IMG/VR virus record: IMGVR_UViG_2788500396_000001
Span: 859-64,858 of that record
From: a virus
Taxonomy: Duplodnaviria; Heunggongvirae; Uroviricota; Caudoviricetes
DNA: 64,000 bases
Strand: one strand, 5' to 3'
How positions within the stretch are numbered: the stretch's first letter is position 1; the number at the start of each line of letters is the position of its first letter. Under the pieces are notes generated by a model. The model was not told where the DNA came from. It saw only the letters and a program-made list of their open reading frames with translations, and did no database searches. Made by a program: the position numbers and the translations under genes. Positions 1 to 64,000 of this stretch are shown piece after piece.

Positions 1-16533: not shown

Positions 16534-17718
16534 CGAATATAAAGACTTAAAGGCTTTGTATATCCGTTTCCATGCGATTTTTTGAGACCGATTTTTGAAA
16601 GAGATTCTTGCGTCGCGAATAATATCCTCATCGGTAATTTCTCCGGACGCCTTTTCGATATTGTAGAGTCTCCACATCGATCCGGACATATACAATCCCT
16701 TACTTGTCAAATCATAACACGTATCCGGGAAAACTTTTAGTTTGCCATTCAACGAACTAAGGTTTTGTCTGATCGTCGTTTCTTTGATCGTAGTTCCGTT
16801 GATTTCTTTCCAGCTCATATGTCTTTTTAAGAACTTATCAGATTGCTCAATTTCGAACATTGAATCCCCGGAAGAAAAGAGGTACCTTTGATATGCAACG
16901 AAAAATTTAATGAGACAATCTGGTATATCAACAACTCCAAAATAAGGAGTATTGATTTTATGATCTTCGATTGATACATCTGAGTCAAGCAAAAAAGGCA
17001 ACTCTTCCGTAGAAACTCCAAGCCATACCAGAACAGCACATATAATAGTCCGTGCATCAACAAGCCCATCAGCACGTGTTAAAATTTCGCAAAGTTCTTT
17101 AGGACCAGCAACAAGTTTCGATGCAATTGCTTTGCGAATATCCATATCGCTTGGTTTTAAAGAAAGCAGCTCAACTTTATACGGAACATACAGACCACTT
17201 TCAACACACCATTCAATATAGTGCTTAATAATAGGCAATACATTTTGCATTGTGCGGTAGTTAATTGTATTCCCACTGGATATCGCATCTACAAGCTCTT
17301 CTTTTGTCGCTTCGCAAATATCTTTTTTGTATTTGAGCTCGTAAACAGTCAGCAAATGGTTGAATGTTTTGTTGCATCTGCTTGCCATATATTTATGGCC
17401 GCTCTCTTCCAAAAACTTCTTTTTCCGCTCTACAAACGGAGTTGGATCAATGTCATCTGCATCTTTGAAGCAGGAGCATGCCTCTTGTGCCTGGATGCCC
17501 ATAGCAGGTGCCATAAATTCTGCGAGAGCAATCAACACTTTATTGGAAAATTTCCAGAGTGATTCTCCCTGCAGAATAGATGTTGCTTGCGCATTTGATA
17601 GCCCGATTTCATTCTTTACGTAGTCATACAGCTCGTTTCTAAAGTCAGCGCCACTCACAGCGATCATTTTTTCCATCTCGCTGATCATAGTGACTTGGCT
17701 ATACACAGCCACCAAGAG
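16528..17718 (-). CDS. hypothetical protein (about 396 aa)
   Basis: Long minus-strand ORF. The likely start is TTG/GTG with AAGGAGGTG 5-6 nt upstream (17718), but the ATG at 17688 is also possible. No confident domain assignment. Confidence 0.5.
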   Translation of the reverse strand, partial: LLVAVYSQVTMISEMEKMIAVSGADFRNELYDYVKNEIGLSNAQATSILQGESLWKFSNKVLIALAEFMAPAMGIQAQEACSCFKDADDIDPTPFVERKKKFLEESGHKYMASRCNKTFNHLLTVYELKYKKDICEATKEELVDAISSGNTINYRTMQNVLPIIKHYIEWCVESGLYVPYKVELLSLKPSDMDIRKAIASKLVAGPKELCEILTRADGLVDARTIICAVLVWLGVSTEELPFLLDSDVSIEDHKINTPYFGVVDIPDCLIKFFVAYQRYLFSSGDSMFEIEQSDKFLKRHMSWKEINGTTIKETTIRQNLSSLNGKLKVFPDTCYDLTSKGLYMSGSMWRLYNIEKASGEITDEDIIRDARISFKNRSQKIAWKRIYKAFKSLYSE

Positions 17719-17785
17719 ACACCTCCTTTTTTGATATACACATTGTAACACAAGTATTTCTGTGTGTCAACATGAATATCGTTTT

Positions 17786-18043
17786 TTATATCGCTTTTAT
17801 TTCGTCATCGTCCAAATAAATCGTCAATTTTATTGTCCCAGAAGAGTAGAAGACAACCATGTACGACTCATTCTCTGGCGAAATAACAGCTCGCACTTTC
17901 CGAGGTTTCAGAAAAAACAAATCCTTGCACAATGTAAATAGCTCTTTGCTCTTTATGTCGAATATTCGAAATCCAAAAAAGCTATACTGCCTAAGGACTT
18001 TTATTGGGACTTGGTATTGCTTTGCGTTTGTAACAATAGTCAT
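17786..18043 (-). CDS. hypothetical protein
   Basis: 85-aa ORF in the tightly packed minus-strand block. Confidence 0.4.
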   Translation of the reverse strand: MTIVTNAKQYQVPIKVLRQYSFFGFRIFDIKSKELFTLCKDLFFLKPRKVRAVISPENESYMVVFYSSGTIKLTIYLDDDEIKAI

Positions 18044-18052
18044 TGCAGCCTC

Positions 18053-18349
18053 CTAATTGATGTTATTCAATGCTCCTATTGCTGATTCAACCAACTCCAA
18101 CTTAGCGTCGGAATCGTCCTCATCCAAAGCATCGTCCAAATAGGAGATTGCCTCGTTCAGAAGATCGCTGGCCTCCTCTGAATCTTCATACCGTGATCCT
18201 CCCTGAAGGTTTTCAGGCATGTTGTCTCGGTACTCATCTTCTTCAAACAGAATGTCATTCAGATCTTCTAAGGCGTTTCTAATTTCCGGTGATTTCTTGC
18301 TCAGCATTTCGATACACTTTGCAATCTCTTTACGTCGTTTGTTATTCAT
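18053..18349 (-). CDS. highly acidic small protein (possible DNA mimic)
   Basis: 98 aa, D/E-rich throughout (EDLNDILFEEDEYRD...DDALDEDDSDAKLE). Confidence 0.45.
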   Translation of the reverse strand: MNNKRRKEIAKCIEMLSKKSPEIRNALEDLNDILFEEDEYRDNMPENLQGGSRYEDSEEASDLLNEAISYLDDALDEDDSDAKLELVESAIGALNNIN

Positions 18350-18366
18350 CTCGATCCTCCTATATA

Positions 18367-19722
18367 TTACATCAAAAACTGCGAGACTGTCAGGTAGGGT
18401 AGTGCAAATTCAAGAAGTGTCTCTTTCTCGTTTTTGAGTTTCCCATCGATAACATTCTCTAACAGCATAGACAACATCTTCCCGAGATTTGGACCTGGTT
18501 TAAATCCAATCTGAATTAAATCATTTCCGTTGACTGCTAAATCGCGAAGCGAAAAGCATTCGTTTGAATCATAAACATACTGTAACATCTCAGAGAACAA
18601 ACGAACTTTAGCAAGTCTTTCAGATTGATTCACAGTAGATTGTGCATATATATCTGAGGCCCGCACAAATATGAGCATGTGCAACATATCTCGCCCGTGC
18701 TTATTAAGGCAACGCTTGATGTATGTTCGCTCACAATTGAAAGTGATATCATGATATTTTACAAGATGAGCAACATCTTCAATGATTCGATTCTCAAAAC
18801 GGAGACGTGACATTACATCCCTGCAGATCGGTTCGCTTAATGCTGGATGTCCGTAAAAATGCCCGACTCCATTTTCATCCTCGGAGTATGAGTACGGTTT
18901 ACCAGCGTCATGGAACAGCAATGCCAATCGAACTGTTTCATTTCTAGGCGCATAGTCTATCGCGTGCAGAGTGTGTTCGAACACATCATAAATATGGTAT
19001 GGAGAATTTTGATGGAACCCATCCATATCACGAAGCTCTGGAGCAACTAAAAACAAAATGTTTTTGCACTGTCTTAAAATTTCAGCCGCATTGATCCCGA
19101 CCACCATTTTACGAAGTTCAGCTTGTATTCTTTCCGCAGAAATGCCATTCGGAATATAATTAACAGACTGTATATAAGACAAGGTCTCTGCATCCATGTC
19201 AAATCCAAGGACCGACGCAAATCTCATAGCTCTCATAATTCTGAGCCAGTCTTCTCCGAAGCGATCAGCAGGGCGTCCTACACAACGCACGATTCTTTTG
19301 TTTGCATCAGAGACACCTCCAAAAAAATCGATAATGTTTCCATCATGACCAAGCGCCATGGCGTTGATCGTAAAGTCTCTCCTGGCTAAATCTTCCCGCA
19401 AATCTGACACAAACTCTACTTTTTTAGGATGCCGCCCATCTTCATATTCTCCATCAATTCTATATGTCGTGACTTCATACACTCCGTCATAAACAACAGA
19501 CACGGTGCCATGCTTCAAACCAGTCTCTATGACATGTTTGTCTTTAAAAATATCCACGACCTGCTCTGGCTTTGCATTGGTACATATATCCCAATCATGG
19601 GGCTTTCGCCCCATGACAAGGTCTCTTACACACCCACCAACCAGATACGCCTCATATCCATACTGGTTAAGCCTGGCTAAAATCCGACTCGCTCCATCAG
19701 GAATGCTCCAGTTGTGTTGCAT
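18367..19722 (-). CDS. cca: CCA-adding tRNA nucleotidyltransferase with HD domain
   Basis: Pol-beta head motif YLVGGCVRDLVMGRKPHDWDI. HD motif LLFHDAGKP. RBS AGAGGTGG 6 nt upstream of the ATG. Confidence 0.8.
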   Translation of the reverse strand: MQHNWSIPDGASRILARLNQYGYEAYLVGGCVRDLVMGRKPHDWDICTNAKPEQVVDIFKDKHVIETGLKHGTVSVVYDGVYEVTTYRIDGEYEDGRHPKKVEFVSDLREDLARRDFTINAMALGHDGNIIDFFGGVSDANKRIVRCVGRPADRFGEDWLRIMRAMRFASVLGFDMDAETLSYIQSVNYIPNGISAERIQAELRKMVVGINAAEILRQCKNILFLVAPELRDMDGFHQNSPYHIYDVFEHTLHAIDYAPRNETVRLALLFHDAGKPYSYSEDENGVGHFYGHPALSEPICRDVMSRLRFENRIIEDVAHLVKYHDITFNCERTYIKRCLNKHGRDMLHMLIFVRASDIYAQSTVNQSERLAKVRLFSEMLQYVYDSNECFSLRDLAVNGNDLIQIGFKPGPNLGKMLSMLLENVIDGKLKNEKETLLEFALPYLTVSQFLM

Positions 19723-20722
19723 TCATGACCACCTCTTTATTGACCGCAAAAACAAATTCCTCAACCGCTTTCATGTCTGGGCTCTTAGGTAAATCGCTTG
19801 TTTCTACAGCGTAATTGAATCTCTTTTCAAGATCTGAAACAATTTCAAAAAATTCCGGGCGGTAGGAATGATCTGCTTTTTGGAACTCTCCAGCGCGAAT
19901 TTTCCTGAGCAAAGGTAAATCATCTTTTCTGTTAGTGATGATATCTCCTTTTTCAAAGATATCAATAGCCTCTAAATAGAGGCGAACCAGATGCATTGCA
20001 TGTTTGTTAAGATGATCATCATCCTTTTTGCTGTTTCTGTGGTTGAGTTTATCATAGTTTTTTGCTACCTCTGTCAGTTCGTTCATGATCCCGATGAATT
20101 CGCGCAATGGCATTTTTGACATTGATACATCAGCCATAATTTTAACATCGCACGGATCGTCGTTTAAATATAAACGAATCTGTTCTGGAGAGAAGGTTTT
20201 GTATCTGCATGGGAAAGTTTGCATTGCATTGTTGCAAGATCCCATAATATGGCGCTCTTTATCTTCGGCTGGATAATGGTCTCTAGCTAATGCGTTTTCC
20301 AAGCGACGCAATTGCTGAGTGGCATAACCGCCAAATGAATGAATCGCTCTTTTAGACAAAAACAGCTTTCTGTTTGCAATAATCTGTTCGCCAATTGGAG
20401 TCATTTTAAGATAGTGTTCAGGTAAACAGCCCAACATTTCAATAATGTTTGGATTGCAGTTACACGCCAGATGCACAAATTTATTGAATGCGTAAATTAC
20501 TGTATCGGTTCCGCCATGCTGGAATTGCTCAAACGATGAAAGCCCAATCAGGTCTGAAGCGGACTGCATCGCACACCCTCGAACATCAATATCTGATGTT
20601 GGAGTATTTGTTCCATATGCATGGCTACCACCCATCACCAAGAACAACACATTGTCTCCAAGCCTTGGCTCTGTGGAGAGAAAGCTATATTCGGGGGACT
20701 GCAATATCTTACGGTAATCCAT
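19697..20722 (-). CDS. Pol-beta-superfamily nucleotidyltransferase (minimal NTase, PF10127-like)
   Basis: GGSHAYGTNTPTSDIDVRG (GS-x9-13-DxD). Start moved to the ATG at 20722, preceded by AAGGAGGG. Overlaps cca by 26 nt. Confidence 0.6.
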   Translation of the reverse strand: MDYRKILQSPEYSFLSTEPRLGDNVLFLVMGGSHAYGTNTPTSDIDVRGCAMQSASDLIGLSSFEQFQHGGTDTVIYAFNKFVHLACNCNPNIIEMLGCLPEHYLKMTPIGEQIIANRKLFLSKRAIHSFGGYATQQLRRLENALARDHYPAEDKERHIMGSCNNAMQTFPCRYKTFSPEQIRLYLNDDPCDVKIMADVSMSKMPLREFIGIMNELTEVAKNYDKLNHRNSKKDDDHLNKHAMHLVRLYLEAIDIFEKGDIITNRKDDLPLLRKIRAGEFQKADHSYRPEFFEIVSDLEKRFNYAVETSDLPKSPDMKAVEEFVFAVNKEVVMNATQLEHS

Positions 20723-20821
20723 ATAACCCTCCTTGTGTCCAATAAACAGTACCAAATGGTGATAAGAAAACAAGGAAATCGAACATTTGTATTATAACGT
20801 GCGATTTCCTAAAATGCAACC

Positions 20822-21790
20822 CTAATTTTTTCTTGCGTTACTGATCAGTGCATTGCCGCATGTGATGCGGTCGCTATCTTCTTCATACGACGGCACAAAC
20901 ACAATAACATCCCATCCATGGTCGAGAAGGGGAGCTTCGAACTTACTGTAAACGGAATATTTCTGGTAAGAATCCCCTACATCAAATCCTGAGAGAAGGG
21001 CCGTTGAAGTCTGATGGATAGGCGTAATTTTTACAACAAATTTGTCTTTGTCAAATAGATCGTCCAAAACGCTTGGATCTAAAATTGTCTCATTGGTCAC
21101 GGCGAAGTTCAATGTATATTTTCTGCCAACGGGGGAGGGGAGAGTGTCTGCTAATCTTGAAATTGCACGAAGTCGCATAGACATTCCGTTAAACTGTTTA
21201 TCCCGTTGCGCATCGTCGGTGCTATTAATGCTAAATTGAAGACCGGCTTCTCCACCCCGAGCGTTGTTTTTGATGTCACACCAATATCGCACAAAATCTT
21301 CAGCCATCATATTGCTACGCGGGAGCATAGTAGATACGACTGGATGAATTGTATCTGCCTCCAACCCGCATTCTGCTACCAGGGCATCCAGCTTGTCTTC
21401 GGTAAACGACAGCACATTTGGATTAAAAGTAGGTTCCCCCATACGCGCAAAATGAACATTAAATCTCGCAGTTTTTTTGATTTGTTCACCATGAATGATT
21501 GTTTTAATCTGATACCCAAGGTCATCTTCAGAACAATTGCCATGAAACCCAAACAAAGGCACATCACAAAATCCGCAATGCATGGGGCATCCTTTTTGTG
21601 TGCTGATTGTAGCAACCCACTTATCAGCAAGATCTACATCATGGTGCTCAACGCCTTCGATTTCCTTTGTGTATCCAAGAAAGTTTGCTTTTATATTATT
21701 CTCTTTCCCGTAGTCTCCAACAGTTAAAAACTCAAGGCTTCTATCTCTGTCTACATAAATTTTACCGGTATGGGTTTTAACAATTTCCAT
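20822..21790 (-). CDS. radical SAM enzyme
   Basis: CPMHCGFC (Cx3Cx2C) and ARMGEPTF (GGE-like SAM motif). RBS AGGAG 5 nt upstream. Confidence 0.65.
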   Translation of the reverse strand: MEIVKTHTGKIYVDRDRSLEFLTVGDYGKENNIKANFLGYTKEIEGVEHHDVDLADKWVATISTQKGCPMHCGFCDVPLFGFHGNCSEDDLGYQIKTIIHGEQIKKTARFNVHFARMGEPTFNPNVLSFTEDKLDALVAECGLEADTIHPVVSTMLPRSNMMAEDFVRYWCDIKNNARGGEAGLQFSINSTDDAQRDKQFNGMSMRLRAISRLADTLPSPVGRKYTLNFAVTNETILDPSVLDDLFDKDKFVVKITPIHQTSTALLSGFDVGDSYQKYSVYSKFEAPLLDHGWDVIVFVPSYEEDSDRITCGNALISNARKN

Positions 21791-21803
21791 AATTACTCCT
21801 ATT

Positions 21804-22736
21804 TTAAATATGAATAATCTTATTGTACAAAACTTGAAAATGATCGGTTATTTGCATATCTTGGTGGTAATGGCCACAAAACCATTTTGTCTTCGGAGAC
21901 ATCCTCTTAATGAGTTGCAAAAAATCTGTAAGTTGGTCACTCCTATAAGATGTGCTTATTTTATTCAAAAGTGATGTTGGAGCACAGTGGGTAATAACAT
22001 AGTCAATATCCCAACCAACACTCTCTAAATTGCGAATGGCTTCAGCATATTCTGAATCGGAAGGCATCTCTTCTGGCCACCAATCAATGCCTTTTACTCT
22101 GAACATGCTGCCATTCCGGCGCATCCTCCAGTAAGTTGTGCTGAAGTCAAGATCATCGGGGTCCAGTATTCCATCCCACACATCATGGGATGCAGCTCCG
22201 CCCATCGTAAAAAATTTCTTCCCGGCGATGTTAAATACCTGTCCTCTCATAAGGTGAAGAATGTTTTCTCTGAGAACATGAACCTTTCCGCCTTTCCATT
22301 CGTCGCAAGGGAAAGAATTGAGCAGGTCGAAATTTTCATGGTTGCCGTCAACAAACAGCAGCGTAAATGGTTTAGACTCAATCCAGTCAAGCCAATACTG
22401 ATCTCTACGGCTACCATCCCAGACTCCGCCAAAGTCTCCACAAATGATTACGAAGTCTTCTCTTGTTAAAAACTTTCCTTCTGTGAAACGGCTATTCCCA
22501 AATTTACTAAAATCGCCGTGTGTATCTCCTGTGATGTAAATCATATTCGGTATCACTTCGCTTCTTTCAGATCTCCATCGTAAATATAAATAGGCCCACT
22601 TGAAGAATAATACGGAGACATGTAGCCATATCTTCATCTCATATCGTTTATTTAAATATATCGCAATCTCGTCTTCTGAGAGATTTTCAAGAGCGCTGGA
22701 AACTGCTTCTCCGTATGTCTCCAGAAGATCGCACAC
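21804..22736 (-). CDS. calcineurin-like metallophosphoesterase (possibly with 64-aa N-terminal extension)
   Basis: GDTHGD, GDFGG, GNHE motifs. The in-frame GTG at 22736 has AAGGAGA 6 nt upstream. The canonical phosphoesterase start MIYITGDTHG is at 22544. Confidence 0.65.
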   Translation of the reverse strand: MCDLLETYGEAVSSALENLSEDEIAIYLNKRYEMKIWLHVSVLFFKWAYLYLRWRSERSEVIPNMIYITGDTHGDFSKFGNSRFTEGKFLTREDFVIICGDFGGVWDGSRRDQYWLDWIESKPFTLLFVDGNHENFDLLNSFPCDEWKGGKVHVLRENILHLMRGQVFNIAGKKFFTMGGAASHDVWDGILDPDDLDFSTTYWRMRRNGSMFRVKGIDWWPEEMPSDSEYAEAIRNLESVGWDIDYVITHCAPTSLLNKISTSYRSDQLTDFLQLIKRMSPKTKWFCGHYHQDMQITDHFQVLYNKIIHI

Positions 22737-22763
22737 ATCATGTCTCCTTATAAAATTAAGATT

Positions 22764-23039
22764 TTATCTATCCATTTTTGCGCCACAATTTGGGCAGTGG
22801 GGCGGCATCCAATCAGCCCAGATATCTGCATCAAGATCTTTGAACTTGTCTTGCTTACAAACTGGGCATATTCTATTCCCAGGCTCCCACCGACCATGCG
22901 CCACTGGAACAACGTCGGCAGATAACATACCAGCAATAACTCCTTTTACCAAGCTGTATTGGACTAAATCCGGGTTTACTGTTCTCGGCATACGCCGTAT
23001 TTTTTCGATTGTGTCTTTTTTATTGATGTATTCGATCAT
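22764..23039 (-). CDS. small zinc-ribbon protein
   Basis: CPVC...CPNC pairs, 91 aa. Confidence 0.45.
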   Translation of the reverse strand: MIEYINKKDTIEKIRRMPRTVNPDLVQYSLVKGVIAGMLSADVVPVAHGRWEPGNRICPVCKQDKFKDLDADIWADWMPPHCPNCGAKMDR

Positions 23040-23066
23040 TTATTCCTCCGATTGCCGCAACGTCCG

Positions 23067-23570
23067 TTACCGTTCTCCTGCCAATGTGTCTTCGGAAGCT
23101 TCAAGGCTTGTATAATACGGATGTTCAAGTTTCCCGTTTTGAGACAACATAGATAAACAAAACGCCTGTTCTTCCGCAAAAACATTTCTGTATTCGCACC
23201 CTTTACATTTTTGCTTTGTATAACAATCTCCAGGAAACTCGCAGTCGTCATAAACTCTCCAGACTGGAGATCCAACCTTGCACGGCGACACCACACACCG
23301 CCCGTCCCGGTCAGCCTCTACCAGCTCCCGTAGGCGGTCTAGGTCGTAGTCTTCGCCTAGGATGTCCTCTATGTCAGCCAAGCGTATAGCTATTTTTTCA
23401 AGCCAATCTTTTCGAGGAATATATTTTAAATTGATCTGTTGGGATATACAATCCGTTGGGTTCCCGTTCTGGTCTTTATGGCGATATGTCAACCGCTCCA
23501 CACTCACTCCTCCTTTATATCTATCCCCACTCACTACATCCGCCGTTATATTTCCATACACAACGATCAC
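23067..23570 (-). CDS. hypothetical Cys-rich protein
   Basis: 167 aa. Overlapping ORFs in other frames look spurious. Confidence 0.45.
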   Translation of the reverse strand: MIVVYGNITADVVSGDRYKGGVSVERLTYRHKDQNGNPTDCISQQINLKYIPRKDWLEKIAIRLADIEDILGEDYDLDRLRELVEADRDGRCVVSPCKVGSPVWRVYDDCEFPGDCYTKQKCKGCEYRNVFAEEQAFCLSMLSQNGKLEHPYYTSLEASEDTLAGER

Positions 23571-23601
23571 ACATACCGTAACATAGCTTATGATTCAATG
23601 C

Positions 23602-24303
23602 TTATTCCTCTCTTATACCGGACCATTCTGATTCTTTTTCCCATGTTGTAATAGCGTAAATGTTATCACGCAACGCGGCATACATATCGTATTGGATTAG
23701 CGGGTAGATTTGATCATCAACGAAATCAGAAAGATCGCCAACAGCATTGGATACACCATCCAACTCTTTGATGGCTGCATCCCTCTCTTTTTCTGCCTTA
23801 TCTGCTCGTGTCTTTTCTGCGTTTAATTGATCCATAAGTCTCGGAATCAAAGGGCAATGAGCCGCAGGTATAGCAGTGCAAAAGCCTCCAACTTCCGTAC
23901 AATTTCCGTTTTCGTGCATCGAGTCGCACATAAGGCAGTTAGGCTTCATAGCCTCCAACAACCGATCTCTGTCTTGCTCTATTGCTTCTGCACGAGCTTC
24001 TGCTATCCTTAATTTTGTTTTTGTTGCTTCAAGATCCGCACTGTCCATTGCCGCAAAAGCATCGACCATCTGATCATAGTAAATATCTTTCTGTTCCAAT
24101 TCGTACTCCGCTGCCTCAGCACGCTCCTTAAAACCATTAGCGGCGTTTCGTAACGCTTGGTTTTCTATCAATAGGTTTGCGATAGCAGAAGAGGCCAGCT
24201 TCGTTATGGTACATTCGAACTCATGATCCCCGGCATACACGCAGTCTGCGCAGTTTTGCTGACACCCATAAAGTAAATCATCTGATAGTTTCTTATAGTC
24301 CAT
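23602..24303 (-). CDS. coiled-coil Cys-cluster protein, copy 1 of duplicated cassette
   Basis: Shares ENQAL... and KERDAAI(K/Q)(E/Q)L.G with 35774..36334. Likely start is the ATG at 24303 (MDYKK). Confidence 0.5.
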   Translation of the reverse strand: MDYKKLSDDLLYGCQQNCADCVYAGDHEFECTITKLASSAIANLLIENQALRNAANGFKERAEAAEYELEQKDIYYDQMVDAFAAMDSADLEATKTKLRIAEARAEAIEQDRDRLLEAMKPNCLMCDSMHENGNCTEVGGFCTAIPAAHCPLIPRLMDQLNAEKTRADKAEKERDAAIKELDGVSNAVGDLSDFVDDQIYPLIQYDMYAALRDNIYAITTWEKESEWSGIREE

Positions 24304-24455
24304 AATTAACCATCTCTTTTCACACAAAGAGGACATGGATGCGAACAAAATGTCACCTGTCCACTCTGTTTGCAGATGCCACAGCCTTCTCCGTACTTAT
24401 TCATAATCCACTGATCATCACGCCAATAGATACATTCACCGCAAGTCCCCACTGT

Positions 24456-25022
24456 TTACACCCCAATCCTCTTCTCCAGCTCGGCCCAGGCGTCCGGCGT
24501 TCTTGGCCTGCCGCATCGTTCACAATACTTGTGAATGGAAGATTCCCACTTGGAATATCTATGGCAATCTTTGCAGTAATCCGCATCACCAAACACTTCG
24601 TCCGCATTGTGGTCACAGGTCGCACAGTTATTTCGGCACATTTCACCGCACGGCTTCCACGCCTCCCGATCGATGTGGGCGGGCTGGTAGGCGTACAGAG
24701 TCAGTCCGTTGTACTTAACGTCTAGGTCGCAATAAACGCCCCGGAAAAACGGAATATTCGCCCACATCCCATCAGGGTCAATGTGGATTATGCCCCATTC
24801 CTTTTGCTCTTCGCACCATGCAGGCTGACCGTCCATCTCTCGCAGTTGCTCCATAGTAAGAGGTTCCCCGGTCAATTTATTCCGCAGAACATCCGCCGCA
24901 ACCCGGCACGCTGCATCCAACAGTCTCATACGCTCCACCGGAGAATCCGCGTATGGGTTCAGCGCTTCCCGTGTGGTATCCGGGTCAAGAATCCGGGCCG
25001 CTTCTTCATGTGTCATCGACAT
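24456..25022 (-). CDS. Cys-rich protein, copy 1 of paralog pair (with 36500..37078)
   Basis: ILDP.T...LN, AYIDREAWKPCGE..NC..C and C.RCGRP.T.(D/E)AW are shared with 36500..37078. GC-rich, about 58%. Confidence 0.55.
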   Translation of the reverse strand: MSMTHEEAARILDPDTTREALNPYADSPVERMRLLDAACRVAADVLRNKLTGEPLTMEQLREMDGQPAWCEEQKEWGIIHIDPDGMWANIPFFRGVYCDLDVKYNGLTLYAYQPAHIDREAWKPCGEMCRNNCATCDHNADEVFGDADYCKDCHRYSKWESSIHKYCERCGRPRTPDAWAELEKRIGV

Positions 25023-25076
25023 TCACATCAACCTCCAGCCAACTGTTATAAAACGGATCTTTTATCTGAGTTTATT

Positions 25077-25586
25077 TTAAAAAATCTCCCACCAGTAATC
25101 AAAACATCGCTTGTATCCAGATTTACCGCTGCCGTATTCTGATCCATGCCGCAATCGGCGATTGGAAAATTTTTTGTAAAACTTTTTTCTGTTTGAATGT
25201 CTTGCACGTTTTACGTATTTTCCAACAGGCGTCCAAACACCATCAACATAATCATAATCCACATAGCCAGATACAGAAGAAACGGCGCCAATGATAATTG
25301 CATTTATCAGTTTTTCTTTCTTCTTTTTCGTCATAGATCTACGGTGGGCTAATCCAGAAGTGCGTCTACCTTGCTTTTTTTGAGGTTTAACATAGAGGAA
25401 AGCGTCTTCGCAATAGTCTCCAATAAAAAATGCATGTCCTATTTTGTCACAGCAGAGATGATCAAATTGAAATTCACCATATTCTTTTTCTAATGCTAGT
25501 CTTCTTTCCAGATCATCTTTTGAGATAAGTGGACATTCGTCACACAAAAAGCAATATTGTTCTGAGATTTTAATCAAAATCAACAC
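25077..25586 (-). CDS. hypothetical protein (basic C-terminal region)
   Basis: 169-aa ORF. Confidence 0.4.
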   Translation of the reverse strand: MLILIKISEQYCFLCDECPLISKDDLERRLALEKEYGEFQFDHLCCDKIGHAFFIGDYCEDAFLYVKPQKKQGRRTSGLAHRRSMTKKKKEKLINAIIIGAVSSVSGYVDYDYVDGVWTPVGKYVKRARHSNRKKFYKKFSNRRLRHGSEYGSGKSGYKRCFDYWWEIF

Positions 25587-26167
25587 CCTTTAGGAACCCA
25601 CTCCGTTACCGTAATGGTCTTTTCATATGTTTTCTTCTCGACTTCTACAGGCTGACTGTAAAATTCGTTTTCTTGACATTCTGTCAGACCCTCTTCCCAG
25701 TCGATAGAAAAATATCTTCCTTTCAGAGATATAATGGTGGTAGCAGATCGAGTCCACCGGCGATTTTCGCCATAGCCAGTTTCGATCTCACATCCATAAA
25801 CAAGTTCGCTCAGCTCGCTCCGTGTTAGTTTTTCTTTGCGATCGATCTTATCAATAATGATTTCATCAAAATGCTCTTCATAATATTGAAGCTCGATGGC
25901 TTTGGCTTCTGTGGCTTCTCTCTCGGCCTGTTCCTTTTTGCGCTTTTCCTCCAACGCCTTTAGATCTCTCTCTTTTTGAGTAGGGAGCCGCTGGACGCAA
26001 GATAGATTCATATCTCTCCAAGACATGCCATGAGAATTAAGGTTCCAGACGATTGGATTAGTGTCAATATTATCGTTCCAGAATGCATCCATTTGAGCTT
26101 CAGTATATCCAGACGCTTTCATCCATTCTTTTTGCTCTTCTGTAGGAGTTTTGCGTGGAGTTTTCAT
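25580..26167 (-). CDS. hypothetical protein
   Basis: 195-aa ORF, coiled-coil middle. Confidence 0.45.
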   Translation of the reverse strand: MKTPRKTPTEEQKEWMKASGYTEAQMDAFWNDNIDTNPIVWNLNSHGMSWRDMNLSCVQRLPTQKERDLKALEEKRKKEQAEREATEAKAIELQYYEEHFDEIIIDKIDRKEKLTRSELSELVYGCEIETGYGENRRWTRSATTIISLKGRYFSIDWEEGLTECQENEFYSQPVEVEKKTYEKTITVTEWVPKGC

Positions 26168-26208
26168 GTTTTTATACCTCGTTGTCCATAATATTTGGCG
26201 CAGAATAA

Positions 26209-26237
26209 TTGAACAACAACCTTATATGTGATATATT
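26209..26237 (+). promoter_or_regulatory. sigma70-like promoter TTGAAC-17-TATATT with TGn extended -10
   Basis: Lies in the divergent intergenic region upstream of the plus-strand membrane gene. Confidence 0.5.
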
Positions 26238-26277
26238 GTAAGACATCCTTTAAATAAAAATTAAGGGAGTTGTTCTT

Positions 26278-26859
26278 GTGATTAGTTTTGAAACATTTTT
26301 TGTAGCTATTATTTCGATTGTAGTTGCCTATATATCAATCGTCATATCTTTAACATTAGAACGAATCAAGAAAGAAGAATTTCCAATAAAGAAATACCTG
26401 ATCTTGGTGAGCGTTGCGTTTTTTGGATTGGTAATTATGTCGAGCATCGTATATCATATTGGGAATTCAGAAAGTGCTAATATAACATCTAACAAATTCT
26501 TTCAGCCAGTCGTTGATTTTTTGTTAAATAGTAGGCTGTTCCCGTTTTATAGGCCTGAATTTTACCAAGACTACTTTGTGTTAGTGTATATTGTTGGCCT
26601 TGTTTCATTTAGTTGGCTTTCTATTGTTGCCTTTTCCCAAATGTTGCTATTTAATCCGGATATTTTTAAAACTATAGTGGTTGTATGCCTCTTTTTTATA
26701 TTTTCTTTTGTAGCCATAAATGTGGAGTTCTTGGTGTCGTCGTTTATATATAATGTTCTTTCTTGGATTGATATTTGGGTTGTGGTTGTTGGAAACATAT
26801 TGGTTAATCTCATTATAGGCGGAGCTATAGTTTATCTGTTTGTTAGAACGCTTGACTAA
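26278..26859 (+). CDS. polytopic membrane protein (about 6 TM)
   Basis: GTG start with AAGGGAG 8 nt upstream. The sequence is hydrophobic throughout. Lone sizeable plus-strand gene. Confidence 0.55.
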   Translation: MISFETFFVAIISIVVAYISIVISLTLERIKKEEFPIKKYLILVSVAFFGLVIMSSIVYHIGNSESANITSNKFFQPVVDFLLNSRLFPFYRPEFYQDYFVLVYIVGLVSFSWLSIVAFSQMLLFNPDIFKTIVVVCLFFIFSFVAINVEFLVSSFIYNVLSWIDIWVVVVGNILVNLIIGGAIVYLFVRTLD

Positions 26860-26860
26860 T

Positions 26861-27106
26861 TTACTTGCTTTTTATGAGTTCAAGCCGATCGGCTGCAGCG
26901 ACTAATAAGTCTTTTGGAACAAAGCACGATGAGCCCATCTTTCCGTTCCTGTGCGTTGCTCCATATCTCCTGAGCTCGTCGATCAATTGTTGTGTGCTCC
27001 CCTCATACTGGGGTTGGAAATATTCTCCACAAGTAGAGCAATAATAAGCCCCAAAGTATGAATTATATGACACCAGATTCCCGCATTTTTTGCAGAGCAA
27101 CATCAT
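26861..27106 (-). CDS. zinc-ribbon protein
   Basis: CKKCG...CSTCG. The ATG at 27106 has GGAGGT 4 nt upstream. Confidence 0.45.
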   Translation of the reverse strand: MMLLCKKCGNLVSYNSYFGAYYCSTCGEYFQPQYEGSTQQLIDELRRYGATHRNGKMGSSCFVPKDLLVAAADRLELIKSK

Positions 27107-27108
27107 AC

Positions 27109-27870
27109 TTACCTCCAGTAACAATAGAGGCACCGGTGCCCACACCGATTCTTATGAGAAAGAAGTTCAGTCTTCCCGGCATAACACAAACAATTTCTTC
27201 TTTGGTGCCCTGTAGGCATATCTTCTGGTTCCAAGCCAAGCAACTGCAGGTCATATGCCGATATACAACCACATTGCAGAGCATGAGTTAGCCCAGGTTC
27301 CGCACATGACTCAAGCCGTAAAGAGCAACCGTGTCCATTTGTCTCCCAGAAGAGCCTGGCACAAGCAAGCAGCTCATCCACCATCTCGACCTGTACAGGC
27401 AACGGTGAAAAACGATTTTCTCCGTAGGGGAGAGGAAGGCCTGCGTCAACAAACCGAGATCTTACATGCGGGTACATATCAATAATGCTTACCCGAAACC
27501 TATTGAATCCATTTTCGATGAACGATGTAAAGACGTTGTATGCGGTTTCGATGCCTTTAACTGTTGGTACAATAGGGTCAACACGAATAACAACTTTCTC
27601 TTTCGGGAAACCGCTCTCAATTAAGCGAATGAGAGCATCATAGTTGTCATATGGATAGGGAACACAGGGTTCTAATACAGTTCCTCCATAGCCGGTAAAT
27701 GTAGCATGTACAATTACCTTATCTTTGTTGCGCAATACAGCATCGTAGAAAGAAGGAGAGATGCATTTTGTGATCAGTATTGCGCCATCGACCGCTGAAA
27801 GCTTTGGCTCCCAAGAAAGGTCAAGACCGGCGTCTCCGGCTTCTGTAATTCCAATTTTATATTTTGGCAT
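27109..27870 (-). CDS. Fe-S-type protein with C-terminal Cys cluster (DUF1848-like)
   Basis: 253 aa. C-terminal CGC...CLC...CGHRCLYCYW. Function unknown. Confidence 0.35.
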   Translation of the reverse strand: MPKYKIGITEAGDAGLDLSWEPKLSAVDGAILITKCISPSFYDAVLRNKDKVIVHATFTGYGGTVLEPCVPYPYDNYDALIRLIESGFPKEKVVIRVDPIVPTVKGIETAYNVFTSFIENGFNRFRVSIIDMYPHVRSRFVDAGLPLPYGENRFSPLPVQVEMVDELLACARLFWETNGHGCSLRLESCAEPGLTHALQCGCISAYDLQLLGLEPEDMPTGHQRRNCLCYAGKTELLSHKNRCGHRCLYCYWR

Positions 27871-27893
27871 TATGAAAATTCACCACTTTGTTT

Positions 27894-28184
27894 CTATATT
27901 GTCATGTTGGTAAATTGATCACTCAACAGGATGGCGCGGCCATCTACCCAAGCGTAAATAGATCCATATGTTGTATCGTAAAATGAATCACCGCCATTGA
28001 GATGAATTCCAGTTCTGTGAATATATTCTGTTGCAGATTTTTCTCTTTGAGTTCTGAGTAAATTTATTTTTTCTTTCAGTATAGCAAGATCTCGCTCTAT
28101 CTCTATGGCAAGGGGCTCGCACGAGTTTGGGACTCCTAGAACCTTATGTGATATCATTAAACTGTTGATATTTGTATAAGACAT
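27894..28184 (-). CDS. hypothetical protein
   Basis: 96-aa ORF. Confidence 0.4.
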   Translation of the reverse strand: MSYTNINSLMISHKVLGVPNSCEPLAIEIERDLAILKEKINLLRTQREKSATEYIHRTGIHLNGGDSFYDTTYGSIYAWVDGRAILLSDQFTNMTI

Positions 28185-28332
28185 ATATTCTCCTCTTCTT
28201 GTTTTTTGATTTTCTGTACGCCCATCTTGCGCAAGACCTGATCTTTTTGGATGACCAATCTGGATGCTTAGCTTTGATTCTGGCGTATATAAACATAAAA
28301 AGATCGATTTTCATAACTATAAAATCTACCTT

Positions 28333-28626
28333 TTACATTCCTTTCTTATCTCTATAATTGATAAGATGATGAGCAACAGATATTGCTTTCTCATCGTAGA
28401 GGGGGAGGTTGTATCCAGTAGATGGGTCAAAATCCTTGTATGCCTCAGCATAACAACACTGCTTTGCTATCTCCGGATATTGGTCCTGCAATTGCTTCAG
28501 CTCGACCGCCCAAGCCGCCCAAGTAGAGTCTGGGATTAGGTTATCGTTCAACCGATAATAGATAATGCTATGGACTAAGATCTGGCGGCGGCGACGCCCG
28601 ATCAGCTCTTTTATTTTTTCATCCAT
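28333..28626 (-). CDS. hypothetical protein
   Basis: 97-aa ORF. Confidence 0.4.
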   Translation of the reverse strand: MDEKIKELIGRRRRQILVHSIIYYRLNDNLIPDSTWAAWAVELKQLQDQYPEIAKQCCYAEAYKDFDPSTGYNLPLYDEKAISVAHHLINYRDKKGM

Positions 28627-29135
28627 GATTTTGCAGTACGTAAAAAATCTTCTTTTTCAATTTCATATATTTTGTCATCGTGTAAATTACCTGCTAAATC
28701 CTTAGCCCTTTTTCGTCTCACTCCAATAACTCTTCCGCCAAATTTTTTACACAATCTATCGTAGCTTTTCTCTGCCGGATTTCCACAAACCACACTCCAT
28801 TCAATCACATTCATTCCAAATTTAACAAAACAATCACATATTACCTGCCATATCGCTTTACCAAATGTATACTTGTCGTTTGAAAAATTGATAGCTCCAA
28901 ACCACATTGCAACTCTTATGTCAGTATCAACAGAATATCCTATATACCCTAAGAGTTCATCGCTGTCGTTTAATACGGCAAAATATCTTTTTTGATATCC
29001 GTCAGATCCATCTCCTATAAAAAAGTCATGCCGTTCGCATCCACCAAAATAATATTGGTACTTTTCATCGTACCAAACTTCCCACATTTTTCTCCGTATT
29101 TGCTCTTCATAAATCTTTGCATTTACTAATTTCAT
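28611..29135 (-). CDS. possible GNAT-family acetyltransferase
   Basis: C-terminal NPAEKSYDRLCKKFGGRVIG resembles GNAT motif A. Weak call. Confidence 0.3.
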   Translation of the reverse strand: MKLVNAKIYEEQIRRKMWEVWYDEKYQYYFGGCERHDFFIGDGSDGYQKRYFAVLNDSDELLGYIGYSVDTDIRVAMWFGAINFSNDKYTFGKAIWQVICDCFVKFGMNVIEWSVVCGNPAEKSYDRLCKKFGGRVIGVRRKRAKDLAGNLHDDKIYEIEKEDFLRTAKSWMKK

Positions 29136-29315
29136 AAAACTATCCTCTTATTGGCCTTCATACTCTTCATACAAAAAGTTATAGTGTATTAGTGTTTGAT
29201 AATTCCTGAGACATATATCGCACTTCCGTGTTTCTCTTATCACGATCTCCGAAGCATTATATGCCTACGATCCATCGTTTTTAAAATATACTTCCATATC
29301 ATTTCTCCTTTTAAT

Positions 29316-29666
29316 TTATTGCGGAGTGTACTTGCCAGAACGCGAGACAGACTCTACATGGCCAGAACGCACGTCATTCATGAAGATATCACTATATTCC
29401 ACTTTGTACGCGAACCTGCTTCCAAAATACACGAAGCACGGCTGATCGCAGTTCAAAGGAATAAACACATAGGTATTTTCAGTGGTCATGGCTTGGCCTC
29501 CAATGCCACCAAATCCCAAAGCAGTGCTGCCCCATGTCTGTTCAAAAACATACACATCAAAATCGTCTATATGCGCATGCCGATCTCTAGCATAATCAAA
29601 ACGACAAGGGAGATCTTCTTCAATATTGAGAAGTTGCTTTGCCATACGAGTTAATTTGTTAGACAT
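29316..29666 (-). CDS. hypothetical protein
   Basis: 116-aa ORF. Confidence 0.4.
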   Translation of the reverse strand: MSNKLTRMAKQLLNIEEDLPCRFDYARDRHAHIDDFDVYVFEQTWGSTALGFGGIGGQAMTTENTYVFIPLNCDQPCFVYFGSRFAYKVEYSDIFMNDVRSGHVESVSRSGKYTPQ

Positions 29667-29678
29667 ACGTACCTCCTA

Positions 29679-29957
29679 TTACGAACCGCACTTATTCCAT
29701 TCATCTACTGCCTCTTCTAGCGTGTCAAACACGAGGCCACCAAGCGTTTCGTTATCTCCGTCTGTACAAAGAATACATTCGCCCCATCCTTCATGGTGCA
29801 GGCCATAAGTAAGGCCGCTCCATGGATCGGACTCATATTCACAGCCAATACGACCTTTATAATTCCCTTCATCATCATGCACACCGATATAAACAACGTC
29901 CTTTTTGCAGAACGGACAAGTATGGAGATCAACCTGTCTATCTCTCATTTTTATCAT
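29679..29957 (-). CDS. hypothetical Cys-rich protein
   Basis: 92 aa. ATGA overlap with the next gene. Confidence 0.4.
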   Translation of the reverse strand: MIKMRDRQVDLHTCPFCKKDVVYIGVHDDEGNYKGRIGCEYESDPWSGLTYGLHHEGWGECILCTDGDNETLGGLVFDTLEEAVDEWNKCGS

Positions 29958-30667
29958 CCTCCATTTTTAAATCTTTCGGCCAACTCAAACACGCTCTTCC
30001 CAACGCCCTTCATCGGGCGCTCTGTTTTCTTTTGTAGGGCTTCTAAACGGCTCCAGTATTCTGGTAGGTACGTGTAGATGTTCCGCAGCTCCTTCAGGTT
30101 CTTATTTGAACAACACCAGCAGGAAACCCGATCCAGGATGTCATAAAGTCTGACGAGGCCTCTTTCCGTTTCTTCCTCCCAGAAGAAGCCCCTGTCATAG
30201 CAATATCTGAGGCAGTCCGCCTCTGTCATTCCGCGTATTGCAAGCGGGAAGATCTTGTTCCCGACCCGTTCTTTCTCTAGCCGGACCTTTTCATCCGCAG
30301 CGATCCCCACATACTCAGCGGAACCTTTGCAGTATCGCTCTACAACAGAGAGCTTGTCTCTCGTTCCCCAGCGGCATCTTCCGCCGCACCAAGAGTAACC
30401 ATAGTGGAAGCCATTCCTGCCGTTTACGGGTTTCTCAAACATCTTCCACTCGAAGTCGTACATAGGTTTTAGGATAGTAAACACTATGCCCTTCTCGTCC
30501 AACAGTTTTTTGACTTGATCTCTAATTTTGTAGATGGCCGAGAACTCCATCCCCGTATCATAGAACACAACTTCGTCCAGCGGCCAACCTTCCTCCATGA
30601 GCAACAGCAACATTGCCAAGCTGTCCTTGCCAAAACTTACACTTGCTATGTGCTTCACACCGACCAC
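29954..30667 (-). CDS. PAPS-reductase-family PP-loop protein
   Basis: N-terminal SFGKDS (SGGKDS PP-loop), 237 aa. Gene is GC-enriched. Confidence 0.55.
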   Translation of the reverse strand: MVGVKHIASVSFGKDSLAMLLLLMEEGWPLDEVVFYDTGMEFSAIYKIRDQVKKLLDEKGIVFTILKPMYDFEWKMFEKPVNGRNGFHYGYSWCGGRCRWGTRDKLSVVERYCKGSAEYVGIAADEKVRLEKERVGNKIFPLAIRGMTEADCLRYCYDRGFFWEEETERGLVRLYDILDRVSCWCCSNKNLKELRNIYTYLPEYWSRLEALQKKTERPMKGVGKSVFELAERFKNGG

Positions 30668-30796
30668 AAACCAAGCTGGATGCGGTCAACAGCTTAATCC
30701 TCCCATGCTACCGGCCTATAGGGCTTTCACGCAGCAACAAGCGGTTTTACGCCGGACTTATCAATCCTCCGGCAACCTGGTCTACCAGGATTGGTG

Positions 30797-31117
30797 TTAG
30801 CTCCTTTCTCTGTTCTTTTTGCAGAAATCTTGAATCTGCTCAAACTCTTTATTTTTTTCTGCTTCTCGTTCTAAGTATTCATCAATTCGGTTCAATGCCC
30901 ATTGCAATCTGCTCGATTCAGTCCAACCAGATCCAATCACAATTTCCTCATCAACTATTTTTTTCTTTTTGAAGAATATGCCAAACGTCTTTTCTTTTTG
31001 AACAACTTCCGACACGCTCACAAAAGGCAACCCAAAATAAGCTTCAGTCCAAAACTCTATTTTAAAGATTCTGCCTTGAACTGTAGTGTAGCCAGTCTGC
31101 AAATCTAACTTTTTCAT
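30797..31117 (-). CDS. hypothetical protein
   Basis: 106-aa ORF. Confidence 0.4.
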   Translation of the reverse strand: MKKLDLQTGYTTVQGRIFKIEFWTEAYFGLPFVSVSEVVQKEKTFGIFFKKKKIVDEEIVIGSGWTESSRLQWALNRIDEYLEREAEKNKEFEQIQDFCKKNRERS

Positions 31118-31124
31118 AAATCAC

Positions 31125-31451
31125 TCACCCATAGAAGAGTCCAAGTGCCATTAAATAAAGCATCTTTTGGATATCCGGATCATCAAGATTCGTCCCCGTG
31201 TATTCGAAAGTATCTGAATCCATTTCAAGGCTTGCTACGACTCCATCCGGGCCAACTTTTTCAAACTTGGTTTTATCCCCTCCGTCAACATAAGAAAATT
31301 CCCAGCTGTAGTCGTTCATCTTAATTCCATTTGTTGTATTCAATACTTTTGTAAAAAGAATCGAAACCTTTTCAAGAATAGTTTCATCATCATCGCATTC
31401 TTGAATTCCCGCAAATCTCATCATGTGTCTAATGTCAAAATTATTATACAT
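31125..31451 (-). CDS. hypothetical protein
   Basis: 108-aa ORF. Confidence 0.4.
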   Translation of the reverse strand: MYNNFDIRHMMRFAGIQECDDDETILEKVSILFTKVLNTTNGIKMNDYSWEFSYVDGGDKTKFEKVGPDGVVASLEMDSDTFEYTGTNLDDPDIQKMLYLMALGLFYG

Positions 31452-31510
31452 AAACCCTCCAATAAGTATAAAAAGGAGAACCCCGCCCCAACGGCAGGGC
31501 TCTCAAAACA

Positions 31511-32464
31511 TTACTCTACGTTCTTCACGCCCGGATTTACGATCACACTAGCACTTTCTCCAGCCTGCACAGTAGGCAACTTGCCGTCCCACTTATCGAT
31601 CCACATCTGCTGGATATACGCATCAGGCATATTCTGCAGGGCCTCACGAGTGATGCGCATTGCCTCAGCTTCGCCCTGGGCTCGAGCAATAGCGGCATTG
31701 GCCTCAATCTTTGCCACTTCGGCCTCCTGCTCAGCCTTCACAACAGCCGTCTTCTTCTCCTGTTCTGCACGCAGCGCATCCTGTTCGGCCGTCATCTTAG
31801 CCTCTACGGACGCCTCAAAAGCATCAGAAAAATCAATGTCCTGTACGATGACGGACGTAAAAGTCACATGATACAGATCCTCAAGAGTTTTAACCTCATC
31901 AGCAACCTCGGCAGACAGAGTGGAACGATTCTCCAAGAGGGTCATTGCACTATACTTTGCAAACACAATCTTTGCCTTTTCCTGCACAACGTTGTCGAGC
32001 TTGGTTTCCAGAATCTCATAGGAACCGTACTCTTTCGCTACATCCATGACTCGATCAGGATTCAGAGCATACTGGAATTCGATGGATGCGGTCATGGGCT
32101 GTGCATCCTGCGTATAAGATGCAAACTGAGCCTGGCGAATGTGTACGCGAAGGTCATACTTAGTTACGGTGTCAGAAATGGGGTTCACCAAATTAAGACC
32201 AGAGGTAATCTTACCGTTGATCTCTCCAAAAGTACGGACAACGCCGACCTCAGTAGAGTCAATAATCTGGATTCCGCTCAGCAAAAAGGCCACTACGAGG
32301 ATAACAGCCAAAATACCTGGAATGATCAAGCGTAACCGGCCAAACACTTTTACATATTCTTGGTCGGCCGAGCTCCTTGAATTTGAACAATACTTCTTTG
32401 CGGCGCTGAACAAACAGAACGCCACGACGCCCAGCACAATAAGGACGACCATCAGAACAATCAT
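31511..32464 (-). CDS. SPFH/band-7 (stomatin/HflC-like) membrane protein
   Basis: N-terminal TM segment, TEVGVVRTFGEINGKITSGLNLVNP core, C-terminal Ala/Glu-rich coiled coil. Confidence 0.7.
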   Translation of the reverse strand: MIVLMVVLIVLGVVAFCLFSAAKKYCSNSRSSADQEYVKVFGRLRLIIPGILAVILVVAFLLSGIQIIDSTEVGVVRTFGEINGKITSGLNLVNPISDTVTKYDLRVHIRQAQFASYTQDAQPMTASIEFQYALNPDRVMDVAKEYGSYEILETKLDNVVQEKAKIVFAKYSAMTLLENRSTLSAEVADEVKTLEDLYHVTFTSVIVQDIDFSDAFEASVEAKMTAEQDALRAEQEKKTAVVKAEQEAEVAKIEANAAIARAQGEAEAMRITREALQNMPDAYIQQMWIDKWDGKLPTVQAGESASVIVNPGVKNVE

Positions 32465-32519
32465 ACTTTTACTCCTTGTTTTTAATATTTAATGAAGGCA
32501 TATGCCAATCATTACACAA

Positions 32520-33371
32520 TTACAATAGGCTTTCGATATAGCTACGATCCTGCGTAAAAATAGGGATGTCAATATCAATAAGCCACCGGCTTCGGATCAC
32601 CTCAGTCTCCTCACCAGTTTTTCTGTTTTTTACAATCGCAGACTCTCTTACTTTTCTACAGGCAGAACCGCGTTTATAAGCAATAGGGAAGTCATTCCAA
32701 TTGATTCCCTTTTCAATAAACAACATATCCTGAATCTGGTTGCAGGATTTCCCATGGAGTTGCTTCGCGCTGAAATATGCTTGGCCAACAGACTCAATGC
32801 TATTTCTTGTGGCGTCTTGTTGTCTCCAAATCAAACAATTGCAAACCTCTTCTTTTGGGATTGAAAATACACGCGAATCAAACATTGCAGAAGAAAATTT
32901 ACTGCAGTATATGTCCGCCATCTTGATAAGCGCGGGATCTACAGGCTGATTAGTGCCACCTTCATCCCAACCAGGAAGATGATCCCGACCCCACTCATCA
33001 ACATTTTCAGAAAAGAATTTATTGAATGCCAGCGTTGCCATGCTTGCGCTTACGCTACACATTTTCTGGACGTTGTAACCAAACCATGCATCTGTAGTGA
33101 TGGTTGCATAATCAGTGAGAATGAGAGTGATTTCATCAGATTGCGTATATCCGAACACACAACCCTGCACATTCTCACACAGATACTTCATTGTCTGCCT
33201 CATGCTTTTAAGGAGAACTTCATCAAAAGGTCTTTCCATTCCTCTTGTAAAAGTGTGGAATGCTTTTCCATCAACACGGACAATGACGGGAACTCGTCGT
33301 GTTAAATAGTTTCTTTGGATATTTTCGTATCCTTTCATCCGATCTCCGAGAGAGTCTTTCTTGTTGCTCAC
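32520..33371 (-). CDS. Thg1-like protein (tRNA-His guanylyltransferase family 3'-5' polymerase)
   Basis: LGDRMKGYE, VIVRVDGKAFHTFTRG, GYTQSDEITLIL and RQQDATRN align with Thg1 signature regions. GTG start with AAGGAGA 6 nt upstream. Confidence 0.75.
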   Translation of the reverse strand: MSNKKDSLGDRMKGYENIQRNYLTRRVPVIVRVDGKAFHTFTRGMERPFDEVLLKSMRQTMKYLCENVQGCVFGYTQSDEITLILTDYATITTDAWFGYNVQKMCSVSASMATLAFNKFFSENVDEWGRDHLPGWDEGGTNQPVDPALIKMADIYCSKFSSAMFDSRVFSIPKEEVCNCLIWRQQDATRNSIESVGQAYFSAKQLHGKSCNQIQDMLFIEKGINWNDFPIAYKRGSACRKVRESAIVKNRKTGEETEVIRSRWLIDIDIPIFTQDRSYIESLL

Positions 33372-33386
33372 ATTGATTCTCCTTTA

Positions 33387-33674
33387 TTATTTTTGACTTT
33401 CAATAACAGTAACGGTACCTTCAAACATCCCCCAAGCACTAGATTGCTCAAAAACATAAGTTTCTGCAAATTCATCAGCTCGCATAGGACGGGTTAAGTA
33501 CCACAGAGAATCATCCTTCCATGTAATCATTTCGAGCTTTTCACCAGGATCGAGTTCAACGACCATATCGCCGCCAAAATTCTTCACCATTTCCTGAGTA
33601 GTGCAACTAGTTAAAAATAGCGAAGCTACCAAAGCAATGCAAACAAACAAAATCAAAATTTTTTTATTCAGCAT
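33387..33674 (-). CDS. lipoprotein (signal peptide + lipobox LTSC)
   Basis: MLNKKILILFVCIALVASLFLTSC. Confidence 0.5.
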   Translation of the reverse strand: MLNKKILILFVCIALVASLFLTSCTTQEMVKNFGGDMVVELDPGEKLEMITWKDDSLWYLTRPMRADEFAETYVFEQSSAWGMFEGTVTVIESQK

Positions 33675-33692
33675 CTTATAATTGAACTCCTT

Positions 33693-34145
33693 TTATTGTT
33701 TTTGATAAATCACCACATCCAAATTATCAAGATATAGATGAATCAAATCAGATACAATTTCCCATTTTCCGTTCGCTAATCCGCACCCAATCCCGTGCGG
33801 TATTGCAATTGTTTTACTTTGGCATCGGTCTGCAATAGATCTTAGACATGTCTCAAAATGCGAATAGCTTGTATAGCATATATGATGGCAACGTCCATAA
33901 TTCAATTGAGCAAAAATATTCGCAACATATCTTCCATCTCCAATGGAGACGTACTGGACTTTCCCCATCAGATCATATGGCGTAGTAAACTTATTGCAGT
34001 ATTTGTGGTATTCTGTTTTCACAACAGGCCATTTAGTGTAAATAGCTTTAGCTAATCCGGAACCCATTACATTTTGACAGTTTACTTGCTGGACAATGAT
34101 GTCCTCATTAGAGTTTAAAATATCTCCCGTAATGTACCTAATCAT
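33693..34145 (-). CDS. macro-domain protein (ADP-ribose / Appr-1''-p processing family)
   Basis: MIRYITGDILNSNEDIIVQQVNCQNVMGSGLAKAI matches the macro-domain N-terminus. The ATG at 34145 has GGAGG 4 nt upstream. Confidence 0.65.
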   Translation of the reverse strand: MIRYITGDILNSNEDIIVQQVNCQNVMGSGLAKAIYTKWPVVKTEYHKYCNKFTTPYDLMGKVQYVSIGDGRYVANIFAQLNYGRCHHICYTSYSHFETCLRSIADRCQSKTIAIPHGIGCGLANGKWEIVSDLIHLYLDNLDVVIYQKQ

Positions 34146-34353
34146 CTTTCCTCCAAAGACCATCAAATGAATCATCGACACTATAGTTTTTCATACAGGT
34201 TGGGCACGTTAGATGCGATACCGCGCGACGAGATCTTCCTGTTTTAACTAAATGTCCATACTCAATTCTTGTTTCTTCTTCTATAAACCAGATCGGGATC
34301 AACGAATCTCCGCAGTATTCACACACACCGTAGCGATCACCATTACTCGCCAT
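34138..34353 (-). CDS. small zinc-ribbon protein
   Basis: CEYCG...CPTC, 71 aa. Confidence 0.4.
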   Translation of the reverse strand: MASNGDRYGVCEYCGDSLIPIWFIEEETRIEYGHLVKTGRSRRAVSHLTCPTCMKNYSVDDSFDGLWRKDD

Positions 34354-34759
34354 ATGTGATATAACGCCCCTCTCGTTCGGCTGCCGATATCATCTCGATC
34401 ACACGGCTAATGCCAAGCGACTCAATCTGCTCCTTCAGAAGGTAATCAATAGAATCCGGGTTCACTGATCTATCATCCCAATATTCATTTGCCCCGATTT
34501 TACGCGGGGAGTTACCAAACCCTTTCTTCCATTCATCCGTACTATCGTTAACAGCAGAGAAGTACAGACCATGTTCTGCGCACGCAGCAAGAGCATCGTC
34601 TAGAAGCTTTCCTTCCCGGCACGTCCAGAGAACCAAGTCCGCTCCATTGAGCTGTTCCTCCAGCGCCTTTTCGATAACACGCATCCTAGGCTCTCCAATC
34701 GAGGGGAACCTGTTCTCAAAAAGCGTTCCGTCAAAATCTATCGCAATAACCTTATTCAT
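34343..34759 (-). CDS. HAD-family phosphatase (small, DxDGT motif)
   Basis: IAIDFDGTL motif I, 138 aa. Confidence 0.5.
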   Translation of the reverse strand: MNKVIAIDFDGTLFENRFPSIGEPRMRVIEKALEEQLNGADLVLWTCREGKLLDDALAACAEHGLYFSAVNDSTDEWKKGFGNSPRKIGANEYWDDRSVNPDSIDYLLKEQIESLGISRVIEMISAAEREGRYITYGE

Positions 34760-34983
34760 TGATCATCCTCCGCTCCCATAATTGCTTCACATGCGGGGCA
34801 TCTTATGCTGTTTGCTGTCCAAATTCCCACCGGATACCCACAGTTCGTACAATTCCATATTGATTGACCAGTGGAACGAGATAAATCCAATTGAATCTCC
34901 CATTTTGCATGAATAACAGGAGCGTAAATCATCTTATTTGCGCCGCTTATTAGGACTAACAACAAAAGACCATTCATACACAT
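34756..34983 (-). CDS. small zinc-ribbon protein
   Basis: CTNCG...CPAC. Start likely at an internal ATG. Confidence 0.35.
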   Translation of the reverse strand: MCMNGLLLLVLISGANKMIYAPVIHAKWEIQLDLSRSTGQSIWNCTNCGYPVGIWTANSIRCPACEAIMGAEDDQ

Positions 34984-35632
34984 CGTCTACATACAGTAGA
35001 TCAGCCCAACACACCTTTCCACCATATTCACGACCCTTCTCGTGTGGGCACTTGCGTTTGTCATAAAAATCTTCTCCGCAAATAGAGCATTGAACTTTGT
35101 TGACTGCACAACCAACACTTATCTCTTTCTTGATCCCATTCTCAATTTCTTCAATCAGTGGTTTGGTATATTCAGATTTGACGATATACGCATATCCTTT
35201 TAGGTAACAGAGAGGGTCTCCAGCAACCGTAATGGTTGTTTCATCTGTTACTAATTCAGTCTTAAAAATGCGGGCATTTTGCCGTGATGTAATCCACTGA
35301 TGATCAAAGATTCCACTCATGCCGATAAACATAGAAGCCAATTCATTTAGCGTGTCTACGGGGAATCGTTCGCTGTCACGATCAATTTCGTTGTCACATA
35401 AGCGGATAGAGAAAACATACACTTCGTCCGCAGAAAGTGGACGATGGCTTATTTTGTTGATTAGATTCAGATTATCAGCACTAACTGCCTGTTCACTGGT
35501 TTCGGTTCCTGTACTTGCTTCCAAAAACTGAATTGCCTGTGTCACACAGTCAGAAAAAAATGCGCCAATCTTCTCGGTCAAAAAATCTGTGTTGCAAGAT
35601 CGTAGCCCATCGATAATTTCTTTTTTAGTCAT
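34934..35632 (-). CDS. hypothetical protein
   Basis: 232 aa, C-terminal Cys cluster. Confidence 0.45.
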   Translation of the reverse strand: MTKKEIIDGLRSCNTDFLTEKIGAFFSDCVTQAIQFLEASTGTETSEQAVSADNLNLINKISHRPLSADEVYVFSIRLCDNEIDRDSERFPVDTLNELASMFIGMSGIFDHQWITSRQNARIFKTELVTDETTITVAGDPLCYLKGYAYIVKSEYTKPLIEEIENGIKKEISVGCAVNKVQCSICGEDFYDKRKCPHEKGREYGGKVCWADLLYVDDVYEWSFVVSPNKRRK

Positions 35633-35773
35633 TGATCTTTCCTTTACAAACCCTTTATTTCTTCTTCCACTTATCGCAGCTGAAGCATGGCTTTAGCGAT
35701 ACACCAAGCATCGGACTGTTCTTATTGGTACATTTACCGTTCTGGCACCAAAAACAAGTTTCACATTTCTCCA

Positions 35774-36334
35774 TCAAATTCTCCTTGCAGAACCCTGTTT
35801 ATCTCCGCCATTCCATTTCCAATTATCTTTGGCTAAAGGGTTCTGATATTGAAAATACTCATGTTTGCATTCTTCACATGGGCCTTCGTTATGATTCGGA
35901 GTGTAGCTTTTACAAGCTGGACAATACCCATGTAGTTGCTGTATTGCGGCATCTCTTTCCTTCTTTACCTCCGCATTGCGACGCTTTTCCTCTTTAAGCA
36001 TCTGAGATAGCTCAGACACTTCGATGGCGAGTTCCATAGACTTAGCGGAATTTTCATCCAAGCGAATAGGGGAGAGACCACAATATAAAGCCTGATTTTC
36101 GTAATACAATTTAATGATTGCATCTGCACAATCAGCTGTCATTTTTGGGATGCATTTGTTCATATCGTTCCCGGAGTAATAGATGCACCCACTTTTACAC
36201 TTATCAATACCATGACTTTTCCCGCATAACGCAATTGATTCAGCTATCTTGATGTAATCCAAGCTCAGGCCTCCTCTGCCGGCATCTCGAACCAACGCAA
36301 TGCATATTCTTCGCTCGGCACCCCGTCTTCGCAC
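35774..36334 (-). CDS. coiled-coil Cys-cluster protein, copy 2 of duplicated cassette
   Basis: Paralog of 23602..24303 (ENQALY..., KERDAAIQQLHG). Confidence 0.5.
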   Translation of the reverse strand: MRRRGAERRICIALVRDAGRGGLSLDYIKIAESIALCGKSHGIDKCKSGCIYYSGNDMNKCIPKMTADCADAIIKLYYENQALYCGLSPIRLDENSAKSMELAIEVSELSQMLKEEKRRNAEVKKERDAAIQQLHGYCPACKSYTPNHNEGPCEECKHEYFQYQNPLAKDNWKWNGGDKQGSARRI

Positions 36335-36510
36335 AAATCAGCAATCATGTTAATGAGCCGTTTCGACATCTGAAGGTTATCCATACTACGAATAACATCC
36401 CCTCGTGACATAGGAACTGCACTATGACAAATGTCAGGTTTACACTTACACATATACTGAGGAGAACCGCTGTTACAACAGTCTTCATTATGTTCAAATT
36501 TACACTTCAT
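36265..36510 (-). CDS. small Cys-rich protein
   Basis: 81 aa with CCNSG...CKCKPDIC. Confidence 0.35.
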   Translation of the reverse strand: MKCKFEHNEDCCNSGSPQYMCKCKPDICHSAVPMSRGDVIRSMDNLQMSKRLINMIADLCEDGVPSEEYALRWFEMPAEEA

Positions 36511-37078
36511 GTCCTTGCTCCCGTCCTCTTCTCCAGATCGCCCAGGCTTCCTCTGTTAGCGGGCGGCCGCACTCACAACAAAACTTGTATTCCGGCTCAT
36601 AATTGCTATGATGCTTACATTCTCTACACACTTTTGGTATTGTTCTTGAACTTTCATTGTTATTTTTGCACCACGAACAGTTAGGCGCACATTCTCCGCA
36701 CGGCTCCCACGCCTCCCTGTCGATGTAGGCGGAATGGAAGGTGTATGCCGGACCAACTTGCTTGTACCAGTCGTTTGCACTGCATCTTTCCCCATCTGGA
36801 AACGTAAGTAGCGTAGCAAAAACATCTTTTGTGACCAAGGCCCAGCAATTCGTCTCTGGGAGGTATACTGGCCATCCGTCCATTTCGCACAGATGATCAA
36901 GAGGCAATGGCTTGATGTTCACCATATTCCGCAAAACCTTAGCGGCAATGCGACAAGCCTCTGTTACAGCCTCTTGAACGGCATCTTCGCCTCTGAACCC
37001 TGCATAGTATTCGATTTTATTTAGGGTATCGAGACTGGTTTCAGGGTCTAAAATATTTGCGGCATCTTCAAAATTCAT
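36500..37078 (-). CDS. Cys-rich protein, copy 2 of paralog pair (with 24456..25022)
   Basis: ILDPETSLDTLN, AYIDREAWEPCGECAPNCSWC and CCECGRPLTEEAW parallel 24456..25022. Confidence 0.55.
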   Translation of the reverse strand: MNFEDAANILDPETSLDTLNKIEYYAGFRGEDAVQEAVTEACRIAAKVLRNMVNIKPLPLDHLCEMDGWPVYLPETNCWALVTKDVFATLLTFPDGERCSANDWYKQVGPAYTFHSAYIDREAWEPCGECAPNCSWCKNNNESSRTIPKVCRECKHHSNYEPEYKFCCECGRPLTEEAWAIWRRGREQGHEV

Positions 37079-37373
37079 TCATCTTATCCCTTTCCCACGG
37101 AACGACAACACCTTCAATAAGTTTTTCTTCTCCGTAATTCCTAGTGGTAAAATCTAATTCGGAAGCATTTCCGGACAAACTAGTTATCGACACACAGATA
37201 ACATCATCCGGCAACTCAAATGTAATGTTCTTCATCGCGCTCCGAACCTCCAAAAAATCTCTGATGTTCACGAACTGCCTTCTTGTGGTATGGACAATTT
37301 GGATTTGCTCTGCACTTAAAGCACCATCCAATCTCGTATGCATCAGATCGGTTATAGCCTTCATCATAATCAC
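37068..37373 (-). CDS. hypothetical protein
   Basis: 101 aa. Tiles with neighbours. The overlapping 37216..37452 ORF is judged spurious. Confidence 0.4.
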   Translation of the reverse strand: MIMMKAITDLMHTRLDGALSAEQIQIVHTTRRQFVNIRDFLEVRSAMKNITFELPDDVICVSITSLSGNASELDFTTRNYGEEKLIEGVVVPWERDKMNEF

Positions 37374-37388
37374 AAATTCTATCTATAT

Positions 37389-37583
37389 TCATTGAGCCAT
37401 GCGCATCTCCTTCTGATATGCACGTAAATCTGGACACGTTCCATGTTTGCAAAATGGACGCTTACAGTTTGTGCAAAACTCTGCCGATGCCCGATCAATT
37501 CTCATTTTGTCTTCCTTAAAAGGGGAGAAACGGCCTGGCTTTGATGCTGCCTTATATAGTCCATATGGATTGCGTAATCTCAT
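37389..37583 (-). CDS. small Cys-rich protein
   Basis: 64 aa, CTNCKRPFCKHGTC. Confidence 0.35.
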   Translation of the reverse strand: MRLRNPYGLYKAASKPGRFSPFKEDKMRIDRASAEFCTNCKRPFCKHGTCPDLRAYQKEMRMAQ

Positions 37584-37599
37584 TAACTCATGCCTTCCA

Positions 37600-38481
37600 T
37601 CAAAAGATTAAGCTTGCTGGATCATCCCAAGCGCTATATAGCTTACAATCAGGGCGTAGGATTAGGTATTTGTAAGTATCTGTTGCTTCCTCACACTGTT
37701 TTTTACCCATACAGTCGTCATCAAGCACCACAGACATACCATCCACAGAATACTTTGTTGCTCCATACGGAAGCTTGCCAAGAGGATGCCCTACACGTTT
37801 TACATATTCAGAAATGGCTTGTGTTTTCTGAGGAGATAAGGTATGGTCATATACCCATTTGCCTTGCTCCGTATCAGATGAAGAAGCATAGAGAACTCGC
37901 AACGTCACTTGGTCTGCGCCAATGTCATAACATGTCGAGAACAACTCCTCTGGTGTATATGCCTCAAATGCGCTCGATAGATTGATGCTAAACCGCAAGG
38001 AGAAGTCATATTTTTTAATTTCCCGGCACAAATCATCCAACGAAAATTTAATAGGAGCAGGGCACCCGATGATTTCCATATTCTCATTATCATCAAAAGA
38101 AGAAATGGAGAGGCTGATGATATTTACCCCAACGTGATTTCTCAAAAACCGGAGATAGTTTTGATCTAAGAGCACGCCGGTGGTTTGCATCTCAATCCAC
38201 TGAAAAGGATTGGCCATCAGCTGCATAAACAACCCGAAGTAAGTTAAGAATTTTCTATTTTGTTGAGGCTCAGAATCTCCAGTTAACATCACAGTATTGC
38301 AACCATTGTCTTTTGCAAAACTCAGACGTTTTAAGTAATCTTTTACATACAGATCGAAGAATGGTAGGTTGTCATCCATCTGATTCTTGTATTGGTTTGC
38401 ACTCATTTTGCTTACACAAAATTTACAGGTGTTGATGCATTGCGGGTTAGGTACAACCACACTAAGACTTTGTGCTTTCAT
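37600..38481 (-). CDS. radical SAM enzyme (second copy; QueE/activase-like size)
   Basis: CINTCKFC (Cx3Cx2C) near the N-terminus. LTGDSEP GGE-like motif. Confidence 0.6.
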   Translation of the reverse strand: MKAQSLSVVVPNPQCINTCKFCVSKMSANQYKNQMDDNLPFFDLYVKDYLKRLSFAKDNGCNTVMLTGDSEPQQNRKFLTYFGLFMQLMANPFQWIEMQTTGVLLDQNYLRFLRNHVGVNIISLSISSFDDNENMEIIGCPAPIKFSLDDLCREIKKYDFSLRFSINLSSAFEAYTPEELFSTCYDIGADQVTLRVLYASSSDTEQGKWVYDHTLSPQKTQAISEYVKRVGHPLGKLPYGATKYSVDGMSVVLDDDCMGKKQCEEATDTYKYLILRPDCKLYSAWDDPASLIF

Positions 38482-38858
38482 TGGAGTGCCCCCTCAAAAT
38501 CTTCTTTTACAATGGTCCACGGAAGGTCTTGGTAGTGCTGACGCGACAAAAATCCGTACAGCGTATTTCGCTTCCATCCCATATACTCAGCACATTCTTT
38601 GGATGTTCCGAATACAACAACATTGCCCTCACGATCATAGATCGTATAAGAATTTTTGCATGTTGGCATACGAGTAGGAATCTCATTGTTCCTGATCAGC
38701 ATGTTGCGAATAGTATCAGGATCTGCTCCATATTCAGCAGCGATTTTCCTGAACGGAACACCTGCTCGATTCTTTTGGATGATCGCCTGCAACATCTTGG
38801 TAGTAAACACTCTGGTTTCTTTCATAACATACTCCTGTGCATCAAAAGCGTGTCGCAA
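38478..38858 (-). CDS. HTH DNA-binding protein with NUMOD/IENR-like C-terminal motif
   Basis: VPFRKIAAEYGADPDTIRNMLIR (resolvase-type HTH). VFGTSKECAEYMGWKRNTL. Confidence 0.45.
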   Translation of the reverse strand: MRHAFDAQEYVMKETRVFTTKMLQAIIQKNRAGVPFRKIAAEYGADPDTIRNMLIRNNEIPTRMPTCKNSYTIYDREGNVVVFGTSKECAEYMGWKRNTLYGFLSRQHYQDLPWTIVKEDFEGALQ

Positions 38859-38861
38859 AGT

Positions 38862-39263
38862 TTATAGGGGTGCATCACCAATCAACTTAAGATTGTTAAC
38901 AGCATCCCTATTTTCTGCAGTAATATAAAATGCAAACCAAGAGTTCACATAGGTTTTGGTTTCTGCGATTTCTTGGTTGATTTCCATTGTAGACTGGAGA
39001 ATAGAGACACGTTCGTATTCGCTGATCTCAGAATTCTCAACCGATAAAATATAGGTTTTATGGGCTGCTTCGTATTTTGCGACTTTGATGCTCACATCGT
39101 AGTTATCATAGTATGCTCCACAAGCACCACCAAAACATGCAACTAATACAAGAGAAATAATTGCTTTAATTACATTTTTCTTTGCATAATTGTCCGGAGC
39201 AAGCACAAAAATCAACGCAGGAATACATCCAGCCAGTGCTCCAAATAAAAGTCCGATATACAT
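38862..39263 (-). CDS. membrane protein (2 TM)
   Basis: The ATG at 39263 has AAGGAGG 7 nt upstream. Hydrophobic N-terminus. Confidence 0.5.
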   Translation of the reverse strand: MYIGLLFGALAGCIPALIFVLAPDNYAKKNVIKAIISLVLVACFGGACGAYYDNYDVSIKVAKYEAAHKTYILSVENSEISEYERVSILQSTMEINQEIAETKTYVNSWFAFYITAENRDAVNNLKLIGDAPL

Positions 39264-39275
39264 CAATTATCCTCC

Positions 39276-39509
39276 TTATAAAATCCTGATTTTATTGTCG
39301 TTGTTATCAAGAATAGCCTGCAACCGATCTGCGATCCCAAACAATTGTTCACTCCTTAAATATAAAAAAGGAGCTAATGATGTTTCAGAGGCATATCCAG
39401 TGCATCCACAGTTGTATTTGTATTCCGTAGCTTCAAATTGATATCTTTCGGCAACTTCTTTTAATGCGGAAATAATCCAAGCAACCTCTGTTCTTGTAAA
39501 CTGTTGCAT
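39276..39509 (-). CDS. hypothetical protein
   Basis: 77-aa ORF. Confidence 0.4.
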   Translation of the reverse strand: MQQFTRTEVAWIISALKEVAERYQFEATEYKYNCGCTGYASETSLAPFLYLRSEQLFGIADRLQAILDNNDNKIRIL

Positions 39510-39556
39510 ACAATCACCCCAATCTAAATATGTATCCCCGCATAGCGGGGAAGGGG

Positions 39557-39928
39557 TTAATCAAGCTCAGCAAGCAGAGCGGTCAGTTCATCAATAGACT
39601 TGTTCTGGAGCGCCTGGTCCTGCTTTTCAGCGATGATTTCACGAATCTTACGCTTCTGCTCAGCCTTAGCCTTTGCGTTCTTTCGATCAGCCGCTTCCTT
39701 CTGCTTCACCTGTACGATATGCCGGATAATCGCAATCTTCGTAGAAGTCTCAACATCCTCATTAGTCGGAGTGTCGAGAAGGCTCTCTTCATTAGACTGC
39801 TTCTCCTGAGCATTCAGCCCCTTGAAAATAGAATCAAGGGCAGTCACACTCAGATCCCACAGATCCTCGACTCCAATCATTCCCTTTTGACACTCCCCAT
39901 GGCTAAAGCCAGGGGATTCTTGGCTCAT
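39557..39928 (-). CDS. hypothetical protein (start codon abuts IS end)
   Basis: 123 aa. No SD in the IS-derived sequence immediately upstream. Confidence 0.4.
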   Translation of the reverse strand: MSQESPGFSHGECQKGMIGVEDLWDLSVTALDSIFKGLNAQEKQSNEESLLDTPTNEDVETSTKIAIIRHIVQVKQKEAADRKNAKAKAEQKRKIREIIAEKQDQALQNKSIDELTALLAELD

Positions 39929-41224
39929 CGAGGACAGCCTAAGTACCCTGCAGTTGCCCGCAGAACACCGAGGTCTTACACCCTCTCCTCAAGCGTTGGG
40001 TAGGTTCCGGTGTGTCCCACCGTACCTTGAATACTTGATTCTTTAGGCGCTGGCCTGTAGCAGCCGCAAACCCTCCATCAGCAGATTCTGGGCGGCGTTT
40101 TGATCCCGGTCGTGGTGGGTTCCGCACTGCGGGCAGGTCCACTCGCGCACCGCAAGATCTTTGACCTCTGGGTTTTGGTACCCACATCGGCTGCATAGCT
40201 GGCTGCTGGAGAAGAAGGTTCCCACTTCTACCAGCATTTTGTGCTGCCAGGCGGCCTTGTACTTGAGCTGACGGGCCAACTCACCCCAAGAGGCATCGGC
40301 GATGGCCTTGGCCAGCTTGTGGTTCTTGAGCATGTCTCCTACATTGAGGCTCTCCACACAGATGATGTCGTAGTCCCTTACCAACTGGGTAGTGAGCTTG
40401 TGCAGGTAGTCCTGCCGGCAGTTGGCGATGCGCTCATGCTGCTTGGCCAGGCGGAGGCGGGCCTTCTCCCGGTTGCGGCTGCCCTTTGGCTTTCGAGACA
40501 GCCGCCGCTGGAGGGTGGCGAGCTTCTTCTCCGCCTTCTGCAGATACTTTGGGTTGTCGAACTTCTGCCCATCTGAGGTGATCACCAAATCCTTGATACC
40601 GACATCCAGCCCTACGGCGGCGCCAGTGCTGGGATACTGGGATATCTCCACCCCGGTGCAGCAGAGGCTCACGAAAAACTTGCCACTGTGGCTCATGCTC
40701 ACGGTGGCGTTGAGAATCCGTCCCTGTACCGGGGTGGAGACCTTGGCCTTTACCCACCCCAGCTTGGGCAGTTTCACCGCCCGGTCGCTGGCCTGAATGT
40801 TTTGTCCAACAACCTTGCTGGTGTAGCTGGCCTTGCTGTGGTGTTTAGCCTTGAATTTGGGGAAGCCCACCTTTCGCCTGCCCTTGCGGCCGGCGAAGAA
40901 GTTCTTGTATGCCTGGTCCATGTGGAGTACGGAGGTCTGCAGGGCTGTGGAGTCAACCTCCCGCAGCCAAGGGTAGGTATCCTTCAGTCCGGGCAGCAGC
41001 TTCACGCAGTCGTGGCCGCTGATGGGGCTGCCGGCAGAATAGGCCGTCTTCCGGGCCGCCAAGGTCTGGTTATAGACGAAGCGGCTGCAGCCGGTGGTCT
41101 TACGGATGAGCTCTTCCTGCTTTGCTGTGGGGTACAACCGGAACTTGTAGGCTTTCTCCATGAGCGGAACCGCCTTTCTTGCGTGGATTTGGATGTTATG
41201 ATATGTTGCATGTAAAAACGCCCC
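39929..41224 (-). mobile_element. IS200/IS605-family element carrying tnpB only (IS1341-like), about 60% GC, with the predicted omegaRNA region at the RE (about 39929-40100)
   Basis: Abrupt GC shift. tnpB is flanked by about 60-nt LE and about 114-nt RE non-coding ends. Inserted directly after the integrase stop codon and before the 39928 gene start. Boundaries approximate. Confidence 0.6.
40043..41161 (-). CDS. tnpB: TnpB (OrfB) RNA-guided RuvC-like nuclease of IS605 family
   Basis: N-terminal [34 protein letters not shown]. RuvC-I D (GLDVGIKDL). RuvC-II E (VCVESLNVG). Zinc finger CSRCG...CPQCG. Ruv[15 protein letters not shown]. Confidence 0.9.
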
Positions 41225-42046
41225 TTATCGCGTATCGTTTTTTATATCGGTGAGCGCTTCTATACCTAAATTCATCCAAAGGTATACGGTTTTATCAAAC
41301 TTGTCTTGGAGATCGATATACCTAGCAGTAATCGATGGATTAGAATGCCCCAGCATACCTCTAACCCTTTCAATTGAGGCTGCTTCCATTTTTAACGAAT
41401 CGGGGAGAGGACGGCCAGTTAAGTATCCGGCCGCAGCGCGAGCTCCAGTTTTTCTCATTGAGTGCGTAGAAAACCTTCTGTTTTCTCTCCACAATCCAAC
41501 CCTCTTTGTTGCAGACCGAATAGCCCCACTTACAAGCTGTTCCGTGATTGGTTGCGAGCGAAGCACTATATTGCCATCAGAGATTGCTGTTTGAAATCGC
41601 TTTCTTGGCCCTTGACTTGTGAACATATAGTCCATATAGCACACATCTCCAATACTATCTCTATACAAAGAGATCGCAAGTTTAATGGCATCGTTCACAT
41701 AGATGTGTCTCAGATTTCTGTTTTTCTTTTCAATCTTACTAATTTCATCTTTGATATTCCCGTTCTGATCGAGCACATCCTTCCATCGGAACTCCAACAG
41801 ATCTCCAATTCGTAATTGTGTGTTACAACCCATCACGAACAAACACATGTCGCGCATTGATTTATTGGCGAGCTCAGTTACAACCATATTCACTTCGTCT
41901 TCACTGTCAAACGGAAGTACCTTTTTTGACCTCTTTTCAATCAATTCAGCAACTTGGAAGGTATCTTCTGTGTCTAGTGTATCACATTTTATATAGGTTG
42001 TAAAGCCTTTTTTGGTGTAATCTTCAAAATCTATGACCGCGTTCAT
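41225..42046 (-). CDS. int: tyrosine recombinase / phage-type integrase
   Basis: C-terminal catalytic residues R (RIGDLLEF), HSMRKTGA, LGHSNPSITARY (R-H-R-Y). RBS AAGGGGTGG. Starts 12 nt after the mazF stop. Confidence 0.75.
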   Translation of the reverse strand: MNAVIDFEDYTKKGFTTYIKCDTLDTEDTFQVAELIEKRSKKVLPFDSEDEVNMVVTELANKSMRDMCLFVMGCNTQLRIGDLLEFRWKDVLDQNGNIKDEISKIEKKNRNLRHIYVNDAIKLAISLYRDSIGDVCYMDYMFTSQGPRKRFQTAISDGNIVLRSQPITEQLVSGAIRSATKRVGLWRENRRFSTHSMRKTGARAAAGYLTGRPLPDSLKMEAASIERVRGMLGHSNPSITARYIDLQDKFDKTVYLWMNLGIEALTDIKNDTR

Positions 42047-42058
42047 ATCACCACCCCT

Positions 42059-42391
42059 TTATAGTGCAAAGCTGACGTGCAAAGCACGGTTAACATCATC
42101 CATCTCTTTCTCGCTGAGGGAACACAGCTTTTGAATGAGACGAGTTTTGTCTAAAGTACGAACCTGCTCAAGTAGAATGGTTGAATTTCTAGGAAGCCCA
42201 TCACGATGCTTGATGTTGATGTGGGTTGGTAGAGGTTTCTTCGTGTTTTTAGACGTAATCGCTGCGGCAATCACAGTTGGACTATATGTATTGCCGATAT
42301 CATTCTGAACAACAAGAACAGGGCGAATACCGCCCTGTTCACAACCAACTACAGGATTAAGATCTGCGAGGTAGATTTCACCTCTGGTCAT
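42059..42391 (-). CDS. mazF: MazF/PemK/EndoA-family mRNA interferase toxin
   Basis: RGEIYLADLNPVVGCEQGGIRPVLVVQNDIGN...KPLPTHINI...ILLEQVRTLDK is near-collinear with B. subtilis EndoA. Start taken at ATG 42391. Confidence 0.8.
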   Translation of the reverse strand: MTRGEIYLADLNPVVGCEQGGIRPVLVVQNDIGNTYSPTVIAAAITSKNTKKPLPTHINIKHRDGLPRNSTILLEQVRTLDKTRLIQKLCSLSEKEMDDVNRALHVSFAL

Positions 42392-42398
42392 GTTATAA

Positions 42399-42635
42399 TC
42401 ATCTTCTCCTTCCACTAACAGAGTGCATTGCCATTCTCTGTAATTTTTTGTATTCTTCGTCGCTTAGCACCGGTCCTTTCTTTTTCTGTTCCTCAATTTC
42501 CGCTAACCGCTTATTTGCAAGTGCCGACACTTCTTTCCATTCCTTACGTTGTCTTGATCTTTCGTTGATCGTGATAGATGCATCAGCCGCGCTTTTCAAA
42601 ATAAAAGCTACAATAATTAAATAAAGTATCCACAT
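42399..42635 (-). CDS. small membrane-anchored charged protein (candidate non-canonical antitoxin)
   Basis: The N-terminus WILYLIIVAFILKSAADA is hydrophobic and the C-terminal half is Lys/Glu-rich. The stop overlaps the mazF start region. RBS GGAGGA. Confidence 0.45.
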   Translation of the reverse strand: MWILYLIIVAFILKSAADASITINERSRQRKEWKEVSALANKRLAEIEEQKKKGPVLSDEEYKKLQRMAMHSVSGRRR

Positions 42636-42651
42636 ATAAATCCTCCAAATT

Positions 42652-42690
42652 TTAATGGTTATGATACTAATTAAATTATATCAAAAATTG
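42652..42690 (-). promoter_or_regulatory. sigma70-like promoter (TTAGAC-18-TGaTATAAT) driving 42399..42635-mazF-int
   Basis: Read on the minus strand: ttagacaaatccttcaatttttgaTATAAT, followed by GGAGGAtttatATG. Confidence 0.5.
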
Positions 42691-42734
42691 AAGGATTTGT
42701 CTAATATTTTAACAAAAAATCAACACCTTTCTTG

Positions 42735-43025
42735 TTATGAATTTGCGTAAGGTGAAATATTTTCGTACACCCATCCAACACCTTTGCTATGATGGGCGTC
42801 CACCCAATAAAACCAGTCATCTTGCGTAAATTCACCAACTGGGAACCCTCTCCAAGGCTGGTCTAACACTAATTCACCGCTGGTATCTTCCACAAATGCG
42901 ATATCCGTAATTTCTTTCCAAAGATTTTCAACTACTGTATCGGTGACATCGAATTCCGGGTTAGCAAAAATGCGATTAGGACAATTCCAGCAATCACAAG
43001 ATTGACACGTAAAACATGGGCTCAT
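42735..43025 (-). CDS. hypothetical protein
   Basis: 96 aa with an N-terminal Cys cluster. RBS GAGAGGTGA. Confidence 0.45.
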   Translation of the reverse strand: MSPCFTCQSCDCWNCPNRIFANPEFDVTDTVVENLWKEITDIAFVEDTSGELVLDQPWRGFPVGEFTQDDWFYWVDAHHSKGVGWVYENISPYANS

Positions 43026-43041
43026 TATATATCACCTCTCG

Positions 43042-43344
43042 CTATACACAGGATGCAATTGCTGCACACACATCATCTTCAGAAAGATCATAAGAAGTGA
43101 AGTTACGAAGATGCTCAACAATCAAATCCTTTGCTTCTATAATTTCTTCTCGGCTACAAGAAAATTCATCATAAATTTCTTGTATACTCCAAGAATCAAT
43201 ACGCAGCATAACCTCCATCCAAAGCTGATCATCTACCATTTTATCAAACAGCAGAGCCGCAACCCGAGGCGGAATTTCAGTATGATTTTCACCGCATTCA
43301 ATATGCCAATATCCATTTTGATCAACATAAATATGATTTTTCAT
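43042..43344 (-). CDS. hypothetical protein
   Basis: 100 aa. ATGA overlap with the upstream gene. Confidence 0.45.
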   Translation of the reverse strand: MKNHIYVDQNGYWHIECGENHTEIPPRVAALLFDKMVDDQLWMEVMLRIDSWSIQEIYDEFSCSREEIIEAKDLIVEHLRNFTSYDLSEDDVCAAIASCV

Positions 43345-44312
43345 GCCACAACTCCTTTCGGCTCATGAATTTTCTTTAAGGTGTCCTGCCAAACACTTTC
43401 ACACATTCCATAAACACTTCCGATACTGTAACCAGGGCCAGCACCATCAGGCACAGCTCGCCAAATAAACTTTGCCGGAATGCGGACATCGTGCTCAAGT
43501 TGAATGTCTAGAACGCTGCCACCGCCACACCAAGGATCGTATAGTCCGCATGGAGTAGACTTATCTAAAACAATATATCCACAATACGGATTTTTTCTAG
43601 CATCATAAAAATGCCCATTGCGATCCTGCAGTCGAACTAATTTGTTAATCTCTGCGAGCTGACGCACAGTCATTCTGACCATAAAGGTTAGCGTTGCCAT
43701 ATGAGACGGGAGGTTGGCTTCCTCTACATAAATACTTTTAAGAAGGGGAGAGGATTCACCTTCTGCGTCTCGCTTGAATGTATTGAGTAGCCGACTCTTC
43801 TTGTAGCCCTGCTGCTTCACAAGCCATACAATGGATGACAGATCGTCAATGGTTTGATTCTGTTCGTTTCCATAATAGCAAGGATAGTGAGGATTGAGAA
43901 CGAAATCATAATTTCCGTCCCCGGTGTCTAACATAATATCTACACATACATCTTGGTTCCAATAGTGATCATAAGGAGGGGAGATCAGCAAGTAATCTCT
44001 AACAATCTCCCACAAAGAACCATCCTCAATATCAACATCGGGGTAGTGATCAAACATATATGTCTGGAATGCGGATCTGATATTGTCCTCTTCATACCAA
44101 ACAGCTTCCATATATGCCTCATCCAGAAGCTCATACATAGCCATTTCTGGATCATCACTCTCGACGATTGTTGCAATCTGTTTCTCAGAAAGACAATCAT
44201 CGTAATTTGCGTAGAGCTCAAAGGAGTAAGTCCCATCTGCGTTTCGCTGGAACGGATAAGTATAGTCCTCCAAAAATTCAGTTGCAATCTTTTTCTTTTC
44301 TTCAAGTGTCAT
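43341..44312 (-). CDS. hypothetical protein (323 aa)
   Basis: Long clean ORF, no recognised motif. Confidence 0.5.
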   Translation of the reverse strand: MTLEEKKKIATEFLEDYTYPFQRNADGTYSFELYANYDDCLSEKQIATIVESDDPEMAMYELLDEAYMEAVWYEEDNIRSAFQTYMFDHYPDVDIEDGSLWEIVRDYLLISPPYDHYWNQDVCVDIMLDTGDGNYDFVLNPHYPCYYGNEQNQTIDDLSSIVWLVKQQGYKKSRLLNTFKRDAEGESSPLLKSIYVEEANLPSHMATLTFMVRMTVRQLAEINKLVRLQDRNGHFYDARKNPYCGYIVLDKSTPCGLYDPWCGGGSVLDIQLEHDVRIPAKFIWRAVPDGAGPGYSIGSVYGMCESVWQDTLKKIHEPKGVVA

Positions 44313-44535
44313 ATGTATCGCTCCTCGATAAACTAATTCTTATGAGGGTTAGTCAGACAAAACCCATCATGGCAAAATCCAGTAACGTCTGAGAGATAGT
44401 CTGATATTTCATCTACATCTTCCATTCCGTCCGGGATATGGATTGTTTTTGGAAGGAATAGTGCATCATCTTCACAGCCAACATCCCACAATATATTGTA
44501 TGCATCCATTAAATCACCTCATTAAAATGCGTATT

Positions 44536-44790
44536 TTAAAGTAAAATATTTACTTCGTTTTCTGCCCAACGGAACTTCTTAGTCCAGTCCTCAGTGGCTG
44601 TGTTTTCGTACACATATGCATTTGCCGAACGATCTGTTTCATCAACCTCAATAAACGCCAAGTCAATTTCAACCCCATCATTACGTCTTAAACAAACGGA
44701 AATTGCGGGGTATTCGCTACTAGAGCAAGCACGAACACAAAGATTTCCTATGCTTGTCTTAAGGCTGATGTCATATTCTTGATCACCCAT
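44536..44790 (-). CDS. hypothetical small protein
   Basis: 84-aa ORF, ATG start. Confidence 0.4.
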   Translation of the reverse strand: MGDQEYDISLKTSIGNLCVRACSSSEYPAISVCLRRNDGVEIDLAFIEVDETDRSANAYVYENTATEDWTKKFRWAENEVNILL

Positions 44791-44794
44791 AACC

Positions 44795-45076
44795 CTATGC
44801 CACCTTTCTCTTCACAATCTCCCAAGTATAGATAGTGTCGTTGCAAAATCCAATTCCCATCTTACCAAGGGAGGCATACGTATTGCCTTCGTCACACATA
44901 TCTTCATCCCATTCCCAGTCCGGCCAAATAGACTTAAACTCCTCGATCACTCGATCTCGTTCTTTAATCATATCAGTATGAGCCATGTCAAAGTGTTCTT
45001 CTCCATACACACCGATCACATCCAGTGTTTCAACATCAGGTGTATCACAATGATGTACCAAAACATAAACTACCAT
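44795..45076 (-). CDS. hypothetical small protein
   Basis: 93-aa ORF. Confidence 0.4.
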   Translation of the reverse strand: MVVYVLVHHCDTPDVETLDVIGVYGEEHFDMAHTDMIKERDRVIEEFKSIWPDWEWDEDMCDEGNTYASLGKMGIGFCNDTIYTWEIVKRKVA

Positions 45077-45411
45077 TCTTTATGCACCAACTTTCTCATA
45101 GCTTCAGCCAAATCATCAAGCATGCTTTTGATTTCTTCTGCATCCTCAACCAATTCTCGAATGGATGACGGGATACCATTTTGCCCACGGCCCCCAATCC
45201 ATAGTTCGACGTGCTCGTCCACATCAAAACTATCCGCATAATTTATGATAGAACCAACAACATACGAAGGATCATCATTAGTTGGTATGGAAAAGATAAA
45301 ATCTTCTCCTGCGGGAGAATATGTTTCAAACTCATACTCCCCATCAATAATGCTCACACCCCATCCTTGCGCCTCTGCAATCTCAACGATTTTCATGTCC
45401 GTACTTTTCAT
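45070..45411 (-). CDS. hypothetical small acidic protein
   Basis: The ATG at 45411 has AGAGGGG 7 nt upstream. Confidence 0.4.
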   Translation of the reverse strand: MKSTDMKIVEIAEAQGWGVSIIDGEYEFETYSPAGEDFIFSIPTNDDPSYVVGSIINYADSFDVDEHVELWIGGRGQNGIPSSIRELVEDAEEIKSMLDDLAEAMRKLVHKEW

Positions 45412-45580
45412 TAACGATCCCCTCTTCATCACAAACTAATGTAACGATAATGCCACGAAGACAAAACTTCCATTGATTGATCGCCGGGTTCACATACCAC
45501 TCCACTTCATGATCCACATTCTTGTAGTGACAGTCGTAATATGCCGTAAGCTTCTTATCATAAAAAGATTCTTTCCTCAT
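45383..45580 (-). CDS. hypothetical small protein
   Basis: Only the C-terminal 65 aa (from MRKESFYDKK) looks protein-like. Tiles with 45585..45878. Confidence 0.35.
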   Translation of the reverse strand: MRKESFYDKKLTAYYDCHYKNVDHEVEWYVNPAINQWKFCLRGIIVTLVCDEEGIVNEKYGHENR

Positions 45581-45584
45581 AACA

Positions 45585-45878
45585 CTAAACCTCCATATGA
45601 TCAACAATATTGAGATACGTAATATTCTCGTGCTGAGCGAAAAACTGGCCAAGAGCTTCGTGCATATTGATTGCATCGATGAAACAGTAATAGCGCTCAT
45701 CTCCAACATCGAACACAACCTCAAATCGGCCTAGCTCTTCGATTGAAGTACCATCATCCTCTCGATTGAGATCGGCCATATGTTCTTCGTCGTACATGAT
45801 TCTCCAGTCCTTCATTTTTTCTCCTTTATGAAAATTCCCGAGGAACAACCACTCCATAATTTTGTCGTAAAGTTGCAA
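45585..45878 (-). CDS. hypothetical small protein
   Basis: 97-aa ORF. Confidence 0.4.
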   Translation of the reverse strand: MQLYDKIMEWLFLGNFHKGEKMKDWRIMYDEEHMADLNREDDGTSIEELGRFEVVFDVGDERYYCFIDAINMHEALGQFFAQHENITYLNIVDHMEV

Positions 45879-46047
45879 TTACAGCCTTTTTGCTATAATA
45901 TAAAAACCGATAGTCTTGGTAACATCGAGCTCTGGTATCATAACATACAGCTTCATACCATCCGCAATCCTTATTGAGAAAAATAAGAGTCATGTGCTTT
46001 CCCTGGCTCACACTAAACCACCTTCCACGAATACATTCTGTCTGCAT
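45826..46047 (-). CDS. hypothetical small protein
   Basis: 73-aa ORF. Confidence 0.3.
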   Translation of the reverse strand: MQTECIRGRWFSVSQGKHMTLIFLNKDCGWYEAVCYDTRARCYQDYRFLYYSKKAVIATLRQNYGVVVPREFS

Positions 46048-46300
46048 ATGTCATTCTATTTCTGACAAATACATTGTTCCCAAGTGCTTGCATAGTTCTT
46101 AGAAGCGGGGCGTATTCACGCGGAGATACATATTGGCTATCAAAATAGTCTCTCATTGGCCTCTCGTCAAATCCGGTTTCACTAAAAACCATAATATTCC
46201 CGTACTGCACAGGATGTCTTAACAAAAAGCCAACAACTTGACCATCAAGCTTTTTAAAAATTACCGGGACCTGATCTGGCTTAGTTCTCCGCCTTCCCAC
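46013..46300 (-). CDS. hypothetical small protein
   Basis: 95-aa ORF. Confidence 0.35.
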   Translation of the reverse strand: MGRRRTKPDQVPVIFKKLDGQVVGFLLRHPVQYGNIMVFSETGFDERPMRDYFDSQYVSPREYAPLLRTMQALGNNVFVRNRMTYADRMYSWKVV

Positions 46301-47189
46301 AGTTCATCAACATCCTTTCAAAGTCTCCGGATTTTACTTTATTGAAGCCAACTCGATACGCGATATCGGTTCTATCGTTGTTTTCTACGCGATTCGTATA
46401 TCTGTACTCGTGGATGATGTGATTGTCATCATCAACAAGATATTTGATCGGTATGATTGAACAATTCATCATTCTGGTATCAGTAGGGAGGGGGAGCTCA
46501 TCCCATTCTTGGCGAGAAATATAATAGCAATCCTTCTTGTAAGTAAAGACTACATACGTCTTGCCGGAATCGCCTATGCTGCCTTCAAACTCAACGCCAT
46601 GATACGTAGAGAGCCATGCAAAGTATTCTGCATCAGTTTTGAAAGCGACCCCATCTCCAACATATCGATAACCAAACTCGTCAGGCTTGCTTAGATGATG
46701 CACACAATGCCGTTCCCAATCCTTGGTTGTGTATTCTCCATATTTAAGATCCGGAGAAATATATTCCCATACACTTACTTCTGCCTGAAAATCGATTGCT
46801 CCATCTGCGCACGGACCGCAATGTCCCCAATCGCAGAAATACTTAAGTTCTTTTCCAACATATCGAAGATCAGAAGATTTATAAAATCCCCAAGCCCCGC
46901 CGCTTGTCGTAAAATGCAGTGCATCATCTGCGACATAAACAAACGGAATGTAGGGAGATTCACAAATATGTAATTCACCTTTGGCATCAGATTCAATGTG
47001 GGCATGAGGGTAATACTCGCTCCATTTGTTGGTCAGGCGCACTACATCACCGGCCATAGGACTGTCCTTTCTGCTGGATTCAATGTATTTAATCAGAGCG
47101 TTGATATGGTCAACATCATCCTGAGTAATTCGAAAGTGTGCCCGCACAAACCGATGGTTAATATCGGACAGTGATTCGATGGTATACAT
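46281..47189 (-). CDS. hypothetical protein (302 aa)
   Basis: Long ORF, Cys/His-rich. Confidence 0.5.
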   Translation of the reverse strand: MYTIESLSDINHRFVRAHFRITQDDVDHINALIKYIESSRKDSPMAGDVVRLTNKWSEYYPHAHIESDAKGELHICESPYIPFVYVADDALHFTTSGGAWGFYKSSDLRYVGKELKYFCDWGHCGPCADGAIDFQAEVSVWEYISPDLKYGEYTTKDWERHCVHHLSKPDEFGYRYVGDGVAFKTDAEYFAWLSTYHGVEFEGSIGDSGKTYVVFTYKKDCYYISRQEWDELPLPTDTRMMNCSIIPIKYLVDDDNHIIHEYRYTNRVENNDRTDIAYRVGFNKVKSGDFERMLMNCGKAEN

Positions 47190-47203
47190 TTATATATCCC
47201 TCC

Positions 47204-47602
47204 TTATATCTTATAGAGTGTAAGATTCCATCCGTTTCCAAGTTCATAATAGAGGTCATATTCGGCAAGCAATTCATCAAATTCCTGAGAAATATACCAT
47301 CCATAGTCTCCTGCATCGCCGTTCATGCAGGCATAAAACGGGCCTTCAAAAGACATGGATAAAATATGATTTGGGTTAACGTACTCAAAGTAATCATGAG
47401 GATCTTGGTCTTCAACAATAATCGGAGCCTCATTATATGAGCATTTCCATTCTCCGTTTACTTCGCCACAAGACATCATTGCCCTGCAGTTATAGTAGAT
47501 TGTTACATCAATCCACATATCATTTTTTATAAGAAATTCATAAATGCGGTTTGCAAGTTCTTCGCATCGTGCAGCCGGCCAATCCTTATCGTTTTTATAC
47601 AT
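47204..47602 (-). CDS. hypothetical protein
   Basis: 132-aa ORF. Confidence 0.45.
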   Translation of the reverse strand: MYKNDKDWPAARCEELANRIYEFLIKNDMWIDVTIYYNCRAMMSCGEVNGEWKCSYNEAPIIVEDQDPHDYFEYVNPNHILSMSFEGPFYACMNGDAGDYGWYISQEFDELLAEYDLYYELGNGWNLTLYKI

Positions 47603-47606
47603 GAAT

Positions 47607-47996
47607 TCATCCCTCCGTATCGATTAGAAGGTCCTCTCCGTTCGGCAATTCAACCTCAAATTTTCCTCCTTCGCTTTTAAAATAAGCAATTCCAGGAACT
47701 TCTACGACTTTACCATACTCTAGTCCATCATACTTTCCCACCAGCTCCAAAGGAACCAAGCCAATCACTCCAGCATCAACGGGAAATTCACTGCCGTCAT
47801 TGCCGAGGTAACACCCGTCGCCATACGCCGTACCAGCAACAGCAAAATGCAGGTGTGTCTTCGGATCTTTGAAGATGCCATCTTTATAACCATACCATTT
47901 CCCCCACACATTGTGGTAAAGCTCGTCGCCCAGAACATAGCAGATATCTCCAACATAGAACCCTTTACGAGAGGGGATATTTCCAGAAACACTCAT
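47607..47996 (-). CDS. hypothetical protein
   Basis: 129-aa ORF. Confidence 0.45.
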   Translation of the reverse strand: MSVSGNIPSRKGFYVGDICYVLGDELYHNVWGKWYGYKDGIFKDPKTHLHFAVAGTAYGDGCYLGNDGSEFPVDAGVIGLVPLELVGKYDGLEYGKVVEVPGIAYFKSEGGKFEVELPNGEDLLIDTEG

Positions 47997-48104
47997 TATT
48001 CATTCTCCTTTCAAGTGATAAAAGAAAGATTTTATTGCCTTATGATCTCGGCGGATCGTCCAGCATAGGAATCATATATTTTGTAATCATTTATGTATCA
48101 TCCT

Positions 48105-48338
48105 TTACAATGAGGTATATTCCGTCATACGATCCGGACCACGTTGAATGGTGTACAACATCCTGATATAACGGTAGTGTTTGTCATCTGCAAACCACCG
48201 TTCAATATCTGGGAGATCAATGAAGTGGTCAGGGAATCCTCTCTCATTGATCATTGTGCCGACCAGCTCCTTTACTGTTTCCGCAATTACGATCTGCCTG
48301 CCGGTTTCTCCCGGCAGAACAAACTCTGCTTTAAACAT
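48105..48338 (-). CDS. hypothetical small protein
   Basis: 77-aa ORF. Confidence 0.4.
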   Translation of the reverse strand: MFKAEFVLPGETGRQIVIAETVKELVGTMINERGFPDHFIDLPDIERWFADDKHYRYIRMLYTIQRGPDRMTEYTSL

Positions 48339-48446
48339 ATCAAACCACCTCTTTGGTTTTAGTGTGTGATCTGAAGCAAAAGGTAAGTTCCTTCATAGTT
48401 TCCGGATAGATTATCTTCATATGTGCCATAAAACCCTCCATAAGTT

Positions 48447-49043
48447 TTAGATATGGCAATCCACAATTGTGATGTGCCAATTGTTTTTAATGGCAGGTTC
48501 AATGAAGTTCTTCCAATACTGATTCTTAAATGTACGGCCTTCATCCGGAGATTCGGAACTACATCCAAACCATCCCATTTCTCCAGGTGCGTTCCATTCT
48601 CCATCCGGAGTAATCACAGCATAAGTCGAGAACATCGTATTGGCGTTGATATAATCTTCCTCTGTCGGATAAAGCTTCTGGAAATACTCTGGCTTGTACC
48701 ACTTTCTAGCTGAACAGGCCTCAAACGGTTCCAGCTCCTTGAGTCGCTCCTGTTCCATACCATACCAATCTACCTGAGAAGCGAATGCGTGATCGCATTT
48801 CTTCCCATCAACCAGAAGAAGACCGCTCCAACGTCCTCCGATAGAATACCAATCCCACTTAGCATTCGGATTAAACCAATAGCCTCTAATGCCCTTGATA
48901 TCATCCACCTCGTAGTCGTCGTCCTCTTCAAACTCCAGATAGTCCATAGGACACTCATCAAGACCACCCTCCTGAAATGGAGCAAGAAGCTCGTCAACCT
49001 CAGCGCCAGTAGGTGTAAAAACGGCAACAGTAAAATGGCTCAT
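48447..49043 (-). CDS. hypothetical protein
   Basis: 198-aa ORF, Trp/Tyr-rich. Confidence 0.45.
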   Translation of the reverse strand: MSHFTVAVFTPTGAEVDELLAPFQEGGLDECPMDYLEFEEDDDYEVDDIKGIRGYWFNPNAKWDWYSIGGRWSGLLLVDGKKCDHAFASQVDWYGMEQERLKELEPFEACSARKWYKPEYFQKLYPTEEDYINANTMFSTYAVITPDGEWNAPGEMGWFGCSSESPDEGRTFKNQYWKNFIEPAIKNNWHITIVDCHI

Positions 49044-49061
49044 ACATATCCTCCTTAAATA

Positions 49062-49331
49062 TCAATCAAAAAATTCTCCAGCATCATTCAACTTGAAGAT
49101 CTTCCAATCGAAGTTATTCCCATGACGCTCTGTCCAAGCAGTATTCTCAAGAACACAGGTCTGATCATCATAGTCATCTCCAGACAAATACGACTCAACG
49201 ATCTCTTCCTTGTTTACACCGAGAACATCTGCTACGCACTGGCACATTTCGGAATGAGCATCTTCATGTGTGTCAAAAAAGATAGGAGCGGAAATATCCC
49301 GCTCCATTACTTCAACCAACAGATATTTCAT
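49062..49331 (-). CDS. hypothetical small acidic protein
   Basis: 89-aa ORF. Confidence 0.4.
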   Translation of the reverse strand: MKYLLVEVMERDISAPIFFDTHEDAHSEMCQCVADVLGVNKEEIVESYLSGDDYDDQTCVLENTAWTERHGNNFDWKIFKLNDAGEFFD

Positions 49332-49342
49332 GGTTATTCTCC

Positions 49343-49639
49343 TTACATATTCAGGACTTTATTGCTTACGCGGTATACACATTCCCAGCCATTCTTACGC
49401 AAAAAGTGAAGAACGGCATTCTTGCCAGCCGGATAAAACTCACCTTTTACAGGAAGAGGGTTGACAGGACAGTTGATCTTGGCGACAAGAGCCCCGTTAT
49501 CATCCAGGCCAAATGTCAAAACAAGATTCACTCTGGTGTTTCCCTCGGCATACAGCGGAGTAGCAGTTCTACGCGCTTCATAAAACGGGGCAAGCTGCGT
49601 AACCTTCTGGAACACATAAATATCAGTCTTACGAATCAT
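49343..49639 (-). CDS. hypothetical small protein
   Basis: 98-aa ORF. Confidence 0.4.
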   Translation of the reverse strand: MIRKTDIYVFQKVTQLAPFYEARRTATPLYAEGNTRVNLVLTFGLDDNGALVAKINCPVNPLPVKGEFYPAGKNAVLHFLRKNGWECVYRVSNKVLNM

Positions 49640-49828
49640 CGAACTTCCTCCTTAGTAATTATTAACGTTCACCCTTGTTGCCCGCACAACCTTCGCATCA
49701 TCAAATCGGCTTGCATAAACCTCGGCCTGAATACGAGCTGCGGACTCGCAGGCATCACGGAAATACTTAACTTCTGAACAGCTTTTTCTGCGGATGATAA
49801 AAGCGTAATTTTGTTGCTTCATCAACCG

Positions 49829-50131
49829 TCACCCTTTCATTGCGTCGGCCAAAGTTTCTTTTGCAAGTTTTGTTCTAGCCAGCTTATCTGCAAGCCTCTC
49901 AACCGCAGCGTTGATGATGGCATCTTTATGCTCGTCAATAATTGCGTTGACACGATCTGCCACAAACTCTCGAATGGGGGCGTCAGATTGATATCCATAT
50001 CTTTTGGTATAAAGAATGCTTTCAACATCCTTTGTAATTTTATCAATCACCTGTTTGGCCGCCTGAGCCTCTACCAGCTCAGTGATGCGAGCATCATCAA
50101 AATCAAAAGCAAACTGAACAATATGGCTCAT
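49829..50131 (-). CDS. hypothetical small protein
   Basis: 100-aa ORF, helical. Confidence 0.4.
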   Translation of the reverse strand: MSHIVQFAFDFDDARITELVEAQAAKQVIDKITKDVESILYTKRYGYQSDAPIREFVADRVNAIIDEHKDAIINAAVERLADKLARTKLAKETLADAMKG

Positions 50132-50173
50132 AATTGACCTCCTTGTTTATGTAAGGGGCAGCGCCCCTCATTG

Positions 50174-51079
50174 TTACTGTACAATTTCCACCTCGTAGCC
50201 AAGAGCAGCGCATACTTCTGCGACTGTCATCTTCTTGGGTTCTTTGCGTTCAAAAACCAGATCGCACCGATCTAAAATCGATTCAACATTGTTGAAAGAC
50301 GCCATAATATCAGCGGACATATGGTGAGGGCGATAAACCTTCATAATGTCAAACCGGTCATCGCCGGTATCAGTCGTAAGATCGTCACAATAATAATCAG
50401 TGTTCGTGTCTATACAATGTTTGCAAAATCCGGCCATATCCCCGCCATCAAAATACATATACCAGAGCCCGTGCCTGGTTTTTACCAGATCTCCAGAGCG
50501 AAAATCGCTAAGTGTGAAAGAAGCCAAACCTTTGATCATATGAGGAAACCACGACCACATGCCGTTATCTTCTTTCATGATGTATGCGTCATCCTCAATA
50601 TAATCAATAGTCATTGTGCGGCCGAGCCATTTGTCCATACGTCCATCCGGGTTCCATCTTTCGCCAATTGCGCTGCCGACAATCTCCACTCTATCTCCAG
50701 GCTTATAAAACATATCTTTTACCTCCTCAAACCTACATCCAGTGTTTGCCTCCAGCCACTGGATCGCGTTGTCATATCCGCAAGGGTCAAACACTTCACC
50801 GCCATTGTTTTCAACAAATCCATTGTCATCAACGGAATAAATGAATCCTTCCGTAAAATCATAACCCGTATTCTTGATGCATCTATATGGGCGCTTCACA
50901 CGTTCAAAACGAATGCCTGTATGACTCTCAATCCAATCAACCCCATCCCTGCATGAGCCAGGGAAAAATGCAGAGTGGTTGTTTCCGGACAAAACGCCAT
51001 GCTCGTCCATGTAATATATACAGTTTTCGCTAAATGCAGTAGATGCGGAAGATTCTTTTACGCACTTCCAGTAGCTCAT
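50174..51079 (-). CDS. hypothetical protein with internal tandem repeat domain
   Basis: Two about 35-aa repeats (..DGVDWIESHTGIRFERVK / ..DNAIQWLEANTGCRFEEVK). Confidence 0.5.
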   Translation of the reverse strand: MSYWKCVKESSASTAFSENCIYYMDEHGVLSGNNHSAFFPGSCRDGVDWIESHTGIRFERVKRPYRCIKNTGYDFTEGFIYSVDDNGFVENNGGEVFDPCGYDNAIQWLEANTGCRFEEVKDMFYKPGDRVEIVGSAIGERWNPDGRMDKWLGRTMTIDYIEDDAYIMKEDNGMWSWFPHMIKGLASFTLSDFRSGDLVKTRHGLWYMYFDGGDMAGFCKHCIDTNTDYYCDDLTTDTGDDRFDIMKVYRPHHMSADIMASFNNVESILDRCDLVFERKEPKKMTVAEVCAALGYEVEIVQ

Positions 51080-51243
51080 ATCAGTTCCTCCATAGAAGTT
51101 TCATTTTATACCTGGATGCGGGCTTCTGCCATTTGGTCGATCTGTACGGCAGATGAGCGGCCACAACTCAGCATGGCTTGCAGTTCTTCGGTCGTAACAG
51201 CAATTTTCTTATCGGTAGGAATATTACTTTTTTTTGGTAGCGA

Positions 51244-51906
51244 TCATTGGGTGTCCTCCATATCCTTTGGGGATTTCTTAACGGTTATGAAGTCATACTC
51301 TCCACTCTTTTGGATGATCATGGCGCAAAGTTGATTTCCAAAGACACAACCTCCGTCAATACCAATGTCGCCGGTTCGCGGAAAGCAAGGAACTTCTCTA
51401 AATGGGGTATGGCCGAAAATTACGCGCTTTTCGCGGGGCCTGGCGTCAATTTCAAGCCATGTTCTGCCCCAGAGCAAATCTTCTTCGCTGTTGCTAATCA
51501 AATCAGGATGGGTAAGGCCGGCATGACAGAAAATAAACTGTTCCGTTTGATGGTACAAAGGCAGAGACCGAAACCATCCAAATTCTTCCTGGATTTCTGC
51601 TCCATTTCTTGCGTAGTCATAAAGTGTAAACATTCCGCCATTGCGCATCCAGACAGCATGGGAATAGTTTGTAGGGAGCGATTCGTGATTCCCCCGAAGA
51701 CAGATTACTTTGTCTTTTCCTACCTGATTCTGGAGCTTTTGAAGGGTTTTGACTACCTTATAACTAAACGGGCCACGATCAATGTAGTCTCCCAAGAAAA
51801 TCAGGGTGTCGGTGGCACTGTTATAATTAACCTTGAGCAGTAGATCTACCATGGTATGGTAGCAGCCATGGATATCCCCAATAGCTATAATGCGTTTACT
51901 CTCCAT
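51244..51906 (-). CDS. PPP-family Ser/Thr protein phosphatase / ApaH-like metallophosphatase
   Basis: IAIGDIHGC, GDYIDRG, LRGNHE. Confidence 0.75.
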   Translation of the reverse strand: MESKRIIAIGDIHGCYHTMVDLLLKVNYNSATDTLIFLGDYIDRGPFSYKVVKTLQKLQNQVGKDKVICLRGNHESLPTNYSHAVWMRNGGMFTLYDYARNGAEIQEEFGWFRSLPLYHQTEQFIFCHAGLTHPDLISNSEEDLLWGRTWLEIDARPREKRVIFGHTPFREVPCFPRTGDIGIDGGCVFGNQLCAMIIQKSGEYDFITVKKSPKDMEDTQ

Positions 51907-51910
51907 ACTG

Positions 51911-52183
51911 TCAATTCACCTCCGGGATCAAATGGAAAAACTCAGTATGACTACCAACATCAAAAACGGTTACACCATCTTTATTCCAGATGCGGACATA
52001 GTAAATTTTGAAATTGCGCTCGGCAGCAAACGCCCGGATATGCAACATAGCCTCAGACCGGATTTTTTTGTCAGTCTTAGCTCTACCATCGTGGTCGTAG
52101 GCATAGATTTTGGCAATCTCTCTGGTGCAACCGCCTACAAATACAAGGGAGTGATGCGCCGGTTCAAGAGTTTTCTTTGCCAT
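51911..52183 (-). CDS. hypothetical small protein
   Basis: Start moved to the internal ATG (MAKKTLEP) so that it tiles with 52200..52481. Confidence 0.35.
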   Translation of the reverse strand: MAKKTLEPAHHSLVFVGGCTREIAKIYAYDHDGRAKTDKKIRSEAMLHIRAFAAERNFKIYYVRIWNKDGVTVFDVGSHTEFFHLIPEVN

Positions 52184-52199
52184 GTTATCACCTTGAATA

Positions 52200-52481
52200 T
52201 CAATTTTCCCCCGGCACTTCAATGGCATGAACTTCAATTCTCCAGTGATCCATCTCGTCGAACATTCTGATGGTAGCGGAGCTGATAGTGCAAACGCATT
52301 CATCATCGTCTCCGTGTCCAGATCCAAAATACTCATAATCTTCAACTGCCTGTGACCACTGAGAAACCATCTCATTAAAAGCACTCTCATGAGAGGTATG
52401 TGCAGAAACATCAGACCACCAACTGTTATCTCCATCCATATCATGGACAAGTAGATATATAACAACTTTCTTCATATCCAC
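52200..52481 (-). CDS. hypothetical small acidic protein
   Basis: 93-aa ORF. Confidence 0.4.
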   Translation of the reverse strand: MDMKKVVIYLLVHDMDGDNSWWSDVSAHTSHESAFNEMVSQWSQAVEDYEYFGSGHGDDDECVCTISSATIRMFDEMDHWRIEVHAIEVPGEN

Positions 52482-52509
52482 GGTACCAGCTCCCTATAAA
52501 ATAATTGTT

Positions 52510-52815
52510 TTATTCCCATCCCTGATCTGGATTCAAGAGATTGGCAAGAATTTCTGCTCGGATGCCACGAGCGCAATTCTTAAGTGCCTCATATCCATCT
52601 CTTGTCCCAGGGAAATAATGTTTTGGCCAAAACCTATCAACGAAGTTTTCGCACATCACATCAAGATGGAATCCGTCCCATCCATCTTCCATATAAGTAA
52701 ATCTGCAATACACATGCTGGTAAACGCCGAACAAAACATAAGAACATTCTCCATTCTTGCCCTGTTCTAAAACTTCTTCATATGACGGAAAGTGTAAATC
52801 CATCTTTATCACCAC
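52510..52815 (-). CDS. hypothetical small protein
   Basis: 101-aa ORF. Confidence 0.4.
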   Translation of the reverse strand: MVIKMDLHFPSYEEVLEQGKNGECSYVLFGVYQHVYCRFTYMEDGWDGFHLDVMCENFVDRFWPKHYFPGTRDGYEALKNCARGIRAEILANLLNPDQGWE

Positions 52816-52880
52816 CCTTAATGCTCATCCCTGCCGTCCTCTGGTGAGGGCGGCAGAGTCAACATTAAGCACGCGGCCTA

Positions 52881-52913
52881 AATCAAAAAACGGTAACGCA
52901 CGCAGCGTTTACC
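52881..52913 (-). terminator. intrinsic terminator (GGTAAACGC..GCGTTACC hairpin + U6) downstream of 52945..53136
   Basis: On the minus strand the hairpin is followed by gTTTTTTGATTT. Confidence 0.5.
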
Positions 52914-52944
52914 CCGCCCTCTTTGCGTTGTGCTTACTTTTTTA

Positions 52945-53136
52945 TCAGTTCTTGGTATAGAACACGTTCCCGCATTCCTTTCCGTCCTTCTTGCCGGGGC
53001 AAATGTACACGTTCGTACCGGCAGGGTGGACCATTTCGGTGCCGCACTTGCGGCACTTCTTTACCTTCTCCTGGCGGGGAAGGGGAGCCTTCACACCAAA
53101 AATCTTACCGAGCTCAGAAATGGAAACAGTCTTCAT
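52945..53136 (-). CDS. small zinc-ribbon protein, paralog of 63140..63331
   Basis: MKTVSISELGKIFGVKAPLP...CRKCGTEMVHPAGTNVYICPG parallels MKTVTMNELAKTYGVEAPKP...CKKCGGIMTNVPGTNLFVCQG. Confidence 0.5.
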   Translation of the reverse strand: MKTVSISELGKIFGVKAPLPRQEKVKKCRKCGTEMVHPAGTNVYICPGKKDGKECGNVFYTKN

Positions 53137-53244
53137 ATTAGATTCTCCTTTGTGATTTTGTTTTTAATGAGAGGGGATACCCCCTCAACAACTGTGCATA
53201 ATATTATATATCACAGTTTATATATATTTTAAACGTCGGCGCTA

Positions 53245-54021
53245 TTACGCTACCAGAAGCTGAGAGAGTGCGCTCGTAGCTCCGCGACCGGGGAAAGTCG
53301 TGTATGCTTCCGCCATCACATCGTCAAACGAACGGTTTCTCACGATCTCCTTTGCGACGCGAACCATCTTTTCAGCATCTCCAACATAGGAGAGGAGACG
53401 GCACAGAGACCGCAGAGAGACGCTGCTATAACCACCCTTGGTATAATGCCACCCGATCTCATCGATCGTCTTCAGGATGGAGATAACGGCATCTCGACCA
53501 TAGGTGGCATAGATTCGAGTAAGTGCGTTGATAGCAGAGCAACAACCAGGACCGTGTCTGCGACTGCTGGTGAGCGTCACATCGAGATCCTTGCAGATCT
53601 CAAAGATATCCTTTGCGTATCCGTATCCGGCCTCTGCCTTAGCGCGAAGACGCTGCAGAACCGTCAGGACACGGACATTTTCCATCTGGTCTGCGAAGTA
53701 GTCGGCTTCTTCCTCATAGGTCATCTCGAAAATGACGCAGGTGAGGTCTCTCTTTCCAATCAGCTTGGCCGCTGCCATACGATGCTGGCCATCAACTACA
53801 TAAAAAGCGCCGTCCCGGAAAGAAACGATCAGAGGATCGCACTTGCGGTTGTCCCAGTTCTGTGCGATGGTCTTGACGGTGGAACCTTCCTGCCGCTGAT
53901 AATCAGCAAGTTGCAGGAGCTCAATGGGAATCTGGGCGATGAGCTTACCGTCGTAGTTCTTGGCGTTGCTCATAACGGCGGCACAAGCGGTAGTGTTGAT
54001 AGAGCTGATGATGGCGTTCAT
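53245..54021 (-). CDS. ParB-like nuclease domain protein (DGQHR family)
   Basis: FYVVDGQHRMAAAKL. GC-rich gene. Confidence 0.6.
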   Translation of the reverse strand: MNAIISSINTTACAAVMSNAKNYDGKLIAQIPIELLQLADYQRQEGSTVKTIAQNWDNRKCDPLIVSFRDGAFYVVDGQHRMAAAKLIGKRDLTCVIFEMTYEEEADYFADQMENVRVLTVLQRLRAKAEAGYGYAKDIFEICKDLDVTLTSSRRHGPGCCSAINALTRIYATYGRDAVISILKTIDEIGWHYTKGGYSSVSLRSLCRLLSYVGDAEKMVRVAKEIVRNRSFDDVMAEAYTTFPGRGATSALSQLLVA

Positions 54022-54083
54022 GTGTAAATCCTCCTTAAATATGTAAAGCGCCCTAATGGGCGCTTCTTAACTGTAGTATTATG

Positions 54084-54725
54084 TTATTTGGATGCGATCT
54101 TATATCCAGGCAGAAGCATCCCGTTGACCTTGAAGCAATCGGCATACTCCTTCGGAATTTCTGGATAAATCTCAGCAAAAAGATGCTGATAAGCCCTGAT
54201 TCTTCCTGCAAGATATTTATCCAGTCCTTCCATTGTCGTAAATACTTTCCGGTCCTGCCCAGCAATCTTCATTTGCATGGAAGACCTCGGAGCATTGGTA
54301 TAAATACTCCAGCGCAAAGTCCACGAATATGGAACAACTCTCTGAAGCTGACTGTTGTATCTGGTGTTTTCAGAAATGGAGTAGGACATCTGATACACAG
54401 CATTGCTGATTATGTACCGATATCCATCATCTACCCACTGGTTCGACGTGTGCTTAGATGCCGGAGTTTTCAGATACTCAATTGCTTTGTCATATAAGAG
54501 TGTCACTCCAGCTTGCTGTTCCCATTTTTCCGCCAGACTTTTCAGTTGGATGAACACTTCCCGCTCCGCCTCCACACTTTTTTCTCTGGAGGCGACCAGA
54601 TCTTGGAGCGGGGCAGAAAGAAGATCTTCAACATTGCTTTCTTGTTCGTTTTCATAGATGATATGCTCCACACGAATCGAACTCGCAGGTTTCAATTCAT
54701 CTCGATCATATGCATGGTATGTCAT
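54084..54725 (-). CDS. hypothetical protein
   Basis: 213-aa ORF. Confidence 0.45.
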   Translation of the reverse strand: MTYHAYDRDELKPASSIRVEHIIYENEQESNVEDLLSAPLQDLVASREKSVEAEREVFIQLKSLAEKWEQQAGVTLLYDKAIEYLKTPASKHTSNQWVDDGYRYIISNAVYQMSYSISENTRYNSQLQRVVPYSWTLRWSIYTNAPRSSMQMKIAGQDRKVFTTMEGLDKYLAGRIRAYQHLFAEIYPEIPKEYADCFKVNGMLLPGYKIASK

Positions 54726-54734
54726 AAACCCTCC

Positions 54735-54998
54735 TTATCTAATGTATTGACTGGGATCGGCTCCGGGAACATCCCAGCCGCACATACTACCTACCTCCAT
54801 GGCTTGCCGCTGCCACATATTCACACCCAACTGTTCGTTCAGCTGGTCGGCCAGTTCCACATTCTTCTCTTTGTCACCAGTGTCCCATTCGGAAGGGTAG
54901 TAACCAACCTCTCCACGTTTGATGCAGATGAGGTCTCCGGTAGTCAGAAGGGTGGAGAAGCACATCTCAGGAAGCCCAGGTGCGCATTTTTCTTTCAT
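54735..54998 (-). CDS. hypothetical small protein
   Basis: 87-aa ORF. Confidence 0.4.
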   Translation of the reverse strand: MKEKCAPGLPEMCFSTLLTTGDLICIKRGEVGYYPSEWDTGDKEKNVELADQLNEQLGVNMWQRQAMEVGSMCGWDVPGADPSQYIR

Positions 54999-55028
54999 AA
55001 CACCATCCTCACTTATAGGAAACTTATT

Positions 55029-55952
55029 TTACACGCCAACCAGAGAGCTCAGCTTGTCAAGCATCTTATGGCCGTCCATGATCCGACCCCAGTTGTTTTC
55101 CCGATAGTTGGCCGTGTTGCGGAGCGGCTCAGAATGGGAAACCATATCGCTCATGGCGTTCACCACGCCCCAAGCAGTGTTCAGGAACTGAGCGATATCA
55201 GGCCGCCAGTAGCACACCATAAACTCATCCTTGGCTTTCTTTGCCATGGTCTTCTTTCTCTCGGAGTCATTCTCCTCGACCGGGAACATCTCGTTAAGGA
55301 TCTTATCCAGTTCCTCGTCGTTGATGGTCTTATTGGCCAGCTTGTCGGCATAGTCCCCAAGACCATCCATGTAAGCGTCAGCAAGCTGTAGACACATACG
55401 AGCCTCCTGCATCTTCTGCTCGATGTTGCCCGTATGGCGAGCAGACCACTGACGCTTCGCGGTATTCAGGGCCAGATTCAGGGTGTTGTTACATACAACC
55501 CGAATCGGAGTCATGCAAACCCGAATAGCTCCGGTTCCATCGTGCGTGTTGGAGAAACAGAGGTACGGCTCTACCGCATCGCCAGCAATCTTCCGCTCAG
55601 GCATCTTTGCCAGCAACCAAATCTTCTTGCCGCCTCTCAGGCTTCCCGCAGTCTCATACCGAACATCTCCGCCGATCAGCTCGTCGGTAAAGCTGAAAGC
55701 ATCTGCGTTCTGGACGATCTTGTAGGAATCGCTGACTACGCCGAGCACAGAACCGTCCGTGCTCCGGACATTCGCCTTGTAGTTCTCGATCTTGGAACCT
55801 CCGCACACCTGGATGTTCTTCTGCTGTACTTCCCAGTCAAGGCCAGCAAGACGAAGAGCATCCGCACTGGTAGGAGCCTCAGACACCTCAGTTCCCAGTC
55901 CGTGCCAGGGCTTCTCACGCACATACATCATAGTTTCCACATTAGCTGCCAT
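55029..55952 (-). CDS. DUF932-family protein (phage/plasmid-associated)
   Basis: SYKIVQNADAF and CFSNTHDGTGAIRV signature motifs. Confidence 0.6.
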   Translation of the reverse strand: MAANVETMMYVREKPWHGLGTEVSEAPTSADALRLAGLDWEVQQKNIQVCGGSKIENYKANVRSTDGSVLGVVSDSYKIVQNADAFSFTDELIGGDVRYETAGSLRGGKKIWLLAKMPERKIAGDAVEPYLCFSNTHDGTGAIRVCMTPIRVVCNNTLNLALNTAKRQWSARHTGNIEQKMQEARMCLQLADAYMDGLGDYADKLANKTINDEELDKILNEMFPVEENDSERKKTMAKKAKDEFMVCYWRPDIAQFLNTAWGVVNAMSDMVSHSEPLRNTANYRENNWGRIMDGHKMLDKLSSLVGV

Positions 55953-56005
55953 TTTATTTTCCTCCTTTTTTATTTAATGGCTTTTATATCTTTCATAAGT
56001 CAAAA

Positions 56006-56506
56006 TTATTTTGTTGTGTGTCCCCTCAGACAATCACCACAGAATTCCCATACTTCGTGTTCTCCCTCCATGGCAATAAACCTGAAGGTAGCGTATGTAG
56101 GATAATACTGGTCATCATCTGCACGGACGGAGTCACACGGCTCGCCAACTTGTGCAAGACTTGAGCTATAATAGGCAGGGGGGAGGAGGTCCATCAGATC
56201 CTGGACCACCTCACCATCAACCAAGTCAAACACAGCAAGCGCCCCGTATCCACGGAAGTCACCCTTAGTATAAACGTGCTTCCCTTTATGTGTTAACTCA
56301 ACCGGAAATTGTTCCGGGAATGCCGCTTTCATGATATCTTCTTCGTGCTCCAAAAACATCTCCCAGAGCTCGTTGCGACGTTGCGCGAGCAGACGCCGCA
56401 CTTCATCTCGAAGCGTGGTGGACTCCGGGTTGCAGTTCTGCGCCATAAGCACGAAGTCGTCATACGTGAGAGACGGAAGAAGCACCTCATGAATATCAAA
56501 CGACAT
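56006..56506 (-). CDS. hypothetical protein
   Basis: 166-aa ORF. Confidence 0.45.
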   Translation of the reverse strand: MSFDIHEVLLPSLTYDDFVLMAQNCNPESTTLRDEVRRLLAQRRNELWEMFLEHEEDIMKAAFPEQFPVELTHKGKHVYTKGDFRGYGALAVFDLVDGEVVQDLMDLLPPAYYSSSLAQVGEPCDSVRADDDQYYPTYATFRFIAMEGEHEVWEFCGDCLRGHTTK

Positions 56507-56518
56507 AACAAACCCTCC

Positions 56519-56758
56519 TTACATTACAATCCCGGACGAGATAAGAGCCCCCTCAATATAAGCAATAAATGCTTTCTGAGTAGCAATATCCCACAGTCCT
56601 CCGTGATCCACTCCATTGATCCGCAAAATCTGAATCGAGCGGCCGTAGAATTTCAAGCCAACCTCATGCCCGTCAACCAACCGGAGATGGTTATACCATT
56701 CTCCTTTATGATTGCGCAAATGGTCACGAACCTCTTTGATGAATTCTTTACTGGTCAT
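56519..56758 (-). CDS. hypothetical small protein
   Basis: 79-aa ORF. Confidence 0.4.
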   Translation of the reverse strand: MTSKEFIKEVRDHLRNHKGEWYNHLRLVDGHEVGLKFYGRSIQILRINGVDHGGLWDIATQKAFIAYIEGALISSGIVM

Positions 56759-57317
56759 ATGTATCTCTCCTAATCACTCCATGCGTCCAAGCACCAGTTC
56801 TGGCACCAATACTAGGCACTCGCTCCAGCAAACATAATTTCATCCCATCCAGATAACGCTGGAAGTGCTTTGCTTGAAGTCCTTCCAGACGACCATCATC
56901 AGACAAGTAGCCATCCTCATATGTATTGCCCTTTTGGAGGAGTTCGACCGCAAGAGACCATTCGTTGTCCTCTATGGCAATGTAAAACAGGCCGTTCTCC
57001 ATGATGACTCTGCGACAAAAGTCGCCATACCATCCGTTGCGAACCCAACGATATTTTTCCGTTCGCTGGAAACTAGGAAACATTCTGGTAAAACTGTCGA
57101 TAAAGCATTCAAGAATGTCTCCTTCTTCTTCCGTGGTTCCGACCTCGTCATAAATCCATTTCCCGGTATTGATGTCCGCGCTTCCAAGTTCCTTTAACAA
57201 TGTAGTCTCCGGCTCATCAGCGAAAGGATCGTCGCGACGGTATACATGAATGTCGTCGTTATCGATGTAGTAGAGCCCTTCGTATTTGCCAGAGACGCAA
57301 ACATTTCCACGTCCCAT
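56748..57317 (-). CDS. hypothetical protein
   Basis: 189-aa ORF. Confidence 0.45.
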   Translation of the reverse strand: MGRGNVCVSGKYEGLYYIDNDDIHVYRRDDPFADEPETTLLKELGSADINTGKWIYDEVGTTEEEGDILECFIDSFTRMFPSFQRTEKYRWVRNGWYGDFCRRVIMENGLFYIAIEDNEWSLAVELLQKGNTYEDGYLSDDGRLEGLQAKHFQRYLDGMKLCLLERVPSIGARTGAWTHGVIRRDTYDQ

Positions 57318-57330
57318 AAATATTCCTTTC

Positions 57331-57576
57331 TCAGAATGACCTGTAGTCGCCTATGGAGTAAAACCCGGACTTGCCGTATTCCTGCACCAATTCCCGGAAC
57401 AGGTCACAACAATCCCCGTACAGATCATCGTCCTGGGCAATGTCGTCAAAATCATCCACCGTGGCACAATCGGGCACCAGATAGATCCATCTTGCGTAGG
57501 CCTCCTCGTCGTTCATACTACACACCACAATGTGCATTGCCTTGATGAGTTGCATCCTGGATTCGTGAGTTCCCAT
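57331..57576 (-). CDS. hypothetical small protein
   Basis: Start moved to the internal ATG (MGTHESRMQ) so that it tiles with 57588..57926. Confidence 0.35.
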   Translation of the reverse strand: MGTHESRMQLIKAMHIVVCSMNDEEAYARWIYLVPDCATVDDFDDIAQDDDLYGDCCDLFRELVQEYGKSGFYSIGDYRSF

Positions 57577-57587
57577 AATAACCTCCT

Positions 57588-57926
57588 TTACACGTCCAAA
57601 GCTTTGTGATGATAAATCCATGTGCCGCCGGGAACATTGAAGTGTTCGATCCCAACAGTGAATGTCCGGCCAGTGCAATCATAAAGAGAGTTCGAATAGA
57701 TCCAGTTATCTTCTTCAAACTCTCTCCATGTATCTTCGCTGAAGTGGTAGGGGACAAAGCATTTCTCAGTCCAGCTATCTTCGTTTTGAAATGCTGTCCG
57801 CCAAACTGGTTCCTTATACTCCGGAGTCTTCGCTTTTGCCTGAGACAGAAAGCGTTTTCCCCACATCGGATCGACACCATAGAAAATGGCGTATACTTCC
57901 CAATCCTTCCTTGATAAAATCTTCAT
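57588..57926 (-). CDS. hypothetical protein
   Basis: 112-aa ORF, Trp-rich. Preferred over the overlapping 57518..57880 ORF. Confidence 0.4.
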   Translation of the reverse strand: MKILSRKDWEVYAIFYGVDPMWGKRFLSQAKAKTPEYKEPVWRTAFQNEDSWTEKCFVPYHFSEDTWREFEEDNWIYSNSLYDCTGRTFTVGIEHFNVPGGTWIYHHKALDV

Positions 57927-57992
57927 GATAAAAGTCTCCTTTTATTGTCTTAAATCTGGGGTGCGGCGTTTGAAGGCACGCCGCCCAGGGCC

Positions 57993-58181
57993 TTATTCTT
58001 CGGGAAGCTCCTCAAATTTCATATTCTCCATCCTTTCGAGCCACTCAATACCAGTTTCATACTCAATCCGGTTGATAGTTGATCCTCTATTGCCGTCTAC
58101 AGAGTTTTCTTTGTTGAGAGTGTAAACAAGGCCTGGAGTAAAGTAATACCCGTCTCCTTTGATGCAACGAAAGCGTCTCAC
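57993..58181 (-). CDS. hypothetical small protein
   Basis: 62-aa ORF. Confidence 0.3.
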   Translation of the reverse strand: MRRFRCIKGDGYYFTPGLVYTLNKENSVDGNRGSTINRIEYETGIEWLERMENMKFEELPEE

Positions 58182-59113
58182 AGAGGATCACCACCTTCAA
58201 ATTCAGATTGATAAAGGAGGAGAATAGAACTATCTCCCATCTCATAACGAAAATATTCCAGCTCCTCCGTAGTGTAATAGCTAAGAAGAGCAATGTATTC
58301 GCTTCTGATTTCTTCCGGAATGTCCGATAAGGAAATTGTGCCATCGAAATTCGTGGCAGAGTTTTTATAATCGTTCCACGACCAAACCGTTCTTTCGGCC
58401 TCAATGTATTCAAAATGCGGCACATCGTCAGACAAAGACTCAGCAACAATGCCCACCACCTTTTCGATGGTGTTGTTCATGTGATCTATGTTGATGTACT
58501 CGTGCAAAGTATGGGCGTTGTAATACCCACAGGACAGATTGACTGCCGCCACACCAAGATCTGGAGCCACATAAGAGATATCGCTAAACGACCCGATGCT
58601 CGTTTTGAACCCTTTATCCACGATGTAGGATTCAAAATCCATGTTGTCACAGTCATAAAAGACTGCATCATTACTGCCCTTCCGGTCCAGTTCGATGATC
58701 ATTTTGATGGAGCTAAGTTCCTCCGGAATATTGCCTTGGGCCAACCCTCTACAGAAAGCCAAGGCTCCATAACCACCGATTTCCTCGTCACATGTAAACA
58801 GGAGCCAAGGTTTTACGACGGATTGCTCATAGATCTCCAGAAGAGAAAACACGCCGCAACGATCATCGCCTCCAACTCCTTCGGGAGACATCAGAATCGT
58901 TCCGTACTTCGAATAGCAGATTGTTTCCACGGGTTTGTCATGAACTGTATCAAGGTGCGCTACGAGCAATACCGGAGCTTCCCCAGTGATAAGCAGATAT
59001 TCCTTCTCGGCAATCGCAATATGCTCACTAAACAAGGTTTTGAGCATATCATACAACTGGTGTTGTGTCGCTCTGAGGATATCTTCAAAATGCAAGCGTC
59101 CAGAGTTCATCAT
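58178..59113 (-). CDS. M20/M28-type zinc metallopeptidase-like protein
   Basis: LVAHLDTVH, GGDDRCG, TCDEEIGGYGA metal-ligand motifs. Confidence 0.55.
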   Translation of the reverse strand: MMNSGRLHFEDILRATQHQLYDMLKTLFSEHIAIAEKEYLLITGEAPVLLVAHLDTVHDKPVETICYSKYGTILMSPEGVGGDDRCGVFSLLEIYEQSVVKPWLLFTCDEEIGGYGALAFCRGLAQGNIPEELSSIKMIIELDRKGSNDAVFYDCDNMDFESYIVDKGFKTSIGSFSDISYVAPDLGVAAVNLSCGYYNAHTLHEYINIDHMNNTIEKVVGIVAESLSDDVPHFEYIEAERTVWSWNDYKNSATNFDGTISLSDIPEEIRSEYIALLSYYTTEELEYFRYEMGDSSILLLYQSEFEGGDPL

Positions 59114-60689
59114 CAGAAACCTCCTGTTTGGTTAAAGTAAAAGTAGGTGCCTTATAGCCACAGACGGGGCATGCACCATCATTATGATCATGATACATCC
59201 CACAAGACGGACACACCTTAAAGCGAGATGTATGCTCAGCACATACCCATTCGACACGGTCCCCAATGACTACACGAACCATCTGGTTTTTCATATGAAG
59301 GGTTCCACAGATTGCGCAGGTACGAGTGTGCCGCTCATGGCATTCTCTGCACAGATTCTGCCCATTGAGAACAACAATTTCGGACTGAAGATGCCACGTT
59401 CCGCAATATTGGCACTGAACATAGTGCTCTCTCAAGCAGTTGTTGCATACACGTATCCACTGACCGTTTGCATTCAACACCTCATACGCCTCTTCGCAAC
59501 CTTCACCGCAAAGGTCACAATGATATGGCATAGGCATATGCTTATCGCAATACATATTGCTGTTGATAGGACCTCCGCACACAACACACAGTCCAGCTTC
59601 CCCAATGCACAACGGCTCAGGATGATCAGCGTCGCTTCGGATACTGATATGGCCATCAAACTCACCGTAGATCCAGTCCTGATATCCTCCAAAATCCCTA
59701 TCAGCATAAACATAATCTTCATACTTGGAGGAATAAGACGGGCCAGTTGTCCAAAGATTATCTGCCCCCTCAAGGTCAGAAATTTCTCTCTGGATCAAAT
59801 CCCTGTAAACGGACGACTCTTCCGCTGCTCCATAAACACCTCCAGAAGTGTTATACATACGACTCTGGAGAAGAAGTCCAGAACCGGGGCGATATGCAAA
59901 AATCTGTCTGGAGGTTTTACGGTTATTGAGAAGTTCGGGGTTGTTGGGATCGTCTACCGTAAAGACGATAAAGCTCACCGCGTCTCTGGCATAGCCGCAA
60001 CAACCGTTATTGTAGCTATACTCAGTGGAGTTCAAAGAGTGGCAACTAGTCAAACACTTCCCCCGGACATCTTCTTTGGGATTGCTCATCGTGAGAAGGT
60101 GGGCCGGGTTGATGGACACAAACAGCTTGAAATCAATCTTCTTAGAATTGATTTCGTCAGCGAACATAGCAAATAGCCGCTGAAAATCACTTCCTGCTGT
60201 CTCATCCGCTACGCCGAGCTCATTGCAGAATGCTCTAAAAACTCGGCTCACCTTCTTGCCGGGAGCATATGCTTTCGGCGCGAGAAATCTAATGGCCTGC
60301 AGACCTCCAGCGTCGGATGCCTGCTCTTCACTCGACGAACAAAACCACGAAATTGCATCGCGCAACTGATACCAACGATCATCAAGATCAAATTCGCGGA
60401 ATTTGTCATCCACAATGTCGCACGCAATGTGGTACGCCCGTTCATAATTAGGCTCTTTGGTGCGATTACCATTGATGACGATGGCATCAAGCTCAGGATG
60501 CCATGCCGGCGACTTGCTAAACAGTTCGCGCAATCCCTGCTTTGCATAGCTGCTATCTTCCGCCAGCTTATGGATGAACTCATCCGTGATGTCCTCCAGA
60601 ACGGTATGTTGCGTGGTGTGGCGGTCATAATCCGCAATCGCGTTCCGGATATTCTGCTCGGCCCGCGCAACAATCTCTTCCATACTCAT
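59085..60689 (-). CDS. large hypothetical protein with C-terminal multi-CxxC zinc-finger array
   Basis: The ATG at 60689 has AAAAGGAGTG 7 nt upstream. The C-terminal roughly 150 aa hold at least 8 CxxC pairs. Confidence 0.5.
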   Translation of the reverse strand: MSMEEIVARAEQNIRNAIADYDRHTTQHTVLEDITDEFIHKLAEDSSYAKQGLRELFSKSPAWHPELDAIVINGNRTKEPNYERAYHIACDIVDDKFREFDLDDRWYQLRDAISWFCSSSEEQASDAGGLQAIRFLAPKAYAPGKKVSRVFRAFCNELGVADETAGSDFQRLFAMFADEINSKKIDFKLFVSINPAHLLTMSNPKEDVRGKCLTSCHSLNSTEYSYNNGCCGYARDAVSFIVFTVDDPNNPELLNNRKTSRQIFAYRPGSGLLLQSRMYNTSGGVYGAAEESSVYRDLIQREISDLEGADNLWTTGPSYSSKYEDYVYADRDFGGYQDWIYGEFDGHISIRSDADHPEPLCIGEAGLCVVCGGPINSNMYCDKHMPMPYHCDLCGEGCEEAYEVLNANGQWIRVCNNCLREHYVQCQYCGTWHLQSEIVVLNGQNLCRECHERHTRTCAICGTLHMKNQMVRVVIGDRVEWVCAEHTSRFKVCPSCGMYHDHNDGACPVCGYKAPTFTLTKQEVSDDELWTLAF

Positions 60690-60705
60690 AAATACACACT
60701 CCTTT

Positions 60706-60894
60706 TTAATCCCAGTCGCGGGGATAGGGGACCTTAATGCTAGGCTGATCAACGACGGCCAAATCGAGGTCAGAAACCTGACCTCTGGAACAGAGCTCAT
60801 CAATCAGGCGGTCTGCGAAAGCCTCCATGCGCTCATAAAGAGCCGTACCAACGAAGCGGTTGCAGGGCATAGAATCACTGAGCGGGATAAACAT
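60706..60894 (-). CDS. hypothetical small protein
   Basis: 62-aa ORF. Confidence 0.3.
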   Translation of the reverse strand: MFIPLSDSMPCNRFVGTALYERMEAFADRLIDELCSRGQVSDLDLAVVDQPSIKVPYPRDWD

Positions 60895-60959
60895 ATGTAT
60901 TCCTCCTTGTTTTTTTATGTCTGGAATGGGGCGTTTAAAGGCACACCCCTTAGAGCCTA

Positions 60960-61481
60960 TTACTCGTTTGCTTCGGAATCTTGCGCCGCTTCAGCCGCCT
61001 GCGTGGCCTCCCACTCCTTGCGCCAACGCTCGGATTCCTCATAGTCATGCTTGCGGCGGATAGTCATAGACGTATCGAGTTTTTCGAGCATTTCCCTCTG
61101 GGCATTGCTGGTCTTGACGAGAGCATACAGAGCGGATTCATAGATGTACTGCCCGTTCTCGTCGGTGGCATAACCGCCATTGTCGGTGTGGACGTGGAAC
61201 TTAACCGGGATAACGTCCGGGAGAGCGCATCCCTGTCTGTATTTAGTGGCTTCGACAAGCAGGGCGTCCGCTTCCGCTTCGTCAAGGTCACAACGCTCGA
61301 TGACCTGGACGCTCCGGTGAGAATCCTCACACCGAACAGCCGCATTCCAGTCATCATACTGGGCTCCACACTTCTCACAAACATAAATCTGCTTCATGTT
61401 GTCCTCCTTTGTTGTATCACAAAATTTATCGGTGTTAAACGTCAATGGACAAGGATATCCATCCAGTTGGGGAGTGCGCAC
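60960..61481 (-). CDS. hypothetical protein
   Basis: 173 aa, CEKCG...C zinc ribbon, acidic C-terminus. Confidence 0.45.
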   Translation of the reverse strand: MRTPQLDGYPCPLTFNTDKFCDTTKEDNMKQIYVCEKCGAQYDDWNAAVRCEDSHRSVQVIERCDLDEAEADALLVEATKYRQGCALPDVIPVKFHVHTDNGGYATDENGQYIYESALYALVKTSNAQREMLEKLDTSMTIRRKHDYEESERWRKEWEATQAAEAAQDSEANE

Positions 61482-61573
61482 GCAACCACAAAAACCCCGA
61501 TAAGGACGATGGCTGCATAGATGGTGTCGCGGGTTTTGGCCGCCTGACGACGCTGTTCTCTCGTCTTAGACAT
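61442..61573 (-). CDS. small membrane protein (43 aa)
   Basis: MSKTREQRRQAAKTRDTIYAAIVLIGVFVVACALP, from the internal ATG. Confidence 0.3.
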   Translation of the reverse strand: MSKTREQRRQAAKTRDTIYAAIVLIGVFVVACALPNWMDILVH

Positions 61574-61589
61574 AAGATTTTCCTCCTGT

Positions 61590-61904
61590 TTAATCGAAAA
61601 GATTGATAACTGTTTCTGTTTCAACATCTTTTGTCTCATCCAGAAAATCGTCATCGGATTTTTGAATCTGAACAACCTCACCGTTATGCATGGTGACATA
61701 CACAGAATCGTCGCAATCCACACCGTACTGGTCTTTGTTTACGACAATGGCATATCCGGCGTCTGTCCCAATGACAGCCCAATGATCGGCGGAGCTGTCT
61801 ATGGCTGCGTCGTACACATATCCTTTTTGGATATGGGGAGCGTTGCAGGCGCAAGCGGAACAAACCACCATCAAAACCGCGAAAAAGCAAATCATTTTCT
61901 TCAT
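61590..61904 (-). CDS. secreted protein/lipoprotein
   Basis: The ATG at 61904 has GAGGTG 6 nt upstream. Signal peptide MKKMICFFAVLMVVCSACA. Confidence 0.5.
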   Translation of the reverse strand: MKKMICFFAVLMVVCSACACNAPHIQKGYVYDAAIDSSADHWAVIGTDAGYAIVVNKDQYGVDCDDSVYVTMHNGEVVQIQKSDDDFLDETKDVETETVINLFD

Positions 61905-61930
61905 TGTTTTCACCTCATAGCTATAAAAAT

Positions 61931-61987
61931 AGCCCGCATTAACTGCGGGCTTATGGGCATAAAAATAGCCCGCCTAAACGGCGGGCT
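61931..61987 (-). terminator. tandem pair of intrinsic terminators (AGCCCGC-N5/6-GCGGGCT + TATTTTTAT), 36-bp unit duplicated
   Basis: Unit 1 hairpin 61931-61952, unit 2 hairpin 61967-61987. On the minus strand both are followed by U-runs. They separate the leftward genes from the plus-strand gene at 62074. Confidence 0.55.
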
Positions 61988-62011
61988 TGTGTGTATGAAA
62001 TTATTCTTTTA

Positions 62012-62040
62012 TCGACAAAAACAAAAAATAGATATATAAT
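62012..62040 (+). promoter_or_regulatory. sigma70-like promoter TCGACA-17-TATAAT
   Basis: Upstream of the RBS AAAAGGAGA and the ATG at 62074. Confidence 0.5.
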
Positions 62041-62073
62041 TAGGGCGGCTCTGGTAAACAAAAGGAGATTGGT

Positions 62074-62328
62074 ATGGCTGCTTGTTCTTGTTGCGGGTCT
62101 GATAAGGAAGTATCTGATATCGAGTTGACGAAAGGGAAATTTTCTCTCTGCGCAACGTGTTATCAGGAACTTGATAAAAAGATCACCAACATTTGCGTTG
62201 GGAAAATTATGCAAATGAGGAGAATGGGCTTATCCCAAAAAGAAGCGATTGAAGCTGTTTTTGGCTCCCATGAAGCAGATATAATTCTTGCTACGGATGC
62301 AGAATTCAATAAAATGATTTACAGATAA
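62074..62328 (+). CDS. hypothetical small Cys-rich protein
   Basis: 84 aa, CSCCG...CATC. Plus-strand, own promoter. Confidence 0.5.
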   Translation: MAACSCCGSDKEVSDIELTKGKFSLCATCYQELDKKITNICVGKIMQMRRMGLSQKEAIEAVFGSHEADIILATDAEFNKMIYR

Positions 62329-62432
62329 ATAACAGTTTGCCAGAGCCACTTATTCTTCCGACCTCTCTACGGGCGTTTTGAGATCGAGTCGGTAGCACTT
62401 CCAGAGGGCTTCTAAAATAAGTGCATTGACGC

Positions 62433-62660
62433 TCATTCTTTGGTATGAAGGTCTAGCCCGTACTGTTTTTCAAGGGCAAGCACAATCATGCGGGAGACAG
62501 ACAGCTTCCCTTGGGAGTCTCGGATATCACGGATTTCGGCCTCTTGTTTGAGTAATTCCTTTTTCCCTTTGGGAATTTTAAATAGGACTTGGTCATAATT
62601 CTCTTTAGTGTAGTTAGACGTGTATGAATTATGATTATGAGCCATAATACGCCCCTCCAA
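62433..62660 (-). CDS. hypothetical small protein (possible RHH-like)
   Basis: 75-aa ORF. Confidence 0.35.
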   Translation of the reverse strand: MEGRIMAHNHNSYTSNYTKENYDQVLFKIPKGKKELLKQEAEIRDIRDSQGKLSVSRMIVLALEKQYGLDLHTKE

Positions 62661-62771
62661 TACATAGATATGTATGGATTATAGCGTATCTTGGCCTCAG
62701 CTTCAAGGCCTTATGTGTGAACAATCTGGCCTTCACTCCAACCGCCCATAAACTGGGCGGCTGGGTCAGGG

Positions 62772-63125
62772 TCAGAGCATGGCCTCTGCGGACAAAGGAA
62801 GAATAAGGTCAGTTGAGAACTGAAACATCTCCATGGGTTTCCCACACAGTCCGGCTTCCCTCATTGCCTTTTTGATGGCTTTATTCTCGGTTCTGGCCGC
62901 AATGACATTCCCCCATAGATTAACGCCATTGTCTGCACGGAAGATTTCTACAAAATACAGCTTGTTATGCCTCACCGTGCGGCTTCCGGCCTTAGAGTGC
63001 TCTGCCACAGTAACAGTATACCCGGCTGAGCGCAGATCATCTGCCAGCTTGATGGCAGACTCCATGCTGTGCTTCCACGTGGTCTGGGCAGTTCCAGCCT
63101 TGCTGTACACGATCTGATACCGCAC
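62772..63125 (-). CDS. hypothetical protein
   Basis: 117-aa ORF. Confidence 0.45.
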   Translation of the reverse strand: MRYQIVYSKAGTAQTTWKHSMESAIKLADDLRSAGYTVTVAEHSKAGSRTVRHNKLYFVEIFRADNGVNLWGNVIAARTENKAIKKAMREAGLCGKPMEMFQFSTDLILPLSAEAML

Positions 63126-63139
63126 CTACAACCACCTCC

Positions 63140-63331
63140 TTACATAGCTGCGGACAGGGTGGTGTTATCGCAGGGCTTGCCGGGGTTGCCCTGGCAGACG
63201 AACAGGTTAGTGCCGGGTACGTTGGTCATGATACCACCGCACTTCTTGCACACCTTGTTCCGGACGTGTGCGGGCTTGGGGGCCTCCACGCCATAGGTCT
63301 TGGCCAGTTCGTTCATAGTGACAGTTTTCAT
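63140..63331 (-). CDS. small zinc-ribbon protein, paralog of 52945..53136
   Basis: Start moved to the internal ATG (MKTVTMNELAKTYGV). CKKCGG...CQGNPGKPC. Confidence 0.5.
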   Translation of the reverse strand: MKTVTMNELAKTYGVEAPKPAHVRNKVCKKCGGIMTNVPGTNLFVCQGNPGKPCDNTTLSAAM

Positions 63332-63387
63332 AGTAATACCTCCAGATTTGTTATGTAATAAGAAAATCCGCCTCTTGGCGGCTTCAC

Positions 63388-63603
63388 TTAACAGGCAGGG
63401 GCGATACCGACAATGCGGTGCCATACCAATCCGGCGTCAAGGAACGCCTTCTTGGCCAGTTCGGTGGAAGTGGTACGGATGGACCAAATAGGAACCGCTC
63501 CGCCTACGGTTTCCTCATAGACCACAAGATACTCCCGCTCTACGGGTTCAGGGCGCTGCTGAGGCTTCTTGGCCTTGTGGAAGCGCTTCATAAATCTAAA
63601 CAT
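63388..63603 (-). CDS. hypothetical small basic protein
   Basis: GC-rich. Start likely the internal ATG (MFRFMKRF). Confidence 0.3.
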   Translation of the reverse strand: MFRFMKRFHKAKKPQQRPEPVEREYLVVYEETVGGAVPIWSIRTTSTELAKKAFLDAGLVWHRIVGIAPAC

Positions 63604-63750
63604 AATCTTGCCTCCGTTCTTAAAAATGGGTGCAAAGGGCCCTGGGCATATTTTTGGTTCGCACAATTCGCCGTCTGAGACGTTTCCAGCTCCGCCACGT
63701 GGAGGCTTGTGCATGGAGCCATAGCCGCCCTGGTTGGGCGGCTGCGTCGG

Positions 63751-63984
63751 TTAGGCGACGTTGGTTGCCTTGGTGGAACCATTGGGGCTGAGGATCTGCT
63801 CAGCCTCGGCTCGCTCGGGGATCTTGGAGGTCTTTTCCTCCTGGGCGGGAGTCTGGTTGGACTCCTTGGCCTTGTGACACAGGGCCTTGGAGTTGACAGT
63901 GTAGGCCTTGCCAGCCATACGGATACGCATAGAGCCGAAGATCTGGTTGAGGACCTTCTTCTCCGCCGCCGTGGTGAACTCCAT
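63751..63984 (-). CDS. hypothetical protein (may extend beyond window edge)
   Basis: 77-aa ORF in a GC-rich segment at the window end. Confidence 0.3.
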   Translation of the reverse strand: MEFTTAAEKKVLNQIFGSMRIRMAGKAYTVNSKALCHKAKESNQTPAQEEKTSKIPERAEAEQILSPNGSTKATNVA

Positions 63985-64000
63985 GAACTTCTCGGTCTGG

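Follow-up and report, generated by a model that had tools for sequence, protein, structure and literature searches.

A phage-encoded Thg1-like protein as the probable tRNA 5'-end repair arm of an RNA-repair toolkit

To our knowledge, Thg1-like proteins are the only enzymes that polymerize nucleotides in the 3'-5' direction. Eukaryotic Thg1 is specific for tRNA-His, to which it adds a non-templated G-1 opposite A73, and the eukaryotic tRNA-His-specific enzymes are marked by the motif HINNLYN. The physiological substrate of bacterial Thg1-like proteins (TLPs) is unknown (PMC3701042). Among cultured phages, homologs annotated as tRNA-His guanylyltransferase are present in 161 records; a literature search for biochemical assays of any phage TLP found none. 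Comparative genomics has led to the inference that such proteins repair the 5' ends of tRNAs, in 2010 (PMC2904730) and in 2021 (PMC7824862).

The stretch of DNA analyzed here (64,000 nucleotides; hereafter the window) contains a TLP gene at positions 32520..33371. These coordinates coincide exactly with one open reading frame of 283 amino acids, which begins with GTG and is preceded by a Shine-Dalgarno motif (AAGGAG, 33379..33384, minus strand) read from the sequence 7 nt 5' of the start codon. The gene lies on the minus strand, a detail absent from the initial annotation. That annotation had proposed a Thg1-like polymerase on the basis of four motifs, all of which occur in the ORF (LGDRMKGYE, residues 8–16; VRVDGKAFHTF, 31–41; GYTQSDEITLIL, 74–85; RQQDATRN, 183–190). 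It had named a search against Pfam PF04446 (Thg1) as the check, and the ORF matched this profile decisively, with 101.8 bits (E 3.6e-29) against a cut-off of 29.2 bits and coverage of profile positions 2–130 of 130. The match to PF14413 (Thg1C) was below the threshold, and none of the NCBIfam models matched the ORF. Additional evidence comes from PHROG 4717 ("tRNA-His guanylyltransferase"; E 1.2e-95) and, in a search of PDB sequences, from the structure of the TLP of Bacillus thuringiensis (BtTLP; 4KGK, E 1.4e-63). Judged by these matches, which lie far beyond chance, the predicted product is clearly a Thg1-like protein. The phage origin of the window is supported by its tRNA genes, PHROG matches, a homing endonuclease, and the presence of relatives on viral contigs of 75–190 kb in IMG/VR; no structural phage gene was identified within the window. 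The nearest genome matches of the clade, which is known only from metagenomes, are contigs of Clostridia MAGs from gut and rumen.

Similarity searches place the protein closer to bacterial TLPs than to the eukaryotic enzymes. The E value for BtTLP compares with 9.4e-13 for the TLP of Methanosarcina acetivorans (MaTLP) and with 1.4e-10 to 3e-6 for Thg1 of yeast, Candida, and human. Although the eukaryotic proteins (5XOX, 3OTB, 3WBZ) share the superfamily, the fold, and the two-metal active site with the window TLP, their identity to it is only 19–22%. Moreover, the segment DATRNSIESV of the window protein aligns with DTHINNLYNT of the yeast enzyme, so that HINNLYN is replaced by RNSIESV. From its sequence, the protein is thus of the bacterial TLP type and not of the eukaryotic Thg1 type.

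The AF2 model of the TLP (pLDDT 83.5, pTM 0.84) predicts a polymerase-like palm fold combined with the C-terminal domain of Thg1. When this model was searched against the PDB with Foldseek, the top 32 matches were all chains of Thg1 or TLPs; the best was 4KGM (E 1e-22), and the target-normalized TM score against 4KGM and 4KGK was 0.79–0.83. Active-site residues were mapped by an ungapped alignment to BtTLP with an offset of +4, using the roles assigned in PMC3701042, and their conservation was assessed in an alignment of 28 clade sequences (A1) and in a second one that adds six distant phage and bacterial TLPs (A2). The catalytic carboxylates D34, D79, and E80, which correspond to D30, D75, and E76 of BtTLP (D29, D76, and E77 of hTHG1), are invariant in both alignments. 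The same is true for the residues of nucleotidyl transfer, E16 (E12 of BtTLP), R32 (R28), R167 (R131), and K103, whose counterpart is the lysine equivalent to K96 of ScThg1 (numbering of PMC3701042), and for S78 (S74), a residue of the activation step. The only change among the residues compared concerns K43 of BtTLP, the lysine of the activation step, which is conservatively replaced by arginine (R47) in the window TLP and also in P0003 and P0116 but is retained in most of the clade. In BtTLP, the K43A mutation decreases only the ATP-dependent activation, by approximately 10-fold, and leaves the GTP-dependent activation unaltered (PMC3701042).

The arginine at this position, together with the fact that the gene is accessory and situated in a variable region, would also fit a decaying or non-catalytic passenger that has no role in infection. 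We consider this extremely unlikely, because the ORF is complete and can be aligned with its homologs from end to end, because all other active-site residues compared are invariant, and because synonymous changes far outnumber non-synonymous ones. The homolog that shares 95% identity with the window TLP (in locus L001) differs by 47 synonymous and 12 non-synonymous codons, which documents that the gene is under purifying selection. The very large size of the family also argues against a passenger; each of the 8000 candidates scored (8000/8000) passed an E value of 1e-5.

Two features distinguish the clade from the characterized proteins. The first is a clade-specific insertion of about 37 amino acids (residues ~124–160; 32892..33002, minus strand), which is absent from both BtTLP and the Pfam model and is predicted to form a helical hairpin (model helices at residues 101–131 and 146–157). 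The match to BtTLP splits around it (residues 6–123 of the query align with 2–119 of the chain, and 161–281 with 125–235), and 163 residues of the TLP span only 129 positions of PF04446. The second is a lengthened β-hairpin near the C terminus (residues ~236–266; 32574..32666, minus strand), with model strands at residues 236–248 and 255–266. Its residue R260 is conserved in at least 90% of the 28 clade sequences, and W263 is invariant among them. In MaTLP, a flexible β-hairpin with a conserved arginine binds the elbow of the tRNA (PMC4820378); the hairpin of the window TLP aligns with that of MaTLP (5AXK) and is its counterpart, with the equivalence of the arginines resting on the alignment.

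Like the TLP itself, the other genes expected for RNA repair are located on the minus strand of the window. A CCA-adding enzyme (18367..19722), which would repair the 3' ends of tRNAs, was recognized by PF01743 (PolyA_pol head; E 9.5e-38), PF13735 (tRNA_NucTran2_2), and an HD domain. It adjoins a Pol-beta nucleotidyltransferase of the RlaP family, which is associated with RNA ligases (19697..20773; PF10127, E 4.9e-19; PHROG 388), and a protein of 322 amino acids (20822..21790; PHROG 24834); in two related groups of loci, the gene for its homolog follows the TLP gene downstream at a distance of 259 nt. A metallophosphoesterase (PF00149; PHROG 1649) is encoded at 21804..22736. A further gene at 8263..10494 codes for a Pnkp-like healing-and-sealing enzyme of 743 amino acids (PHROG 8238, E 1.4e-218) that combines a P-loop polynucleotide kinase (PF13671), a metallophosphoesterase (PF00149), and an Rnl1-type RNA ligase (PF09511) and whose matches in the PDB comprise the kinase domain of CthPnkp, lambda phosphatase, and a tRNA ligase. 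The CCA-adding and end-healing enzymes that the initial annotation had ascribed to this phage are therefore present (18367..19722 and 8263..10494). Together with the TLP, the phage appears to encode enzymes for the loss of the 3' CCA, internal breaks, and 5' truncation of tRNAs.

Two observations in the window speak against a function in RNA repair: the TLP gene is separated from the repair genes by 10–24 kb, and its immediate neighbors (a lipoprotein-like ORF, a macro-domain protein, and an SPFH/Band7 protein) include no obvious RNA enzyme. The macro-domain protein, encoded two genes upstream of the TLP gene (33693..34181, minus strand; PHROG 335), resembles DarG (PADLOC, E 2.2e-17) and matches the structures 2FG1, 2AFC, and 5M3I (E ~1e-10); according to phmmer, 4 of the 34 locus groups have a homolog in the vicinity of the TLP gene. 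A defence role for the TLP was dropped because PADLOC yielded no match to this protein.

The linkage with RNA repair becomes evident when related loci are considered. A survey of 85 fetched loci, mostly viral contigs, and the window yielded 34 non-redundant groups. In 23 of these, an RNA ligase, RlaP, or CCA-adding enzyme is encoded within 10 kb of the TLP gene (within 3 kb in 13 groups), numbers that refer exclusively to TLP-bearing loci and have to be read against the general richness of early-gene regions of large phages in nucleic-acid enzymes. All linked genes are co-directional with the TLP gene, and homologs of the CCA-adding enzyme are found within 10 kb in 12 of the 34 groups. The profile of a kinase-HD neighbor (47 loci) was excluded from the count because it cross-matched the HD domain of the CCA-adding enzyme. 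In one locus (L035), an RlaP-like gene is separated from the TLP gene by only 9 nt; in another, an N-terminal fragment of RlaP is fused to the TLP (P0060/L086; one contig). The linkage extends to cultured phages that infect unrelated hosts. In Mycobacterium phage Yeet, the TLP gene is followed by two small genes and a polynucleotide kinase, with an RNA ligase further on; in Aeromonas phage phiA009, four small genes separate it from RNA ligase 1. A tblastn search of TLP loci of Paenibacillus found no homologs of the kinase or the macro-domain protein of the window, a result of little weight given the divergence. Altogether, the comparison shows that the linkage of TLPs with RNA repair recurs in many uncultured gut phages and in cultured phages of Actinobacteria, Proteobacteria, and Fusobacteria.

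The adjacency and fusion with RlaP, and the recurrence of genes encoding RNA ligases and polynucleotide kinases as neighbors, would be compatible also with a TLP that acts mainly on RNA breaks outside the acceptor stem, either by filling in 5' ends or by producing App-RNA for ligation with RlaP and an RNA ligase. Ligation via 5'-App has been raised by Anantharaman et al. 2010 (PMC2904730), and the insertion and the lengthened hairpin of the clade could alter the choice of substrate. However, all characterized TLPs require a base-paired template 3' strand resembling that of an acceptor stem (PMC3701042, PMC4820378), the elbow-binding hairpin and its conserved arginine seem to be retained in the window TLP, and the insertion, which varies in sequence and length in both alignments, is poorly conserved in the manner typical of a surface excursion. 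A preference for such breaks is therefore distinctly improbable.

Potential clients of the TLP are encoded by an array of 12 tRNA genes (13118..16469, minus strand), which was identified with ARAGORN and Rfam and is interrupted by the ORF of an HNH homing endonuclease; a permissive Rfam scan of this region yielded only tRNAs and sub-threshold noise. The acceptor stems of all 12 tRNAs consist of seven Watson-Crick or G-U pairs, and CCA is encoded in each gene. As a sign of editing of the type found in amoebozoan mitochondria, we looked for mispaired bases among the first three pairs of each acceptor stem. Since none of the 12 stems contains an unpaired position, such 5' editing of the phage's own tRNAs was rejected. 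With neither unpaired stems nor a tRNA-His in the array, the suggestion that the TLP serves in the maturation of the phage's tRNAs, which had been offered as a second possibility, finds no support in the window.

The enzyme might also be a tRNA-His guanylyltransferase in the literal sense, adding G-1 to a tRNA-His of the host or one encoded elsewhere in the phage genome and thereby restoring recognition by histidyl-tRNA synthetase. Its client would be a tRNA-His whose gene or processing fails to supply G-1. This is the function given in the label of PHROG 4717 and in most phage records. In vitro, TLPs can add G-1 opposite C73, and they also possess a second, anticodon-dependent mode of binding (PMC4820378). 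Moreover, three of four tRNA-His genes located near TLP genes depart from the bacterial norm of G-1:C73, although this sample, inspected by hand, uncontrolled, and drawn from TLP-positive loci only, amounts to an anecdote. The non-canonical cases are T-1/C73 in a tRNA array of Micromonospora (L138), T-1/U73 in L080, and G-1/A73 in Fusobacterium phage FNU2; the tRNA-His of L098 is canonical (G-1:C73). Several observations speak against this function. The 12 tRNAs that ARAGORN and Rfam identified in the window do not include a tRNA-His, and none is found near the TLP genes of Yeet and phiA009. Staphylococcus phage PMBT8 encodes a TLP but has no tRNA gene within 40 kb of it, which makes a function dependent on a phage tRNA-His less likely. 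The recurrent neighbors of TLP genes are ligases, kinases, and RlaP rather than tRNA-His, and the motif HINNLYN of the tRNA-His-specific eukaryotic enzymes is missing. On balance, we consider G-1 addition as the main function unlikely.

The explanation that best accommodates the evidence is that the TLP, which is predicted to be catalytically competent, represents the arm of the phage's RNA-repair toolkit that restores tRNA 5' ends by templated addition (probability about 0.6). The substrate would be a tRNA lacking one or a few nucleotides from the 5' strand of its acceptor stem. Its 5'-monophosphate would be activated by ATP or GTP, unless a 5'-triphosphate is used directly, and nucleotides would be added in the 3'-5' direction, each selected for its Watson-Crick pairing with the opposite, undamaged 3' strand, until the full length of the stem is restored; the stopping point may be set by the flexible β-hairpin in contact with the tRNA elbow. 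The other arms would be formed by the polynucleotide kinase/phosphatase/RNA ligase, the RlaP nucleotidyltransferase, and the CCA-adding enzyme, and the toolkit as a whole most likely keeps tRNAs of host and phage usable after damage by nucleases during infection. The analysis documents that the protein belongs to the family and has its fold, that the catalytic residues are conserved, that the gene is under purifying selection, and that it is linked in genomes to genes of RNA repair; that the enzyme is active, that it acts on tRNA, where the damage comes from, and how the phage benefits we infer. A point against the explanation is that a host defence nuclease removing nucleotides from the 5' ends of tRNAs is not known to us. 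Tentative as the activity is, the repair function put forward in the initial annotation is supported by the TLP type, an active site that is retained except for R47, the toolkit genes, and the linkage in related loci.

The window thus encodes a real and intact phage TLP, but an ordinary one. Its novelty is low because 161 phage records are already annotated and proposals of a repair function were published in 2010 and 2021; it adds a clean case to an idea that it leaves unchanged. Since the linkage of TLPs and RNA repair recurs across phages, phage TLPs offer a reasonable entry point to the question of which agents attack the 5' ends of tRNAs in the course of infection. A long shot would be that the very large gut-phage clade with the insertion and the long hairpin, which is repeatedly linked or fused to RlaP, differs in its substrates from the characterized TLPs and rebuilds the 5' strands of tRNA acceptor stems, or other RNA ends, that an undescribed kind of host defence nuclease has damaged; in that case, one would expect bacteria to possess a class of immunity directed at tRNA 5' ends.

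Among the characterized proteins, BtTLP (4KGK/4KGM) is much closer to the window TLP than is MaTLP (5AXK–5AXN). Identity with BtTLP is ~50–60% in two aligned blocks (estimated by eye) and 37–40% over the whole Foldseek alignment, and both proteins share the fold, the catalytic carboxylates, the arginines and lysine for the incoming NTP, and the motif WRQQDAxxNS. The window TLP differs by the 37-residue helical insertion after residue 123, the longer C-terminal hairpin, and R47 in place of K43, and it is encoded by a phage, whereas BtTLP is encoded on a bacterial chromosome. MaTLP is far more distant (~25% identity at the E value given above), but it is a template-dependent repair enzyme whose elbow-binding hairpin and arginine have a likely counterpart in the window TLP. 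Among phages, the protein belongs to the family of PHROG 4717, with members in large, tRNA-bearing phages such as Bacillus phage Bc431v3 (gp143), Fusobacterium phage FNU2 (FNU2_71), and Pseudomonas phage 201phi2-1. FNU2 resembles the window also in a prohibitin/Band7 gene that closely follows the TLP gene on its downstream side and in a "metallophosphoesterase" of 738 amino acids beside its tRNA cluster. Identity of the window TLP to any record of the phage collection searched is at most 58%, and a megablast search with positions 30000..36000 found no nucleotide match among cultured phages. The toolkit follows a logic similar to that of the Pnkp/Rnl1 system of phage T4, in which the phage restores tRNAs cut by a host nuclease; we know of no TLP in T4. 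Each component of the repertoire for RNA repair described for jumbo phages (RlaP, CCA-adding enzyme, RNA ligases, and Thg1; PMC7824862) is present in the window, but unlike T4-like or jumbo phages, phages of the window type seem to be gut phages of ~75–190 kb.

A single open reading frame of 283 amino acids occupies exactly positions 32520..33371 (minus strand) of the window; it has a GTG start codon, with an AAGGAG ribosome-binding site 7 nt upstream. The initial annotation had identified it as a Thg1-like 3'-5' polymerase. All four Thg1/TLP peptide motifs named there are present (residues 8–16, 31–41, 74–85, and 183–190), and Pfam family PF04446 matches with 101.8 bits (gathering cut-off 29.2; E 3.6e-29), with a sub-threshold match of the C-terminal model Thg1C; no NCBIfam model matches the protein. 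PHROG 4717 ("tRNA-His guanylyltransferase") covers its full length (E 1.2e-95), and the top solved structure by sequence is that of the Thg1-like protein (TLP) of Bacillus thuringiensis (BtTLP; 4KGK, E 1.4e-63). The gene is under purifying selection, with 47 synonymous versus 12 non-synonymous codon differences from a 95%-identical homolog on contig L001; that it is inert is extremely improbable.

A confident AlphaFold model of the protein (28-sequence alignment; pLDDT 83.5, pTM 0.84) matches exclusively Thg1/TLP chains among its best 32 structural matches in the PDB, led by 4KGM and 4KGK (target-normalized TM 0.79–0.83). No gaps interrupt the alignment with BtTLP between residues 6 and 123 (offset +4), and a second aligned block starts at residue 161; through this alignment, residue roles were transferred from the BtTLP structure paper (PMC3701042). 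The metal-binding or catalytic carboxylates of BtTLP (D30, D75, and E76) map to D34, D79, and E80, the residues holding the incoming NTP (R28, R131, and a conserved Lys) to R32, R167, and K103, the salt-bridging E12 to E16, and S74, which contacts the activating nucleotide, to S78. All of these are invariant in a 28-member alignment of the closest metagenomic homologs and also in one with TLPs of Fusobacterium, Staphylococcus, Mycobacterium, and Aeromonas phages and of Paenibacillus. The sole deviation among the mapped residues is R47, at the position of the lysine (K43 in BtTLP) that positions ATP for adenylylation and is found in most of the clade. Because a K43A exchange in BtTLP lowers ATP-dependent activation about tenfold but leaves GTP-dependent activation unchanged (PMC3701042), R47 is expected at most to shift the use of cofactors.

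Judging by its sequence, the protein is of the TLP type and not of the tRNA-His-specific Thg1 type; its segment DATRNSIESV aligns to DTHINNLYNT of yeast Thg1, and eukaryotic Thg1 enzymes are much more remote relatives (E 1e-10 to 3e-6). It is longer than BtTLP in two regions. Residues ~124–160, which vary in sequence and length across the family, are predicted to lengthen one helix and to add another. The second region is a predicted C-terminal beta-hairpin (residues ~236–266) with a near-invariant R260 and an invariant W263; in the archaeal TLP–tRNA complex, this hairpin contacts the tRNA elbow and gauges the length of the acceptor stem, and in this way brings addition to an end (PMC4820378).

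The TLP family is huge in metagenomes, with at least 8000 homologs below E 1e-5 (8000 of 8000 scored candidates pass); those among the matches listed are of similar length and 60–96% identical to the window protein. The nearest matches in the genome collection are MAG contigs of Clostridia, Eubacteriales, Ruminococcus, and Lachnospiraceae (52–64% identity), followed by chromosomal TLPs of Paenibacillus (~45%), so that the phage probably infects a gut-dwelling member of the Bacillota. A homolog is encoded in 161 records of cultured phages, with a maximum identity of 58% and in most cases annotated as "tRNA-His guanylyltransferase"; the phages concerned measure between 88 kb and more than 600 kb and infect, among others, Bacillus, Prevotella, Caulobacter, Mycobacterium, Erwinia, and Vibrio.

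Nearly all genes in the window lie on the minus strand, as do all those whose window positions are given in the following. The initial annotation had placed the TLP in a phage with CCA-adding and end-healing enzymes, and both are indeed encoded: a CCA-adding enzyme (18367..19722) and a 743-aa protein (8263..10494) that unites a P-loop polynucleotide kinase domain with those of a metallophosphoesterase and an Rnl1-type RNA ligase. The gene of an RlaP-family (RNA-ligase-associated Pol-beta) nucleotidyltransferase (19697..20773) overlaps the end of the CCA gene. Beside this pair lies the gene of a conserved 322-aa protein with no assigned function (20822..21790), and next to that a metallophosphoesterase (21804..22736). 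The phosphatase module of the 743-aa enzyme has a relative in a second, stand-alone metallophosphoesterase (51244..51906), which is lambda-phosphatase/NinI-like (PHROG 246, E 5.4e-51).

The closest neighbors of the TLP gene differ in kind from these repair genes. Directly downstream is an SPFH/Band7 (prohibitin-like) membrane protein (31511..32464); the same pairing is found in Fusobacterium phage FNU2 (L149 21389..22198) and on a contig of a Eubacterium MAG from yak rumen (L147 ~12628..13059). Directly upstream is a lipoprotein-like ORF of 95 aa and, two genes upstream, a stand-alone macro-domain protein (33693..34181) that matches the macro domain of the antitoxin DarG (PADLOC, E 2.2e-17) and macro domains in the PDB. 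Rather than repairing RNA, this protein could serve the phage as a countermeasure to DarT-type ADP-ribosylation. A Thg1–Macro linkage in bacteria was reported in 2010 (PMC2904730). Elsewhere in the window, the ribonucleotide reductase large subunit (938..4348) has a C-terminal TSCPD domain and is split by an intein that contains a LAGLIDADG homing endonuclease. The window also encodes an IS605-type TnpB (OrfB with a Cas12f-like TNB domain; 40043..41161); on the 95%-related contig L002, a TnpB gene (11907 onward) is placed differently with respect to the TLP gene, which points to recent movement.

The gene neighborhoods of related TLPs were surveyed in 80 loci from IMG/VR, taken with flanks of at most 10 kb per side, and in six loci obtained by exact protein look-up; ORFs were called and clustered, and the loci were dereplicated at 85% TLP identity into 34 groups, one of which contains the window. 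The commonest neighbors within 10 kb are MazF/PemK-like proteins (13 of 34 groups), homologs of a putative endoribonuclease in the window (42059..42415). Other frequent families are a PF09414 RNA ligase with a PHA02142 OB domain (11 groups), a small metallophosphoesterase (10 groups; median 600 nt downstream), RlaP-like nucleotidyltransferases of a 268-aa (10 groups) and a 340-aa family (9 groups), an AAA_33 kinase with an HD domain (9 groups), an HD protein and an NAD-dependent DNA ligase (8 groups each), and a CCA-adding enzyme (7 groups by clustering, 12 by profile). A class-V aminotransferase (cysteine-desulfurase-like; PF00266, E 1e-81) that might function in tRNA thiolation is encoded ~1.2 kb downstream in 10–11 groups (e.g., L030 11974..13176 and L086 7299..8456) and has no homolog within the window. 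The 322-aa protein of the window has homologs 259 nt downstream of the TLP in two other groups. In 23 of the 34 groups, the gene of an RNA ligase, RlaP, or CCA enzyme is found no farther than 10 kb from that of the TLP, and in 13 groups no farther than 3 kb; all genes so counted are co-directional with the TLP gene. The counts cover TLP-positive loci only, and the early regions of large phages are in any case rich in nucleic-acid enzymes.

At locus L035, an RlaP-like gene begins 9 nt past the TLP gene; at locus L086, a 413-aa protein (P0060; 10001..11242) joins ~115 N-terminal residues of this RlaP family in frame to a complete TLP, and may be either a genuine fusion or the product of a deletion between neighboring genes. 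That the TLP of the window acts on the ends of RNAs other than tRNA, or as a 5'-adenylylating partner of ligase and RlaP, is quite improbable. L086 also encodes a DUF2828/DUF7788 protein (5650..7206), located upstream of the TLP at a distance of a few genes; DUF2828 is presumably related to Ro60/TROVE-like RNA-binding proteins.

The linkage of TLP and RNA-repair genes is repeated in cultured phages of unrelated hosts. In Mycobacterium phage Yeet, the TLP gene is followed by two small genes and a polynucleotide kinase, with RNA ligase and metallophosphoesterase further along; in Aeromonas phage phiA009, RNA ligase 1 and a small ATPase come after the TLP gene and four small genes. In FNU2, the prohibitin gene follows the TLP as in the window, and a 738-aa "metallophosphoesterase" adjoins the tRNA cluster. 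Staphylococcus phage PMBT8 has a TLP and no tRNA gene within 40 kb of it.

Each of the 12 tRNA genes of the window (13118..16469) encodes its CCA and an acceptor stem of seven standard pairs, and none is a tRNA-His. The window, which covers part of the phage genome, therefore holds no substrate for mitochondrial-style 5' editing or G-1 addition, and the proposed maturation of the phage's own tRNAs is not borne out by it. Three of the four tRNA-His genes found near TLPs, a tiny and uncontrolled sample, lack the bacterial G-1:C73 arrangement (positions -1/73: T/C within an array of ~35 tRNA genes in a Micromonospora genome, L138 18512..18585; T/U in an IMG/VR phage, L080 13713..13786; G/A in FNU2, L149 5143..5216), the bacterial norm (G/C) being found only at a Ruminococcus locus (L098 2706..2779). 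These three genes speak for a literal G-1 addition to tRNA-His, and the absence of tRNA-His from the window and from the surroundings of the TLPs in PMBT8, Yeet, and phiA009 speaks against it; this reading is unlikely.

In the part of the tRNA array at 14922..16469, only 1–3 nt separate the encoded CCA from the next tRNA in Pro-Gly, Gln-Lys-Ile, and Thr-Ala-Glu; the array also contains an HNH/NUMOD-like homing-endonuclease ORF (15187..15600). The 91-nt tRNA-Ile(UAU) (15802..15892; CCA encoded; Rfam tRNA, 62.9 bits) has a variable region of ~20 nt, an unusual feature for tRNA-Ile; a similar 94-nt tRNA-Ile is present in the related viral contig L069 (7558..7651). Downstream of tRNA-Leu(UAA), ~270 nt of non-coding sequence (14330..14600) look structured by eye and have no match in a permissive Rfam scan; RAGATH-27 gives a sub-threshold match at 13467..13550 (38 bits; cut-off 76).

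The best-supported reading, to which we assign a probability of about 0.6, is a templated 3'-5' refilling of recessed tRNA 5' ends. Such tRNA 5'-end repair, already proposed in the initial annotation, is supported by family membership, fold, active-site residues, selection, and genomic linkage; activity, substrate, and source of damage are what we infer. The phage kinase would first phosphorylate a 5'-OH of the tRNA; once ATP or GTP has activated the 5' end, the TLP would add nucleotides opposite the 3' strand, with the hairpin as a ruler that fixes the stop. Damage to 3' ends would fall to the CCA-adding enzyme, and internal breaks to the kinase/phosphatase/ligase together with RlaP.

Bacterial Thg1 has been found in conserved neighborhoods with polynucleotide kinase, Macro-domain protein, and RNA ligase, and a role in RNA repair was proposed, large DNA viruses included (Anantharaman, Iyer, and Aravind 2010; PMC2904730). 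Gp143 of Bacillus phage Bc431v3 was labeled a putative tRNA-His guanylyltransferase in 2013 (PMC3601020), and a survey of jumbo phages from 2021 listed Thg1 with RlaP, CCA-adding enzyme, and RNA ligases among phage RNA-repair enzymes (PMC7824862). No biochemical work on a phage TLP emerged from full-text searches of the literature. Because of these earlier reports, the TLP of the window is not new in kind but a further example of a known phage enzyme and its known interpretation; what it adds is the question of what damages tRNA 5' ends in infection, the clade-specific insertion, and the adjacency and fusion of TLP and RlaP.

Follow-up and report, generated by a model that had tools for sequence, protein, structure and literature searches.

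A 5′-truncated tnpB-only element of the IS200/IS605 family with its omegaRNA and predicted guide in a large phage genome, and its probable origin by insertion and subsequent deletion

The DNA analysed here, called the window below, is a stretch of 64,000 nucleotides from a caudoviricete virus (IMG/VR record IMGVR_UViG_2788500396_000001, positions 859 to 64,858). At the locus under study a tnpB gene follows the integrase gene of the phage and is in turn followed by the remnant of a conserved phage gene. The features of the locus, with the left and right ends of the element abbreviated as LE and RE, are in the direction of transcription:

42675..42703, minus strand: best sigma-70-like promoter match upstream of mazF-int(-tnpB), TAGACA-17-TATAAT with TG (11/12; a match to the consensus only)
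42059..42415, minus strand: MazF/PemK-like toxin gene in the same operon as the integrase gene (Pfam PemK_toxin, E 3e-35)
41225..42046, minus strand: tyrosine recombinase of 273 aa, directly upstream (Pfam Phage_integrase, phrog_216)
41187..41224, minus strand: phage backbone, not LE, made up of a 13-nt spacer after the integrase stop and the first 8 codons of an 81-aa ORF
39887..41186, minus strand: 5′-truncated tnpB-only element of the IS200/IS605 family, 1,300 bp, with a junction ambiguity of 2 nt (up to 41188)
41162..41186, minus strand: LE remnant of 25 nt, CCACGCAAGAAAGGCGGTTCCGCTC, keeping only the Shine–Dalgarno-like AAAGGCGG upstream of tnpB
40043..41161, minus strand: intact tnpB, 372 aa, with D186/E270/D353 and the zinc finger C323/C326/C343/C346
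39887..40042, minus strand: complete RE of 156 nt, ending ...GGGGAGTGTCAA at 39887
39887..40030, minus strand: omegaRNA scaffold with six helices, from 40026 to 39894
39926..39928, minus strand: ATG of the ORF 39557..39928, within the omegaRNA scaffold between the helix arms 39930-39934 and 39919-39923
39894..39916, minus strand: subterminal hairpin of the RE, CCCCTGGCT-TTAG-CCATGGGG, then AGTGTCAA
39887..39890, minus strand: cleavage-site motif TCAA at the RE terminus
39867..39886, minus strand: predicted omegaRNA guide AAGGGAATGATTGGAGTCGA, the first 20 nt of the phage flank past the RE
39557..39886, minus strand: remnant of a conserved 128-aa gene (phrog_2018), codons 20-128 and stop, with its native first 19 codons and Shine–Dalgarno sequence gone

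The protein encoded by tnpB matches the Pfam families HTH_OrfB_IS605 (PF12323), OrfB_IS605 (PF01385), and Cas12f1-like_TNB (PF07282) and scores 505.8 bits against the NCBIfam model IS200_TnpB (NF038281, cut-off 425). It has the domain set of the family, namely an N-terminal HTH/WED region, RuvC (OrfB_IS605), and a zinc-ribbon TNB domain. When aligned to the TnpB protein of ISDra2, its RuvC residues D186, E270, and D353 correspond to D191, E278, and D361, and the CxxC...CxxC zinc finger aligns as well. These results bear out an earlier note on this DNA, made from the letters alone, which had recognized an IS200/IS605-family TnpB with an intact RuvC D/E/D triad and zinc finger. ISDra2 TnpB/omegaRNA from Deinococcus radiodurans (PDB 8BF8, 8EXA, 8H1J) belongs to the same family and has the same full-length architecture (E 7.5e-106). 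As in ISDra2, the RE encodes the guide RNA, which overlaps the sequence 3′ of tnpB and takes its guide from the DNA beside the RE. In contrast to ISDra2, which carries tnpA, the family of the present element has tnpB only, and the window copy is in addition devoid of its LE; a further difference is that its omegaRNA scaffold matched no Rfam family. The target motif of ISDra2 is TTGAT, as compared to TTAT here.

The element is compositionally foreign, as had been supposed, with a GC content of 0.589 versus 0.432 in the remaining window. Its closest copies sit in contexts of 54–58% GC, and the nearest genomes are Clostridia and Oscillospiraceae MAGs. The TnpB protein is 97% identical to the protein P0121, and the relatives of this type with 97% identity belong to ordinary full-length elements. 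The earlier note had also stated that no Y1 TnpA is present, and in fact none is encoded within the element and none (PF01797) among the 88 ORFs of 105-230 aa in the window; TnpA is absent from the full-length relatives as well. No further copies of the element or fragments of its LE occur elsewhere in the window. Megablast with the region 38000..43500 gave no match to the GenBank phages, and neither the exact TnpB sequence nor the neighbouring 77-aa sequence is on record.

The extent of the element was set by comparison with the syntenic phage contig L015 and with full-length copies of 1,443 bp (L016 and others). Synteny with L015 breaks off at 41187 and picks up again at 39886, window 44325..41187 being equivalent to L015 569..3705 and window 39886..34925 to L015 6058..10990. 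By blastn, window 41188..39887 corresponds to positions 141..1443 of the full-length L016 copy with 96% identity. The comparison with related phages that the earlier note had advised thus delivered both the exact ends, 39887..41186 in place of 39929..41224, and the target TTAT. The LE, which had been estimated at about 60 nt, has only 25 nt left. The adjoining 41187..41224 is phage backbone identical to L015 3668..3705, where the 81-aa ORF continues; this ORF starts with the ATG at 41209..41211 (MQHIITSK), is called as a gene in the related contig L013, and is cut off by the deletion in the window.

In the full-length relatives the LE comprises 167 nt and reads TTAT|CGAA.GCGCCGTAAAACCC(hairpin). 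Alignments with the copies L016, L017, and L018 reveal that 140 of the 167 nt are missing from the window, and with them the hairpin recognized by the transposase and the TTAT target motif. When folded as DNA, the spacer between int and tnpB has a z score of +0.73, whereas the start of the LE gives −2.9 in L016 and −3.4 in L017. The window copy therefore has no subterminal hairpin beside a target tetranucleotide at this side; it is a truncated derivative and not a complete member of the tnpB-only, IS1341-like non-autonomous group of the IS200/IS605 family. As the LE hairpin and the cleavage site are lacking, excision or movement of the element by TnpA is no longer possible. Ends without IS605-type hairpins had been named in advance as an argument against an element of this kind: this is what is found at the left end, whereas at the right end the hairpin is present. 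A regular expression for the LE found none beside the 76 RE copies that viruses carry in the wider clade, whose LEs differ.

The RE had been taken to be about 114 nt long. Its actual length is 156 nt, reaching 42 nt into the ORF 39557..39928 and providing the ATG and the first 14 codons of this ORF. In 11/11 relatives the conservation extends to GTCAA and the copies diverge beyond, so that the RE shows the subterminal imperfect hairpin and the terminal cleavage motif of the family. TCAA is also the right cleavage site of IS608. Like IS608 and the other IS200/IS605 elements with 'peel and paste' transposition, the element inserts 3′ of a specific tetranucleotide without target duplication, and its full-length relatives have IS608-like subterminal imperfect hairpins at both ends. 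IS608, however, targets TTAC and is autonomous (tnpA and tnpB), and the window copy lacks a comparable LE.

That the RE encodes an omegaRNA on the minus strand had been predicted, and comparative analysis confirms a structured RNA there. RNAalifold on the RE RNA gave 41 pairs, with 97.9% of the alignment cells paired as compared to 36–50% when the sequences were slid, and compensatory changes occur at 19 of the pairs. The omegaRNA covariance model scores 159.9 bits at the RE, which is its sole match in the window. It also matches directly 3′ of tnpB at 40 loci on which it was not trained, and in this set 36 of the 41 pairs covary. The single-sequence minimum free energy of the RE RNA is not better than that of shuffled sequences (z = −0.5), and an Rfam scan of 39400..41400 with E ≤ 1 matched no family. 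The scaffold is strongly supported by covariation, and it is this evidence and not the folding energy on which we rely. Thereby the ends, the TTAT target motif, and a covariation-backed omegaRNA are now defined for a gut-Clostridia TnpB subfamily which is ∼50% identical to ISDra2 TnpB.

TTAT is found directly 5′ of the LE in the copies L016, L017, L018, and L053 and at the corresponding position in L022 and in the mini-element L051. Where L015 and L013 have the empty site, TCTTAT|AAGGGAATG, the window has RE-TCAA|AAGGGAATG. Insertion 3′ of a tetranucleotide without target-site duplication is thus seen from the RE side together with the TTAT of the relatives, the left side being deleted. The predicted guide lies directly 3′ of the scaffold end and, as had been proposed, derives from the flank. 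It is identical to L015 6058.. and to L013 2541.., both with a preceding TTAT; in L015 the TTAT is followed by a perfect guide-side match of at least 60 nt, and the same site is present in L013. Within the window the guide is the only perfect 16-mer match and is preceded there by GTCAA, not by TTAT. This is the arrangement of an OMEGA system, in which the guide matches a TAM-flanked empty allele and the occupied allele is without the TAM. From the insertion sites we suggest that TTAT is the TAM, and the expected target of the TnpB ribonucleoprotein would then be TTAT + AAGGGAATGATTGGAG..., that is, the uninterrupted allele of related phages. The copy of the phage itself would be protected, because TCAA stands where TTAT was. 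The TAM of TnpB2 of ISGst2 from Geobacillus stearothermophilus, TTTAT, contains the TTAT seen here (Meers et al., PMC10055086).

The 1,300 bp in the window replace 2,352 bp that are present in L015. Within this DNA lie most of the 81-aa ORF, a conserved 679-aa gene (DUF8224/phrog_1735) in its entirety, and the start of the 128-aa gene up to codon 19. L013 and L015 share the gene order int-(81 aa)-679 aa-128 aa, and in Bacillus phages, too, the 679-aa and 128-aa genes are neighbours. The 679-aa gene is conserved in >500 sequenced phages and is absent from the rest of the window. A gain of this gene by the relatives was considered and rejected, since the 128-aa gene of the window is devoid of the N-terminal part conserved elsewhere and the pairing of the two genes is ancestral, being present in distant phages. 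With the 679-aa gene lost, this lineage can evidently do without the pair.

The element had been described as a precise insertion into the interval from the integrase stop to the next gene start. Its original site is instead inside the 128-aa gene, after codon 19. The homologues of this gene begin METMNIFEIATRNKYRFSY|KGMIGVEDLW, and in the protein alignment the window reads MSQESPGFSHGECQ|KGMIGVEDLW. The ATG at 39928, previously regarded as the native start, is transposon sequence within the omegaRNA scaffold. As judged from the sequence, the ORF 39557..39928 is a transposon–phage chimera, and the annotation of the downstream 'gene' is corrected accordingly. An independent gene call on an identical Logan contig chose the internal ATG at 39880 instead (107 aa). 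It is correct that the Shine–Dalgarno sequence of this gene is gone, but its first 19 codons are lost too and the ATG is element-derived. The earlier note had put forward a precise intergenic insertion of an IS complete at both ends, with an LE of 60 nt and an RE of 114 nt; this has been refuted. The ORF map fits it at first sight, with a GC-rich block between the integrase stop at 41225 and the ATG at 39928. Yet 41187..41224 is phage sequence, the LE is short of 140 nt and the hairpin, the RE runs to 39887 in 11/11 relatives, the ORF begins with 14 scaffold codons where the homologues have a different, conserved N-terminus, and 2,352 bp of syntenic DNA are missing.

We consider it probable that the locus carries a 5′-truncated and immobilised derivative of an ISDra2-related 1.44-kb tnpB-only element, which arose by insertion followed by deletion and which either has a role in homing or cleavage or else is a recent remnant. 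The source of the non-autonomous element would be gut Clostridia of ∼55–58% GC. The structure of the ends suggests that TnpA acting in trans placed the full element 3′ of the TTAT at the boundary of codons 19 and 20 of the 128-aa gene (TCT TAT | AAG GGA). Subsequently, an illegitimate deletion of ∼2.49 kb at a 2-nt (AT) microhomology would have taken away TTAT together with 140 nt of the LE, codons 1–19 of the 128-aa gene, the 679-aa gene as a whole, and most of the 81-aa ORF; the loss is evident from the comparison and the mechanism is the one we infer. Thereby the LE remnant with the tnpB ribosome-binding site would have been fused 38 nt downstream of the integrase stop. The deletion ends 25 nt short of the tnpB ATG with the ribosome-binding site kept, and the tnpB ORF, the omegaRNA scaffold, and the guide are all intact. 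The element is of an ordinary kind, but its immobilised state is informative, and the immobile tnpB and guide-RNA cassette would be the outcome of this sequence of events.

Two other origins of the left junction were rejected. A deletion made by TnpA does not fit, as the junction CCAAAT|CCACGC (CCAT|CCACGC inside the LE of L016) matches neither TTAT nor TCAA. The 8-mer TTATCGAA after the L015 breakpoint equals the TAM followed by the initial 4 nt of the LE. It belongs to the native coding sequence of the phage, with the counterpart TTATCGTA in L013, and we treat the match as chance, because recombination through it would have kept the LE.

The intermediate predicted by our proposal, or a second copy, would read ...CGCTTCTCTTAT joined to CGAA.GCGCC. 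Searches for this intermediate (TCTTAT and full LE) gave three metagenome and seven viral matches, all with unrelated flanks; TTAT is part of the search patterns and so these matches are not counted as evidence for TTAT. Neither an intermediate with full LE and retained 679-aa gene nor a second background was found in IMG/VR or the JGI metagenomes, where the RE-junction pattern had 0 matches as well, and an integrase-based search of IMG/VR found no relatives. Thus, in IMG/VR and the JGI metagenomes the insertion is carried by one phage background only; the records L052 and L060 are 100% identical to the window. Independently, Logan contigs (SRR5344363) are 100% identical over each junction (ACATCCAAATCCACGCAAGAAAGG and GGGGAGTGTCAAAAGGGAATGAT).

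These contigs also bear on whether the locus is an assembly artefact, in which two IS copies or a mixed population were collapsed and the 679-aa gene was dropped, or in which the flanks were misjoined to a bacterial IS. IS elements are classic collapse points, and the two Logan contigs break inside tnpB and overlap there by just 15 nt, so that none spans the whole element. However, each junction lies inside an independent 100% contig running 594–721 nt into the element without a break, and the right-hand contig was seen in three samples. A second identical copy should break contigs at the boundary of the IS and not within. In addition, the RE junction lies exactly at the TTAT site, as in a genuine insertion, and the junction with the truncated LE would still need a real illegitimate event. 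We regard an artefact as very unlikely.

There is no minus-strand terminator-like site between int and tnpB, and tnpB is therefore probably read through from the mazF-int operon; as far as can be read from the DNA, it is now probably co-transcribed with both genes. A promoter scan of the full LE of L016 found nothing.

The cassette can be compared to two systems in which a nuclease acts on the allele that lacks its gene. In the model for ISGst2, TnpB cuts the transposon-free allele (TAM and flank) and recombination restores or copies the element (PMC10055086). As in this model, the occupied site would be protected, the RE end replacing the TAM. In ISGst2, however, homing offsets the excision by TnpA in a bacterial chromosome, whereas the window copy is without LE and no excision is possible. 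As the LE is lacking, only 'non-restorative' homing to, or killing of, other phage genomes could apply. The free-standing homing endonucleases of phages (T4 SegB/SegF, mobE; localized marker exclusion) are likewise nuclease genes without mobility machinery between conserved genes, and here as there the predicted target is the corresponding allele of relatives, the own allele being immune. Unlike these enzymes, recognition would be RNA-guided and not protein-based, and no sign of co-conversion or spread was found in IMG/VR or the JGI metagenomes.

The most likely activity of the cassette would thus be TnpA-independent 'non-restorative' homing or the cleavage of co-infecting relatives; otherwise it would simply be a recent remnant. 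Only tentatively, and rather doubting it, we put forward that the LE-less tnpB–omegaRNA cassette, with its expression driven by the mazF-int operon, serves the phage as a free-standing nuclease for RNA-guided homing or exclusion. If so, it would cut the TTAT + AAGGGAATGATTGGAG allele of a widely conserved gene in co-infecting relatives, and these would be converted to the insertion/deletion genotype or eliminated. For homing into a wild-type genome, 2.35 kb of heterologous sequence would need to be spanned on one of the two sides. TnpA-independent homing to co-infecting phages or plasmids has already been proposed, as theory (PMC13565253), and the locus would be a natural case of such 'non-restorative' TnpB homing between viruses and a possible step toward domesticating a transposon nuclease as a weapon in phage competition. 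The set-up is directly testable, since one genome has the nuclease, the guide, and the protected self-allele, and sequenced relatives have the target flanked by the TAM.

Alternatively, the same structure could be an inert recent fossil, a decaying hitch-hiker whose cassette is inactive and whose sole relevant effect is the loss of the 679-aa and 128-aa genes; this is quite possible, if short of probable. The LE is lost and the element is to that extent already decaying, its own upstream region is replaced, no spread to other phage backgrounds is seen, and 96% nucleotide identity to a bacterial/MAG copy suggests a recent arrival. On the other hand, the ORF, the catalytic triad, the ribosome-binding site, the full scaffold, and the guide are all untouched, the deletion halts 25 nt before the ATG, and the interval between int and tnpB is without a terminator. 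The pN/pS of tnpB relative to the L016 copy is 0.13, which may reflect selection predating the transfer, and the ORF could be intact simply through the recency of the event.

A domesticated TnpB without nuclease function, e.g. a TldR-like RNA-guided repressor of the truncated downstream gene or of host genes, appears highly improbable. The domestication of TnpB into RNA-guided transcription factors is known (PMC10705468), and the cassette is immobile and forms part of an operon of the phage. Nevertheless, the protein is of full length, has kept the RuvC D/E/D triad and the zinc finger, and shares 97% identity with the TnpB of ordinary full-length elements; the guide still corresponds to the original flank and has not been re-targeted.

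The earlier note had regarded an RNA-guided nuclease on a phage genome as notable. By tblastn, relatives of TnpB are found in 404 GenBank phage records, all of them ≤51% identical to the TnpB of the window, so that TnpB on a phage is common and not notable by itself. Geobacillus virus E3, the Bacillus phages SPG24 and phiNIT1, and phages of Clostridioides, Helicobacter, and Campylobacter are examples of isolated phages with annotated IS200/IS605 tnpB genes in large genomes.

Elsewhere in the window, the GC-rich stretches at 5-6 kb and 53-56 kb are not mobile elements and hold thymidylate synthase, DHFR, DUF932, and LPD34 genes. The window also encodes a Sak-type annealing protein.

Two close homologues of the 128-aa protein were traced to contigs, and two phage contigs of relatives, L013 and the 122-kb Logan contig L015, carry the allele without the TnpB element. 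The features concerned are:

39887..41186, minus strand: 5′-truncated element with tnpB as its only gene
40043..41161, minus strand: tnpB, 372 aa, with all three TnpB Pfam domains
41002-41211, minus strand: 69-aa ORF, an annotation trap which starts with the first 8 codons of a cut 81-aa phage ORF and runs on out of frame through the remnant of the left element end (LE) and tnpB
L015 3944-6387, L013 426-2869 and L061 (Bacillus phage Emiliahah) gp213/gp214: gene pair for a 679-aa and a 128-aa protein, absent or truncated at window 39557-41187
L051 (IMGVR_UViG_3300049724_000011) around 8810-8835, minus strand: mini-element of about 50 nt, LE start joined to the end of the right element end (RE), a single hairpin with TTAT directly followed by CGAAGAAGCGCCGTAAAACCCCTGGATTTATCCGTGGGGAGGATGTCAA

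In L015 the gene order is 78 aa–MazF–integrase (273 aa)–679-aa DUF8224 protein–128-aa protein–84–133–115–radical SAM, and the window is collinear with it except for the 679-aa gene. By blastn, window 44325..41187 corresponds to L015 569..3705 (92%) and window 39886..34925 to L015 6058..10990 (89%), and thus the 2,352 bp of L015 3706..6057 have just 1,300 bp as their counterpart in the window (39887..41186). The window lacks most of the 81-aa ORF starting 13 nt past the integrase stop (MQHIITSK..., annotated as a gene in L013), the whole 679-aa gene (phrog_1735) and codons 1-19 of the 128-aa gene (phrog_2018). The earlier note, which had proposed a comparison with related phages, took the element for a precise intergenic insertion between the integrase stop and the next ATG; the comparison with L015 reveals a replacement instead.

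The 679-aa and 128-aa genes are adjacent in L013, L015 and Emiliahah, and the pair is kept from phages of gut Clostridia to Bacillus Tsarbombavirus (57% aa identity). With the 679-aa protein as query, tblastn matched 523 GenBank phage records, among them phages of Salmonella, Klebsiella and Caulobacter; PADLOC, Pfam and NCBIfam gave no match in the copies searched. As the genes are neighbors in the relatives and the 679-aa gene is absent from the window, where no second location was found for it, the window state is derived by a deletion. The element thereby documents that this phage has lost a widely conserved gene pair.

Close relatives of the TnpB protein (89-97% aa identity) were found on long contigs and in MAGs of Clostridia and Oscillospiraceae. 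Every copy can be aligned 3′ of tnpB up to ...GAATCCCCTGGCTTTAGCCATGGGGAGTGTCAA and diverges directly afterwards. In the window this motif ends at 39887, and homology to L015 resumes at the next base; therefore the RE comprises 156 nt (40042..39887) and is complete. In four contigs with related elements (L016, L017, L018, L053) the LE is conserved over 167 nt upstream of the tnpB ATG, from CGAA.GCGCCGTAAAACCC, and contains an imperfect hairpin (CCCTCGGAT..ATCCGTAGGG in L016, CCCCTGGAT..ATCCACGGGG in L017; z = -2.9 and -3.4 for the respective DNA folds). The window aligns to positions 141..1443 of the full-length 1,443-bp L016 element with 96% identity, and positions 1..140 have no match anywhere in the window. 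The spacer between int and tnpB consists of 38 nt of phage backbone and a 25-nt LE remnant which keeps the ribosome-binding site AAAGGCGG; DNA folding found no hairpin in it (z = +0.73). The left junction has a 2-nt AT microhomology (phage ...CCAAAT; LE in L016 ...CCAT, then CCACGC across the junction). The observation in the earlier note is thus partly confirmed and its interpretation partly supported, with the family right and the anatomy and insertion model wrong: the extent is not 39929..41224, the proposed 60-nt LE is backbone plus a hairpin-less remnant, and the RE is not 114 nt long but reaches past the ATG.

That the element belongs to the IS200/IS605 family and has an intact, GC-rich tnpB ORF is borne out by the Pfam domains, by NCBIfam IS200_TnpB (505.8 bits, cut-off 425), by a full-length match to the structurally solved ISDra2 TnpB (E 7.5e-106) and by the GC content, in which the block is a sharp outlier (0.589 overall and 0.55-0.63 per 200-nt interval vs 0.432 in the remaining window). 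D186, E270 and D353 align with the RuvC triad of ISDra2, and both CxxC pairs are there. The pN/pS of tnpB against the L016 copy is 0.13, a value which may be older than the transfer into the phage, and the intactness of the ORF may be due solely to the recency of the event.

TTAT stands directly before the LE in L016, L017, L018 and L053, and L022 and the L051 mini-element have it at the corresponding place; the base at position -5 varies. The mini-element looks like a palindrome-associated transposable element (PATE-like) from the same IS family. The uninterrupted allele of L015 and L013 reads TCTTAT up to the RE junction, with the final T as the adjoining base; the chance of TTAT at a given position is under 1% at the base composition here. 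Thus, we suggest as the simplest account a two-step history, in either order or as one event. In the 128-aa gene, a canonical TnpA-mediated insertion 3′ of TTAT would have separated codon 19 from codon 20, and an illegitimate deletion would have taken away about 2.49 kb (2,352 bp from the phage and 140 nt from the LE), with its left limit 38 nt past the integrase stop. A deletion made by TnpA is unlikely because neither breakpoint looks like a break directly after TTAT or TCAA. Right after the left breakpoint, L015 3706-3714 reads ATTATCGAA, which equals the predicted TAM (TTAT) joined to the four opening bases of the LE (CGAA), and its counterpart in L013 (about 187-195) reads TTATCGTA; this likeness exactly at the breakpoint is probably due to chance. 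The closest TnpB copies lie in DNA of 54-58% GC (L016, L019, L054), and among genomes the nearest are MAGs of gut Clostridia and Oscillospiraceae; this agrees with a recent move into a phage of 43% GC.

The downstream ORF 39557..39928 is a chimera, as its alignment shows. A homology search with it retrieved 205 proteins of about 123-131 aa at a query coverage of just 85-94%. The N-termini are conserved in all homologues, for example METMNIFEIATRNKYRFSY followed by KGMIGVEDLWDL, and the window protein opens with MSQESPGFSHGECQ followed by KGMIGVEDLWDL; therefore its first 14 codons are not homologous to the family. The window protein lacks the 19 residues of the native N-terminus, among which F, E, A, K and R positions are nearly invariant. 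Its start codon, the ATG at 39928, is part of the RE and is flanked there by two helix arms of the RNA scaffold.

Could this structure be a product of assembly? Two Logan contigs from SRR5344363 agree at 100% identity with window 47046..40466 and 40480..33600, respectively. Each crosses one junction and extends a further 594-721 nt inside the element, and the right-hand one is present in three samples. The break inside tnpB suggests that related IS copies exist elsewhere in this metagenome. Repeat collapse would agree with a break at this place, an overlap of just 15 nt (window 40466-40480) and the lack of an independent contig across the whole element; yet with a second identical copy the contigs would be expected to end at the IS boundaries, and even then a real illegitimate event is needed to account for the truncated LE junction. 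We thus consider collapse unlikely.

The earlier note expected an omegaRNA in the RE and proposed a covariance search, and this search upholds the expectation. Rfam contains no family matching the RE RNA. An RNAalifold consensus of 11 family members has 41 pairs in six helices, with 97.9% of cells paired (36-50% with partners slid 1-3 columns) and compensatory changes in 19 pairs (7.5 ± 1.8 in shuffles). The covariance model has a single match in the window (39887..40030, 159.9 bits), as expected for a training sequence, and matches directly 3′ of tnpB in 40 untrained loci (TnpB 34-68% identical), in which 36 of the 41 pairs show covariation and the alignment, which is fitted to the model, has 95.3% of its cells paired. 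Single-sequence folding energy is unexceptional (z = -0.5); the structure is supported by covariation, not by folding energy.

The predicted guide is the flank AAGGGAATGATTGGAGTCGA..., which starts at 39886 and runs to lower coordinates. L015 and L013 contain a perfect match to it (over 60 nt or more in L015) directly after TTAT; its single occurrence in the window is preceded by GTCAA. By standard TnpB logic, the occupied allele would be immune and the empty allele cleavable, as established for ISDra2 and Geobacillus elements, one of which uses TTTAT (PMC10055086). As the LE is gone, TnpA is unable to excise or move the window copy, and therefore restorative homing is irrelevant. A possible remaining activity would be cleavage of co-infecting relatives, after which the cassette is copied or the relatives are lost. 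Under the name "transposon non-restorative homing", a 2026 review lists such homing to phages or plasmids in co-infection and notes that it is TnpA-independent on plasmids (PMC13565253). As a natural and well-defined substrate, the element lends itself to tests of TnpA-independent TnpB homing from phage to phage. No minus-strand terminator was found between int and tnpB, and the best-matching promoter-like site precedes the 78-aa/mazF/int unit; read-through expression of tnpB is plausible.

TnpB on a phage genome had been called notable; in fact tnpB is common there, with matches in 404 GenBank phage records (up to 51% identity), and the element is ordinary as a class. The terminal RE motif GAATCCC..GGGAGTGTCAA occurs in 76 copies on 73 IMG/VR viral stretches (L062-L134), 48 with tnpB just upstream (34-68% aa identity) and 28 with none. 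Identical 20-nt flanks (guides) recur across viral contigs of metagenome 3300045988, for example TGAAAGGAAAACTGCGCAAT six times, and hence related phages carry insertions at the same sites.

The window belongs to a large phage which encodes ribonucleotide reductase, RNA ligase/PNK, CCA-adding enzyme, ThyA, DHFR, dUTPase and a Sak-type single-strand annealing protein, with most genes on the minus strand. Directly upstream of the element are the genes for MazF/PemK and the 273-aa tyrosine recombinase. The 78-aa ORF (42399-42635, minus strand) overlaps the mazF start in an antitoxin-like position; the family search with it gave a weak sub-threshold REV match and nothing significant. A second recombinase-like gene (16528-17751, minus strand) codes for 407 aa with an MrpR N-terminal core-binding domain (phrog_5830 integrase). 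ORFs of 105-230 aa include a Macro domain protein, a cell-wall hydrolase, and HNH_3 and NUMOD1 domains, the classical signatures of free-standing homing endonucleases.

What the first reader, a model, noticed from the sequence alone, without database searches (positions are those of the whole stretch)
41225..42690. Promoter-driven operon: membrane-anchored small protein, EndoA/MazF-type toxin, tyrosine integrase
A near-consensus extended -10 promoter and a strong RBS lead into a 78-aa protein with an N-terminal TM helix and a charged tail. Next comes a MazF/EndoA toxin almost collinear with B. subtilis EndoA. A tyrosine recombinase starts 12 nt downstream. No RHH/AbrB-type antitoxin is recognisable. 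The small membrane protein could be a novel antitoxin or regulator. Coupling a toxin to an integrase suggests an addiction or abortive-infection module. It could also be lysogeny control riding on the phage.
Basis: partly seen in the sequence, partly recalled or inferred. Interest (0 to 1): 0.6.

Follow-up and report, generated by a model that had tools for sequence, protein, structure and literature searches.

The report
Phage MazF toxin with membrane partner
A large Flavonifractor phage carries a tightly packed three-gene cassette: a tiny membrane-anchored protein, an intact MazF RNA-cutting toxin and a stripped-down tyrosine recombinase. It has no conventional antitoxin, so the tiny protein is the best, but still unproven, candidate for an unusual MazF inhibitor.

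Summary
A TAGACA-17-TGaTATAAT promoter is one of only two sites of that quality in the 64 kb (0.09 expected per strand). With a GGAGG ribosome-binding site it leads into three genes. These are a 78-aa protein with an N-terminal transmembrane helix, a 110-aa EndoA-type MazF with Arg and Thr at the two EndoA catalytic positions, and, 12 nt later, a 273-aa tyrosine recombinase. The recombinase keeps all six catalytic residues but has no core-binding or arm-binding domain. The window is a large phage, identical to Flavonifractor sp. An82 DNA. The trio recurs in the same slot in at least four diverged relatives. The small protein is under purifying selection (dN/dS 0.16) and is an orphan family: five clusters among 1.84 billion representative proteins. 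No MazE, AimX or YosL-type antitoxin is present in the window. The best reading is a non-canonical MazF module whose inhibitor is the membrane-tethered small protein, co-transcribed with an independently acting recombinase. Neutralisation is inferred from gene order only. A sister clade keeps the recombinase without MazF. Other phage MazFs also lack annotated antitoxins. This is a new variant of a known kind, of moderate interest.

The parts
42675..42703 (-). Sigma-70/SigA-type promoter: TAGACA, 17-nt spacer, TG-extended TATAAT.
   Evidence: 11/12 plus TG; one of only two such sites in the window, with 0.09 expected per strand. Conserved as TAGACA-17-TGaTACAAT in L001-L003. Absent in L007, where the small ORF starts 10 nt after the upstream gene.
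42642..42646 (-). Shine-Dalgarno sequence GGAGG, 6 nt upstream of the small ORF's ATG.
   Evidence: Read directly from the sequence. Conserved in the relatives.
42399..42635 (-). 78-aa small protein: an N-terminal hydrophobic (transmembrane) helix followed by a charged helical tail. By the positive-inside rule the tail should face the cytoplasm. It is the candidate non-canonical partner or inhibitor of MazF.
   Evidence: orphan family, five clusters among 1.84 billion representatives. (dN/dS 0.16; hydropathy above 1.6 in all members). (helix 2-52, break at G53-P54, helix 59-74). No Pfam, PHROG, PADLOC or PDB match.
42059..42391 (-). EndoA-type MazF/PemK endoribonuclease, 110 aa. An alternative GTG start lies at 42415.
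   Evidence: PF02452, 3e-35. (phrog_1936). (EndoA 4ME7/4MDX, 1.7e-36). The positions matching EndoA Arg25 and Thr48 are conserved (GGIRPV, AAAIT). All relatives aa from the ATG.
42316..42340 (-). Perfect 11-bp GC-rich hairpin with a 3-nt loop inside mazF codons 18-26 (EQGGIRPVL), followed by UUGUUGUU. Its role is unexplained.
   Evidence: Present in the window, L001 and L002. Longer in L008 (15 bp, perfect). Absent in L007 and L011, which use different synonymous codons.
41225..42046 (-). Minimal tyrosine recombinase, 273 aa. It has a catalytic domain with an invariant R79-K108-H195-R198-H234-Y243, only about 45 N-terminal residues, and a conserved C-terminal YLWMNLGxEA helix.
39887..41186 (-). 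Neighbouring element, not part of the cassette: an IS200/IS605-family TnpB element with 59% GC. The tnpB gene runs 41161..40043 and is followed by a GC-rich 3' region. The element begins 38 nt after the recombinase stop codon and interrupts an 81-aa ORF that is intact in L002 and L007.
   Evidence: The left junction is defined by comparison with L002. The right junction is inferred from where collinearity with L001 ends.

Best explanation
This is an accessory cassette of a large phage of Flavonifractor. The genome is probably about 130 kb and probably temperate.

**Transcription (shown as sequence features).** A strong host-type promoter transcribes three tightly packed genes.

**MazF (fold, collinearity and catalytic residues shown; activity inferred).** Gene 2 is an active EndoA-type MazF. 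It would cut single-stranded RNA, leaving 2',3'-cyclic phosphate and 5'-OH ends, and so arrest translation.

**Small protein (inferred).** Gene 1 is a bitopic membrane protein whose charged tail faces the cytoplasm. It is made first. In this phage its stop codon lies 7 nt before the mazF ATG, so the two are probably translationally coupled. I propose that it is the cognate inhibitor of MazF. It would hold the toxin inactive at the membrane until the small protein is lost or degraded. In effect this is a type II-like toxin-antitoxin pair in which a transmembrane helix replaces the usual DNA-binding domain of MazE.

**Recombinase (catalytic residues shown; role inferred).** Gene 3 is a catalytically intact, catalytic-domain-only tyrosine recombinase. 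It is co-transcribed but probably acts independently on phage DNA, for example in dimer or concatemer resolution or in a local rearrangement. It is probably not the canonical integrase.

**Biological role (inferred).** The likely role is control of phage or host translation in the carried state. That could mean prophage retention, exclusion of other phages, or damping of lytic growth. The last would parallel the way host MazF promotes lysogeny of phage phi3T.
For: **Cassette anatomy.**
- The promoter is one of two sites in the window scoring at least 11/12 with TG. The other drives a MrpR/YopR-like candidate repressor gene.
- The genes are tightly spaced: 7 nt, then 12 nt.

**MazF.**
- It is collinear with EndoA, with Arg and Thr at the positions matching EndoA Arg25 and Thr48.

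**Small protein.**
- A small protein with the same build (a hydrophobic N-terminal helix of 12-20 residues, basic residues just after it, and a conserved Trp/WK motif) precedes MazF in every MazF-bearing lineage. These are the window/L001-L006 lineage, L007, L011 and L008. MazF is 70-78% identical to the window's in L007, L011 and L008, and the recombinase 51-71%.
- P0028 and P0031 have longest contigs of the same length as recombinase homologues P0015 and P0011, so they probably lie on the same contigs.
- P0033 bridges the sequence subtypes.
- dN/dS is 0.16 at dS 0.59.
- The family occurs nowhere else: five clusters among 1.84 billion representatives.

**No conventional antitoxin.**
- tblastn and a six-frame motif scan find no MazE, AimX or YosL-type sequence in the window or in the relatives.

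**Recombinase.**
- All six catalytic residues are invariant in 18 homologues.
- The AlphaFold2 model shows a catalytic domain only. Its best structural matches are XerA, the integron integrase and the lambda Int catalytic core.

**Precedent.**
- Small phage peptides that bind EndoA-type MazF decide between lysis and lysogeny in phi3T (PMC10769878).
Against: **Against the small protein as antitoxin.**
- Nothing shows a physical or functional interaction between the small protein and MazF. Conserved gene order within one phage clade is the only link.
- Its tail is strongly basic in this phage (net +7). Known MazE C-termini are acidic RNA mimics. The tails differ greatly between subtypes.
- It lacks the GY.EMA..N motif shared by MazE, AimX and YosL.
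- MazF genes of unrelated phages (PMBT24, Perkons, NatCom) also lack annotated antitoxins. Phage MazF may therefore often be solitary.

**Against a MazF-recombinase functional unit.**
- In the sister clade (L009, L010) the recombinase occurs without MazF. A downstream protein there has a weakly similar transmembrane helix plus CKKEG segment (hhalign probability 50%). This hints that the membrane module may travel with the recombinase rather than with MazF.
- In L007 the cassette has no promoter of its own.

**Against self-protection by site avoidance or sparing of particular genes.**
- UACAU, the B. subtilis MazF site, is not avoided in the phage's sense strand. Its distribution gives no significant evidence that lysogeny genes are spared.
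Confidence: 0.42

Rival explanations
1. MazF is a solitary phage weapon. It would be made during infection or in lysogeny to cut host or competitor RNA, for host takeover or for exclusion of other phages, with no dedicated antitoxin. The small membrane protein would then be an unrelated membrane 'moron', such as a superinfection-exclusion protein, that merely shares the transcript.
For: - PHROG 1936 files phage MazFs under 'host takeover'.
- MazF genes in PMBT24, Perkons and NatCom phages have varied neighbours and no annotated MazE.
- The small protein has no similarity to any antitoxin.
- The phage carries a large RNA-repair set that could mend MazF-type RNA ends: a Pnkp-RNA ligase fusion, a CCA-adding enzyme, a Thg1-like protein and 12 tRNAs.
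Against: - A strong constitutive-looking promoter driving an uninhibited, intact MazF should poison a carrier cell.
- UACAU is not avoided in phage transcripts, so the phage would also cut its own mRNAs.
- The small ORF sits immediately upstream of MazF in all four MazF-bearing lineages, although its sequence has diverged greatly.
Confidence: 0.25
2. The cassette is a self-contained lysis-lysogeny control module that works like the arbitrium/sro circuit of SPbeta and phi3T. Phage-borne MazF would degrade lytic transcripts to favour lysogeny. The small protein would play the AimX role as a MazF inhibitor that licenses lytic growth. The integrase-fold protein would act in repression or DNA binding.
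For: - In phi3T, host EndoA-type MazF promotes lysogeny. AimX (51 aa) and YosL inactivate it. The same operon encodes two integrase-fold proteins, YopP and YopR/SroF (PMC10769878; PMC8612738; 10.1101/2025.11.27.690993).
- The window also encodes a MrpR_N_CB/YopR-like protein behind the only other top-scoring promoter.
- YopR/MrpR structures appear among the fold matches of the recombinase.
Against: - The small protein lacks the MazE/AimX/YosL motif and, unlike soluble AimX, is membrane-anchored.
- Unlike SroF, the recombinase keeps its catalytic Tyr and all other active-site residues, and it lacks the core-binding domain that SroF uses to grip DNA.
- No AimR or AimP-like genes were seen next to it.
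- The UACAU distribution is uninformative.
- Temperate status is inferred, not shown.
Confidence: 0.18
3. The 273-aa protein is the phage's true integrase, or an excision or cassette recombinase. MazF plus the small protein would be an addiction module stabilising the integrated element.
For: - The catalytic residues are intact.
- The region just downstream varies between relatives (IS element, deletions, DUF8224 present or absent).
- The 100%-identical proteins (P0001, P0006) are annotated in Flavonifractor sp. An82, and their clusters list a longest contig of 656 kb. This is consistent with an integrated state.
Against: - There is no arm-binding or core-binding domain.
- The gene sits mid-array among co-directional phage genes, not at a prophage end.
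- No att-like direct repeat or dif/lox-like inverted repeat was found within several kb in any lineage.
- The downstream variation is explained by the IS insertion and by ordinary mosaic recombination.
- Distant relatives of the recombinase in 100-150 kb gut phages have no MazF nearby.
Confidence: 0.1

Closest known systems
B. subtilis EndoA/EndoAI (MazF/MazE, ydcDE) type II toxin-antitoxin system; PDB 4ME7, 4MDX
   Same: The toxin is collinear with EndoA (E 1.7e-36) and has Arg and Thr at the positions of the two catalytic residues. The gene order is small upstream ORF, then toxin, with near-overlap.
   Different: The upstream protein has no RHH DNA-binding domain and no MazE C-terminal motif. 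Instead it has a transmembrane helix and, in this phage, a basic tail. The operon also continues into a recombinase.
AimX and YosL of SPbeta-like phages (phi3T): small phage proteins that bind and inactivate EndoA-type MazF to steer lysis versus lysogeny (PMC10769878)
   Same: A large Firmicute phage, an EndoA-type MazF at the centre, a small phage protein as the proposed MazF modulator, and integrase-fold proteins in the same regulatory neighbourhood.
   Different: Here MazF is encoded by the phage, not the host. The small protein is membrane-anchored and lacks the GY.EMA..N motif. No arbitrium genes lie next to it. The integrase-fold protein is catalytically intact.
Plasmid and phage stability loci that pair a site-specific recombinase with a toxin-antitoxin system (RK2 parCBA/parDE; P1 cre-lox plus phd-doc). 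This comparison rests on my own knowledge.
   Same: A recombinase and a toxin module are carried together on a mobile replicon.
   Different: No resolution site was identified. The recombinase lacks a core-binding domain. An episomal lifestyle has not been shown.
Short 'integrase-domain' proteins found mid-genome in Streptococcus, Bacillus (phi105) and Clostridioides phages (PHROG 216)
   Same: They match the recombinase at 27-31% identity over the catalytic domain, are short, and do not sit at the integration module.
   Different: None is reported next to MazF. Their function is unknown.

Membership tests
MazF/PemK endoribonuclease (PF02452), EndoA subgroup | Full-length match to the PemK_toxin domain above Pfam's gathering score | tested here: met
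   121 bits against a cut-off of 23.1, profile positions 2-109 of 109.
MazF/PemK endoribonuclease (PF02452), EndoA subgroup | Residues matching EndoA Arg25 and Thr48 (T48A abolishes RNase activity, PMC10769878) | tested here: met
   The alignment to 4ME7/4MDX places GGIRPV and AAAIT at those positions. They are conserved in L001, L007, L008 and L011.
MazF/PemK endoribonuclease (PF02452), EndoA subgroup | Sequence-specific RNA cleavage activity | not testable with these tools
   Needs an enzyme assay or mapping of 5'-OH RNA ends.
Canonical mazEF type II toxin-antitoxin system | An adjacent antitoxin with an RHH or AbrB DNA-binding domain and a MazE-type toxin-binding C-terminus | tested here: not met
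   No Pfam antitoxin domain in the small ORF. tblastn of MazE, AimX and YosL against the window gives nothing below E 0.07, and nothing at the locus. No GY.EMA..N-type motif in any of the six frames.
Canonical mazEF type II toxin-antitoxin system | A small upstream gene co-transcribed and closely coupled with the toxin gene | tested here: met
   The stop codon at 42399-42401 lies 7 nt before the mazF ATG at 42391. The same order, with gaps of 4-14 nt, is seen in L007, L008 and L011.
Canonical mazEF type II toxin-antitoxin system | The upstream protein neutralises the toxin | not testable with these tools
Tyrosine recombinase (PF00589) | Catalytic R-K-H-R-H/W-Y set | tested here: met
   R79, K108, H195, R198, H234 and Y243 are invariant in 18 homologues.
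Tyrosine recombinase (PF00589) | Catalytic-domain fold | tested here: met
   AlphaFold2 pLDDT 77. Foldseek matches XerA, IntI and the lambda Int catalytic core with probability 1.0 and TM-score about 0.44.
Phage integrase (lambda Int, XerC/D-like integration module) | N-terminal core-binding domain, with or without an arm-binding domain | tested here: not met
   Only about 45 residues precede the catalytic domain. Residues 1-26 are disordered and there is a single helix at 29-39.
Phage integrase (lambda Int, XerC/D-like integration module) | An adjacent att site or core-type inverted repeat | tested here: inconclusive
   No convincing site within several kb in the window or in L002 and L007-L011. 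The only strong palindrome is the hairpin inside mazF.
SroF/MrpR/YopR integrase-fold repressors | Loss of the catalytic tyrosine, with retention of a core-binding domain for monomeric DNA clamping (10.1101/2025.11.27.690993) | tested here: not met
   The tyrosine and all other active-site residues are retained, and the core-binding domain is absent. The profile comparison with the window's own MrpR-like protein is insignificant.

The most novel reading that the evidence does not exclude
The small protein is a membrane-tethered MazF antitoxin or sensor, a class not described before. A full-text search for membrane-anchored, membrane-bound or transmembrane antitoxins found no paper. By holding a phage-borne EndoA-type MazF at the membrane, it would let the phage release a translation brake in response to a membrane-level cue. 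Such cues could be envelope stress, DNA entry by a superinfecting phage, or turnover by an FtsH-type protease. The outcome would be either the lysis-lysogeny choice or exclusion of competitors. The co-transcribed minimal recombinase would be part of the same decision module.
Probability: 0.22. Interest if true: 0.75.

Novelty: new variant of a known kind. Interest (0 to 1): 0.5.

Why it matters
Recent work showed that host EndoA-type MazF decides lysogeny in SPbeta-like phages and that small phage peptides control it. Here a gut-phage clade carries its own MazF. Its conserved partner resembles no known antitoxin and appears to be membrane-anchored.

If the partner does neutralise MazF, three things follow:
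- it would add a new antitoxin architecture, with a transmembrane helix in place of a DNA-binding domain;
- it would link toxin control to the cell membrane;
- it would give a simple three-gene system for asking how phages use RNases on their own behalf.

If it does not, the locus is another example of the widespread and unexplained 'orphan' MazF genes of phages.

Tried and rejected
1. **Self-immunity by site avoidance.** UACAU occurs 71 times on the sense strand against 63 expected (z +1.3), so it is not depleted. Its distribution does not significantly spare the operon or the MrpR-like gene.
2. **A conventional or AimX/YosL-type antitoxin elsewhere in the window.** tblastn and six-frame motif scans were negative.
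3. **A known defence system.** PADLOC gave no hits for any of the three proteins or their neighbours.
4. **Recombination sites or an invertible segment near the recombinase.** Repeat and palindrome scans of the window and six related loci found nothing shared except the hairpin inside mazF. No inversion was seen among the relatives.
5. **The hairpin as an intragenic terminator.** It is followed by a U-rich tract only in the window's lineage. It is absent in L007 and L011, so it is not a conserved regulatory device.
6. **A general MazF-recombinase linkage.** Eighty distant relatives of the recombinase in IMG/VR and 32 in bacterial genomes have no MazF within 6-10 kb.
7. **Close DNA relatives among deposited phages.** None was found.
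9. **A special kinship of the recombinase with YopP or with the window's MrpR-like protein.** Only generic active-site similarity was found.
10. **An Rfam scan.** It found only tRNAs.
Full report
**1. What is there**

The finding is real, and it lies on the minus strand. Reading 5' to 3' on that strand, the features are as follows.

- **Promoter.** TAGACA, a 17-nt spacer, then TG-a-TATAAT, at 42703..42675.
- **Ribosome-binding site.** GGAGG, 6 nt before an ATG.
- **Small ORF.** 78 aa, 42635..42399.
- **MazF gene.** Its ATG at 42391 lies 7 nt after the small ORF's stop codon. An in-frame GTG at 42415 is the mechanical ORF start, but gene calls in all but one relative (L003) use the ATG and give 110 aa.
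- **Recombinase.** Exactly 12 nt after the MazF stop codon comes a 273-aa tyrosine recombinase, 42046..41225.

The promoter is not a chance match. Across both strands of the 64-kb window, only two sites reach at least 11/12 consensus positions with the TG extension. Simulated sequence gives 0.09 such sites per strand. The second site, at 17770, lies just upstream of a gene with a MrpR/YopR core-binding domain.

**2. The three proteins**

*MazF.* It matches Pfam PemK_toxin over the whole profile at 3e-35. It aligns end to end with B. subtilis EndoA (PDB 4ME7 and 4MDX, E 1.7e-36). The alignment has Arg and Thr at the positions matching EndoA Arg25 and Thr48; T48A abolishes RNase activity (PMC10769878). 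It is therefore most probably an active endoribonuclease.

*Recombinase.* It matches PF00589 and integrase PHROGs. R79, K108, H195, R198, H234 and Y243 are invariant in 18 homologues that share 42-71% identity with it.

- The AlphaFold2 model has mean pLDDT 77. It shows a catalytic domain preceded by only about 45 residues. Residues 1-26 are disordered and there is a single helix at 29-39. So there is no core-binding and no arm-binding domain.
- Its best solved-structure matches are archaeal XerA, the integron integrase and the lambda Int catalytic core. The integrase-fold repressors YopR and MrpR appear lower in the list.
- Because the whole active site is retained, it is probably an enzyme rather than a SroF-like repressor.

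*Small protein.* It has a hydrophobic N-terminal segment; the Kyte-Doolittle 19-residue maximum is 1.99.

- AlphaFold2 predicts one helix over residues 2-52, a break at Gly53-Pro54, and a second helix at 59-74, with moderate confidence.
- No positive charge precedes the hydrophobic stretch, and basic residues follow it. By the positive-inside rule the tail should be cytoplasmic. This is an inference.
- It has no significant match in Pfam, PHROGs, PADLOC or the PDB.

**3. Genomic setting**

Almost every gene in the window is on the minus strand.

- The window encodes 12 tRNAs, a kinase-phosphatase-RNA ligase fusion, a CCA-adding enzyme, other nucleotidyltransferases and a ribonucleotide reductase with an inserted segment.
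- Gene calls in relatives add a Thg1-like protein and a radical-SAM protein.
- The window is therefore part of a large phage genome. No deposited phage is close at the DNA level.
- The small protein and the recombinase are 100% identical to proteins annotated in Flavonifractor sp. An82 (B5G34_00395 and B5G34_00385). Their clusters list a longest contig of 656 kb.
- The window has about 42% GC. A 59%-GC IS200/IS605-family TnpB element sits 38 nt downstream of the recombinase. Its left junction is fixed by comparison with a relative that lacks it. It interrupts an 81-aa ORF that is intact in L002 and L007.
- Three things make a temperate or long-term carried state likely, although this is not proven: a high-GC insertion sequence in a low-GC phage, the YopR-like gene, and the presence of the DNA in an isolate's assembly.

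**4. Conservation**

The same trio occupies the same slot, after conserved 323-aa, 100-aa and about 96-aa ORFs, in several sets of metagenomic contigs.

| Lineage | Relation to the window |
|---|---|
| L001-L006 | same phage lineage: L001-L005 about 94-95% nt identity, L006 100% |
| L007 | recombinase 71%, MazF 78% identical |
| L011 | recombinase 65%, MazF 74% identical |
| L008 | recombinase 51%, MazF 70% identical |

- In each lineage, MazF is preceded by a small ORF with the same build: a 12-20-residue hydrophobic N-terminus, basic residues, and a conserved Trp (WK motif). The C-terminal tails differ.
- A profile search of 5.8 billion proteins, and an exhaustive HMM search of 1.84 billion representatives, recovered only this tiny family. 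It has five clusters at 50% identity. One of them, P0033, bridges the subtypes.
- Between the window and L001, the small ORF has dN/dS 0.16 at dS 0.59. It is therefore a real gene under purifying selection.
- dS falls from 1.09 in codons 1-41 to 0.22 in codons 42-78, and to about 0.03 in mazF, the recombinase and tnpB. A recent recombination breakpoint therefore lies inside the small ORF.

**5. Limits of the linkage**

- A sister clade (L009, L010; recombinase about 50% identical) has the recombinase but neither MazF nor the small ORF. An unrelated 73-aa ORF lies upstream instead.
- In that clade, the protein downstream of the recombinase has a transmembrane segment followed by CKKEG. This is weakly similar to the type-B small proteins (hhalign probability 50%, single-comparison BLASTP E 0.004). 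If the similarity is real, the membrane module may belong with the recombinase rather than with MazF. I regard this as unresolved.
- More distant relatives of the recombinase (24-32% identity in the best aligned segment) occur in many 100-150 kb gut phages and in bacterial genomes. None has MazF within 6-10 kb.
- In L007 the small ORF starts 10 nt after the upstream gene, so the dedicated promoter is specific to some lineages.

**6. Is there another antitoxin?**

- tblastn of B. subtilis MazE, phi3T AimX and SPbeta YosL against the window found nothing at or near the locus.
- The motif these three share (GY.EMA.IN...E.EAE) is absent from all six reading frames of the window and of L001 and L007-L011.
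- MazF genes in unrelated phages (Enterocloster phage PMBT24, Psychrobacillus phage Perkons, a NatCom Clostridium phage) also lack an annotated MazE and have varied neighbours.
- An 'orphan' MazF is therefore common in phages. What is specific to this clade is the constant small membrane protein upstream.

**7. Tests of mechanism that were possible**

- If the phage used MazF against the host and protected itself by avoiding the cleavage site, UACAU should be depleted on its sense strand. It is not: 71 observed against 63 expected.
- If MazF spared lysogeny genes, as reported for phi3T (10.1101/2025.11.27.690993), those genes should lack the site. The recombinase, the small ORF and the YopR-like gene have none, and mazF has one. 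With one site per 900 nt this is not significant.
- No att-like, dif-like or lox-like site, and no rearrangement, was found around the recombinase.
- The only strong palindrome is an 11-bp GC-rich hairpin inside mazF codons 18-26. L008 has a perfect 15-bp version. L007 and L011 lack it because they use other synonymous codons. It remains unexplained.

**8. Interpretation**

The most economical reading is a non-canonical MazF module. The upstream small protein, made first and closely coupled to MazF, would be the toxin's inhibitor, with a membrane anchor in place of MazE's DNA-binding domain. The recombinase would be a co-transcribed but separately acting enzyme.

*Shown:* the promoter and ribosome-binding site, the three ORFs and their spacing, the MazF family assignment and catalytic residues, the recombinase active site and missing N-terminal domains, the conservation, and the selection.

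*Inferred:* the membrane topology, neutralisation of MazF, the biological role, and the recombinase's substrate.

Literature precedent makes a role in the carried state or in the lysis-lysogeny balance plausible. In phi3T, host EndoA-type MazF promotes lysogeny, and the small proteins AimX and YosL bind and inactivate it. That operon also holds two integrase-fold proteins (PMC10769878, PMC8612738). The small protein here is not a member of that family.

The main rival is that MazF is solitary and the small protein is an unrelated membrane moron.

**9. Verdict**

The locus is a new variant of a known kind: an EndoA-type MazF with an orphan, membrane-anchored upstream partner and a minimal tyrosine recombinase, conserved in one clade of large gut phages. 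Interest is moderate (0.5). It would be considerably higher if the membrane-tethered antitoxin reading were confirmed.

Noticed in passing
window 39887-41186 (-): An IS200/IS605-family TnpB element (tnpB 41161..40043, 372 aa, with a GC-rich 3' region that could be an omega-RNA). It has 59% GC in a 42%-GC phage. It sits inside an 81-aa ORF 38 nt after the recombinase. It is present in L001 and absent in L002 and L007. A Logan contig from run SRR5344363, 100% identical to the window, breaks inside it, which suggests several copies in the host genome.
   Followed up: partly
window 16528-17770 (-): A protein of about 395-407 aa with a MrpR/YopR N-terminal core-binding domain, the SPbeta master-repressor type. 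It lies behind the only other near-consensus extended -10 promoter in the window (TTGACA-17-TGtTACAAT). An ACACA..TGTGT palindrome sits in the spacer. The true start codon is probably the TTG near 17714. It is a candidate master repressor of this phage.
   Followed up: partly
window 8263-10494, 13118-16469, 18367-20773, 32520-33371 (-): A dense RNA-repair and tRNA toolkit. It comprises a 743-aa kinase-phosphatase-RNA ligase fusion, 12 tRNA genes, a CCA-adding enzyme, a second nucleotidyltransferase and a Thg1-like protein (Pfam hit on the L001 orthologue). These enzymes act on the 2',3'-cyclic phosphate and 5'-OH ends that MazF-type RNases produce. A functional link to the phage's own MazF is conceivable but untested.
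   Followed up: no
window 42316-42340 (-), L008 5703-5733: A perfect GC-rich hairpin inside mazF codons 18-26: 11 bp here and 15 bp in L008. It requires six specific synonymous choices. L007 and L011 lack it. It is neither a conserved terminator nor an obvious recombinase site.
   Followed up: partly
window 42399-42635 compared with L001 5633-5869: Synonymous divergence changes sharply inside the small ORF: dS 1.09 in codons 1-41 and 0.22 in codons 42-78. It is about 0.03 in mazF, the recombinase and tnpB, but 0.36-0.46 in the upstream genes. A recent recombination breakpoint therefore lies within the gene, and the mazF-recombinase-IS block was exchanged recently between related phages.
   Followed up: partly
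L009 3610-3942 and 5148-5480; L010 3450-3842: In the sister clade without MazF, a 110-aa protein with a Pfam Tad4 hit lies two genes upstream of the recombinase. The protein downstream of the recombinase has a transmembrane helix followed by CKKEG, weakly similar to the small proteins that precede MazF.
   Followed up: partly
window 938-4348 (-): The ribonucleotide reductase large subunit is 1136 aa. Its family match is split, and a helicase-like or intein-like segment is inserted. This recalls the intein-bearing bnrdE gene of SPbeta.
   Followed up: no
window 53245-55952 (-): A cluster of DUF6551, LPD34 (a polyvalent-protein domain) and DUF932 genes in a stretch of higher GC (46-52%). Such genes are typical of the anti-restriction or establishment regions of mobile elements.
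   Followed up: no
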